Shown: positions 1 through 64,000 of the stretch, in pieces
Position numbering within the stretch: the first letter of the stretch is position 1
Layout of the letters: each line of letters begins with the position of its first letter
From: Mobula hypostoma
Lineage: Eukaryota
Length of the DNA stretch: 64,000 nucleotides
NCBI RefSeq assembly: GCF_963921235.1
Contig: NC_086108.1
Location: 49,478,001-49,542,000 of the forward strand
Reading direction: 5' to 3'
Notes under the pieces: model-generated
Told to the model about the DNA's origin: nothing
Seen by the model: only the letters and a program-made list of their open reading frames with translations
Databases searched by the model: none
Made by a program: the position numbers and the translations under genes

Positions 1-245
1 TTCCGCTGAGGTTGTGTGGGACTACAACCAGAGATCATGGATTAAGGGTGAAAGGTGAGAAGTTTAAGGGGAATATGAGGAGAAACTTCTTCATTGAGAG
101 GGGTGTGATGTGGTGCATGAAAGCTCGATTTCAACGTTTAATAGAAGTTTGCATAGGTACATGGATGGTAGGAGTCTAGAGGACTTTGATCCCAGTGCAG
201 GCTGATGGGAGTAGGCAGTTTAAATGGTTGATATGGTGTAGAGAA
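1..245 (+). mobile_element. CR1 LINE 3' end fragment
   Basis: Encodes the CR1 ORF2 C-terminal motif (HGLRVKGEKFKGNMRRNFF) followed by a CR1-type 3' UTR; similar to 20580-20870 and 33500-33790. Confidence 0.8.
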
Positions 246-1187
246 AAGAAGTCCTTGAGTGAATTTCTTTCCCTTGAGTGAAGTATTTTCAAGATGATTG
301 TGTGGAACATAATTAACAGCCTGGTAGGCAAGTCCAGATTTGGGTGAGCACAGAAATACAAGTTTTAAGCGGAAATAGTGGGCCATAATAGGTTGTACCT
401 GGAAGGTTACGGTGTTACGGTTGTGGTATTGGGAAGCCAGGTAGCTGTGAGTAACACACATGACAGCCAAAGTGGTAAGGAAAAAACGTGCTGCTATTCG
501 TCTTACTCATAATCATTTACCCACAATGCCCTCTCACATTTCATTCAGTGCGTAACACAGGGGGAAGCTTGACAGCACCCCAAAAGGTCACAATATACTC
601 GAAAATTTAACATACAGCACGACCAATAGGGCTTTAGAATGGTTTGAGGGGCATTGGAGTCCGGTTAAATTTGAGAGTTAAGTAAACAAAAGCTCTGTGG
701 GCAGCCATGTTAAACCCATCCAGAGAAAGATATATCATCAGGAGCAAGAACCACAAAGTTGGCATGAACTTGAGTAATTCTGGGAATGTGAAATGACAAA
801 TGTGAGAGAAATGGCAATGAATTGTAAACATTTTATAATTTTATATCTCTACTTGAGCAGCCATAAACATCGTCCAGAAGCTGGAATCAGTTGTTTCTGG
901 TGTTTTCTCTCCTCCTCATTGAAACTGCAGCCTCTCCTGTTAATCATGTACAATTTAAGATTTTTTAAAAGAAGATATTTTCCCTTAGAATACAGGTTTA
1001 TTTTAGTGACAACATTCTGTGTGGAATCTTCACTACATTCCTTGGATACATTTTGTCTGACTTAAATGTCAAATAGGCTGTATAAAAGGAAGAGGATCTT
1101 GGCAATTGTAGCAAAAAGTGGAGGTTAGTGATTCTCCATATTTGGACTCTGATTTTGATGAAATTCATAAACGGACTGACAGTTAAA

Positions 1188-2015
1188 TGTTTCAAAGGTA
1201 CACTTAATATCAGGGAAATGTATACAGTATACATCCTGAAATTCTTTTTCTTCGCAAATATCCATGAAAACAGAGGAGTGCCTCAAAGAATGAATGACAG
1301 TTAAAGTTTAGAACCCCAAAGCCTCCCCCAGCTCCCTCCCCCACTCACAAGCAGCAGCAAACTAACCATCTCCCCCCTCCCCACCAGCAAAAAAGCATCA
1401 GTGCCCTCCCTCCCCCACCAAGCACTCACGCATGCAGCAAAGCATCAATAAAGACAAAGACTTGCAGTACCTCAAAGACTACTCATTCACCCGGTAATCT
1501 GATGTACCTAATAAGGGAAAAAGAGGTGCCCTGGTTCACAGTGAGAGGGGAGACATAACAAACAACTTGCTGATTTATGATCTTAAAAATCTGTTGTGTC
1601 ACTTTTTCTGAGCTCTGTGCCCAGAGAGTTGGCCCCAAAAAGGCCCAGGTCTCTGGACACACAGCCCACGGCAGCTAACCCGCTGCTCCCGATGTTCTAT
1701 GTTCTCCCACGGCGCCTCAGTCAGGATCTAGAATCAGTCCATCTCCAGAGACACGAAAATCCAGCACCTTGAAGGCGCACTGGTGTTCCAGGCCGTGTCC
1801 TTGGGATATCAAAAAGTGGCCAGTCATGAGGCCCTGAGAGCGGGCCCCATTCCCACAAAGAGCGGAAGTCGGAGTGTAACTCCAGGTCAGGGTCTTCAAA
1901 AGAACCTTGAAAAAGGAAAAAAAGAGATACCAAAGATAGAAATAGACCTGTTTCCAAAAATGCAAGCAGAGGAGTCGCAGTTTAGTGGCATCATAACTTC
2001 GCTCCGCCCCCCGAT
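1188..2015 (-). mobile_element. Non-autonomous LINE-derived retroposon (about 830 bp) with Rex1-like 3' tail
   Basis: Reverse complement of 1190-1300 aligns by eye with 43025-43145 (ttcattctttgag...gaatttcaggatgtata...ccctgatattaa...tttgaa); CpG-rich 5' part; no recognisable ORF. Confidence 0.65.
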
Positions 2016-2208
2016 GTGAGGAGGATTTTTCCTCTGACTTCAAGAGACATGGTGTAAGAATAAATGAAGGCTATTTGGGACTCAGATGAGGAGAAGTGTC
2101 TTCATTCAGAGGCTGTTGAACATTTGGAATTCTCTACCAGCAGAGAGCTGTGGAGGCTCAATGAAAACAGAGATCGGTGAATTTCTTCACATTACGGGAA
2201 TAAATGAA

Positions 2209-2918
2209 TCATCATCATCATAATGCTCTATGTCTGGATGACTTGGGTAATCATGGTCGACATAACCATGGTTATTCTTGGCAAAGTTTTCTACGGAAGT
2301 GGCTTGCCAGTGCCTTCTTCTGGGCAGTGTCTTTACAAGACAGATGACCGCAGCCATTATCAAAGCTCTTCAGAGATCATAAACACAAAATGACGGAGGA
2401 ACTCAGCAGGCCAGGCAGCATCTATAGGAACGATGTTTCAGGCTGAGACCCTTCGTCAGGTTGGCCTGCTGAATTCCTCCAGACTTTTGTATGTATCATT
2501 TTCTTTTCCAGCTTCTGCAGATTTTCCTCTGTTTGTGAGTCCTGATAAAGGGTCTTAGCCTGAAACTTCGACTGTTTACTCTTTTCCATAGATGCTGCCT
2601 GGCCTGCCGAGTTCCTCCAGCATTTTGTGTGTGTGGCTTCAGTTTCCAGAATCTGCAGATTTTCTCTTGATTTTACTCTTCAGAGATTGTCTGCCTGGCT
2701 TCAGTGGTGACATAACCAGGACTGAATGATATAACCAGGGTGATACGCACCAGCTGCTCATACGATCATCCACCATCTGCTCCCATAGTTACATATAACC
2801 GTGATCGGGGCTCTAAGCAGGTGCTACACTTTTCCCAAGGGTGACCTGCAGGCCAGTGGAGGGAAGGAGTGCCTGACATCTCCTTTGGTAGAAACACATC
2901 TTCACCCCACCACCCATC
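2209..2918 (-). mobile_element. RTE-related SINE/non-autonomous element with (CAT)n tail, interrupted by a Penelope-derived cassette
   Basis: Reverse complement matches 25755-26085; carries the RTE/BovB-type 3' motif gaaggc..tggcaa.ccact. Confidence 0.7.
2378..2675. mobile_element. Penelope pLTR-derived cassette with two degenerate hammerhead motifs in opposite orientation
   Basis: 12-bp TSD ctcttcagagat at 2366-2377 and 2676-2687 (single copy in the uninterrupted element near 25925); hammerhead-like cores at 2431-2460 (-) and 2538-2574 (+, core mutated to CTGATAA). Confidence 0.8.
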
Positions 2919-5489
2919 TTAAGGGATATAGGAGAGCATTGGAGAATGGTGCTCAGATCGAAGATAAGCTATGATCCCAATAAAAGGTGCAGCAGACTCC
3001 AAGGGCCAGATGGCTACTCCTGCTCCCTTTTTGTTAGATTTTTATTCACCAACTTGGGAAAAAATGCATATTCAGTAGTTCTTACCTGAAATAGCAATCA
3101 TAAAGTAAGGTCTGCAGCCTTTTCCACCAAATGGTTTTGTTAGACCCTGTATTTTGTTTAGATTACATAGGATGTTTCAACAGGAATCTTTTCTGTTGCT
3201 CTTGCTGGTGGAGGGATTCAGGACCGACTTCACTTAGCATTTAAAGGCCATATTTCATAGTTCTAGAGAGATAACAGAATACTCTCACTTTGTAGAAGAG
3301 GGTGATTTTCTTCCATGTATCTAAACCTTAAACATATGGCTTTAAATTGCTTGTCCAGCATGCAGTCTTCCTGTAAATAAAAATGTTGTATTTTATTTCA
3401 CAGACTCTGCGCTGCACAAAACTGCTTTCCCCGCAATGTGACATGAATAGCTTCTGTTCTCATAGGAACTGAAGCTACCACACATCTGCTGCAGTGGTTT
3501 ATCCAGCTGTGCTTGGGAACTGGTTCTCTGATTTGGCTACTGCCAGGAAGTGACAAAATTCAGCATATCTGAATTTTTGTATTTGCTTCAACTGTTTCCT
3601 ACTCTTTTTCAGAGAGATTAACATTTAGTTCATGACAATCTTGCTGTGCTCCTCTCCCCTATACATTGCACTGGAAACCCTGACACCGTCACACTTGCAA
3701 TGTAAGGAAACTAACTGCAAACAATGACATTGTAAGCTTCCGTTCTCTCTGGATATTTGCTGTGCTCTTTATCGACCTCATGAGCAATACTCACAGGACA
3801 CTGAGACCAAAGAACAGTCATAACTTTGGGAAGTGAAGGAAAAAATGCACAACTCAAAAACTGCCAAAATGTAAATATAAAAATCCCAGGTGAATACTCC
3901 CCTGATAAGTAAATACAGTAATCTCACAAGCAAGCCATAGATAAATATGAGCTAGATTTTGGTCAAGATTTAATTTGTGATTTAGATTATTAATCTCATT
4001 TACAACTACCCGCACGGTGCTCTTCTTGGGGGGATATGTCATTTGTGCATATGATACACAGGACTGGAAAGTAGCAGATTTTCCCAGATCCAACGTAAGC
4101 AGTCTTTTGCACACATGCGAAACAACTTCAATCGTATGTATCATAGTCCACATAAACATTAGGTTGGCATTGATTTCTAGACCTGGGGCTCTAACAACAG
4201 AAAATAAAGGAATCCTTTGTACATTTAGGTTCATACAAAAGAAAAAAAAATGACAGAACTCAGTGAAAAGGATAAAATGAGCTTGTGACTCTTTTCCAAA
4301 TGGCCTTCACACTGAGTGCAGCAGACATGAAGTTTTATGCTTAGGCCAATAACTATATTACAGCTACATGCTGTCATTGGCACAGTTTACACAACTATTA
4401 GAGAATCTTTTTACTGGTTTGTTCTTACGATGCACCCCTTTTATGTGTTCACTTAAACAGCTCTTTAAGCTAGAAAAAAATAAGGCAGCAATGAACACCT
4501 TTTGTTTAACCCCAGGACTTCGAGAAATATAGGGAGTATAATAGGCAGTTAAAAGATACGCTTCATTCATCAGGACTGGGTGCAGGAGTTGTAACACTCC
4601 ATGGGCTAACATATCAGGAGAGCACATGCAAGATAGTTTTAAGGCAGATAGTAAAGTGTAGTTAAAGTCTGGTTGCCGCTTGTGGAGTAGTGAGAGTGGG
4701 AAATAGAGCCAGATCCACAGGGATGATAGCGTGAGACACAGCTGGGAACATCCTTGGATAAAGTATGACTGAAGAGAATGCACATGGAGAATGTGAAGCA
4801 AATTCTCTGAGGGACAGAAACAGCAGAAGTTGGCAAAGAAAGCTTTTAAAAAATGTACTTGAAAGAGATCCAGATTAACTGAACCTTGTGACCATGAACC
4901 ACGTTATCATTTATAGTTTCTCACTTTCCAGTTCACCCTTTTAGCCTGGCAAGTCTACGTTTTTAGCAGAAATGAAATAATATCCCCTTAGAATAAAATG
5001 GTTTGGATGGGGGAGGGGGTTCACAGGATATTTTGTTTTCCCATCTTGGCATTTTGTCTGTTCGTCTGTTCACCAGATAATCAAAAATCCAGGAGCAGGG
5101 TCCTGCTTACTGTAAGACCAGATGTAAACTATATCTTTGTTTGACAATTAAGATAACTCTTTGCATAATTTCAGGTTACACCACTTTCGTCCCCTTCCCC
5201 CACAACAAACAGCCTTTCCTGATTTTCATTTGTCTTTTCTCCATGCATCAAAGGGACTTGCTTCCTTCATGGGCTAAGGCACCAAGCAAGATGGTTAGAC
5301 ATCTGATCACCCAAAAGACAATCCAGGCAAGGCTGGTAGCATAATTCATCACAAAGCATATTCATAACATACACATACACACAAATGGTACAATGGTCTA
5401 GAAAAGAAACCTTATCCAATGCTGTTACATTGTGTTGCCTGTAATTTATTAAAGGGTAGACTGAGATAGTTCAGAATATATGGATGTGT

Positions 5490-6331
5490 AAAATGACAAC
5501 TGCTTCCTTAAATTCAAGTCAAAGTCAACATTTAATCTTATGCACTCAGAAGATTATTTAATGCTGATTCAGAATATCTGAGCCTCTCCCAAAATCTATG
5601 TTCATCCAGAGATGTACAATTCAACGCACTTTTTACTGGTGTCTGAAATGGCCAAGCAAATCACAAACTATTACAGAAATGGAGAACATCTGAGATTGAC
5701 TGAGGTTCTGAACTGGGACATGGATGGCAAAGTCATTCCCAACCCAGTGGACCTTGTGAACTTCTTCTTATACCTCTTGAAACTGGAGAGCTATCCGAAA
5801 TGCCAGTCATGTAACAGCTTGACGTGGTTGTCCTCACAGAATCAGAACTGTGACTGGTCCTGCTTGGTGATGATTTGCTTGGCCATTTCAGAGTGTATGA
5901 ATTTTATAGCTCTCTATAATCATACATTTTGGGGAAAGGTTAATATATTCTTAAAACATATTGGAATTGGTTTATTACTGTCACGTGAGAAACAGTGCAA
6001 AGCTTTTCTTGCATACCGTTCATCCAGATTAGATCATTTCACAGTGCATTGAGGTAGAACAATGTAAAACACTAGCAACAGAACAAAGCGTTCAGCTACA
6101 GACAGAGAACAGTTTAGGTAAATAATAAAGTGCAAGATCACAATGAGGTAGATTGAAAGGTCAAGAGTCCAACTTCTCGTACTAGGGAACTATTTAATAA
6201 AAGAAGCAGTCCTTGAGTTGCATAGTACAGGCACCCAGGCTTTTCTACCTTCTTCCTGACAGAATAATCTTCAGAGTATATAAGGTTAAATGTCAACATT
6301 GACTTGAATTTAAGAAAGTATTTGTTATTTT
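5490..6331. repeat. Imperfect inverted repeat pair (about 70-bp arms at 5490-5558 and 6263-6331)
   Basis: Reverse complement of 5503-5558 matches 6263-6318 at 48 of 56 positions by manual alignment. Confidence 0.75.
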
Positions 6332-6379
6332 GCTACAACTGTATTCCAATGGCTGGAATCCTGTGGAAGTGGCTAACTC

Positions 6380-6700
6380 CACTACTCCAAAACCTTTCCC
6401 AACATCCATAAGCTACAATTCAGCAGTGCAATGAAATACCTTCTCTACCTTTTGATACCTCCACCCTACTTTCAGCTTCCCCATGCCCCTGGACCCCAAG
6501 TTGAGCTGCATCCTGACTTGGTACCAGATTGCTATTTATTCATCATCACTGAGTCAGAATTTCAACTCCAATTCCAACAGCACAGTGGGAGTACTGTCAC
6601 CAGAATGACTGCAGTGGTTCAAGAAGATGACTGATCACCACCTTCTCAAAGGCATTTAGAGATGGACTATAAATACTGGCTTTGTCAGTGACAATGCCAA
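6380..6700 (+). mobile_element. Old CR1/L2-like LINE 3' end remnant
   Basis: Motif gactgcagtggttcaagaag...caccaccttctcaaagg...aaatactggc resembles old chondrichthyan LINE 3' ends; highly decayed. Confidence 0.45.
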
Positions 6701-7429
6701 AAAGGTTAAAAATGAATCACTTTCTAAAAATGCTTCCAATTCAAATTACTTGGATTGGAAAGCTATTTTATTGACAAAAAGGAATCATGTTTAATTTTCA
6801 TGAATAGACAGACTGCAATAAACCTAGCCAGGATTGTATTGCTGAAGATGAAATTTCACACTAGCCTGCAAGGGATGTTACACTTGAATCTTCAGCATTC
6901 CTGACTATTTCACGCCGCTGAAGCAGACCTTTTTCCTTTAGCTCTTTCCTCGTTTAACAGCACAAAGATTCCAGCACCAACGTAAAACAAAATCACCAAC
7001 ACCGTTCTGAGATGTAGTACTTGGGAATAATCTGAAACAGATGCATCACACGCAAAACACACTCTTCAAGTTAAGTGTAAAGCAGACTTCACTACGGTTG
7101 TAAATTATGTCAACACTTCTGTTAAATACAAACACACACAGATGTAAAACACTAACACCAGGGTAGAGGAGCAATTCCACTGCAAGTATGAACAACACAC
7201 ATTGACACATTATAAAACACAAGCATTGCTCATTTCTAAAATGTGGCGGCACCCAAAGGGTAAATGATAGAGGTCAGAATTGGGATAAAACACTGAATGT
7301 TTCACAAACTCTTTCTCTTGAGGGGCAAAAGAGCATGAGAATGTAAGGGGTTGTTGGACATGAAAAGCATAGTTGAGTGACCATATTTCCAATCTTCAGT
7401 ATTTCATTAGCACATTGACATTGCTGAGT

Positions 7430-7680
7430 GGACATTGAACCCGTGAACACTACATCACTACTTTTTATTTAATTTTTTTATTTCTATCTTTGCACTACTT
7501 ATTTAATTTAAAGATATATATATATATATATATACACACATACATATACACACACATACTTACTGCTATTCATGTTTTTTCTATTATTATATATTGCTTT
7601 GTACTGCTGCCTCAAAGACAACAAATTTCACAACACATGCCGGTGATATTAAACCTGATTCTAATTCTGATTCTGATACA
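7430..7680 (+). mobile_element. Rex1/Babar-type 3' UTR remnant containing a (TA)n/(CA)n microsatellite
   Basis: Tail gatattaaacctgattctaattctgattctga shared with 26830-26875 and 49870-49935; dinucleotide run at 7514-7558. Confidence 0.6.
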
Positions 7681-8614
7681 TTGAGAACAGGATACATACA
7701 AGTCCACTCCTCTGTGGGCCAATTTATCATGAAAGGTGAAACACTGGGGGAGAAGAACTCCTTTATTCCAAAAATAAATTGTGATTTTTGAATCTCTTCT
7801 TTTCTTCATATTTGCCCAGCATCTTGTCTAGCTGTCTCTGTTGGTTAAACAATGGGTATGAACTTTCAAACTCTTTTAATAATTAAATGAAGTATCATTT
7901 ATTACAATGCAGGCACTTCATGAGTCTGTTAGGCCTAGTGGAACTGTGGTTTAGCTGTTAAATGATAACTAAACAACTTATGTAATGCTCTTCTACCACC
8001 TGTTTTCAATCTGACATAGTATCCTCCGCACTCATATTTTCTCACGATGCTTGCATGTTTCTGGGCAAGCTTTCACATTGCCTCTTCAAGCTTATTCAGA
8101 AATAATTGAAAAGGAAATGAAATTATTTACACAGAAATGCAGCAGTAATCATCACCTGCTGGCATTCTGCTTGATTCACATGAACTGATGTCCCATATCT
8201 TCTCCATCACCAATACCCCAATTCTACCTTCACAATGTCCTTAACCCATGTTATATACACCTTTGATTGCCATTGGATTAAACAGGACTCTTTTGGCTAG
8301 TATTTCACCCTGCAACCTACATAAACCTGAAGTTGTCTAAAACTGTGCTGCTTGTCTCTTCGCTAGCACTAATTCAACATTTCTGAAGTCACAATTCTAC
8401 ACTGACCAGTAGACCAGCAACAGAGCTTGTCCCATGCTCTGTCAAAGACCTTTGCCAGCTCCGCAGTTCTTAATGATCTCTCTAATCATTTAATTCATGC
8501 TTTATCTTTATTGCTCCACCACTGGGCACTTACAGTTATCTACAGCATTGGCCTTAAGCTTCCAAAACAAAATCTTTGCCCCTTTATTTTCCTTTTCTTT
8601 AATGTAATTAGTGA

Positions 8615-8853
8615 TACAACATGGTAAAAGGCCCTTCTGGCCCAATAGGCCCACCCTGCCCAATTACATCCATGTGACCTATTAGTCTACTAAACCATAC
8701 ATTTTTGAAATGGGGTAAGAAACGGGAACAGCCAGAGGAAATCCAGATCGTCACAGGGAGAGCATACAAACTCCTTACAGTCAGCGTGGGATTGAACCAA
8801 GTCGATTACACTGTAATAGTGTTACACTAACTGCTACGTTCCCATGCAGCCCC
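8615..8853 (-). mobile_element. HE1-like tRNA-derived V-SINE
   Basis: Reverse strand has a B-box-like ggttcaatcc, the V-domain (ggagtttgtatgctctccctgtgac...tttcctctggctgttcccgtttc) and a CR1-like tail (gggccagaagggcct). Confidence 0.7.
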
Positions 8854-8951
8854 TTTTGATTTTAAGTTAAATTTCAACAATCAAAAGGTAAGAATTATTG
8901 CAAACTTCTTTTTCGCTAATGGTCTTGAGAAGCAGTTTTGTATATTCTGTG

Positions 8952-9674
8952 TGTAATACGCTGAAAGGTTTCGCTGCTAATGTAATGGTTTCTCTGTAAT
9001 GTTCCACTGCTGAGGTCATCGTCGTTGTGGCTATCACTCGAGGTCGAGGATGATGGTCTTCGTTCTGTTGATCTACTTATGGGCTCTCAAGTGGCTTATG
9101 TGTCCAATCTTGGCTTTGAAAGTTCTTCCGCATTCAGGACAGGTAGTTCCAGATGGCAGATCGGGCTTTGGTTGTTGCTGCCTCTCTTTCCATTTTCTTC
9201 TCCTTTCTTCTAATTCTGCACATCTGTTGGCTTTGAAAGTTGCTGTTCCTTCTTGGATGATGGCTTGCCAGAGTTTCCTGTCCTTGGCATTGGTTTCCCA
9301 ATTGTTGATGTCGATGTTACATTTCTTCATGTTGGCTTTTGAGACGTCTTTGAGTCCCTTCTGTTGTCCGCCTCTTTTATGTTTGCCTTCTTTAAGCAGG
9401 GAGTAGAAGATTTGTTTCGGCAGATGTTCATCTTTCATCCGAATAACATGACCGCTCGGTAATGGTTTCTCTGTAGCAGCAATGTTTGGGTTATGACTAG
9501 AGATAACAGGGCATGTTAGCCAATGAGCAGGATGTTGTTCTTTCTTGTGTGTCTGGGAGCTGGGAATTTGTGGGTCTTTTGCTGGGGAGAGAGGCAGAGA
9601 GAAGACAAGAATGGAGAGAGTTGGTAGGCCACCAGACAGAGTGGACTTGGAGCGAGGGTCCGAAGGTCAGTGAC
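8952..9674 (+). repeat. 5' LTR, split by an RTE insertion and truncated at about 9674
   Basis: 8952-9016 and 9454-9674 align with 12570-12836 of the 3' LTR. Confidence 0.9.
9017..9453 (-). mobile_element. RTE-clade LINE 3' fragment (ORF C-terminus with C2H2 zinc finger)
   Basis: ORF 9073-9438: (GHVIR)MKDEHLPKQIFYS..GKHKRGGQ...WETNAKDRKLW...CPECGRTFKAKIGHISHLRAH, typical of RTE C-termini; imperfect TSD gctgaggt / gctcggt. Confidence 0.88.
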
Positions 9675-12548
9675 AATCATAGTATTTGGATCCACGTTGG
9701 AAGAACATGAAGTGAGGCTGCTGAAGGTGCTGGGTCACCTGAAAGCTGAAGGGTTAAAACTTTCCCTGGACAAGTGCCAGTTCTGCCAAACAACTGTTAG
9801 CTATGTTGGGCACATAGTCTCACGGGATAGAGTACTTACAGATCAAGCTTAGATAGAGGCGGTTACCACTTGGCCAAGACCTCAGACTGTGAGCGTTCTG
9901 TGTTCGTTCCTTGGGTTATGTGGTTACCATCAGAGGTTCGTGAAGGGTTACATGAAAGTGAGTCACTAGTTGAATCAGCTTCTGTGCAGTTACCCTCCCT
10001 TGGAGAAGAAAGGGAGGGGTAAAAAGGACAGGAGGGTGGAGAGTATCTTAGCCCATTGGAGCCCTTTGGACCAAGGTGGGATAAAAAACGTGAGGAGGCC
10101 TTTCAGTCTCTGAAGAGGCTGCTGACTCAGGCATAGGTGCTGGCTTTTGCGGACCCTTGATTGCCGTATGTACTGCACATGGATGCCAGCCGAGAGGCTT
10201 TAGGAGGCATCCTGTATCAGATTCAGAGCACCGGGTTGAGGCCTGTTGCGTTTGTCAGCCGGAGTCTGTCATCCTCCGAGAAAAACTATCCCACGCACAA
10301 GTTGGAATTCCTGGCGTTGAAATGGGCGGTGGTGGACAAGCTGAGTGACTGTCTCTACGGGGCCAAGTTTGAGGTGAGGACGGACAACAACCCCCTAACT
10401 TATATCCTGACCTCGACGAAACTGGATGCCATAGGCCGTCGGTGGTTGGTGACATTGTCTGCCTATGATTTCAGCCTGAAGTACCGGCCGGGAAGCAGAA
10501 ACATTGATGTTGATGCTTTGTCCCGACAGGCGCATAAGGGACTGGTCAGGGACGAGGACTGGGAGAGTGTTCCTGCCCCAGGGGTGAAGGCCATGTGTCA
10601 GTTTGCCATCACCGTGAAGGCAGAGGGAAAGGAAGGGCAGAATCGAGCGGTGAATCAATTGGGAGCTTCTGATGACGCCATTCCCCAAGTTTACTGTAAC
10701 TTGACTGCTCTGAAGACAAATCAGCTGCCAGAATTGAGTTTGGGGGAGGTGGCAGCTGCTCAGCGAGGTGATCCGGGCAGCGATTGAAAAGCTTCAGGCA
10801 GAGAAGGTGAAACATACGTCGGTGCCTCCATTACTGTGAGAATGGCCTAGGTTGGAGTTGAGGAACCAGATCTTATACCAGGTCACGTCACCCCCAGACT
10901 GACCTTGGCATTGCCAGCTGGCTCGGCCCAAGAAGATTCGGAAGATTGCGTTGAAGTCACTTCGTGATGATTCTGGAAATTTGGGGGTAGAGAAGACCTT
11001 TGGATTACTCAGAGACTGGGTTTACTGGCCCCAGATGAATCGGAGGTCGAAGAATACTGCAAGCTGCATACGGACGAAGACACTGCCTACGCGGGCAGCT
11101 CCCTTGTCCCACTTGCAGAGGGTGGGGCCTCTGGATCTGGTGTGTATGGATTTCCCGTCAATAGAACCTGATGCCAGCAACATGGCGAATGTCTTAGTCA
11201 TCACGGACCACTACACCAGATATGTTCAAGCTTTTCCTACCAAGGATCAGAGGGCGTCTACGGTGGCAAAAGTGTTATGGGAGAAGTACTTCATCTATCA
11301 TGGCCTTCCCAGGTGGATACATAGTGATCAGGGACAGAATTCCGAGAGCAGACTCATCCATGAGGTACTGGCCATGCTTGGAGTCGAGAAGTCGAGAACA
11401 TCACCCTATCACCCGCAGGGTGATACCCAGCCAGAGAAGCTTTAATCGGACCTTGCTAGACATTCTCGGGACCCTGGAGATCAGCAAGAAGAGCAAGTGG
11501 AGTCAACATATTGGGCACCTGGTTCATTGTTACAACTGTACCCAAAATGAAGCTACTGGGTACTCGCCATATTATCTGATGTTTGGGCGCGAGGTTGAGG
11601 TTGCCCAATGACCTTTGTTTTGGGACTGACAACAGTGACTTACCACCGAAGATTTATCTGAAGTATGTTTCTGATATGAGGAGAGAGCTGAAAAGGGCTT
11701 ATGAATTAGCTGGGGTCGCGGCTGCCAGGCAGAATCAAGGAAATAAGAGGAGGTACGTACAAAAGGTGAGGTTTTTCCATCTCCTGCTGGGAGACCGAGT
11801 CCTCATAAGGAATTTGGGGCTACCTGGAAAGCACAAGTTGGCAGACCGTTGGGCAACTACGCCCTATGTGGTGTAGAGTCAGATGCCAAACCTGCCAGTT
11901 TTCCAGGTGAAACCAGAGGATGGGAATGGCCTTGTCAAGATTCTCCATTGGAACCACCTGCTGCCCCTGGGACAAGAGGTGCAGGTAGACCCAGAGCCCA
12001 ACTTGGAGCCTACATCTAATAAGAGGACTCTGCAGACATGCGAAGTGACTTCAGGGCCCATAGCAGGCGAAGTTAGGCTGGCCCCCACCCTGAGAGGGAT
12101 ACTGATTCGGAGGATGAGGACCTGGATGTGTAGTATATGCCGCCTTTCACTAACTCCCCATTGATTGAGGAAGAGACTCCCACTGAGTCAGGTGAAGTGG
12201 GGTGAGGCTATCTGTGGGCAGGTTGGGTTCAGCAGGGAGGAAGCAGGGCTTGGCCACGGGACAGAGGGGTCCAAGTTGCAGGTGGGCACGAGTGATAGGT
12301 CGGGGGAGGCCTTGCCAGGTAGACCAGAAGTATCCTCAGTAGTGTCTGATCCTGAAGAATTAGGTGAGGGGATGTGGAGATCTCAGAGAATTCGGAGACC
12401 ACCGGATAGGCTGGCTTACATAGCACCAGGGGAGCAGAGTGTGATTCCTACCGTTTTGGGGAGCTATGTCACTGCCTTGTGCACGTGGATTGGACTTTGT
12501 GTTTTGCAGGAAGGGTTGGTGAATTATCTCAGCATCATGAGGACATGA
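9675..12548 (+). pseudogene. pol: Gypsy pol remnant: RT C-terminus, RNase H, integrase and C-terminal tail
   Basis: IIVFGSTLEEH..LKLSLDKCQF (RT); LHMDAS..LGGILYQ..NYPTHKLEFLALKWAV..TDNNPL (RNase H); LVCMDF..ITDHYTRY..IHSDQG..PYHPQGD..GYSPYYLMFGR (integrase); broken by several frameshifts and stops. Confidence 0.93.
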
Positions 12549-12569
12549 CTAAATTTGGTGGGGGGAGAG

Positions 12570-13139
12570 TGTAACACGCTGTAAGGTTTCACTGCTAATG
12601 TAATGGCTTCTCTGTAATGTTCCACACTGAGGTAATGGTTTCTCTGTAGCAGCAATGTTTGGGTTATGACTAGAGATAACGGGTATGTTAGCCAATGAGC
12701 GAGATGTTGTTCTTTCTTGTATGTCTGGGAGCTGGGAATTCGCGGTTCTTTTGCTGAGGAGAGAAGACACAAATGGAGAGAGTTGGTAGACCACTGGACG
12801 GAGTGGACTTGGAGCGAGGGTCTGAAGGTCAGCGACTATCGGAGGAGGTCGATAGTGGACGAACGGCCTTATCAGTGAGCTCCAACCTTGAGCAATAGAC
12901 TGTTTGATGAGAATGGGCCCTTTGTCTTTTTTTGTTTCCTTTACTAACCATATAATCAAATTAAGAATTATAAAGCTCAATTGTTTAATGACATATTGTG
13001 TACTGTTTGGTATTTCGTGGTACTGATTTGTAACAGGGGACACATCGCATAGCATCCATCCAAACGCGATTTCTTAAGTTTGGCCAGGCCGGAGGCTATC
13101 ATCCCCTATATTAAGCCGCTAGCCAAAGCGAGAGTTGCA
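12570..13139 (+). repeat. 3' LTR (about 570 bp, TG...CA)
   Basis: Starts tgtaacacg directly after the polypurine tract and probably ends gagttgca at 13139; the end is inferred because the 5' LTR is truncated. Confidence 0.8.
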
Positions 13140-13164
13140 TAGGCATCACTGAATCATGGCTAAA

Positions 13165-14190
13165 AGAAAATTATAGCTGGGAGCTTAATGTTCAAGGGTA
13201 TACATTGTATCAAAGGGATAGGCAGGAAGACAGAGGATGGTGTAGCTCTGTTGGTAAAAAGTGAAATTATATCATTAGAAAGAGGTGTCATAGGGTCAGA
13301 TGGTGTTGAATCATTGTGGATAAAGCTAAGGAACTGCAAGGGTAAAAAGATCCTGAAGGGAGTTATATACAGACCCCCAAAAAGTAGTAAGGATGTGGTC
13401 TACAGGTTACAACGGGAGATAGAAAATGCATGCTAAAAGGGCAATGTTACAACAGTCATGGGGAATTTCAATATGCAGGTAGATTGGGAAAATCAGGTTG
13501 CTGTGGGATTTCAAGAGGGGGAATTTCTAGAATGCCTGTGAGATGGATTTTTAGAACAGCTCTTGGTTGAACCAATAGGGGATCAGCTATTCTGGATTGG
13601 TGTTGTGCAATGAACCAGAATTGAATAGAGAGTTTAGGGTAAAAGAACCCTTGGGGCAAGCGATCATAATATTATAATAGCTATTGCTATTATAAAGGAA
13701 AAAGTGCTAGGCAAACATTTTAAGGTGGATAAGTCACCTGGACCAGATGGACTACATCCCAAAGTCCTGAGAGGAGTTGCTGAAGAGATAACAGATGCAT
13801 TCGTCATGATCTGTCAAGAATCGTTTGATTTTGGCATGGTCCTGGAGGACTGGAAGATTGCAACTGTCACTCCACTCTTTAAGAAGGGAGGAGGGCAAAG
13901 GAAAGGAAATTATAGGTCAGTTAGCCTAGCCTTAGTGGTTGGGAAAGTGTTGGAGTCTATTGTTAAGGATGAGGTTTTGAGGTACTTGGAGACTAATGAT
14001 AAAATGAGTCAAAGTCAGCATGGCTTCTGTATAAAGAAATCTTACCTGACAAATCTGTTAGAGTTCTTTGAGGAAGTAATAAGCAGGGTGGACAAAGGAC
14101 AGGCAGCAGATATCATTTACTTGGATTTTCAGAAGGCATTTGATAAGGTGCCAAACATGAGACTGCTCAACAAGGTAAAATCCTATGACA
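13165..14190 (+). mobile_element. CR1 ORF2 fragment with an internal deletion (EN domain joined to RT region)
   Basis: GVALLVK..ESLWIKLRN..GVIYRPP, then a jump near 13680 to KVDKSPGPDGLHPKVL..QHGF..LTNLLEFFEEV..YLDFQKAFDKVP. Confidence 0.88.
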
Positions 14191-14194
14191 TGGA

Positions 14195-14870
14195 TAGAGG
14201 ATCAATAGGATCAATGAAAAACCACACACAACAAAGATGGACAAACAACTGGCGTGCAAAAGACAGTGAACTGCAAATACAAAAAATAACAAACAAAATA
14301 ATAACAATAAATAAATAAGCAATAAATATTGAGAACGAGAGATGAAAAGTCCTTGAAAGTGATGATCGGCCAACAGCAGTGGTGTTATCAGCAAACTTAA
14401 ATTTGGCATCAGAGCTGTACTTAGCCACACAATCACAGCTATTAAGTGAGTAAAGCATTCAGCCCTGTGGTGCATCTGTGCTGATGATAATTGTAAAGGA
14501 GATATTATTGCTAATCTGCATTGACTGGTGTTTGCAAGTGCAGATGCATAGGGAGGTATCAAGCCCATATCAGGGAGCTTAGTGATGAGTTGAGGGGTTA
14601 ATAGTATTGAATGCTGATCTGTAGTCAATGAAGAGTACCCTGATGTATCCATCTTCATTGTTCAGGTATTCCAGAACTGAGTGAAGGGCAATGAAATGGC
14701 ATCTGCTGTTGTCCTGTTGTGACAGTACACAAATTGGAGCACATCCAGGTCAGTCCTCGGGCAGACCAGCATCTTGAAGCATTTCACAGTGGACGTGAGC
14801 ACTGCTGGGTGATAAGCCACTGAGGCAGGCTACCACGTTCTTTTTTTTACATTGGAATGATTGATAGACT
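14195..14870 (-). mobile_element. Rex1/Babar LINE fragment with 3' UTR
   Basis: Reverse frames give DCVAKYSSDAKFKFADNTTAVG; the tail resembles 27590-27800. Confidence 0.7.
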
Positions 14871-15668
14871 GGACACCAGGCTGATTTACTTTTTCAGCCG
14901 CATTATCCAAGGTCGAGTAATTCTGTAGGGACTGAGGAATACACTAAAGTAGCAAACAGTATCAGTGGTCTAACCACTGAATAATAAGGAAAGCTCTATC
15001 AATTGACTTTCAGCAGAATAATAACCTCTATCAAATTCAACTCACTTCACACATTGCTGACGCTTCTCTCTGTGAAAACCTACTGAACATTTTATTCAAG
15101 CTATTTTATTAAGATCCTACATAAAGCAGGGATTTTACATTCTCCAGTTCAAAATTATTGGTACACTTTTAAAGTGGTGGCATCAAGCACTCAAATTATA
15201 ACAAGCTCTATGTGAGTATAACAACTGCAAACCAAATTATGGATTTTAAACCCTTAATGACAGAAGGAGATTTCAAAGGACCTGGGTTGCACATATTCCT
15301 CTGTGTAAAATGAAATGTGAAGAGTCAGAAAGCAGTAACCATTTTAATTCCAATGTCGTTTTTGCAAAGTGTAATTGGTGAAAAATGAAAGGTCATCTGT
15401 TTCTCTTGGTTCAAAAAGATACAATTATCTCCCTGGTTGTAGTACATGGTATACAGTAATTCCAGAGACTGGAAGACTGGTTACACAAGAGGCTTCTTCA
15501 GTGGCAATAAAGCAGTCTATTGTCCACGTTACTCTGAATTGAACCCCCTGCACTCAGATGGTGGGAAGAACTTGCCAAAAGATCTGAAGGGTATCAATGA
15601 AAAACCCCACACAACAAAGACCAACACAATGTGTGAAAAAAGAACAAACCTTGCAAGCAATAAAAAAG

Positions 15669-16135
15669 TGTTACACTTTGTTACTCCAGAAACTAACTGA
15701 AAGAAAAACACAGGAGCTTCGGATAACTTGTCTACGTTGTTTTACTTTAGTGAGGCACTTACATATGACATGATGATATAATGACATATGCCATTCATGT
15801 ACTTTTACGTATAACCCATCATGAATTATGTAAACAAAGAAGGCTTAATCAACCAATATATTCATAGCAAATATAACTGAATATAACTCAAATATAACTG
15901 AGATATTAAATACACAACATTCCTTTCTGCTTAACTATAAACTCCAACTCAATACAGAATACATTTCGACTCAAATATGTAACGTATTGCTCTTTAGTCA
16001 TCATATATATTCACTTCTGGTGAAAGCCATATTGCTTATCTATTCTTAGTGTTTTACATTATAAATCTCAAGTCTACTCAGTCCAGTGTCACTATCATCA
16101 TTATCAGATTTTTCATCAACAGCATGCAGATTAAA
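15669..16135 (-). mobile_element. Heavily deleted Gypsy element: 251-bp 3' LTR (15669-15919), PPT, and gag/protease junction remnant
   Basis: LTR bounded by tgtt...aaca; purine tract aagcagaaaggaa immediately upstream on the - strand; 16010-16130 translates on - as NLHAVDEKSDNDDSDTG..LEIYNV...AIW..PEVN, resembling the Gypsy pre-protease region. Confidence 0.6.
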
Positions 16136-17949
16136 GTTTAAAAAGCTTCATTTGTTATCAAAGCATGTATCCATATACAATTCTGAAATTTTGTCTTCTC
16201 CAGATAGCCACGAAACAAAAAGCAACTTGAAAGTTGTTCAGAGAGAAAACCAAACTTACCTCCCACCCCGCCCACATACACATAAAAAAGAACATATGGT
16301 CATCAACCTCCAAATCCTCACTCCCCCTCCACAAAATATAATAGGAACTTCAAACCTGAAAAACAATGATTTTTTAAGTTGATTTAAGCCAGCACTTAAA
16401 CAAAGCCTGTAGAGGTTTGGTGTATGATGTGATTGTGGAATATCAATCCTGCTAAGATTATTGTTCAATATAATGGCCTCTTAAACAAAGATAGTATCCA
16501 GCTTTCACCTCCTTCCTTCCATTTTGATGAAGACAGCAATTTATTGGCAGGTACATTTTGTCCTGAATTTTAGCCTCAAGATTGCAGCAGTGGGAAATTA
16601 TATTTGGCATCTAAAGTCACAGTCATGTGCTTCCATACCAGATGTAATGTAGATTGCAATGCGAATTATGTTCTCTCTATACATATCAACAACAAGCTTT
16701 AAGGAGCAAAGCAGTGCACAAATCATTGCTTGTTGGCTCTTAGGGTGATGTGATTGAGTTTCCTTTCTCACAAGAATTCTGGACTCCGGCATACAATAAA
16801 AATATGAAACTGGCTTGTCTCCTCTAATCAGCCCCCAACTCGAACAGCTGCAAAGGTCTAAAACTATTTACTGAATTATCAAGACTTACATGGTGCATTA
16901 ATATAAGGGAAGAAGATGACCAGAGTTTGTCGATAAATCTATAAGCATGCCTCGTGCAATCTCAACTGAAACATTTCATTTTCTCACTTCTTTGTTGCTT
17001 CTGCTATCAACAAATGGGAAAGCTAACAACTGAGGATAAAATCACTAGTCCAGGTAGTAGGAAGATAAACAGAATTTGCTTTTATAGGAAAACAAATATC
17101 TCCTCTGCTCAGAAAATTGAATCCCAAATGACAAATTCTTAGTTTAGAAATCTATGCAACAAACTGTTCAAGTGTAAGAAACAGAAGTTTAGCTTTTAAA
17201 ACTAAGTTCAGATGGACATTTGGAGAGGCGTATGTAAACAGGATGTTCTTTAGAGCAGGTGCACATCTGGAAGGGGACTGCAGTTCTGGCACTGATCTTG
17301 TGTCTAACAAAGCTGGCTGTGCCAAGAACATGAACTGATCAGCCTAGTTTTCACATCTGCAGTCAATAGAATGTACAACAGATGGTCTGGAAAAAATGCA
17401 TCCTACATTCTCCTGCAGATAGCCTGGTGCAGTACAGAACATCCAAGAGAGCACACATTTATCAGTTTAAGTTCATTATTTCAGTCATTTGTTCATTATT
17501 GTGAAATGTAAAAATTTTGCTATCAACAATCAGCAAGATCATAAAAATATCCCCATAGAAAGCGATTCAGCACACGGTGTGTGTCTTGGCACTTTGAAAG
17601 AGCTCTCTCATTGTTCCAATCCCCGACTTACTCCATATTAACCTTTTCTGAGAGCACCTTGTGAATTGCTTTGAATATCCATTCAGGCTGTCCATTCTCG
17701 ATAGTAACAGCTCGAAACGTAAAATAACCCTCTTCTTCAAGCTCTTGTTACGGGACGGTTTACATCTGAACTGGAGGGGGACAAATATTCCTGTAGAAAG
17801 GTTTGTTAGAGAGGCTCCAGCGGATTTAAACTAGATACAAGGGGGGAGGGGAACCAGAGTGTAGGAACAGATGTAGGGGAGAAGGAAGAAAAAGAAAATA
17901 GTGAAGTTGTTTGCACCGTTAGTGATAAACAGAGAGCAAGAGGTGGGAA

Positions 17950-20800
17950 ATTTCTTAAATGCATTTATTTTAATGCGTGGGGCATTATAAGAAAGGTGGA
18001 TGAGCTTAGAGCATGGATTGATACCTGGAAGTCTGATGTGGTAGCTATTAGTGAAACATGGTTGCAAGGGGGGTGTGATTGGCAACTAAATTTTCCTGGA
18101 TTTCATTGCTTCAGGTGTGATAGAATCGGAGGGACAAGAGGGGGAGGTGTTGCATTGCTAGTCAGAGAAAATATTACAACGGTGCTCTGGCAGGATAGAT
18201 TAGAGGGCTCGTCTAGGGAGGCTATTTGGGTAGAATTGAGGAATGGGAAATGTGTAGTAACACCTATAGGGGTATATTATAGGCTATCTAATGGGGAGCG
18301 AGAAGTGGAGGAGCAAATTTGTAAGGAGATAGCAGATATTTGTAGTAAGCACAAGGTTGTGATTGTGGGAGGTTTTAATTTTCCACATGTAGACTGGGAA
18401 GCCCATACTGTAAAAAGGCCGGATGGTTTGGAGTTTGTAAAATGTGTGCAGGATAGTTTTTTTGCAGCAATACATAGAGGTGCCAACTGGAGAAGGGGCA
18501 GTGTTGGATCTTCTGTTAGGGAATGAGATAGGTCAAGTGACGGAGGTATATGTTGGGGAGCACTTCGGCTCCAGTGATCACAATGCCATTAGTTTCAATA
18601 TAATTATGGCGAAAGATAGGACTGGACCCAGGGTTGAGATTTTTGATTGGAGAAAGGCTAACTTTGAGGAGATGCAAAAGGATTTAGAAGGAGTGGATTG
18701 GGACAAATTGTTTTATGGGAAGGATGTAATAGAAAAATGGAGGTCATTTAAAGGTGAAATTTTGGGGGTACAGAATCTTTATGTTCCTGTTAGGTTGAAA
18801 GGAAAGGTTAAAAGTTTGAGAGAGCCATGGTTTTCACGGGATATTGGAAACTTGGTTTGGAAAAAGAGAGGGATCTACAATAAATATAGGCAGCATGGCA
18901 TAAATGAGGTGTTCAAGGAATATGAAGAATGTAAAAAGAACCTTAAGAAAGAAATTAGAAAAGCTAAAAGAAGATACGAGGTTGCTTTGGCAAGTAAGGT
19001 GAAAATAAATCCAAAGGGTTTCTACAGTTATATTAATAGCAAAATGATAGTGAGGGATAAAATTGGTCCCTTAGAGAATCAGAGTGGACAGCGATGTGTG
19101 GAACCAAAAGAGATGGGAGAGATTTTGAACAATTTCTTTTCTTTGGTATTCACTAAGGAGAAGGATATTGAATTGTGTAAGGTAAGGAAAACAGGTAGGG
19201 AAGTTATGGAAACTATGATGATTAAAGAAGAGGAAGTACTGGTGCTTTTAAGGAATATAAAAGTGGATAAGTCTCCCGGTCCTGATAGGATATTCCCTAG
19301 GACCTTGAGGGAAGTTAGTGTAGAAATAGCAGGGGCAATTTCTACACTAACAGAAATATTTCAACAGAAATATTTCTACACTAACAGAAATATTTCAAAT
19401 TTCATTAGAAACAGGGATGGTGCCGGAGGATTGGCGTATTGCTCATGTTGTTTCATTGTTTAAAAAGGGTTCTAAGAGTAAACTCAGTAATTATTGGCCT
19501 GTGAGTTTGATGTCAGTGGTGGGTAAATTGATGGAAAGTATTCTTAGGGATGGTATATATAATCATCTGGATAGACAGTGTCTGATTAGGAACAGTCAAC
19601 ATGGATTTGTGCGTGGAAGGTCATGTTTGACAAATCTTACAGAATTTTTTGAAGAGGTTACTAGGAAAGTTGACGAGGGTAAAGCGGTGGATGTTATTTA
19701 TATGGACTTCAGTAAGGCCTTTGACAAGGATCCACACGGAAGGTTAGTTAGGAAGGTTCAATCTTTAGGTATTAATATTGAAGTAGTAAAATGAATTCAG
19801 CAGTGGCTGGATGGGAGATGCCAGAGAGTAGTGGTGGATAACTGTTTGTTAGATTGGAGGCCAGTGACTAGTGGTGTGCCTCAGGGATCTGTACTGAGTC
19901 CAATGTTGTTTGACATATACATTAATGATCTGGATGATGTGGTGGTAAATTGGGTTAGTAAGTATACAGATGATACTAAGATAGGTGGCGTTGTGGATGA
20001 TGAAGGTTTTCAAAGCTTGCAGAGAGATTTAGGTCAGTTAGAAGAGTGGGCTGAAAGATGGCAGATGGAGTTTAATGCTGATAAATGTGAGGTGCCACAT
20101 TTTGGTTGGACTTATCAAAATAGGACATAAATGGTAAATGGTGGGGCATTGAAGAATGCAGTAGAACAGAGGGACCTAGGCATAATGGTGCATAGTTCCC
20201 TGAAGGTGGTATCTCATGTGGATAGGGTAGTGAAGAAAGCTTTTGGTATGCTGGCCTTTATAAATCAGAGCATTGAGTATAGGAGTTGGAATGTAATGAT
20301 AAATGTGTACAAGGCATTGGTAAGGCCAAATTTGGAGTATTGTGTACAGTTCTGGTCACCGAATTATAGGAAAGATGTCAACAAAATAGAGAGAGTACAG
20401 AGAAGATTTACTAGAATGTTACCTGGATTTCAGCACCTAAGTTACAGAGAAAGGTTGAACAAGTTGGGTCTTTATTCCTTGGAGTGTAGAAGGTTGAGGG
20501 GGGACTTGATAGAGGTATTTAAAATTATGAGGGAGAGAGATAGAGTTGACGTGGATAGGCTTTTTCCTTTGAGATTAGGGGAGATTCAAACAAGAGGACA
20601 AGAGTTGAGAGGGGGCAAAAGTTTAGCGGTAACATGAGGGGGAACTTCTTTACTCTGAGAGTGATAGCTGTGTGGAACGAGCTTCCAGCAGAAGTGGTAG
20701 AGGCAGGTTCAATATTGTCATTTAAAGTAAAATCAGATAGCTATATGGACAGGAACGGATTGGAGGGTTATGGGCTGAGTGCAGGTCGGTGGGACTAGGT
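17950..20800 (+). pseudogene. CR1 ORF2 (APE endonuclease + reverse transcriptase), disrupted
   Basis: ORF pieces 17996-18526 (AISETWL, GGGVALLV), 18444-19463 (SSDHN, KSPGPD), 19417-19794 (QHGF, DFSKAFD), 19831-20130 (GVPQGSVL, YTDDTK), 20131-20637 (LVRPNLEYCVQFWSP). Confidence 0.93.
19338..19398 (+). repeat. Local tandem duplication inside CR1 ORF2
   Basis: atttctacactaacagaaatatttc occurs twice with a partial aacagaaatatttc copy between; coincides with a frameshift. Confidence 0.8.
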
Positions 20801-20902
20801 GAGAGTAAGCATTCGGCATGGACTAGAAGGGCCGAGATGGCCTGTTTCTGTGCTGTAATTGTTATATGGTTATGCAATTGTTGAAGCTTCTTCATACTGG
20901 AG

Positions 20903-21560
20903 GGAGGAGAAGATGGCGGTGTGACGCAGCTCTCAGTGGCCTCTCTGGTGGTGATGTCTGTTATTTGTCAAGTAGGGTGCCATGCACAATCCTGATTTGA
21001 TGGAGATGGACGTGAGAGCACAGAGGAACATCTGGTGAAACTTCTGAAATGCCAGCTTCACTGCTGCTGCTACTGCGTGGTCCAGAATCTCCGGAGGGGA
21101 GGGCCCCGAGTCCTCGGCTTTGCTTGTTGCTCGGCAGTCGGGGTGGGGTCAAAGCGCTCGGCAGAGGGTGGTGCTTGGAGAGGCTGTGTCGGAGGCCTGA
21201 AGTTTTCGGACGGACTCAGAGTCCGCTGCGGTCAGGTGCTTCCAATGGTGCTGCATCAGCAAGTTGGCGGCACTTGGAGGTTCATGGCAAGGAGAGTTTT
21301 CTCCTGCGTGAGATGATGAGTCTATCGGGACTTTGAGACTTTTTTTTTACCGTGCCCATGGTCTTGCTCTTTATCAAATTATGGTATTGATTTGCACTGT
21401 TGTAACTATATATTATAATTATGTGGTTTTGTCAGTTTTAATCTTGGTTTGTCCTGTGTTTTCTTGTGATATCATTCTGGAGGAACGTTGTATCATTTTT
21501 TAATGCATGTATTTCTAAATGACAATAAACGAGGACTGAGTGTCCTCATAATCTAATACT
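20903..21560 (+). mobile_element. Non-autonomous retroposon (about 650 bp) starting AAGATGGCG with LINE-like 3' tail
   Basis: CpG-rich body, no recognisable ORF, ends tgacaataaacgaggactgagtgtcctcataatctaa. Confidence 0.6.
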
Positions 21561-21629
21561 GACTCTAATTGAGTTTGAACACTTCAGTTAAATCTTGTAC
21601 CAACCTTCCCTGCTCCAAGAATAATCCCA

Positions 21630-22190
21630 GATCAGAATCAGAATTAGGGTTAATATCATTGGCATACTGTATGTCGAGAAATTTGTTGTTTTTCGGCAGC
21701 AATACATAATAATCATTGTCCATTCAGAAATATGATGGCAGAAGGAAAGAAGTTGCTCCTGAAATATTGAGTGTCCCTCTTCAGGCTTCTGTAGCTCTTC
21801 CTTGATAGTAGCAATGAGGAGAGGGCATTTCCTAGGTGATGGTGGTCCTTTATGATGGATACTACCTTTCTGAGGCATCGCCTTTGGATGGTGTCCTCAA
21901 AGCTGGGGAGACTAGTAACTATGATGGAGCCAGCTGAGATTACAACTTTCTGCAGCTTTTTCCAATCCTGTACAATGGCTCCAATCCTGTACAATCCTGG
22001 ACTTTTTCCAATCCTGTACAACGGCTCCTACATACCAGATGATAATGCAACCAGTAAGAATGCTCTCCATGATACATTGTAGAAATTTACAAGGGTTTTT
22101 GATGATGTATCAAGTCTTCCCAAATTCCTAATGAAATATAGTTGCTATCATGCCTTCTTTGTAATTGCATTGATATGTTGGGTCAAGTAT
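21630..22190 (-). mobile_element. Rex1/Babar LINE 3' fragment
   Basis: KKLQKVVISAGSIIVTSLPS...RCLRKVVSIIKDHHHLGNALSSLLLSRKSYRS..FRSNFFPSAI; (attctg)n tail; local repeat of ccaatcctgtaca at 21962-22020. Confidence 0.85.
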
Positions 22191-23415
22191 GAAAAAGAAA
22201 CAAATTCTTATGTTTAATTCAACATTCAATTTATGATTGTCAATAAACAAGCATGGAGTTAATGAATCAACTCTGTCTTGCAAAAATTCTGAATTTTTAT
22301 CCTATGTGGCCACTTAATAAGAATACAGGTACATTTCTCCAGAAGTATCTAGCTTGATAAATTTCAGAATTGATATATTTCCTATTCTCTAAAAATGATC
22401 ACACTTCTAAAAGATTTCACCATTTTTAAACTTTTCTACCTCTAGTACAGTTTTGTAATGGAAGCACTGAGCAGCGCAGTGGTGCTGCTGGGGGAAGATG
22501 CTCTTCGGCAGTCTAAGGAAGTTAGCGCACAGCCACTGAGCTCTGAGTGTGATTTTAGCTTTAAGAATATTTTCACTTTAGTGATCAAAGTCTGAAGGAA
22601 TCTGAATACTTCAGCAATGGATCCAAACTGCTGGCCTTCACACCTTACCTCCATGCTCTCAGGTAGTCATAGAGCAGTACAGGACAGAAACAGGCCCATT
22701 AGCCCTTCTAGTCTGTGCCAAACTATTATTCTGCCAAAATTCTGACTGTTGAAAGTCCAATCCATGCATTTGAATCTTCTAGATTTGGCTTCTATTGAGC
22801 CAATACAGTTTCTCCAGTCTTCAAATTCATGTAGTTTGATTTCTCGGAAGCTCTACACACCTATTACCCTGCTGCCACTTGGCCCACTCTCTCAATCTCC
22901 CTCCTCATTGTTCTTCTCTCTTTACCTTGAATACATTTCTCCACTCAGTTCCATTCTGTCACTTCTCCTGATTCATTCACCAAAGGTCAGCACATGTTCT
23001 TTCTCCCCTGCTCAAGGGAATGATTTAATGTTAAAGACATTGCACATGTACAAGGAGCTGGTGTTCATTCAACAGCTTTTTAAAATTACTCTCTTCCTGT
23101 AACTGGCACAGAATTTCTTAAGCACTGCCAAAAAGAAGTCTACCTTCCTTTCTGACTGAAGATAATTGTAGGATCCTGTGGTACATTTGTCTTTACCTGT
23201 TTGGTCTGCAGCTGAAAAAAATATTTAAAGCCTGTTAAAATCACGAGCTCGTATTAAACTGCAAAATAAAAGTGAGTTTTGGTTAATTGGCCATCAGTAT
23301 TTCCTGTAGAGATCCCATATTTCATATTAATACTAGAAAAATAAAAGCTCAATTGAGATAGTCATTGAATTTTGCTATTCATTCTATCTTCCCATTGCAA
23401 ACCAATCTAAACTGA

Positions 23416-23870
23416 TACTTTATACTTTATTGTCGCCAAACAATTGATACTAGAACGTACAATCATCACAGCGATATTTGATTCTGCGCTTCCCACTCCC
23501 TGGATTACAAATATTAAATATATAAAATATTAAAAATAGTAAAAATTAGTAAATATTAAAAATTTAAATTATAAATCATAAATAGAAAATAGAAAAATGG
23601 AAAGTAAGGCTGTGCAAAAAAACCAAGAGGCAGGTCCGGATATTTGGAGGGTACAGCCCAGATCCGGGTCAGGATCCGTTCAGCAGTCTTATCACAGTTG
23701 GAAAGAAGCTGTTCCCGAATCTGGACGTACGAGTCTTCAAGCTCCTGAGCATTCTCCCGAAGGGAAGAGGGATGAAAAGTGTGTTTGGCTGGGTGGATCG
23801 TGTCCTTAACTATCCTGGCAGCACTGCTCCGACAGCGTGCGGTGTAAAGTGAGTCCAAGGACGGAAGGAC
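23416..23870 (-). mobile_element. Young Rex1/Babar 3' end
   Basis: LPSLDSLYTARCRSSAARIVKDTIHPA; (taaagta)n tail; near-identical copy at 55761-56081. Confidence 0.85.
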
Positions 23871-25754
23871 GGAAGCATCAATACAGCACATGACACAAGA
23901 ACAACACACATCACTTCAGTTGCTCACCTCTCAAAGTTACTTATCTTGTAGAGGAGCAGCTTAGTATCAGTTATTGGATAGAGTGGTGCCTGAATGATTA
24001 TAGTGAAGGTCAATGCAGCTGTATTGTTAAACATTACCTTTCTTTCCCCACCCACATCCCCTGAAACCGGTTTCCCTTAACTTTCGTAAAGTTTTTCTTA
24101 GAGGGATTATAAGATAAGATTTTTAAAAAATCTAAAATCCGACTTTAGACAAAACATAGATGCAGCGTAACAAAGGAATAAGACAAAGAGAGAACTTAAG
24201 TAGGAAAAGTTCAAAAGGACGATGGAGTGAGGGCTGCAGGTTTGGAGCACACAGTCCAACACACTGACTATTTGTCATTGTCTTTGATCTACTCTTTCCA
24301 AAAAAAGCTTCCTGTCAGTATGTCCCACCTGCTGCACAGTAGGTCACTATACACACCACAACATGCTTCATTTCTATCAAGACAAACTTATGTTAATGTT
24401 GATTTTGATCTGTGCGAAGATAAATATACAGTGATTGATGTTTTCAGATTTAAGCATTCTTTGAAAAGGTGGAAGAATTATGAGGATCACCCAGAAAACT
24501 AGATGAAGTTATTCAGCCCCGAGAGATCTCAGAGGAAACACGTGACCTTGAACAGAATAGAAAAGAATGCTATGGAAACAAATGCCAAGACAAGAGGACA
24601 AGAGGGCAAAAGTTTATGAAAGGCAAATTACAGAAGAATGTCAGGAATGTTTCTTTGCACTGATACTCAACAAAATCTGGAAGATTGGATTTATTAGTGA
24701 TTATTGAGTGGATGCAGTGGGTAATGTAGCATTAGCATTCCAGAATGATGGAATGAATTGGCTGGAAATCACCTTCATACTTTCCCATCATATAAAATAT
24801 AATTTTGATATACTATGGTTGAGAATGTGGTTTGAAACTCCTGTGCTTTCTGAGTATTCAAAATTAAATTGTTTCCTGAAGCTGGATCCTTGACTCCTTT
24901 ATTGGGAGACCAGAATCCATGCAGATCGGAATAACATCTCCTCCTCCTCCTCCTCACTGACAGTCAACAGGCACTCCTCAGAGGTGCATGCTTAACCCAC
25001 CGCTCTACTTCTTTCTATACTCATGACCGTGTGGCTAGCACAGCTCAAACAGTGTCCATAAATTCATCAATGACAGCACAGTCATTGCCAGAATCTCAGA
25101 TGGTGACAAGGAGGCACTTAGGAGTAAGATAGCCCAGCTGACTGAGCGGTGTAACAGCACCAAGCTCACACTCAATGTCAGCAAGACCAGGGAACTGATT
25201 GCAGACTTCACTAGACAGGGATGTTGGGAGAACACATACCAGTCCTCAGGAGGAAGGGCAAGCAGCTTCAAGTTCCTGGGCATCAACACCTCAGCGAATC
25301 TTCCTTTGGCCCAATTCACGGATTCAATCATGAAGAAGGCATACGAGTGGCTCTCCTTCATTAGAAGTTTGCAGAGATATGGAATGTCACTAAAGACTCT
25401 TGCATATTTCTATAGATGTACAGCGGAGACCATTCTGACTGTTTGTATTACAGCCTGTCATGGAATCTCCAACGCAGAGGATCATCAGTGGCTGCAGAGG
25501 GTTGTAGAGTTGGCCAGTTCCATCATAGGTACAACTCTTCCCAACATCAAGGAAATGTTCAAGAAGCATCAAAGATTAGGGATCCTTACCATTTGGGACA
25601 TGCCCTTTTCGCATTACTACCATCAGGGAGAAGGTATAGGCATCTGAAGACCCAGAGTCAATGGTTTGGGAACAGCTACTTCCCCTCTGTCGTCAGAATT
25701 ATAAAAGGACCTTGATGAACACTACCTCAGTTTTCACCTTTTGTACTATTTACA

Positions 25755-26085
25755 GCCTGCAGGTCACCCTTGGATAAGGTGTAGCACCTGCTTAGCCTCC
25801 CAACCCCCACCCAGATCCCGGATCAGGGGTATGTGAAGCCATGGGAGCAGATGGTGGATGGTCGTATGAGCAGCTGGTGCTTATCACAAGACCTGGTTAT
25901 GTGACCACTGATGCCAGGCAGGCAATCTCTGAAGAGAATTGATAATGGCTGGGGTCACCCATCTTGTAAAGACTCTGCCCAGAAAAAGGCGATGGCAAAC
26001 CACTTCTGTAGAAAAATTTGCCAAGGACAATCACAGTCATGGAAAGACCATGATCGCTCATGTCATACAACATGGCATGTAATGG
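25755..26085 (+). mobile_element. RTE-related SINE/non-autonomous element
   Basis: Same family as 2209-2918; gaaaaaggcgatggcaaaccacttctg motif. Confidence 0.75.
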
Positions 26086-26179
26086 AGGAACTATTTACAG
26101 TATTCATTTATGTAATTTACAGTAATTTTGTCCTGAACTGAAAAGCTGCAAAGAAACAAACTACAAGACATACATACAG

Positions 26180-26840
26180 TATACGAATTGTAAATAAGAC
26201 AAGTTATTATGAGCCAACCATTTCACTATTTATTCAACTAAACGTTTTAAAATTCAGAGATTTTGTAGATTTTATAAAACAATTTATATATGAAGTAAAA
26301 AATGGACAGCTACCACAAAGTATCCAAAGGTTGTTTAATATGAGAGAAAGTCAACATGATTTGAGAGGAACTTGTATATTTCAAACACAAAGGATAAGAA
26401 CAAATGTAAAAAATCATTGTATTTCAGTCAGAGGGGTGAATCTATGGAACAGTTGTAGTGAGAAATTAAAAACATGCACCACACTTAACAAGTTCAAAAA
26501 ATTATTTAAAAATAATTTAATGAACAAATATAGAATACATGATTTAAAATGAATGGGAGTAATGTAAATAAATCATACTTGGAATTGGATTTTGTGTTAA
26601 AAGATTATGAAATTTTTTGTTTTGATGGGATGATTGACACCAAATATGTTGTTGTATAAGTAAGAGGGGTAGGCGTAATAAGCTGTAGCTTCAGCCGACA
26701 CCCTTTCGGTCTGTTTTAAAGAATATCTATGTTTTTTGTTGTAATTTTGTCCTATGAAATCATCGTTATGAAGTCATTGTTGAAAATGATGCTTTTTTTA
26801 TCTTTGTACTGACCGAAATAAATTTCATTCATTCATTCAT
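26180..26840 (+). mobile_element. L2/Crack-like LINE 3' end with (TTCA)n tail
   Basis: ORF 26331-26552 HDLRGTCIF..RIRTNVKNHCISVRGVNLWNS..IKTC-like C-terminus; aataaa followed by ttcattcattcattcat. Confidence 0.7.
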
Positions 26841-27299
26841 ATATCAGTGATAATAATCCTGATACTGATTCTGCCTCTTAGAGATTACAGAAAAAATTAC
26901 AGAAAATGATGGAAATCCAAATTAAATTGAATGAAAATTCACATCTGGAATGCTAATCTGTTACAGTATCCTCAGCTGTTAACTGACCTGTTCAGAGCTT
27001 CCAACATTCTGTGCCAAGATACTTTAAAATAAATTAAACTTTAAACCCAGAATATGCAGATCGACATCCGAATTGTCGCTGAGTTAGAAAACAAATATGT
27101 ACTAGGTAAAGCAGATTTACTGCAATCTCTCCATTCCAGCTTCTCAGACCTATTTGTAGCAGACTCACATTTGAATTGGAACATTGTGGGTTCATACCAC
27201 TTCTGAAGATTTAAGCTGATAAACATTGCAGTATTAAGGGTGTGCTACGCTATGAGAGGTGCTGTTCTGCAGGTGAGTAATCATACAGCTGTCCTATTT

Positions 27300-27802
27300 G
27301 GCAATACAGGTGAAATCCCTCACCAGCATTGAGAACATGTACAAGGAGCACTGCCACAAGAAAGCAGCATCCATCATCAAGGACCCACACCATTCATTCC
27401 ATGCTCTCTTCTCACTGTTGCCATCGGGAATGAGGTACAGGGGCCTCAGGACCCACACCACCAGGTTCGGGAACAGTTCAACTATCAAGCTCCTAAACCA
27501 GCATGGATAACTTCACTCACCTCAACACTCAATTGATTCCACAACCTATGGATCTACTTTCAAGGACTTAGCAAATCATATTCTCAGTATTATTTATTTA
27601 CTATTTATGTATTATTATTTGTTTTATTATATTTACACACTTTGTCTTCTTTTGCATATTGGTTGTCAGTCTTTGTGTGTAATTTTTCATTAATTCTATT
27701 GTATTTCTTTGTGCTACTATGAATGCCCACAAGAAAATAAATCTCAGCATAGCATATGGTGACATATACATACCTGATAATAACGTTTCTTTGAACTTTG
27801 AA
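27300..27802 (+). mobile_element. Rex1/Babar LINE 3' end
   Basis: HCHKKAASIIKDPHHSFHALFSLLPSGMRYRGLRTHTTRFGNS; (ctttgaa)n tail. Confidence 0.85.
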
Positions 27803-28107
27803 GATCCAGTTGTGGTATTTCAAAGTGCAGCAGAGTTCTCCTGCTACCAGGGTCAATGTACGTTCTGCTGCAAACATAATTGGAAATAGATTAACTGGCC
27901 TTGATCCTTTATCTGTGGGACTTTGCTCTGCATAAACAGCACATTTTTGCGGCAGTACTAAATCTCAAATTTGCTTTATTAACCAAAAGGAGCTTTGGAA
28001 TACGGAAGGTGCAGGATCAATACAAGTTCTTTCTGTCACAGCAGGAGCTCCCTCATGCACTTTTGCTGTCCTGGTCTTGAGTTACCATGTTCTTCCAAAG
28101 TGCATCG

Positions 28108-29532
28108 ATGTTAAGGATAAGGTTTCAGGGTACTTGGAGATGTAGGATAAAGTAGACTAAAGACAGCATGGTTTCCCTGAGGGGAAATCTGGCTTGACAA
28201 ATCTGTTAGAATTCTTTGAGGAAATAACAGGCAGGATAGACAAAGGAGAGTCAGTGGATGTTGTTTACTTGGATGTTCAGAAGGACTTTGACAAAGTTCC
28301 TCATATGAGGCTGCTATACAAGATAAGCTATCTTACAGGAAAGATACTAGCATGGATAGAAGATTGGCAGACTGGCAGGAGGCAAAAATATTAAGAATAA
28401 AGGGAGACTTTACTGGTTGGCTGCCGGTGGCTAGTGATGTTTTGCAGCGGTTGGGATCGGGACAGCTTCTTTTCACGTTATATCTCAATGACTGGATGAT
28501 GAAATTGATGGCTTTGTGGCTAGGTTTGAAGATGATGCAAAGATAGGTGGAGAGGCAAGAAGTTTTGAGGAAGCAGGGAGTCTGCAGATTGGGAGAAGTG
28601 GCATATGGGATATAGTGTAGAGAAGTGTATGGTCATTAGCTTGGATAGAAGATTGGCAGATTGGCAGACTGGCAGGAGGCAAAGAGTGGCAATAAAGGGT
28701 GTCTTTTCCACTTGGCTGTCAGTGACTAGTGGTGTTCCACAGGATCAGTGTTGGGACCGATTCTTTTCAAGTTATATATGAAAAATGTGAAAAATAAAGA
28801 CATAAACTATTTTCTAAATAGGGAGAAAATTCACAAGAGATGCAAAGGGAATTGTGAGTGCTTATGCAGGGCTCCCTAAAGGTTAACCTGTGGGTTGAAT
28901 CAGTGGTAAGGAAGCCAAATGCAATGTTAGCATTCATTTCAAGAGGACTACAATATAAAACAAGGATGTAATGCTGAGGCTTTAAAGGCATTGGTCAGGT
29001 CAGAGTATGGAGTATTATGAGCAGTTTTTGCCCCCTTATCAAAGAAGAAGTGTGCTGGCATTGGAGAGGATCTGGAGGAGGTTCATGAGAGTGATTCCGG
29101 GAATGAATGGGTTAATGTCTGAGGGGTATTTGATGGCTCTGGATCTATTCTCACTGGGTTTAGAAGAATGAGTGAGGTGGGGGGGGGGGATCTCGTTGAA
29201 AACTATTGAATATTGAAAGACCTAGATAGAGTGGAGATGGAGACGGTGTTTCCGATAGTGGGGGAGTCTTGAACCAGAGGACACAGCCTCAGAGTAGAGT
29301 GACATCCATTTACAACAAAGAGGAGGAGAAATTTCTTTACCCAAAGGGTGGTGAATCTATGGAATTCATTGCAACAGATGGCTGCGGAGGCCAAGTCATT
29401 GAGTATATTTAAAGCACGAGTTGATAGTTTCTTGATTTGTAAAGACATCAAAGGTTACAGGGAGAAAACAGGAGAATGGGGTTGAGCGGGGGGATAATAA
29501 ATCAGCCATGATGGAATAGCAGAGCGGACTTA
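28108..29532 (+). mobile_element. CR1 ORF2 RT/3' fragment with internal duplication and deletion
   Basis: TNLLEFFEEITGRIDKGESVDVVYLD; segment 28348-28480 is repeated at 28637-28775. Confidence 0.85.
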
Positions 29533-29534
29533 GC

Positions 29535-31615
29535 ATAGACACATAGACATAGAAACCTAGAAAACATACAGCACAATACAGGCCCTTTAGCCCACATTTA
29601 CTCACTTTAGAAATTACCTAGGGTTACCCATAGCTCTCTATTTTTTTAAGCTCCATGTACCTATCCAAGAAACTCTTAAAAGACCCTATTGTATCTGCCT
29701 CCACCACTGCAGCTGGCAGCCCATTCCACACACTCACCACTCTCTGCATTAAAAACTTACCCCTGACATCTCCTTCCAAGCACCTTAAAACTGTGCCCTC
29801 TTGAATTAGCCATTTCAGCCCTGGGAAAAAGCCTCTGACTATCCACATGATCAATGCCTCTCATCATCTTATACACCTCTATCAGGTCACCTCTCATCCT
29901 CCGTCACTCCAAGGAGAAAAGGCCAAGTTCACTCAATCTATTTTCATAAGACATGCTCCCCAATCCAGGCAACATCCTTGTAAATCTCCTCTGCACCCTT
30001 TCTACAGTATCCACATCATTCCTATAGTGAGGCAACCAGAACTGAATATAATGCTCCAAGTGGGGTCTGACCAAGGTCTTATATAGCTGTAATGTCCCCT
30101 CACGGGTACAAAGGCTGTTGAAAATCTAGTCAAGAAAAAAAGAAAAGCTTACGAAAGTTTCAAAAAACTAGGTAATAATATAGATCTAGAAAATTATAAG
30201 GCTAGCAGGAAGGAACTTAAGAATGAAATTAGAAGAGCCAGAAGGGGCCATGAGAAGACCTAGGCGAGCAGGATTAAGGAAAACCCCAAGGCATTCTACA
30301 AGTATGTGAAGAGCAAGAGGATAAGATGTGAGAGAATAGGACCAATCAAGTGTGACAGTGAAGAAATGTGTATGAAACCGGAGGAGATAGCAGAGGTACT
30401 TAATGAATACTTTTCAGTATTCACCATGGAAAAGGACCTTGGTAATTGTAGGGATGACTTACAGTGGATTGAAAAGCTTGAGCATATGGACATTAAGAAA
30501 GCTGATGTGCTGGAGCTTTTGGCCCCCACCTCTTTTGCCTCCCTCCCTGTCCTTTCTGAAACACCTAAGGCCAGGCACTCAAAGTAGCCATTCCTGTCCC
30601 TGAACCATCCAAGTCTCTGAAATAGCCACAACGTCAAAGGTCCAAGTATTGATACACGCTCTAAGCTCATGCACTTTGTTCATGATACTCCTCACATTAA
30701 AATAGACACATCTCAAACCATCGGTCTGAGCGCATCCCTTCTCTATCACCTGCCTATCCTCCCTCTCACACTGTCTCCAAGCTTTCTCTATTTGTGAGCC
30801 AACCACCTGCTTCCTTTGTCTCTTCTGTTCAGTTCCAACCCCGCAGCAATTCTAGTTCAAACTCTCCCCAATGGCCTTAGCAAACCTTCCTGCCAGGATA
30901 TTGGTCCTCCTCGGATTCAAGTGCAACCTGTCCTTTTTGTACAGGTCCCACCTGCCCCAAAGGAGGTCCCAATGATCCAGAAATCAGAATCCCTGCCCCC
31001 TGCTCCAATTCCTCAGCTACTCATTTATCCTCCAACTCATTCTATTCCTATACTCACTGATACATGGCACAGGCAGTAATCCCAAGATTACTGTCTTTGA
31101 GGTCCTGCTTCTCAACTTCCTTCCTAACTCTCTGTAGTCTGTTTTCAGGACCTCCTCCTTTTTTCTACCTACGTTGTTGGTACCAATATGTACCACGACC
31201 TCTGGCTGTTCTCCTTCCCACTTCAGGATATTTTGGACGCGATCAGAAACATCCCAGACCCTGGCACCTGGGATGCAAACTTCCATCCGTGCTTGTTTCC
31301 TGCATCCACAGAATCAACTGCTTGACCTCCTAACTATAGAGTCCCCTATCACTGCTGCCATGCTCTTCCTTTCCCTACCCTTCTGAGCCATAGGGCCAGA
31401 CTCTGTGCCAGAGGTTTGACCACTGTTGCTTCCCCCAAGCAGTTGCCCCCCCCCAACAGAGTACTTATTGTTAAGGGGGACAGCCACAGGGGTACCCTCT
31501 AATATCTGACTCTTGCCCTTCCCTCTCCTGACTGTATCCCACTTATCTGCGTCCCAAGGCCTCAGTGTGACTACTTGCCCATAGCTCCTCTCTATCACCT
31601 CCTCACTTCCCCCTC
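29535..31615 (-). mobile_element. CR1 element with inverted middle segment (ORF1 esterase + EN start on -, about 30100-30522 on +, 3' end on -)
   Basis: AVIGDSIVR and VVVHIGTNNVGRK (SGNH esterase) on -; YFNVRSIMNK..AISETWM on -; KSKRIRCERIGPIK..EVLNEYFS on +; 3' end with (acatag)n tail at 29535-29560. Confidence 0.85.
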
Positions 31616-32449
31616 TTGATGGGCTGAATGGCTTAATTCTGCCCCTGTGCCTTATGGTCTTACACAAATTGTGATTTGATCCAGGAGCCAAAATGTTTAA
31701 AATCACATTGAACTGGTATTTTATGGAACTTTGGAAAAAATGGAAGCAACTGACAGCTATTCAGCCCTTTGTTCCTGTTCCACCCTTTAAGATCAAAGTG
31801 GATCCTCTTCCCCATTGTCACTTTCCGTCACTAATTCCATATCAACCAAAAAACTACTTGTCACTATATCGAATGAACCCAGTGATTGAATTGCCATAAA
31901 TCTGATGGGTGGAGAATTCCAAAATTCATACTCTCCTCAGAGCGAAGAAACTTCTTCTAATCCTGAGTTCAAATGGCTGACCGTTTGCTCTGAGAATGGA
32001 GCACCCCAGCCTGGAGAAACATCATCCATGTGTCTGCCCTACAGAGCCCTAAGAGAATATCGTGCACTTCAAGGACATTGGCTACATTTAGCTGTTTTAA
32101 CCAAGAGGTGGCAGGCTTGTGCACTGCACAATCACATCGAGGCAGTGGAAAGGTAACTGCACCTCCTGCGTAGAATGAGAACAAATTTGGGCTGCACATT
32201 CAAAAAGCATTACCTGAACTATCAGGTTTAGGTCTGGTGCTGAAACCTTGGAGTTTTGAGGTTTGAATTCACAACCTTCTGATTCAGAGGCTCGGGTGCC
32301 ATTGTCCGAGCGTAAACTCCTGTGTTAATAATCATTCATGCCTTAGCGAACAAATCAGTAAGCACAGAACCAGACTCTTCTGTACCAAACATCCAGTTAT
32401 ATTAACACATTTCCCTCAACGTCCCTCAGATTGTATCAGCCACTCGCAC

Positions 32450-32635
32450 ACTTCTGACCATGGACAATCAGCTTACCAATGCACAAGTCTCTGGGGTGTG
32501 GAGGAAAACCAGAGCACCAAGAAGAAATCCACACACTCATCAGGAGAGCATGCGAACTCCTCGTAGACAGCCTGAGGTCAGGTTTGAACCCAGGTCCCTG
32601 AAGCTGTGTGTGATTGTGCCACACAGCTACGCCAC
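32450..32635 (-). mobile_element. HE1-like V-SINE (decayed)
   Basis: Reverse strand has gggttcaaacc B-box and V-domain ggagttcgcatgctctcc..gtggatttc..ggtgctctggttttcctcc. Confidence 0.7.
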
Positions 32636-33362
32636 ATGTTACGAGTTTAATGAATAAACTGATTTGTCTTCGAGAAACAGAGTGGCTAATAGAGTTAGGC
32701 GTGGGATGCGAACATATGTACTGGCATTAGCCCTTATATGGTCAGTTACTGTGCTGGAAGGTCTACATAAGTTATATTAGTTGATGTGATTGTGACCTGG
32801 ATTTCAATCCCAATCATGATGTTGCACAAGCTGGGGTCTCACAATTGATGTACTTTTCTGAGTAACATTTCCAATGTAAGCTTATGTCTGACAGTCCCTG
32901 AAATTGGGCACAAGGATTTTGAAGCCTCACTGCAACTGAGGGTCTCAGTTTAACCCGCAGGAACCGTTCTGATGACGTGACTAGTCCTGGTCCAGCAGAG
33001 AAGCCAATCTGCACTCGGAGCTGTGGCTGGGACAGGTGGTGGCAGCATCATAGATGACAAATAGCACATCAGATGAACAGTGAGCTCCACGATCTAAAGC
33101 TGTACTGGAAACCAAGGTAGAACAGGTGAAAATAGGTGCAAAAATGTGAAATTAACCTGTTTACAAATTCCCTCCGATATTTTCCCATTTGTTGTGAAAC
33201 TGGGGCTCAGGACATCGCAAGTTGAAGTGGATCCTCCTTCCCTGCATTGGGTTCCGTCAAAGGTGAGGGAACTTCTAGTTCCATCACATGGTGGACTTGA
33301 TGACCGCGAAGTACTATGACCAAAATGGTCTTGCCAGTTTGCATGTGGCCCAGACCACTGCA

Positions 33363-33797
33363 TGGATATTGCCGGGACTTGAGGACCAGGGTTACAGAGA
33401 AAGGTTGAAGAGAGTGGGACTTTATTCCCTGAAGCACAAAAAAATGAGGGGAGATTTTATAGAGGCATACAAAATTATGAGGGGAGAGGTTGGGAAGATT
33501 AGAACTGGAGGTCACAGATTTAGGGTGAAAGGTAAAATATTTAAGGGGAATTTGAGGTGAAGTATTTAAGGGGAATCTACTTCACTTAGAGGGTGGTGCC
33601 AATGTTGAATAAGTTGCCAGTGGAAGTGGTAGATGCGGATTCAATTGTAACATTTGAGAGCTTGGATAGGTACATGAATGAGCGAGATATGAAGGGATAT
33701 GCTCTGGGTGCAGGTAGCTGGGACTAGGCAAAAAACTGGGCTAGCATGGACTGGATGGGCTGAGGAGCCTGTTTTGTGCTGTAATACCTGTGACTCG
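33363..33797 (+). mobile_element. CR1 LINE 3' end
   Basis: ILPGLEDQGYRERLKRVGLYSL..MRGDFIEAYKIMRG..RTGGHRFRVKG followed by a CR1 3' UTR. Confidence 0.88.
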
Positions 33798-34307
33798 ATG
33801 ACTAACTGGTACAGGAGAGGTGTGATCAGAGAACTTAATGCATTCTGTTATTGCTTTTCCCTTACACTGCTTCAATCTACTGATGCAATGAAACTGTCTG
33901 TATGAATGGCATGCAAAAGAAAGTTTTTCATTATACATCGTGTCTGATGAAGTCAAACTCATTTCTCCCATACTAATCTGGTAGTTAGGAGAAATGAGTC
34001 TAATTTCATCGGAAATGGTCACAATACTGGGGAACTGTTCTGTTGAATTGGGCTTTTCTTGAATTTGGCTGGTACCGTGTCTGAGTGAATCAAATAACCA
34101 GAGGTACTGGTATGGTTTTAAATTGAATACTGTGTTGGGGGAGGTAGGAGTAAGGAGTTTTATAAAATTAAGATTTTTTTGGATCCACAGGCAGAGGCAG
34201 TAGTGAAGGAATATTTCAGACCTGCTATTTGTTAGGTGAATTGACTACGGTAAAATGATTCCCTTTGTGGACGAGTGCCAGGAGAATCAGGGTGATGTGT
34301 GAGGGCA

Positions 34308-35190
34308 AACACAAGCAAATCTGCAGATGCTGGAAATTCAAGCAACACACACAAAATGCTGGTGAATGCAGCAGGTCAAGCAGCATCTATAGGAAGAGGT
34401 GCAGACGACGTTTTGGGCCGAGAACCTTCGTCAGGACTAATTGAAAGAAGAGATAGTAAGAGATTTGAAAGTGGCGGGGGGGGGGAGATCTGAAATGATA
34501 GGAGAAGACAGGAGGGGGAGGGATGGAGATAAGAGCTGGACAGGTGATTGGCAAAAGGGATACAAGGCTGGAGAAGGGAGAGAATCATGGGATGGGAGGC
34601 CTAGGGAGAGAGAAAGGGGGAGGGGAGCCCAGAGGAAGATGGGGAGCAGGCAAAGAGTTATAGTGAGAAGGACAGAGAGAGAAAAAAAGGGGGAAAAAAT
34701 AATAATAAACAAATAAATAAGGGATGGGGTAAGAAGGGGAGGAGGGGCATTAACGGAGGTTAGAGAAGTCAATGTTCATGTTATCAGGTTGGAGGCTACC
34801 CAGATGGAATATAAGTTGGAATTGTTCCTCCAACCTGAATGTGGCTTCATCTTGACAGTAGAGGAGGCCGTGGATAGACATATCAGAATGGGAATGGGAC
34901 GTGAAATTAAAATGTGTGGCCGCTGGGAGATCCTGCTTTCTCTGGCGGACAGAGCATAGGTGTTCAGCGAAACGGTCTACCAACCTGCGTCGGGTCTCGC
35001 CAATATATAAAAGGCCGCACCGGGAGCACTGGATGCAGTATATTACCCCAGCTGACTCACAGGTGAAGTGTCGCCTCACCTGGAAGGACTATCTGGGGCC
35101 CTGAATGGTGGTGTGGGAGGAAGTGTAAGGGCATGTGTAACACTTGTTCTGCTTACAAGGATAAGTGCCGGGAGGGAGGTCGGTGGGAAT
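34308..35190 (-). mobile_element. Penelope-like element, 5'-truncated, with GIY-YIG endonuclease and pLTR
   Basis: GIY-YIG ORF plus a pyrimidine-rich 3' region and a hammerhead-like motif at 34401-34440 (GAAA mutated to AAAA). Confidence 0.9.
34750..35079 (-). pseudogene. Penelope GIY-YIG endonuclease domain (truncated ORF)
   Basis: FTCESAGVIYCIQCSRCGLLYIGETRRRLVDRFAEH...ATHFN..SHS...RLEEQ..LIFHLGSLQPDNMNIDF. Confidence 0.9.
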
Positions 35191-35546
35191 AGGTTACAGA
35201 GGGCACATGGCAGAGAATGAAAGATCTTGAGCTAGCATAGACTCGATGGACTAAATGGTCTCCTTCTCTGTTGTAATATATGAAAATTCCAAGAAATTGT
35301 CTAGAGTGTGGCTAAAAGAAAGCAGTAAATCTGAAGATTAAGGAAATATCAGTATTCAGCAAAGGAGGACCCAGGAATTGATAAGGGAATAAAAAGCAGA
35401 AGAAGATGGCAGACCCAAAGACCCTAGCGTAAGAGTTTTGCACAGTACTGTAGTTGACAAGCTTCCATGAACTAAACAACTTCGTTAAAGTTGCTTGTTT
35501 TAAAACAAGCCTTTACACTGCACCTCTTAAGCAGTAATAAACCAGG

Positions 35547-35655
35547 ATTATAGATCAATCCTGAGGAAAGGGTTCGGCTCGAAACGGTGACTGTTTGTTC
35601 TTTTCCATTGATGCTGTCTGACCTGCTGAGTTCCTCCAGTACTTTGTGTCAGTTA
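35547..35655 (+). mobile_element. Solo Penelope pLTR/hammerhead fragment with TSD
   Basis: 12-bp TSD taataaaccagg at 35535-35546 and 35656-35667; degenerate core CTGAGGA...GAAACGGT. Confidence 0.75.
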
Positions 35656-37773
35656 TAATAAACCAGGTATTGAGGGTTACATCCTACTCTACAGACAGAG
35701 CATCTGCTATCTACGGAGTCTTTATACAAAGCTGCACTATGGACAATACTTTGTTTTAACTTCAAACGTGATTACTGCTTGCCATTTACATTTTAAGAAC
35801 TGAAGACTGGCTCCTGTTTATGACTAGGAGCTAAAAATGTCACTTGGAAATTTACTTCTGACCTTACAAGTGATGGCTGCTGTGTTTAGAAAGTGAACTT
35901 GGCAAAACATGAGGTCCCCTGGCCCTTTGCACTGGGATCTCATAAATTGAATAAATAACACCTGCATGACTCACTATCATTATAAATTTAAATCTGGCCC
36001 AATGGATTAAAGTCCAGAGCTGATTTCACCCTCGTCTACTGCATACTTCATTTGTAATGTAATACAAATTACAGACTGGGAACTTATCGGAAGTTACACA
36101 ATGTCTGCGAATTTCCTTTCATGTAATCTATCTGCTGACATGCAAGTGGACAGAGACATGCTCTGCAGATGGCACTGTCACACATTGCAGAAGACAACCT
36201 ACTTCACCAGGCCCTAGGCAGTGAAATTTCACGCTGGGAACTAAATCTCACTGGAGCTCCTGTAAATAATATACTCACATGCCTCACACTCAGAGCACAC
36301 ATTCCACTACTGTTCATGACCCTTACCCCTGCTGTCCCTAATATCCCCCACCTGACCATGCCCCTCTCCACCACCCATCTTTTGACCTACCAATCTGCCA
36401 ACTCTGTCTCCTATAACAAGCACTTCATGGCTCCTGACAGCCAACATTCAACCAAATCTAACAGATCTCACCAACCTGCCTGTCTTTCTCCCAATGTATT
36501 ACCAGATTCCTTTACCAAAAATCCTGGGCTCAAACCCACCACTCATTCCAAGTTTTTTACCTTAAGCCCTAGGAACTCTCTTTCCATCAAATCACTCCAC
36601 TCCTGTTCTAGAGCTATCCAACTTGCCAATTTCTTTTGCCTGTTTGACTTGGTGAAGCACACAAAGGAAGGTTGAATGTCCTTTCCTAACACAAGACATG
36701 ATCAACACCACATGATAAACTGCACCTTGTATATTAATAAAATTTATTAACAACTATTGATAACTATATGACTATTGACCGAAGCCCCACTATGCACTAA
36801 CACTTTAATCACATCTAAACAGAGCAATTACATTTCTGGACAACTATTACCCTGCTTGCCAACTGTTGAAGATGCCAATGGATTTTAACACAAACCACTG
36901 AATGATCTTTACAATGTTTACAGATCAGACCTGTGTGACTTCAACCCAGAGCAAAAAGGAGCCACCTATGTTGTTCGTGTTATTTTAGAGTTCAACAGTT
37001 AAACTTCTCATGTTGAAACAAAATTGAGGTTGGTTTAAACCAACACGGCACTCCTTTCTGGACAGCTGTTCAAATAGAAGCTTTTGATCTTAGGAGAGTG
37101 CATTTTAGGGGCTGCAACTGAAACAGTGAGAGGATGACACAGCTAGTTAGCACTCACTGTTTCCTGTGAACAGCTTTTTAGTTGTGTTCTATTAGGTGAC
37201 CTGAAGACGTTTTTAGAAAAGCAGATACTTTTAAGTAAGGCACCTCCCAATATTTACAGCTAACCTTGAAAAGATACATGTCATCTGCGTGGGCAAGTGA
37301 CAGAAAATGGAAGTTTACTTCAGACAGAAAAAATAGAGAGAGTTCATCCAAGTTCTCAGTACCCCTACCAGCCCAGCCTGTCCATCACACGTGAAGATGA
37401 CAGACTGAAGAATGATTCCAATCTGCAACAAAGCATATTTACCTCATGTTTACTGCTCAGCTCTTGTTAGAGTTCCTTCAAATATCATGTGGATTATTAA
37501 AACACTGGAAATAGTTAGGCAGATTATTTCAGCCCGCATATTATCATAACTTGTATTGTGTAGATACTGTTCTCAATCTTAGTACTTTGACCGGGGCTTG
37601 AGAATACACTCACTCAGTGGACTGCATTTTGGGAGGGTGAATCAGAGGTTTATCTTAATCAAAGCTGTCAATTAGTCATGCCAGAGTTATCTGTTGCAAG
37701 ATTTTTGCACTATCTATTCTGTTTTATTTCTTACATCCTACACAAACATGAGGAGTAAAAATCTTTATGTTAC

Positions 37774-38293
37774 ATAGAAACATAGAAAAACGACAGCACA
37801 ATACAGGCCCTCCATCCACAATTCTGTGCCGAACATGTACTTACTTTAGAAATTACCTAAGGTTACCCATAGCCCTCTGTTTTTCTGAGCTGCATGTACC
37901 TGTCCAGGAGTCTCTTAAAAGACCCTATCGTATCCACCTCCACCACCATTGCTGGCAGCCCATTCCATGCACTCACCACTCTCTGTGTAAAAAACTTACT
38001 CCTGACATCTCGCAAACACAAGGAATTCTGCAGATGCTGGAAATTCAAGCAACACACACGTTTCGGGCCAAGACCCTTCGTCATATCCTGACGAAGGGTC
38101 TCGGCCCAAAACGTCAACTGTACCTCTTCCTAGAGATGCTGCCTGGCCTGCTGCATTCACCAGCAACCTTGATGTGTGTCCCCTGACATCTCCTCTGTAC
38201 CTACTTCCAAGCACCTTAAAACTGTGTCCTCCCTTGTTAGCCATTTCAGCCATGGGAAGAAGCCTCTGACTATCCACACGATCAATGCCTCAA
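37774..38293 (-). mobile_element. CR1 3' end inserted in a Rex1 tail
   Basis: (acatagaa)n tail; 7-bp TSD atgttac at 37767-37773 and 38294-38300; same family as 29535-29870. Confidence 0.85.
38012..38181. mobile_element. Penelope pLTR/hammerhead cassette with two inverted motifs
   Basis: 11-bp TSD cctgacatctc at 38001-38011 and 38182-38192; cores at about 38059-38085 (-) and 38087-38120 (+). Confidence 0.85.
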
Positions 38294-39499
38294 ATGTTAC
38301 GTCTCCGTCTGAACGTGCAATGTTTAATTTATAGCAATTTGTAATAAATAGTATAGACAATAAGATATAAAACAGAACAGTCAATACAACTTAGAAATAC
38401 AATTGTGTCAGCATGAATTAATCAGGGGTCCAGGAGCCTGTTGGTCCTGGCTTTAATGCTGTGGTACCGTGTTCTGGATGGTAGCAGCTGGAACAGTTTA
38501 TAGTTGGGGTGACTCAGGTTGCCAATGATCCTTTGGGCCTTTTTATGCACCTGTCACTGTAAATGCTCTGAATAGTGGGAAGTTCACATCCACTGATGCG
38601 CTGGGCTGTCCACACCACTCTCTGCAGAGTCCTGTGATTGAGGGAAGTACAATTCTCATACCAGGCCGTGATGCAGCCAGTCAGGATGCTCTCAATTGTG
38701 CCCCTGTAGAAAGCCCTTGGGTTTTGGGGACTCATGCCAAACTTCTTCAACCATCTGAGGTGAAAGAGGTGCTGTTGTGCTTTTCTCACCACACAGTTGG
38801 TATGTACAGACCAAATGAGGTCCTCGGTGATGTGTATGCCGAGGAACTTAAAGCTGTTCACCCTCTCAACCCCAGATCCGTTGTTATCAGTAGGGATTAG
38901 CCTGTCTCCGTTCCTCCTGTAGTCCACAACCAGCTCCTTAGTTTTTGTGACGTTGAGTGAGAGGTTGTTTTCTTGACACCACCACTGTGTCAGGGTGAAG
39001 ACTTCCTCTCTGTTGGCTGCCTCGTTATTATTGGAGATAAGGCCAATCAATGTAGTATCATCTGAAAATTTAATTAGTAGATTAATTAGTAAATTGTGTA
39101 GAAAGAAACAAAGCTAATGTTATTGGTCAATGACTTTTCATGAAAACTGAGAGAAGTTAAAAACCAAATATGTTTTAAGTTTCAGTAAACGGAGAGAGGA
39201 TGCAGAGAAAAGTTTAGATTTGTTCTGAAAAGAGATATTGGGCTCATTGTTAAAATCAGAGCATCTATTGATAACATGGAGTTAGCCTATTTATTGAAGG
39301 TAAGACATAACCAGCTCAGTAAAATTGTCTAAGGTACTGCGAACAAAGCCAATCGGTTCAAAGTCAGAGAATCTTTTTGACGGCATTATTGTGGATAGCA
39401 ATCGCAATAACTTCTTCCAATAAAATGAAGGTAATTAGTCCAGAAAAAGAATCTTCAGTATCCTTACCAACAAACTGTAATTAGTAAGGATTTGTGATA

Positions 39500-40460
39500 G
39501 CACTTCTGCCACAGTTACCCTCAACACCTGCTCCCTGCAAGTTTCAATTCTTGGCCTCTGTACACTCATGGCAGTGGCCCAATTCTGCACTTAAGTTTGC
39601 AGCTGACAACCCTATAGAGGGCTGGATCTGAAACAATGACAAGATGGAATATAGGAAGATAGAGAGGCCAGTGACATGGTGCCGTGACAACAACCTTTCT
39701 CTCAATGTCAGTAAAACAAAAGAGCTGGTCATTGACTTCAGGAAGTGGGAGGGAGTATATGTCCCTGTATCAGTGGTGCTGAGTTGGAGTTGGTTGTGCT
39801 TCAAGTTTGGAGGTTAACATATTGAGCCACATTGATGCTATGACCAAGAAAGCACATTAGTGCCTCTACTTCCTCAGAAGTTCAAAAAAATTCAGTATGT
39901 CCTCGATGACTCTTACCAAGTTTTACAGATGCCCCATGGAAAGCATCTTTCCTGGATGTATCACAGCTTAGTACGTCAACTGCTCTGTGCAAGACTGCAA
40001 GAAATTGCAGAGAGTAGTGAACACTGCCCACTACAACACACAAATCAGCCTCTCTTTCATCCCTTTGATTGACTCCATTTACTTCAGGAAAGAAACCAAT
40101 ATAATCAAGCACTCTTCCACCCCAGTGATTCTCTCTTCTTTCATCTCCTGTAGGGTGAAAGATTCAAGAGTTTGAAAGCGCATACCACCACGCTCAAAGA
40201 AAGCTCTTATTCCACTGTTATAAAATGCTTGAATAGACCTCTGATATGGTAGAGTTGATTTTTTGATCTTCCTATCTACCTCATTGAAGACCTTGCATTT
40301 TATTTATCTACCTGCACTGTACTTTCTCTGAAGATGTTATATTATTGGCATTCTGTTTCTTCTATTTTCGCAATGTACTTACGACTGGCATGATCTTCCA
40401 GACTGGCATGACAACAAATGTTTTCCACTGTATCTCAGTACATGTGACAGTAATAACAAA
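39500..40460 (+). mobile_element. Decayed Rex1/Babar LINE 3' portion
   Basis: KFAADN...WCRDNNLSLNVSKTKELVIDFRK; QDCKKLQRVVNTA. Confidence 0.8.
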
Positions 40461-42204
40461 GCCAAACCAAAGGATTGTTACATACAAATAATTCTCTCTT
40501 ATCGCACTAGGTCCGAGTGACCAGCAACTACTCAATCATCTCCAGCCTGCAGGGAATAACAGGGTCACAACGTACTGCCTATAAAACTATGTGGGTTGGT
40601 TATTTAGCAGTTTCATTCTTCCACCAGGAAATCCTGAAATATCACCCAGTCTAATATGGGATTGGAGACTGTCCAAGAGCATTTGGGGTCTGGGTCACAG
40701 TCATATGAAGTTGCTCTTGTTATTTTTCTCTGTTCAGTAAACAGAACAATCAAGAACAAATTTTTACCTCTTTAGCTTCTTGTATGTTTGTTTTATTTTT
40801 TGTCTGCCTGGTTATTTCCCCTTTTGTCTAGGATGCATCATGTCACGGCAGTTATATCATCTCCTGTTCACCACAGTACTTCAAAGGGCATTCTGTTCAG
40901 TTTCCTGTGCGTGGTGGTTGTATGTTTTATTTCCAGTCCTTCTCCCATTCCCCTTGCTCTGGTCCTTTTTAATTGTTGTTCATCTGCAAAATCTTCCTTT
41001 TCAGAGGAAGCTTTTGAAACCAGAAATGTTGACTTATGTTCCCTTGACAGATGATGTCTGACCTGCTGAATGACTGCAGCCCATTGTTCTTTTTGTTTTT
41101 AGAAAGTGGTTTGAGTTTCACTGATGAGGGACTGTTTAAAATATCACCTTTGACTGGCAAGATCGGGAAATCTTTACTCAGCTGTGCTGTTTAGCGTGTT
41201 TCTGTGAACTCCCCCTCAGCAGTATCAGGCAGGCAAATCTTTCCCTTACCACCAGTCTGTCTCAGAGACTTTCCCATGGGCTTTACTGCCTCCATTTCCC
41301 ATAACTATTCTTGTAATGGAGTAGGAGGAAGAAGAAATAAGAGCATATTTTGGATAAGGAGTGGCCAAGAGTAGCAAATCAATCATTCCTTGAGGAAGAT
41401 GACTCAGTATTGCACTGTGAAAAATGTCTCTGCATCCCATTACAAATTGATAGTAAAATGCTTCCTCAAATATGAAAAAATGTATCTTTTCATATTCCCA
41501 AAGAGGAAGCTGCTGACAGCCCGGATGAGCTACAGAGATCTTTGAATTTATATGGGGCCTGTCATGTTCTCTATCAGGAGATCCCAAATCACCATAGAGA
41601 CAATTAATTATTTTTAAAAATGTAATCATTGAAGTGGTATTGGAATTATTAGAAATACAAATACAGGTTAATATGTGAACAACAAATCTACGTCTCCTAC
41701 ATTTCCTCTTCCTCCCAAATTGCTTACAGTTATGTACAACTTGTGATTAAATGCCCAAGAAATACTGATTAACAGCGAAAGAAAACAGGCCAACACATCT
41801 CATGTTGACATCGAAAGGACAAATCAAATTGTTCTGGTTATAAAATTAATCAACAGGTGAATATTCTTCAAGTTCATTTTATCTTTTCTTAACAATTTGC
41901 AATTATTTCCCTTCTTTTGCAACAATTTGATGTTGCCATTATATAATGACATCACTCTGAATGCTTACCCCTCCTTCAGCTACCACTGGTTCAATGTGTG
42001 AATTCAGAGTTGACGTTGCATTTGTCTCCAGCCCCTCTCCTCCATCATAGACAGGACATGGTGGTGTTGGGATAGCACATTAATCGGATTTACTATGACT
42101 AAAAGTCGGATACTCTGACATGGACAGGGTAAGGCAGAGATTAGAACATTGCAACGCTGGAACACTTGCTCACGTATGAAACTCTGTGTGTATATCTGTG
42201 GGAC

Positions 42205-43147
42205 GAGCTAAGATGACACCAGTTTCTTCGATCTCATCTGCGAAACAGCTTAATTTCCTCTCTTGAGCGTCTTTTTTTCCAAGGTGGCTGGGCTTCTTTC
42301 AGTGTCTGTGGCCTGCAGCTGCACTGAAACAATGGTTTTCCACGGCGGATGAGACCCTGCTCAGCGACCGGCCGTTTTCCGACATTCTGTAGGGATGGCC
42401 TGGAAGACATGCACCTCTGGGGTAGGGCCCTGTGTGGCCCTGTGGGTGACCAATTGCATACTGCTGTCACTGACTGAGGCATCACGGAGAAGGAACATCA
42501 GAATTCCGCACTGGTGAATGCCACTGGCCACTGACAGAGGTCTCTGAATCAGATGCCCCCCCCCCCCAATGATGGGGAGCGTTCACTGCCGATTCTCGAG
42601 TTGGAGAATCTTGGAATGACAAGTGACGCAGCAGATCAAAATGTAACATCGTAACAGAGAATGCTTGTTAGTCTCCCCTCTCACTACGAAATGGTTGACA
42701 CCTTCTGTCCCTTGTAAAGAGAGAGAGAGAGAGAGAGAGCCACAAGAATTCAGAATCAGCAGAAAACTCTCCCCATCACTAAGAGAAAGAGAGAGGGGGA
42801 GTGAGTACAGAGACTTCCGTCAGTGGCACGTTGAAGTGTTGGGTAAACAATAGTTCTTCTTGACTGCAGATCATGGTCTCTCTTTGGGGTTTTGCTCTTG
42901 CTTGGTGGTTGGTGGGCTCTGACTCTATCTGCTAAGATGGGTAAGTGGGGAAGGGGGAGGTTGATGTTTTGCTGTTGCTTGTGTGTGGGAGAGGGAGAGG
43001 CAGATTTGGGATTCCAACTTCTTTTGTTGTTCATTCTTTTGAGTTCCCTTCTGTTTTTGTGGAGGTCTGTGAAGAGGAAGAATTTCTGATTGTATAATAC
43101 ATACATTCCCTGATACTAAAATGGGACCATTTGAACCATTTGATATT
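42205..43147 (+). mobile_element. Non-autonomous retroposon (about 940 bp), same 3' family as 1188-2015, with a (GA)n run
   Basis: Starts aagatgacacc (CpG-decayed AAGATGGCGCC); 3' 300 bp homologous to 1190-1500; ends ccatttgaaccatttga; (GA)n at 42718-42739. The 5' boundary is inferred. Confidence 0.6.
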
Positions 43148-45234
43148 TGAGATGAAACAGTTAAAAAGCAGCTCACTGGCTGTTTTTCCCCATGTTGTGC
43201 AGCTTCCAAGCAGAAAGTAAACCTTAGGTGGTGAAATCTAAAGATTGGATCAGATGGTTTTGTACTTTCCCAAGCATAGCTTTTTCCTCCATGAAGTTGC
43301 TGATTTTAAAAAGAACAATGAGCTTATAAAATATAAATAGGAAAACTGGTGACTGATCAGCATTTGCAATAGAAAGGTCAAATTGATGATTTGGTTCGGA
43401 TCTTTCATCTCACATCTCCAGCCATTCTGCCAAAACGTTTGTAGATGTTTCTGCAATTAACTCTATGGAATTTATTCCTGACTTCTTAAACTAGTTCAGC
43501 ATTTGCTCAATGCTGTAAAACTGATTTTCTAAGATAATATTTTAGGTAATCTTTTCTTACAATCTAAGCAAGATGGGTAGAATTTAGGAAGTTTTAATCT
43601 GCAGTCCAAATCTGCTAAATAGCAACAACACATGGACTATATCCACAAATATCTCCTTCTTCAGAGGCAGCCCTTAACTCTTAAACCACTCCTGGTTCAG
43701 CTCTCCTTACTTGAAATCCCAGCTCCTCTTACTTCCAATCTCCTATTCTTTAAAAGAGAATCACACGTTCAGCTTTAAGAGCTATTGTTATTACAGAGCC
43801 TCTTAAAAACAAGAACTAAATAATCAAGGGTTTGGGTTAGTTATAGGTTTGGGCCAAGGAAATTGAATGGCTAACAGCATGAATAGGACTCAAGTCTAGT
43901 AACAGGTCTGAGTCTCCTGGCTATTGCCTACATACTTGCATGTAATCGTACAGTTGCAGATGTATAAAATATAGAGATGAAAACTGCATGTAAGCTCAAA
44001 GAAATGCTTCTGATAACGGATTCATTATTCATTTACTGAGGGAAGTAAAATAGCTCATACCATATTCAGTGCAGTTTTCAAGAAAGGCTCTCGAAGATTC
44101 CTGGAATAGTCCAAACTCAATTTAGAGTAATGGATCTTGAATAGGTGTTGTAACTGTGAACAAAGTCAGTGGAGAGACATTGAAGCTGGTAGATATTGAA
44201 GTCTTGATTCAGCATTTGAGATACTCTTTGAAGAAGAGGCCTGCCTGCCCCAACATTACATGACATTTTTATATGCTAAAGATCAAACGTAACAGCAGGA
44301 CAAGTTTATAGTTACACTGTATCTACAATGCTTCCTTTGAATAACATACATTTTCAAATACCTCTGTCTTCACATCTACACTCCAGGCATCCAAAATGAA
44401 TGTTAATTCCTACCGACTCTGGGCTGCGTTTATGCATGTGCAGGCTTCTACGACCAAATGGCGTGTTTCTTAGTTTGCAATCAACCCTCAAAATGCAGCT
44501 CCAGGAAGATCATTGTCAGAGCTGCGGTTTAAATTCAATCAACAATTCTCGTTCATGTATTCATATAAACCATAACTCCAGAACAGGTGGCATAAGAATC
44601 TCTGAAAAGGTCAGTAACCGAAGTTGATTGGGACTGTCTATAGATACTTTCTATTTGAACATCCAATTGACATATGCTATCTTTCCACACAAAATTAAGA
44701 GAAAATTGCTAAAGAGAAGGATTTGAGTCTTCAGAGGTACCACAGCCAATGGGAAGTCTCTGATGAATAGTGTTTAAGAGGCTTAGACATCACAGCTGTG
44801 CAATTCAACAAAGAAGTTTTCAGCCACACCTCTGAGTTTGGACTACTCTCTGTATGGAGGTCAAGGTCATTTGTGCACCCCAAGATATTTTCAAGCAGTT
44901 GCAGCAGATCTCTGCTGCCCCTTCCAATGTGCTGCTTACTGCTATGCCATTCAGGATTGGGCAGTGGGAGCTTCCAGAGAATAAACAGCTATGTACTGCA
45001 CTCAAATGCCCACAAAATATGGATTATTTTTCACATCCGGGGTGTCACATTAATAATGAAATTCACTATCACTTCTAGAGCACAACGTGATCAATTGATG
45101 AAAAATGAATTTGTAAAACAAAATCTCAGACCTGATACCAAACTCGTTTTCCCCCATCCTGTCCAGACTCATCCTGTATCTCAGGGAAAGTCGCTTTAGC
45201 CTGTAAACGCACTGCTCAGCAGAGACGTCTAGAT

Positions 45235-45720
45235 TGGATATGGTGCCTTCGAAAACTTGCTGGGATGTTTATGGTTGATTATGCCATTGCCTCCTTCTCA
45301 GTGGCTGATCTATCAGGTTGCCATGGTTTATGCTTTCCTATGTGCTTCTGAGACCTTGACTACTTACAACAGGTACCTCAAGACACTTCAAAGATACCAC
45401 CAACACAAAATTTGGTGAACAATAAACCAAATAATATTAGTTTCCTCTCCCAGGAAAACATCCCCGACATTAAGTTCCTAATTACATTCAGTTATCTCCA
45501 ATGGGTGGATCACGTCACCCAAATGCCCCACACCAGACCTCCGGGACAGACAATCTATTCAGAAAGCTGTCACAGAAAGAGATTATTCAGAAAAAGAGAA
45601 GAATCAAGGATGTTCTTGAAGCCTCCTAGAAAGATGTGCAACATTCCCACTGACTCCTGGGAACTTTTGGCCCACTGTTGCTGAAAGTAGATAAGTAGAA
45701 TTCATGATGCCATTGAGAAT
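45235..45720 (+). mobile_element. Decayed RTE LINE fragment
   Basis: Residual L.ASETLTTYNRYLKTLQRYHQ and LQWVDHVTQMPHTRPPGQTIYSE, matching RTE motifs LRW.GHV.RM...R.P..I.YSE. Confidence 0.65.
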
Positions 45721-48098
45721 CGAGTCTTACTACAGCTTCCACATTTCCATCTCAATCTCTCCCTTGTCTCTGTCTACTCCATGGCAGCCATGATGTCTGG
45801 CGAAATCTGGAGCGTACTTTTAAGGGTGACAAATTTTGTTGGTTGCCACTCAAAGTATTGGGAGTTGCTTGGTTAAAGGAAGTCCCATCAGGAATCATGC
45901 AGGTCCACTCTCAAATGCTTGCTTCTGAAACATGTATAATTCTGCAGGAAGACCTTCAGCCATAGTGAAATCAGGAATGCTTTGTTTGCTTCTCTAGTGC
46001 AGCTTGTAAATTACCACAATGGTGCTTCCAACAAGATTTTGGCCAAGTCCAAAATCTTCCATGAGGAGGCTGTTCAGGCATCAGTCTCAAATGTTATTAT
46101 GCAACAAAAAAGCCAAAATCTAATTGCTAGGAAAATTTGATTCACTAGTGTTAGTCGAGTGATTAAATATTGTCAGGTAAACTGAGGAGTTCTCTCCTAT
46201 TCTTCATCAGGTCAAAGGGAAACAAGATATTACCAAAAAGAGAAAGGAAAGCATGATGAAACATTTGCTTGACCTCAAATAATTCTGTAGCTTTGAGATT
46301 TTGGGAAAGGAATGTGTTAAAGTAAGAATCTGAGCAATGATTTGAACAGATTGATGATGTGGAGAAAAGAACAAATTGGTATTAATATAGTACTCTGTAA
46401 CCTTCACATTTTAGGAAAGTTTTGACAAGTAAGTTCTCTTCAATATGTTTAAAGGAAAAGAGAGGGTAACACAATATTACACACCCCCACACACAGCTGG
46501 TTCAGATAACTGGTATTCAGCGTGGATCATCTGGTTAATAAACCGTGGAGCTTGCTGAGAATCATTGTGGGCGTTTAGGAAATAAATTACTGGGGTCATG
46601 TTTATTTTCAATTTCCTTAACAATATAACTTCTTTTCCCCCTCAAAGTTCATCCATTCCCAGGGTCCAGCCATTTTGGTATTAAATAGGAGTTTGACTGG
46701 CGAATGGGTCCCGCCTCAGAACATGACAGCAGCAGGAAGAGGAGTAGGTGCCCAAACGAGCACTCAAGCCTGTTGCTATAAACAGGTTTGATGGCATAAA
46801 TGAGCTGAGGACACCATCTGGGGCTATGTCAGAGAGCTACAGTGTCTCCTCTGCAGCCAGAGATCTAGTGCTCCAATCTACTACTACCGAGCAGATCTGA
46901 CGTACAAAACAGCATCTCATTGGCATCGTCACTGCGTCAAGAAGAAGATCCCTTTCCTCATCACAGCTTACTCACATGAGAGCTCCTGATGTGGCTGGGA
47001 CAAGCCCCAAGATTTGCGGTGCAAAGAAGGAATTGGAGGTTCATACCCTAAATGAAAGAAAAACGAAGATTCAAACCTATAGCTAAGTTGCTTAATTAAA
47101 GCATTCTTTCCCAGGCCAATTACTAGTAGTCAATCAATTGGAAGTGAGGTGAGACTGATGACTCCCAGTAAACTGTCATATAGCACACTAAGTAAATTTA
47201 ACCTGTAAACAACTTAATCTATTTAACGTATGAACATATTTTAAAAATCAGACAAGACAAACAACAGAAACTTCTCCCAATAAAAAAATATTTCATTATG
47301 ATTCGCTTAAATTAATGAAATCAATCTCAGACAGGTACAGCAGTTTATTTATCAAACATGTTTGAGAGGAGAGTTACTCAGTTATTTCCAATGTGCCTGG
47401 ACTTATCATTGTCACCGTACACAGCCATCTTGGTTCCTTTAATGTGGAAGATGAAGCATGTTCAATGCTAGAGAGAGTCCACACTGATGGATGGTAACTG
47501 AGTCTGCTGTAATGACAAGTATTTGGGCAAGCAAGTTGACAGAGTTCTCTGATTGAAGACAATTTACAATTAATGTGATCAGTTCTACTCACTGAGGTAA
47601 AACAGAAAATAAATAAAACAAGATGATCGATATTGCATCATAAATCAGCTAGCAATTAGGTCTACATAGTTTATGGTTGTTACTGGAGTTTGAAGGTTAA
47701 ATTACTATCTTGAATTCTCGGCAGCCTTGCACTTATTTTTATGCTCTATATTACATATTTAGTACTGATAGTTTTACAGTAATAGGATAGGATTGTGTGT
47801 TTCATCATATGCTGGCTCTGTCTGGTCACATATACACTGACAGTTCTCTCAAAGTCATTATGCCTAATATCATTCAACTTGTGTGAATAACTACTTATGA
47901 TAGTACTAGGAGATAAGGCTTACAGAAAAATCATTCATGGAAATAATACAACCAGAACACGTCATGTTGCAATCATTCAATGACTGGTTGTTACCACCAT
48001 GTAACATTCATCTCCTAGTCAGACGGTTTTGGTTTCAAGTCTTACTCTGAAGTTGCTTAATTAAGGCAACTTGGGATTTAAGACTTCAAACCAAAATA

Positions 48099-49672
48099 CA
48101 GTTCCTATAAAAAGTATTCACCACCCCCCCCCGCCAAAGTTTTCATGTTTTATTGTTTTACAGTGGATTTAATTTAGCTTTTTGTGACATGATCAACAGA
48201 AAAAGACTTTTGTGTAAAAGTGAAGACAAATCTCTACAAAGTGATGTAGATTAACTACAAATATAAAACACAAAATAATTGATTGCATAAGTATTCATCC
48301 CCTTCATGTTGGTGTTTAGCAGATGCACCTTTGGCAGCAATTACAGCTTTGACTCTGTGTGGATAGGTCTCTATCAGCTTTGCACATCTGGACTCTGCAA
48401 TTTTTCCCCATTCTTTTTTATAAAACTACTCATGCTCTGCCAGATTGCATGGGGATCATGAGGGAACAGCTCTGTCTAAATCCAGCCACAAATTCTCAGT
48501 TGGATTGAGGTCTGGACTCTGACTTGGCCACTCCAGGACATTAACTTTGTTGTTTTTAAGCCATTTCTGTGTAGCTTTAGCTTTATGCTTGAGCTCATTG
48601 TCTTGCTGCAAAACAAACCTTCTCCCAAGTCATCGTTCTCTTGCAGATTGCATTAGGTTTTCCTCCAGGATTTCCCTGTATTTTGCAGTGAAACATCCTC
48701 ACAACATGATGCAGCCACAACCATGACGCACCTTAGGGATGGTGTGTTTTTGATGATGATGAGCAGTGTTTAGTCTGATGGCCAAAAAGCTCAATGTTGG
48801 CTTCATCAGACCATAGAACCTTCTTCCAGTTGACTTCAGAATCTCCTGCATGCTTTCTGGCAAACTTTTATTGAGATTACATGAAAGTTTTTTCCAACTG
48901 TGGGTTTCTCTTTGCCACTGTCCCATAAAGTTGTGACTGGTGAAGCACCCGGACAACAATTGTTGTTTGTGCAGTCTCTGCCATCTCAGCCACTGAAGCT
49001 TGTAACTCCTCCAGAGTTGTCATAGGTCTCTTGGTGGCCTCCCTCACTAGTCCCCTTCTTGCATGGTCGCTCAGGTTTTGAGGATGGCCTGCTCTAGGCA
49101 GATTTACAGCTGTGCCATATTCTTTCCATTTCTTGATGATTGACTTAACTGTACTCCAAGGGATATTCAGTGACTTGGAAATTTTCTTGTATCCATCTCC
49201 TATATCGTGCTTTTCAATAACCGTCTCATGGAGTTGCTTGGAGTGTTCTTTCGTCTAAATGATGTTGCTTTTGCAGGATACTGACTTACCAGCAGTTGGA
49301 CCTTCCTGATACAGGTGTATTTTTACTACAATCAAATGTAACACCTTCACTGCACACAGATCTCCAAAAACAGATCTTTATTTAACTAATTATGTGATTT
49401 CTAAAACCAGCTGGCTGCACCAGTGATGATTTGGTACGTCACTTCAAAGGGGTGGGGTGGGGTTGAATACTTATGCAATCAATTATTTTGTGTTTTATAT
49501 TTGTAATTAATTTAGATCACTTTGTAAAGATCTGTTTCAACGTTGACACAAAAGAGTCTATTCCTGTTGATCAGTGTCAAAGAAAGCCAAGTTAAATCGA
49601 CTGTAATTCAATGTTGCAAAACAATAAAACATGAAAACTTCTAAGGAGGCTGAATACTTTTTATAGGCACTG
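48099..49672 (-). mobile_element. Tc1/mariner DNA transposon, IR/DR type, full-length but decayed
   Basis: TA dinucleotides at 48097-48098 and 49673-49674; about 200-bp TIRs (cagttcctataaaaagtattca / tgaatactttttataggcactg) each with an inner direct repeat gcataagtattca. Confidence 0.93.
48315..49260 (-). pseudogene. Tc1 transposase pseudogene
   Basis: Remnants [71 protein letters not shown]; internal deletion near 48690 and frameshifts. Confidence 0.88.
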
Positions 49673-50292
49673 TAACATGGCCAACACTCAGTGCACTATC
49701 AAAGCTCCATCTTTAGGTGCAAAATATCTCAGAGACACACTGTTGAAGAATAGAAGGCAAGTTATCCAGAGTGTCATAAATCCATCAGCCAATATCAACC
49801 ACCCGACCAACTGGTTATTATCACTGCTGTTTGTAATGCTGGGTGCAGATAAGCTGTTGTATTTTCTACAACTGTGAAATTCCTACAAATTTCATGACCT
49901 CTGCTGGTGATATTAAACCTGATTTTGATTCTGAAAACTGTGACTTCAGAAGTACTTCACTTGCTGTAAGGAGCTATGAGAAGTCCCAAACCTGTGGAAA
50001 AAGCTACAGTATATAAATGGAAGTCTTTCTCTTCAGAGATTAGATATTGTAGAAAGCTCTATTAGTTCTTGATGACTTAATTTTAAATTAATATGGCTCA
50101 CTCATACATCAAAGTCAAATTCAGAGTGCTGTAAAGAATGGAGCTCACACACAAACCAGAGTAGCTCACATCATCATAAAATCTCACTGACAAAAAGCAC
50201 ACAATTTCCCTCAAACCAGGAACAAGGTGTCTGGGTATAATGTGGCAAAACTCAAGGAACCTAATTCAGATATTAAAACTAATTTAGTATCT

Positions 50293-52915
50293 GAATTAGC
50301 TTCTTTGATTAGCATACCCAAACCGAAAGCTATGGATGAACCAGGAGATCTGTGGTCTGCTGAGGGCTAGGTTTGTAGTTTTCAAGACCAGTGATCCAGA
50401 ACCACACAAGAGGTCTAGGTATGACCTACGGAAGGCTATTCTAAGAGTGAAGAAACAATTCTGATTGTATTTAGAGACAGAATTGGATGCAAGTTTGCTC
50501 TGGCAGGGTTTGCAGGCCATTACTTCCTACAAGACGAAACCTAACATCATGAATGGCTGTGTTGCTTCACTCCTAAATGGGTTCAATGCCTTTTACACAT
50601 ACTTTGATAGGGAGAATAAAACTACAGCTGTGTGAATCCCTGCAGCATCTGGTGACCCTGTCATCTCTGTCCTAGAGGCAGGTGTCAGAACATCTTTCAA
50701 GAGGATGAATGCCAGCAAGATGCCAGCCCTGGATGATGTACCTGGTAGGGCTCTGAAAACATACAGAAACCAACCGGCGCGAGTGTTCAAGGACATCTTC
50801 AGTCAATCACTACTGCAGTCAGAGGTTCCCAATTGCTTCAAAAGGGTGTTAATCATGCCAGTGCCCAAGAAAAGCAGGGTGAGCTGCCTCAAAGTTCAAA
50901 GTTCAATGTAAATTTATTATCAAAGTACGTAGATGTCACCACATACAACCCTGAGATTCATTTTCTTGCAGGCAATCACAGTAAATACAAGCAACACAAT
51001 AGAATTATTGAAAGACAACAACCAACAGGGCAGACAACAACCAATGTGCAAAAATAAAACACTATGAAAATACAAAAAGAGAGAAAAAAAAATAATGTTA
51101 ATAAATAAATAAGTAATAAATATGAAGAACATGATATGGAGAGCCCTTGAAAGTGAGTCCAATTCAGTGGGAACAGCTCAGTGATGGGGCGAGTGAAGTT
51201 ATCCTCTCTGGTCCCAGCGCCAGATGATTGAGGGGTAATAGCTGTTACTGAACAAGGTAGTCTAGGTCCTGAGGCTCCTGTACCTTCATCCTGGTGGCAA
51301 CAGTGAGAAGAGAGCATGGCCTGGATGGTGGGTGATGTGATTTTCCGTGACAGACTGGGCCATATCCATTACTTTTTAGGTATTTTTCATACCAGGCTGA
51401 GATCCAAACAGTCAGTTTACCCTCTATCGAATCTTGCAAACTTCTAAGAAAGTAGAGGTGGCGCTGTGCTTTCTTCATAATGGCACTTATGCGCTGGGCT
51501 CAGGACAGACCCTCTGAAACGAGAAAACCGAGGAATTTGAAGTTGCTGGCCCTCTCCACCTCTGATCCCCTGATGACTGATTGACTCATGGACCACTGGT
51601 TTCCTCCTGCTATAGACAATAATCAGCTGCTTGGTCTTACTGGCATGGAATGAGAGGGTGCTGTTGTGACAGCACTCAGCCAGATTTTCAATCTCTCTCC
51701 TATATGCTAATTCATCACCACCCTTGATTCAGCCTGTGGCAGTGGTGTCGATGATTATCACCCAGTTGTGCTGACATCTACTGCAATGAAGTGCGTTGAG
51801 AAATTGGTCATGGCCGGGATCAAGCCCTGCCTGAGCAAGGATCTGGACCCACTGCATTTGCCTAGCACCACTGTAGATCTACAGTGGATGCAACTTCACT
51901 GGTTTGCCCCTCGGCCTTGGACCACTTGAACAACATCGGGCTGCATTTTATTGATTATGGCTCAGCATACAGTTCTAATCAACAAACTTCAAAGCCTGGG
52001 CCTCTGTCACTCCTTTTGACTTCCTCATTGGAAGACCACAGTCAGTCCAGATCAGAAATACATCACCACCTTGCTGACAATCAATCCGGTGCACCTCCAG
52101 GATCTGTGCTTAGCCTACTGCCCATCTCGCTCTATAATCATGACTGTGTGGGCAGGCACAGCTCAAGTGCCATCCATAAATCTGCTGGCAAGACAACTAT
52201 TGTTGGCAGAATTTCAGATGGTGATAAGGAAACGTACAGGAGTGAGATCGATCAGCTGGTTGAGTGATGTCGCAACAACAACCTTGCACTCAGTTTCAGT
52301 AAGACCAAGGAATTGATTGTGGACTTCAGGAAGTGGAAGTCAAGGGAACACACACCAGTCCTTATCGGGGGATTAACAGTGGAAGGGGTTTCAAATTCAC
52401 AGCTTCAAGTTCCTGGGTGTCACATCTGAAGATCTATCCTGAGCCCAACATATTGATGCAATTACAAAGAAGGCACAACAGCTGCTCCTTTATACTTGGT
52501 TAGGAATTTGAGGAGATTTGGTATGTCACTAAAGACTCTAGCAATTTTTTTGCAGATGTATTGTGGAGAGCATCCTAACAGGTTGCATCACTGTCTGGTA
52601 TGGAGGGCCAGCTGCACAGGATCTGAAAAAGCTGCAGAAGGTTCAAACTCAGCCAGCTTCATCATGGGCACTGTCCACGCCCCCCCACCCCCCAGTAACT
52701 AGGAAACCTTCAAAAGGCGATGCCTCAAAAGGGTGGAATCCATCATTACAGACCTCCATCACCCTAGACATGCCTTCTTCCTCACATTGCTACCATTAGG
52801 GAGGAGGTACAGGAGCCCGAAGACACACACTCAGCATTTAGGAACAGTTTTTTCCCTTCTGCCATCAGATTTCTGAATGGACAATGAACCAGCTCATGGA
52901 CACTACCTCACTGTA
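50293..52915 (+). mobile_element. Long Rex1/Babar LINE fragment split by an antisense Rex1 insertion
   Basis: PVPKKSRVSCL (50860-50890) continues as DYHPVVLTSTAMKCVEKLV at 51752; RT and C-terminal motifs continue to about 52880. Confidence 0.88.
50893..51750 (-). mobile_element. Rex1/Babar 3' portion nested antisense in another Rex1
   Basis: MKKAQRHLYFLRSL; (ctttgaa)n tail at 50890-50906. Confidence 0.85.
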
Positions 52916-53567
52916 TGTAACCCAGCCTAAACATTTTCAGAAAAAATTTTTGCACATATTTTATACCTTTTTAAGTTAATTTTCTATCCAAATCAAACCT
53001 TGCTTTGGTTCAGATTTCCCTTGATCTGAATTGCTCCTTGCGCTTTCAACTTACACTATTCTGCAGCAATATAATGACTGCAGTCCCACAGGTTGAAAAA
53101 TCCTCTGTGCTTCTCTGCTGCAGGGCAGAACAGGCAGCAAATGGGGATTAGACCTCAGGCAGTGGATCTCAAGACCCCACCTTTGGGCGATGACATTTAC
53201 AAGTAATTCAAAAGGATTAAAATAATTAAACAAAAAAAACTTTATATGATAAACTTACATAAGAACAAGATTGTTATCTAAAACTTTTAGATTAAGGAAA
53301 ATTAAATTAACAAAGAACTGACCTGTGCTCAATATTTTAATCATGGTAATGAACTCCATCAAATGCATGGGGCCATACTCCAAAAGCTAAGGGGCAGACT
53401 GTGAATGAAGTTTGCGCAATTCTATTCTCAGTTTTTTTTCCTGTTTATTTCTCAATCCTGCATTCTCATTGTTTAAGGAGACATAAATAATTTGTCTTTG
53501 GTTGCTGATACTATATGTGTTTTGTGAGAGCATTGACTACTGGTTGTCAAAGAGATGTGGAATTGTA

Positions 53568-53790
53568 CAACATAGAAACAGCCCCTTTGGTCCAACTATG
53601 ATGACGGCGATGCATATATATACTACTTGTACTTGCCCACGTTAGGCCCATATCCCTCTACGTCTTTCCTACCCAAGTAACTGTCCAGATGCCTTTTAAA
53701 CATTGTAATTGTATCAATCTTTAATGTTTCCTCAGGCAGTGTAGTCCATATAAGCATATTTCTCTGCATAAAAAACTTGCCACTTGGTTC
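53568..53790 (-). mobile_element. Decayed CR1 3' end
   Basis: GKFFMQR..IWTTLPE...ITMFKRHLDSYLGRKDVEGYG. Confidence 0.7.
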
Positions 53791-53828
53791 TGAGCCCCAA
53801 GCTTTCAGTTCCCCACTGAAATACATCA

Positions 53829-54090
53829 AATGGCACGGCCGTGTAGTGATTAGCATAAATCTTCACAGCACTGGCAATCAGAAGATTGGGGTTCATTCAC
53901 GCTGCTGTGTATAAAGAGTTTGTATGTTCTCTCTGCAACTGTGTAGATTTCCTCCAGGTGCTCCAGTTTCCTCCCACTGTCCAGCAGGTTAATTGATGAT
54001 ATGGGATTTTTAAAAAAGTATTAATTCACCTCTGTCAGTGTAACATTGTGGGTTGAGGGGACTGTTCCTGTGCTGTACCATGTTCTACTG
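53829..54090 (+). mobile_element. HE1-like V-SINE
   Basis: tRNA-like head (ggcacggccgtgtagtgattagc...ggggttcattc), V-domain gagtttgtatgttctct..tttcctccaggtgctccagtttcctccca, and CR1-like tail. Confidence 0.72.
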
Positions 54091-55048
54091 TCCATTCAGA
54101 ACTGATCTCCAACGGTACACTTCTTACATTTTGTTAGCCTCAGCCCCATTTCCCTGCAGAACTTATCAGCAATTTTCTTAAACTTGTACTCTTGATTTTA
54201 TAAAGCCACCCATGTTATGAGGTGGCGTGCATTCCTAGAAAATGCTTTATATCACAATTTTCCTTAAAGTAAAGCCCATTGTACTGAACATGCATAAATA
54301 AATGCAAGTTGAAAACAAATAAATTTTGTGTTACTTATTTGTTTTTTTTCCAATATTCCATGTGCCATGAGAGTGTATTTTATTCTGATTCTCAATTTTT
54401 TTGAATAGTGATTTGTGGGTTTGGTAAAGGTGAATTTCCATTATCCCAATGATGGAAACGCAGGAGTTGTCTGTACTGATTTAACAGGGCAAACAGCTCA
54501 AAGTTCCATGCCAACAAGAACTGCTCCTGGGGTTTTTAACTTCTTTACCAGTTTTAAGATTATGAGTCCTGCTTATCACAGCTGCAGAGCACCATTCTTT
54601 GTTGTTTCTTCTTTGTCTGCGGATGGCTGAATATTCTTACGGTGCACTGGGAATGCTCAAGGGACATACTCTATGGAAAAATTGAGGAAGTGAGAGTTGG
54701 TATCTTATTCCACCAGGAGAGGCCTCACAGAGCCTGCCTACTCACACCTTAAAACATTTTTCAACTGGATTATGATCAGAATTACTGGTTTAAATTTTCT
54801 GTGCAGTGAGGCTAACTTCTCTTACATTTACTGCAGTCCTGTCTAAGAAACTTGAATCAGTACCTTTTGGAGGACTGAACTGAATGGATAGTTGACGCAG
54901 TCTGTGCACACATCACTATAAATGTCAAAGAAATCAAATATAGCATGTAGAAAGATTCAGAAATAGCTCTTAAATTTACAGGTTAATGATACGACAGCTC
55001 TCTTCCATCTTTACTAGATTCTTCCGAATTTGGCAGGAAAATGCATAT

Positions 55049-55210
55049 AGAAACATAGAAACATAGAAAATAGGTGCAGGAGTAGGCCATTCGGCCCTTC
55101 GAGCCTGCACCGCCATTTATTATGATCATGGCTGATCATCCAACTCAGAACCCAGCCTTCCCTCCATACCCCCTGACCCCTGTAGCCACAAGGGCCATAT
55201 CTAACTCCCT
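55049..55210 (-). mobile_element. Young CR1 3' UTR fragment
   Basis: (acatagaa)n tail, ggagtaggccattcggccc motif, 5-bp TSD catat at 55044-55048 and 55211-55215. Confidence 0.8.
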
Positions 55211-55524
55211 CATATGTAAAATGGTAATGTTAAGTCTGATGTTGCCTCGGTAAGGAGAGAATTGAATCTGAACAAAGTACTTAGTTACAAGTCTCCACGT
55301 GTCTCCGTTCTGTGACGTGCTCTCACTCATTTCCGTTCTGTTTAAGTTCAAAGGAAGAACGGTCGTTTAACAAAGTTAGTCATTGTTTGTACTGTCGAAC
55401 ACCAGTGGCCAATCATGACAAATGATTGACTAGTCTGTGATGTGGCCATGGTTTGCCACTGTCTGGCTGATTCATTTTGAGACAGACTACAAACAACAGC
55501 TGATGCTGTATCATTTCGTGGAAG

Positions 55525-56270
55525 GTTAAAGCTATTTAAGGTTGTTTAATATCACTTCCAGTACACAAGTCTAAAGGAGAACAAAATAATTATTACTCTG
55601 GGTCTGATGCGGCACTAAAAATACACCATAAGTTAAGGAACATAATAACAAAAAGAGTAATAAAAACACAATAAATATCAATACATAAGATAGCTTATAT
55701 ACATATAGTAGAACAATAATATGCCTATAAAGTGCTGCTAGGCACAGGAGCGTCTGTACATACTTTATACTTTATTGTCGCCAAACAATTGATACTAGAA
55801 CGTACAATCATCACAGTGATATTTGATGCTGTGCTTCCCACTCCCTGGATTACAAATATTAAGTATTAAAACTAGTAAAAATTAGTAAATATTAAAAATT
55901 TAAATTATAAATCATAAATAGAAAATAGAAAAATGGAAAGTAAGGTAGTGCAAAAAAACCAAGAGGCAGGTCCAGATATTTGGAGGGTACGGCCCAGATC
56001 CGGGTCAGGATCATTTCAGCAGTCTTATCACAGTTGGAAAGAAGCTGACCCCAAATCTGGCCGTATGAGTCTTCAAGCTCCTACTTTATCATTTCCTGTC
56101 AGTCATCTTGTGATCCACATAAGATGACTGACAGGAAATGATAAAGTATTGGTGGTGGGGGATGTGGATGAGAGGGGTGTGTGGAGATGTTGATCAGCCT
56201 TACTGCTCGGGGAAAGTATCCGTTCTTGTGTTTGGAGGTCCTGATGTAGATGGGGACCTTGCATTCTCAA
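55525..56270 (-). mobile_element. Rex1-type 3' end hosting a younger Rex1 3' end (55761-56081)
   Basis: Host reads gtctgtacata|agatgactgacagg across the insertion; the insert is near-identical to 23416-23747. Confidence 0.7.
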
Positions 56271-56448
56271 TGTTAATTGTATTCTGGGCCTAGATGGCAT
56301 CGCTTGACACTGCACTGTGTGGATAACAGAAACAAGCCTGCATTGTATCACAAACAACAGGAATTCTGCAGATGCTGGAAATTCAAGCAACACACATAAA
56401 AGTTGCTGGTGAACGCAGCAGGCCAGGCAGCAACTCTAGGAAGAGGTG

Positions 56449-56485
56449 CAGTCGACGTTTCAGGCCGAGACTCTTCGTCAGGACC
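56449..56485 (-). ncRNA. Minimal type I hammerhead motif, antisense copy
   Basis: Reverse complement ggtcCTGACGAagagtctcggcctGAAACGTCgactg; one stem II substitution. Confidence 0.65.
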
Positions 56486-56494
56486 AACTCAGTT

Positions 56495-56531
56495 AGTCCT
56501 GACGAAGGGTCTCGGCCTGAAACGTCGACTG
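56495..56531 (+). ncRNA. Minimal type I hammerhead ribozyme motif (copy 1)
   Basis: agtc-CTGACGA(56499-56505)-AGGgtctcggCCT-GAAA(56519-56522)-CGTC-gact; stem I agtc/gact; predicted cleavage after 56526. Confidence 0.8.
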
Positions 56532-56582
56532 CACCTCTTCCTAGAGATGCTGCCTGGCCTGCTGCGTTTACGAGCATCAGTT

Positions 56583-56619
56583 AGTCCTGACGAAGGGTCT
56601 CGGCCTGAAACGTCGACTG
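56583..56619 (+). ncRNA. Minimal type I hammerhead ribozyme motif (copy 2)
   Basis: Identical core 88 nt downstream; predicted cleavage after 56614. Confidence 0.8.
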
Positions 56620-56670
56620 CACCTCTTCCTAGAGATGCTGCCTGGCCTGCTGCGTTCACGAGCATCAGTT

Positions 56671-56707
56671 AGTCCTGACGAAGGGTCTCGGCCTGAAACG
56701 TCGACGG
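56671..56707 (+). ncRNA. Minimal type I hammerhead ribozyme motif (copy 3)
   Basis: Identical core; stem I shortened by gactg to gacgg; predicted cleavage after 56702. Confidence 0.72.
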
Positions 56708-57814
56708 CACCTCTTCCTAGAGATGCTGCCTGGCCTGCTGCGTTCACCAGCAACTTTTATGTGTGTTGCATTGTATCACAAGCTCTTTTTAATGAGTAAT
56801 TTCCTAAGCTACTCTCAATTGCAATAAAACACACCCCAGGGTTCAATATGCAGCATGCATTTCATTTCTATGTGTTTCACTTTTATGCTTTAACTAACCC
56901 ATTTGAAAAAGGAAAGAAATCAAATGCATTTTCAGGACCTTGTAAGGTATCGCAATTGGTGGAAACGTACAAGATTTCTAACCACCGATATTGAGTTGGG
57001 GTTCACCGTAGGAGGATGGTCAGATCTGATAACGTATTACGTGAAGTTCTGTCACCGCGATTTTTGGAGCACAATAAATGAATTGTTACCGTTTTTCTTA
57101 AGCACAGAATGCCTCACATCGTTCTTTTTGCAAAAATCTACAACCTTAGCAAAGGTGTTTTCAAATAATGAAGCATCTCTCTATTCAACTACAACAGTGT
57201 CTAATGATACTAATGACAGACTGAAACTACAGACAAATCCATTCTCATTCTAATCTTTCTCTTCACCCCCACTTCTTCCTCAGTCCACAATCCCTCCTGA
57301 TATACAAGCTGCAGGTGGTTTAAATACTGTTCCTGCCTCACCTCATCACAAACCAGTTGTGTGTTAGAGATACTTGAAAGTAAAGAATATTGGGATGACA
57401 GGTATCACTTGAAGACATTCTGTCACGCAATATAACATTCAGAGACTCGTTTCCATTGCTGATACTGTATAGAATTTAGAAATTTAGAAATTACATCACT
57501 TTGCAGAGCACCTGCAGTCAGTCCACAGGAGTGACCCAAAGCTTGTAGCTTGTAGTTGCTTGTCACTTTAATTCTTCTATTCGTGTATTTTTGCACGTTT
57601 TATTCCATATCCATACTTTAACCTTTAACTTTATTTTTATGTAACTCTTTATGAATGTTGAATGTTGTTTTTTGTTGCACGTCATGTCTTGAGGAATACA
57701 CCACACCAAATTCCTGATCCATATATATGGCGAAAAAGTTTGATTCTTGATTCATCATCGCACTTGGAACTCTCTGTCTGTGATCTCCTGCACTGTTACA
57801 ATGGAATCCAGTGA

Positions 57815-58252
57815 AAAAACTTGAAGAACAACAGCTCATCTCAGGACAGGGCACCCTGTAGCCTTCGGGACTCAATGACGATTCCTTCAACTAAAGTTAA
57901 CAGTCTTTTTCCCCTGACTGTCATCATTTTGGCTCAGGTTTTCTTTTGTTTTCATTTGTATAGTCTGACCTGTTGTGCAAATCCCAGAACTGTGCCAAGA
58001 ACAGCAAAGAAAAAGAAACTTAATCTGATCTTCAAAACAACATAACTGCCACTTTAAATCACCCGGTCTCCCTCTATCAGGAATATTTTCTATGTTCTAC
58101 CCCTCCTTCTCCCATACCTTCTCTACTACTGAAAACTAACTTGTTCTCCCTCTTTCCCAGTCCGATGAGTGCCCCAATCCTGAAAGATTAACTCAGTTTC
58201 GCTTTCCACAGGTGCTGCCTGACCTGCTCCGTTCCCAGCATTTTCTGCTGTA
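57815..58252 (+). mobile_element. Old Penelope 3' fragment with degenerate pLTR
   Basis: LEEQQLI..GTL.PSGLN remnant and a decayed hammerhead/tail (gctgcctgacctgct...cagcattttctg). Confidence 0.6.
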
Positions 58253-58399
58253 GTTAGAAGTTAGCTCTCAGGCAGGGTCTGCGTGCACTCAGGCAATGGG
58301 GAGAAGTAGACTGCTGCCAGGACAAGAAATGGGCATCACAAATTTACTGCTTGTGAGGGGCAGTGTGTGCAGCTGTACGGTAAGGAAGTGGAGACACGA

Positions 58400-58934
58400 G
58401 AGACTACAGGTGCTGGGAATCTGGAGCAACACACACATAATGTTGGAGGAACTCAGCAGATCAAGTCAGTATCTCCAAAGGGAAATGAACGGTGGAGGTT
58501 TCAGACAAAAACCCTTCATAAGGACGGGAAAGGAAGGGGACAAAAGCCAGAATGAAAGGAAGTGGAGCACAAGCTGGTGGGGGTGAAAGGTGAATCCAGA
58601 TGAGTGGTAAAGCAATAGGGTGGGGGAAGGAAATAATGTAAAAGCTGGGAGGTGATTGGTAGGAAAGGCAAAGAGCTGAAGAAGGGGGAATCTGATAGGA
58701 GGGGCCAGTAGATCTGGGAATACAGATGGTAGGGAACCAGAGGGAGGAAGGTGTAGGTGATAGGCAGGGAGTGGAAAGAAAAGGGGTAATGAGTCACAGG
58801 GATAAGGGAAAATAGGGGGTGGGGGGAGGTAAGAATAACAGAGGGGAGTGATTACCAGAAGTTGATATTAATGCCATGAGGTTGGAGACTATGAGGTGTT
58901 GCTCCTCTCTCTATATCCAGTCTTAATGCGGCAG
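58400..58934 (-). mobile_element. Old Penelope 3' fragment; probably continues at 60361-60412 beyond two nested insertions
   Basis: pLTR-like aacacacacataatgttggaggaactcagcag and a purine-rich tract like 34440-34750; 60361-60412 resembles 35078-35130. Confidence 0.65.
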
Positions 58935-59899
58935 TGTCACAATCGGGCGCTGGGAACGGACCCAAATGCAAGACACAGACACTGAAGCACAAGGAACAGG
59001 ACTTAACTAGAGTAGGGACGTGACAGGATACAGACAAGGAGCAGGGACAAGAACACAGACTTGGGCTAGGGCATGGACAAGACAGGGGGTCTCAAGGCTC
59101 GGGATAAGTCAGGCCGTTCTGCAGTTGCCCTGTTGGGGGGGTCCTGTCTTGTCTTGTCCTCACCTCCGTGGGGGGAGTCAGACTGTTTTGCCATTGCCCT
59201 GCGGGAGGATCTGTCTTGGCTTGTCCTCACCTCTGTTGGGTAAGTCCAGCCATTCTGCCATTACCCAACAGGTGGATTTGTCCCACCTTGATGTGGAGGT
59301 AAAGTTGAGTCCCGGCTTGTCTATGGATGGGTCCTGGCTCTTTGTCTATGTACTGTCCTGTCTCATGTTGGTGTTGTGTTAAAGATGAGTCCCGGCTTTT
59401 CGAAGGATAGTCCCAGCTCTATGTTGTTGTACAGTTCCCAGTGTGTCTCCGAGCTCTAGCCTCCAAGTTATCAGCCTCCGCATTCCGGGCCTTGAGGCCC
59501 GAACAGCCTGACTTACCCCACAGAGGCAAGGACAAGAAGAGACAAACACCAAAGAAAAACAGACAGCTCCATCTCTGCTTCAGGGTTGCTCCAAGTCACA
59601 GTTACAGCCAGCAACCTCTGCTGGCTACAGAAACAGCTGGATCCCTACCTAGCTCAGAGTGGCTGACAGCCACTCAGCAGGCCCAGGAAACAGCCAAATC
59701 CATACCGCAAAGACAGCTCTGACTACCCACAGCAAGGCTCCATGAAGCAATGGTTCTCCAACGCAGCCTAAAGATGGCAAATGGCCACACTAGCCTTCCA
59801 CTGGCAGGTTGCTCCCAGGGGATCTTGACAAGACAAACCAGCAGCCCACACACAACCCCAAGGCTACTTATATTCCAAGCCCCAAGATGGGAATCACCT
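58935..59899 (-). mobile_element. Gypsy-type LTR (solo, truncated) with internal short tandem repeats
   Basis: Terminal tgtcac at 58935; TATA-like atataag on - near 59867-59873; imperfect repeats at 59115-59300 and 59308-59440; truncated by Penelope at cacct microhomology. Confidence 0.6.
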
Positions 59900-60359
59900 T
59901 ATATTCCGTCTGGGTAGCCTCCAACTTGATGGCATGAACATTGACTTCTCAAACTTCTGCTAATGCCCTACCTCCCCCTCGTACCCCATGCATTATTTAT
60001 TTATATACACACATTCTTTTTCTCTCACTCTCCTTTTTCTCCCTCTGTCCCTCTCACTATACTCCTTGCCCATCCTCTGGGCTTACCCCCCTCCCCTTTT
60101 CTTTCTCCCTAGGCCTCCTGTCCCATGATCCTCTCATATCCCTTTTGCCAATCATCCGTCCAGCTCTTGGCTCCATCCCTCCCCCTCCCGTCTTCTCCTA
60201 TCATTTCGGATCTCCCCCTCCCCTTCCCACTTTCAAATCTCTTACTAACTCTTCCTTCAGTTAGTCCTGATGAAGGGTCTCGGCCCAAAACGTTGACTGT
60301 ACCTCTTCCTAGAGATGCTGCCTGGCCTGCTGCGTTCACCAGCAACTTTTATGTGTGTT
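59895..60359 (+). mobile_element. Penelope 3' end with pLTR and hammerhead motif (60261-60299)
   Basis: HLIFRLGSLQLDGMNIDFSNF* then close match to the reverse complement of 34330-34810; core CTGATGA...AAAACGTT (GAAA mutated). Confidence 0.88.
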
Positions 60360-62392
60360 CGCTTGGAAGGACTGTTTTGGACCCTGAATAGCGGTGAGGG
60401 AGTAGGTGTGGGGGAAGATGAAACATTTGGGGAAGTAGGATCTGATTTAATTGCAGTTTATGCCAGAAGTGGCCTGCGTTGCCTGCCAGGCAAATTGCTA
60501 TCAGTGACATACAGCATTCCGAAAGCAGCAATCTACACAAAGACACTCACTTCTTATGCCTATTTTCCTTCAGAAGAGAGAGTGTTAGTGATCTTCACAA
60601 TGCAACCAAGAACGGTAAACAGTAAGATGTCATGAATATAATCAGCTCCAACCTGATGCATAAATATGCATCGCAGTGGGTGAGGCAAAACCACCAGCAA
60701 TGCTGCTCTTGTTCTTGCCTGGGATGGTCTTTAAGTGACAATGAGGAGATCTTTTCTGAATTACACATATTTCAGATGTTCTTACTGCTTGATTGTCGAC
60801 AGGAGAAATGCTCCCTATCATAAATAGGGGAAATACGTCTCCTTTCAGAGAGCCCTGGCACCCTCTTCATTTTCCCTCTTCAAGCAGGCTGTCCTGTTCA
60901 GTTTGACCTCTGCCTCTCCCAGCTACAAAAGGTGTGTCTACAGCTACTACACTCAAGCCTGACAGCATCAGATTTGTGCAGAAGCTTCAAGTTAAGACAA
61001 ACTTCTTCAGCATCTGGCACATTACTCACTGCACCAAATATTACTGGCGTCATGAAATCCGCCAGAGGGAATCAGTCAGCAACTGAAAGTTAAAGGTGCC
61101 TTTAAGTAATGGTGTGTGTATGTGTGTAGCAAGAATAAAGAAGCGAATTTGCTGGAGTGTTAAATTCTATCAAGTTGGAGTTTACTCATTAACACTCACG
61201 TTGATACTCCACAATTAGGGAGTTCAAGTGAGTTTTGTACCAGTTAGGTATCTAGACAAAAATGCACATGATAACTAACTGAAAGTTCTCAGCCATGGTT
61301 TGCTGGTAATCTTAGGAACCTAATAAAAATGTTTTGAGTCCAGACTTGCAAAACTGAGTGAAACCTGTTCTTCACACAATGATGTGGCTTCATCTGTTCT
61401 ACATGAGGCTCAAATTATTATGTTGACATTTCAAAACTGGAAATTTTAAATATACTAGGAATTTTAAAAGATGCAGATATTAACTTGTCCACTTTGTCAC
61501 TTTAGTAGAGTGACACTGACCCTGACAACTTTATGAATTCTCTTCCATTTAACAGCTAATATTAATTTGAGAAGAAGCAAAAGTCAGATGTCTCAGTATT
61601 ACAGTGCAGTAAAGGGAATTAAAGAGGCATGAGAGAGGAGTTGGCCAAAACTGATTGGAAAAGAACACTGGCAAGAGTGTCGGCAAAGCAGCAATGGCTG
61701 GAATTTCTGGGAACAATTTGGAAGTTGCAGGATACATACATGCCAAAGAGAAATATGTATTTTAAAGGCAGGATGACACAACCTTGGCTGACAAGAAAAA
61801 TGATAGGCAACATCAAAGCCAATGTGAGGGCATATAATAGAGCACAAGAAGTGGGAAGTTAGAGGATTGGGAAGCTTTTAAAAACCCAACAGATGGCAAC
61901 TAAAAAGTCACAAAGTAGGAAATGATGGAATATGAAGGAAAGCTAGCCAATAATATTAAAGAGGATACCAAAAGTTTCTTCAGATATATAAAGAGTAAAA
62001 GAGAGGTGAGGGTAGATATACGACCATTGGAAAATGGTGCTGGCAAGGTAGTTATGGGGACCAGGGAAATGTTGATGAACTGAATAAATATTTTGCATCA
62101 GACTTCACTGTGGAAGACATTACCAATATGTCGGAAGTTCAAGATTGGCAGAGTGTGTGGTTGCCATTACTAGAGTGAAGGTTCTTGGGAAACTGAACAG
62201 TCTAAAGGTCGATAAGCACCTGTACCAGATGGTATACAGTCCAGGGTTCTGCAAGAGGTGGCTGAAGAGATCGTGGAGGCATTAGTAATGATCTTTAAGA
62301 ACCAATTGATTCTGGCATGGTTACAGAGAAATGGAAAATTTCAAATGGCTCTGCACTCTTCAAGGAGGGAGAGAGGCAGAAGAAAGGAAATT

Positions 62393-62633
62393 ATAGTCAT
62401 AGTCATACTTTATTGATCTCGGGGGAAAATGGTTTTTGTTACAGTTGCACCATAAGTAATAAATAGTAATAAAACCATAAATAGTTAAATAGTAATATGT
62501 AAATTATGCCAGGAAATACGTCCAGGACCAGCCTGTTGGCTTAGGGTGTCTGACCCTCCAAGGGAGGAGTTGTAAAGTTTGATGGCCACAGGCAGGAATG
62601 ACTTCCTATGACGCTCTGTGTTGCATCTCGGTG
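62393..62633 (-). mobile_element. Rex1-type 3' end with (atgact)n tail nested in CR1
   Basis: Interrupts the CR1 motif ggaaattatag|..cagttagtctaac; tail tagtcatagtcatactttattg. Confidence 0.7.
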
Positions 62634-63619
62634 GACAGTTAGTCTAACTTCAGTGGTTGAGAAGATGTTGGAATTGACTGTTAAGGATATGGTTTTGGTG
62701 TACTTGGAGGCACATGATAAAATAGGCTGTAGTCAGCATGGTTTCCTTAAGAGAAAATCTTGCCTAACCAATCTACTGGAATTCTTTGAAGAAATAACAA
62801 GCAGGGTAGACAAAGAAGAGTAAGTGGATGTTGTTTATTTGGGTTTTCAGAAAGCCTTTGACAAGAAGCCTCACGAGTCGCTTAACAAGTTAAGAGCCAA
62901 TATTATTACAGAAAAGATGGTAGCATGGATAGAGATTTGGCTGTTAAGCACAAGGCAAAGAATGGGAATAAAGGGAGCCTCTTCTGGTTGGCTGCCCATG
63001 ACTAGTGGTGTTCTTCATGGGTCTGTGTTGGGAACACTTCTTTTTATTATATTTGTCAGTGATTTGGATGATGGAATTTGTGGTCAAGTTTGCGGATAAT
63101 ACGAAGATAGATGGAGGTACAGGTAGTTTAAAGGAAGTAGAGAGGCTACAGAAGGACTGGCAGATTAGGATAATGGACAAAGAAGTGGCAGATGGAATAC
63201 AGTTTTGGGAAGTGCATGGTCATGCACTTCGGTAGAAGAAATAAATGCATTGACTGTTCTCTAAATGGACTTGGAAGTGCTCATACAGAATTCTCTAAAG
63301 GTTCATTTGCAGATTGAGTTGGTGATCAGGAAGGCAAATGCGATGATAGTATTTATTTCAAGAGGACTAGAATATAAATGCAAGGATGTAATACTGAGGC
63401 TTTATAAAGCACTGGTGAGGCCTCACTTGGAGTATTGTGAGCAGTTTTGGGCCCCTTATCTAAGAAAGGATGTGTTGACATTGGAGAGGGTTTCAAGGAG
63501 GTTCACAAAAATAATTCTGGGATTGAAAGGCTTGTCATAAAAGGATCATTTGATGGCTCTGGGCCTGTATTCGCTGGAATTCAGAAGAATGAAGGATGAC
63601 CTCATTGAAACCTATTGGT

Positions 63620-63757
63620 ACATGGGGCTTAGCAAAATAGAGGGCTATGCACTAGGGAAATTCTGGGCAGTTTCTAGAGTAGGTTACATGGTCAGCACAG
63701 CATTGTGGGCCGAAGGGCCTGTAATGTGCTGTAGATTTCTATGTTCTATGTTCTATG
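63620..63757 (+). mobile_element. Short CR1 3' UTR nested in CR1
   Basis: gtgggccgaagggcctgtaatgtgctgt..(ttctatg)n interrupts LIETY..MLKAFDRVD. Confidence 0.75.
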
Positions 63758-64000
63758 AATGTTGAAAGCCTTTGATAGAGTGGATGTGGAGTGGATGTTT
63801 CCTGTGGTGGGAGAGTCTAGGACCAGAGGACACAGCCTCAGAATACAAGGGTGTCCTTTTAGAATGGAGAAGAGGAGGAATTTTGTTAGCCAGAGAGTGG
63901 GAATCTGTGGAATTCATTGCTACAGGCTGCTGTGGAGGCCAACTAATTGGGTATACTTAAGGCAGAGGTTGATAGATTCTTGATTAGTCAGGGCATGAAG

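Follow-up and report, generated by a model that had tools for sequence, protein, structure and literature searches.

A tripled minimal-hammerhead unit in what is probably a stump insertion of a Neptune-type Penelope-like element

The window, that is, the whole stretch of DNA analysed (64,000 nucleotides), carries at 56339-56781 a cassette built from a short unit with a hammerhead motif. A tandem array was located by TRF at 56489-56752 (period 88, 3.0 copies, 98% matches, score 507), in agreement with the preliminary description, which had reported three near-identical 88-nt units. The fourth copy that it placed on the opposite strand was recovered as an antisense arm (56387-56489), 96% complementary over 103 nt to 56667-56769, representing unit 3 with the bases that continue it. 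The cassette is flanked by a direct repeat of 15 bp, exact in its two copies at 56339 and 56767. In the window, 23 15-mers recur at a spacing of 100-1000 bp, the flanking repeat among them; the others stem mostly from two larger repeats. The parts of the cassette are as follows (pLTR, pseudo-LTR; TSD, target-site duplication).

56339-56353, plus strand: left copy of the 15-bp direct repeat; the TSD part is likeliest 56339-56350, and the last 3 nt also fit the end of the element tail.
56351-56386, minus strand: Penelope 'tail' of 36 nt, on the left arm only; this tail is also found at the end of the copies at 34306 and 38013.
56387-56489, minus strand: inverted pLTR arm, from unit offset +2, with 3 private substitutions.
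About 56485-56450, minus strand: hammerhead of the inverted arm, with an A.C mismatch in stem II.
56489-56576, plus strand: unit 1 (pLTR offsets 0-87), hammerhead at 56495-56530, nominal cut after 56526; derived G at offset 83 and private T at offset 80.
56577-56664, plus strand: unit 2, hammerhead at 56583-56618, nominal cut after 56614; the offset-83 G is common with unit 1.
56665-56752, plus strand: unit 3, hammerhead at 56671-56706, nominal cut after 56702; one stem I pair is lost to a private T>G at 56706 (T in about 98% of contig depth).
56753-56769, plus strand: unrepeated 3' end of the pLTR, with the short (tail-less) end point at 56766-56769.
56767-56781, plus strand: right copy of the 15-bp direct repeat; the first 3 nt also fit the element.

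The three nominal cut positions had been placed correctly in the preliminary description, and its reading of the cassette as a single TSD-flanked insertion fits both the direct repeat and the Penelope architecture set out below. Two of its statements on the cassette ends were narrowed. The 15-bp flanking repeat is exact, but it overlaps element sequence by 3 nt per end, so the true duplication measures 9-15 bp; most likely it is 12 bp, and the TSDs of sister insertions measure 12, 12 and 13 bp. The inverted arm does make the cassette largely palindromic, yet the structure is asymmetric, the 36-nt tail at 56351-56386 being carried by the left arm and absent from the right. Both outer ends of the cassette are element 3' ends, one tailed and the other tail-less.

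All 20 ancestral CpGs (five per copy in four copies) were intact, CpG observed/expected was 0.74 in the cassette versus 0.28 in the window, and the TSD copies were identical to each other. The age of the insertion, given earlier as young, is young in a relative sense only, the right junction also being found in a DNA run labelled as another organism. In the best-matching run one contig spans 56744-57400 with 0 differences; in the run labelled as another organism one contig spans 56745-57400 with 9 letter differences and 1 gap in 656. These right-junction contigs contain about 23 element-side letters each, below the 31-letter bridging threshold, and therefore suggest, at most, that the insertion is also present in the second organism. 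The four cassette copies differ from one another at six sites, and CpG decay was 0 of 20 despite these six non-CpG differences (56354-56766). This combination may reflect an unmethylated locus; alternatively, some differences may come from different template RNAs or from copying errors, the numbers being too small to decide.

The catalytic boxes CUGACGA, GAAA and CGUC are present in all four cassette copies. A 26-nt motif was matched 10 times in the window and 0 times in 100 shuffles; the hammerhead motif count is far above chance. Cores are complete, with a 5-pair stem I, in units 1 and 2, where the boxes of the minimal hammerhead (min-HHR), stems I and II and a loopless palindromic stem III are fully present. 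The other two of the four cassette motifs each have a damaged stem pair, A.G in stem I of unit 3 and A.C in stem II of the antisense copy. The core described earlier for every copy thus holds for the boxes, and the stem I AGUC/GACU that went with it holds for units 1 and 2 only. Stem II, which had been given as AGG/CCU, is more aptly taken as GGGU/GCCU, with the A following A9 bulged out, since other copies in the window yield a G10.1-C11.1 pair in the same register. That conserved pair is absent from the cassette: position 11.1 is U in all four copies and a conserved C in three other window copies, and the cassette copies have G.U (A-U in the other register). The variant table has no row at 56694 (11.1), though window copies vary there; this absence was given no weight. 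The assignment to a minimal type I hammerhead of a Penelope pLTR with palindromic ACGU stem III was upheld. No Rfam hammerhead match was obtained in the window at gathering scores, nor in 56300-56850 at E≤10, as expected for a motif without helix III. Rfam matches to microRNA hairpins and sRNAs at E≤10 were discarded as generic; they were below the cut-offs and mostly over the palindrome.

The family was identified from other copies in the window. BLAST of one arm against the window gave 13 matches, nine of them outside the cassette, and two longer copies were found to run upstream of the hammerhead, via a pyrimidine-rich stretch, into a coding end.

34306-35193, minus strand: longer copy, with pyrimidine-rich UTR, hammerhead pLTR and tail.
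35193-35092, minus strand: Zn-finger linker C-x4-CxxC, in the longer copy 34306-35193.
35088-34753, minus strand: GIY-YIG endonuclease end, 112 aa (Pfam PF01541, 25.4 bits; cut-off 22.6).
59895-60359, plus strand: second longer copy, with end of the coding region, UTR, hammerhead pLTR and short end.

The pLTR of the copy at 34306-35193 is about 88% identical to the cassette units. Its GIY-YIG stretch was matched at E≤1e-10 by seven of 49 longer candidate proteins (66-88% identical), all seven named from two ray genera. Homologues P0001 and P0003, 88% and 79% identical over the domain, carry a YIDD motif upstream, which we take to be a reverse-transcriptase motif; no Pfam reverse-transcriptase family was reported for these two proteins at E≤0.01. 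Evidence for a reverse transcriptase comes from homologous proteins only, the gene being absent from the window. In the available text of PMC8557442, a CX2-5CxxC Zn-finger linker with a C-terminal GIY-YIG domain defines the Neptune and Nematis clades. The linker alone does not separate the two, and Neptune is favoured by occurrence in a vertebrate. Because linker and GIY-YIG domain occur in longer copies, the unit was assigned to a Neptune-type 3' pseudo-LTR; judged from these sequence relationships, the 3' pLTR of a Neptune-type Penelope-like element opens with the 88-nt unit, the element being that of a cartilaginous fish, likely a ray. The 3' end of the 59895-60359 copy is adjoined by 66 nt of inverted element coding sequence (60364-60429), and a tandem with a 67-bp period (59107-59282, 2.3 copies, 77% matches) lies about 600 bp upstream of that longer copy.

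Contigs matching 56665-57400 numbered 50,840 and 36,345 in two DNA runs. Summed depth, which is not a copy number, was 6-26 million on the unit and 13-30 over the unique flank, and contig depth on 56665-57400 was concentrated in the first 100-125 bases. The Neptune-type family is thus very abundant.

Penelope elements insert with an inverted 5'-truncated copy, a one-sided tail of 30-40 bp and a TSD of 8-10 bp, according to the available parts of PMC8557442 and PMC3846280. The cassette shows an inverted truncated partner (103 nt), a one-sided 36-nt tail and a duplication of 9-15 bp; by these structural tests it reads as an insertion of a Penelope-like element, and the view that a Penelope enzyme had made it agrees with the published signature. 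For the purified anole element, the accessible sections of PMC11167929 report that it nicks and extends both strands, that two internal reverse-transcription start sites bound the tail, and that uncleaved RNA is the main template. The cut sites of the cassette are intact, which indicates that here too uncleaved RNA was copied. The window has three more short insertions of the Neptune-type family with flanking TSDs, two of them (2378-2675 and 38012-38179) with inverted arms and empty paralogous sites.

38012-38179, plus strand: sister mini-insertion, with tailed inverted arm and direct arm, 13-bp TSD (12/13 identical), empty site near 29760.
2378-2675, plus strand: older sister mini-insertion, with inverted arm and two head-to-tail direct pieces, 12-bp TSD, empty site near 25930.
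35547-35655, plus strand: older single-arm mini-insertion, 12-bp TSD (35535-35546 / 35656-35667).

In the 38012 insertion, the inverted arm passes at 38058-38059 from offset 36, which is one base short of the cut site, to offset 92, an internal deletion that short direct matches at its ends may explain.

The seven short hammerhead-bearing arms in the window all start within a narrow interval (offsets 0, 2, 6, 8, 8, 9 and 11). Another three copies at least extend into the UTR, and a fragment that lacks the hammerhead begins at offset 65. In the cassette, the element base at the inversion centre is also the one on which each of the three units begins. The six bases that open the unit fit an initiator consensus, a motif that is common in the window (110 and 124 sites per strand). 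For Drosophila Penelope, the available text of PMC2377424 describes an internal promoter that has an initiator. We infer that transcription starts at the 5' base of the unit, giving a discrete RNA 5' end.

Other features of the window were recorded by sequence comparison and by eye. At 56082-56148 there is a 67-bp near-perfect palindrome with 31-nt arms, no other copy in the window and no evident TSD; it is situated at the end of a repeat (55760-56082) that is itself 92% identical to 23415-23746. Imperfect palindromes at 48027-48096 (83%) and 50252-50308 (81% self-complementary) are unrelated to the Penelope unit. Two stop-free stretches at 10161-11442 resemble, on our reading, RNase H and integrase sequence of a Gypsy-type LTR retroelement, and other long stop-free stretches are reminiscent of LINE remnants. 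No host exon was identified in the window by this reading.

In the array, offset 87 is joined to offset 0, 50 nt from the cut site (after offset 37). No microhomology was found at this 88-nt junction; this fits an end-of-template jump, without proving one, and microhomology-driven slippage was rejected as a cause. Units 1 and 2 carry a derived G at offset 83, which is four bases ahead of the junction; unit 3, the antisense arm and three other window copies lack it, which implies common descent of the two junctions from a single one. Past its 88 nt, unit 3 goes on for 14-17 unrepeated bases, so copying began on linear element RNA. Cleavage cannot have created the junction: a circle born of cleavage can have one only by inheritance from a tandem that was already there.

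Ten of the 12 listed contig joints with intervening letters go backwards; a further 26 joints lie outside the listing. Their periods are 37, 37, 40, 40, 47, 49, 55, 75, 75 and 90 nt, their depths about 1.4 to 4.3 times that of the flank, and seven of the ten land at offsets 0-7, two at the edge of the matched stretch. The 88-nt junction is not among these ten listed joints; a single-locus junction is expected below the listed depths, contigs of high-copy repeats fragment, and the contig comparison covered unit 3 and the right flank, so that the triplication is not confirmed by contigs. The varied periods among the listed joints argue against a high-copy 88-nt family, and answer to the random unit lengths that the preliminary description had named as refuting its own reading (37-90 nt among the listed joints, none 88). 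A joint with a 75-nt period, from 56744 to 56671, occurs in both DNA runs at about 3-4 times flank depth and possibly marks another small array common to two organisms. In run X5, a joint from 56702 to 56665 leaves from exactly the cut site, its landing point being about 9 nt upstream of where the unit starts; it resembles a jump onto a cleaved RNA end and, being one of ten listed rows, is within chance. Departures at the cut site were likewise dismissed as a signal, since two of the ten listed joints start at 56702, which is within chance, and one of the two may simply be normal continuation. For R2, template jumping is on record in the accessible part of PMC2718515; no report of it for a Penelope enzyme was found in the literature searched.

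Folding was predicted using ViennaRNA. Units 1 and 2 can be drawn together as a nested double hammerhead; in all ten constrained folds (dimer, trimer and whole cassette) it was 20.7-22.6 kcal/mol above the ensemble, and two rods scored -21.6 against -6.9 for the bare double hammerhead. The preferred fold of each unit is a rod in which the core is paired with the cut-site strand, and in a transcript of the whole cassette one unit is predicted to be locked in a duplex of about 100 bp. These nearest-neighbour energies ignore tertiary contacts of the core and come without an active-hammerhead control, and are to be taken as a caution rather than as proof. When six stretches were folded without constraint, their stability did not exceed that of shuffles (z -0.27 to +0.59). 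In vitro, dimers and trimers of minimal hammerheads cleave weakly (available text of PMC4209133), and eight of nine predicted Xenopus retrozyme dimers showed no cleavage in the available part of preprint 10.64898/2026.07.22.740005. As far as the accessible sections of PMC11167929 go, the anole Penelope hammerhead cleaves only with the element's protein added, is dispensable for insertion and leaves no RNA-seq reads ending at the cut site. Since anole cleavage needs protein, poor folding of naked RNA does not exclude activity. In two runs, guessed to be RNA, the repeat is covered and 56790-56964 is not, which says nothing on expression either way. From the folding models, the cassette ribozyme is probably inactive. 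The release of 88-nt monomers proposed earlier is not supported, two of the four motifs being damaged and the active fold being predicted as strongly unfavourable.

The following course of events, drawn in part from published Penelope biochemistry, would account for the cassette. The element protein would nick the two strands about 12 bp apart and prime reverse transcription on each. Starts at two sites 36 nt apart would produce one tailed and one tail-less arm, and each copy would run 100-140 nt, as far as a discrete 5' end that the uncleaved RNA has immediately ahead of the hammerhead. As both copies would stop at this end, the arms would meet head to head. At the RNA 5' end the enzyme would re-enter the template once, 88 nt downstream, giving a dimer, and a later slip or unequal crossover at the DNA level would turn two units into three. 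A transcript of the result is predicted to fold each unit into an inactive rod, with one unit trapped in a duplex of about 100 bp, so that little or no 88-nt product is to be expected. We consider it probable that the cassette is a stump insertion of a Neptune-type pLTR, that a single copying slip likely tripled its direct arm and that its ribozyme is probably inactive. Within this explanation, one re-entry followed by one duplication at the DNA level has about an even chance of being correct; slippage entirely after insertion, or two separate re-entries, is a less favoured way of arriving at three units. Whether the tandem was built by run-off and re-entry with no ensuing activity is likewise close to evenly balanced. 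Later local amplification is proposed for pLTR tandems in the available part of preprint 10.64898/2026.07.22.740005; here, the one 5' base shared by the three units and the inversion centre points to a route at the time of insertion.

Under a different explanation, which we hold to be unlikely, an array already present at a donor locus was transcribed into a linear multimer ending in a normal pLTR and was copied whole, making the cassette a member of a small mobile tandem family, or nascent retrozyme lineage. This would yield the two identical junctions at once, and it accords with the proposed origin of non-LTR retrozymes from pLTRs, with consensus lengths from 51 bp (preprint 10.64898/2026.07.22.740005, available part); the 75-nt joint seen in both DNA runs at 3-4 times flank depth indicates that repeated family junctions exist. 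It requires, however, a second coincidence to start unit 1 exactly on the boundary at the inversion centre. The 88-nt joint is absent among the best-supported rows listed, and TRF and BLAST detected no other 88-nt array in the window, which also counts against a donor-locus array. Less likely again is the origin that had been suggested from a circle, in which double hammerheads paired through ACGU release 88-nt monomers, these are circularised, and the trimer is reverse-transcribed from the circle. Catalytic cores are complete in all units; the weak cleavage of minimal-hammerhead dimers and trimers, together with a circular Penelope intermediate proposed in the same available text (PMC4209133), and protein-assisted cleavage of the anole element (PMC11167929, available sections) speak in its favour. 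Yet a circle made by cleavage needs the junction beforehand, and the junction lies 50 nt from the cut. Unit 3, moreover, lacks the offset-83 G and extends into 14-17 nt foreign to an 88-nt circle, and there is no reason why copying of a circle should stop on a unit boundary. The predicted fold, about 21 kcal/mol unfavourable, the eight uncleaved of nine Xenopus dimers and the anole RNA-seq data point the same way as these objections.

We regard as equally doubtful that the cassette is a working 88-nt retrozyme. Just as improbable is a retrozyme at its birth, in which run-off and re-entry built the tandem and units 1 and 2 are cut as a protein-chaperoned dimer, releasing an 88-nt RNA that, if real, would be among the smallest self-cleaving circles known in an animal. 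Least probable of all is that the triplication is an assembly error around the palindrome. Inverted and tandem structures are known to trouble assemblies (PMC8557442, available text), and no array-spanning reads were seen; against this, the unit-specific letters (T80 in unit 1, G41 in unit 3, G83 in units 1 and 2) are unexpected from a duplicated collapse, and the right junction and flank (56744-57400) are matched by a contig with 0 differences. The stump insertion thus remains the preferred reading, and the cassette probably amounts to a dead insertion of the ordinary sort rather than a circular-RNA element that cuts itself. As one of very many Penelope pLTR stumps, of a kind already described, it matters little by itself. 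The cassette offers a compact natural case of how a pLTR may become a tandem retrozyme, and the 176-nt stretch of units 1-2 is a ready substrate for dimer cleavage.

Whether the cassette is called a retrozyme depends on the definition used. By the rule given in the available part of preprint 10.64898/2026.07.22.740005, a non-LTR retrozyme consists of at least two consecutive tandem units with complete hammerhead motifs; lengths there range from 51 to 972 bp, and one chondrichthyan is included. By TRF and motif reading units 1-3 form such a tandem, and the cassette would probably count as a non-LTR retrozyme in that sense. The supplementary tables of the preprint may list the Neptune-type family or similar arrays. 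Classical retrozymes are described in the available text of PMC7229834 as units of 150-450 bp, below 50% GC, with canonical hammerheads and abundant linear and circular RNAs; an 88-nt unit with a minimal motif falls outside this 2020 description (about 150-450 bp, canonical hammerhead). The preliminary description had seen a distinct retrozyme-like element of 88 nt. This is not supported, as the array continues into unrepeated element sequence and the listed periods are varied.

Three known systems resemble the cassette. With min-HHRs it shares the CUGANGA and GAAA boxes, an extra base that separates position 9 from 10.1, a short stem I and a palindromic 15.2-16.2 without loop 3, presumed to act as a dimer. 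It differs from them in having G.U and not the conserved G-C at 10.1-11.1, in the broken stem pair of two of the four copies, and in spacing, its motifs being 88 nt apart whereas described min-HHR pairs are about 3 kb apart in tandem and 100-700 bp apart on opposite strands. Animal non-LTR retrozymes (Cervera and De la Pena 2020, PMC7229834; Li, Clavereau and Pollet 2026; available parts of both) are similar in being non-coding tandems with a hammerhead in each unit, in the long TSD and in pLTR ancestry; in contrast to these, the cassette has an 88-nt unit with a minimal motif, is embedded in pLTR ends and is without sign of a family or RNA of its own. With EN+ Neptune insertions, as presented in the available sections of Arkhipova et al. 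(2013, PMC3846280), Craig et al. (2021, PMC8557442) and Frangieh et al. (2024, PMC11167929), it has in common the pLTR hammerhead, the inverted 5'-truncated partner, the head-to-head palindromic centre, the tail of 30-40 bp on one arm, the short TSD and partial tandems, and the longer copies add the C-terminal GIY-YIG with Zn-finger linker. Unlike those insertions, the cassette comprises only the 100-140-nt end of a pLTR, and its direct arm is a perfect 88-nt triplication in which all units start at the same base.
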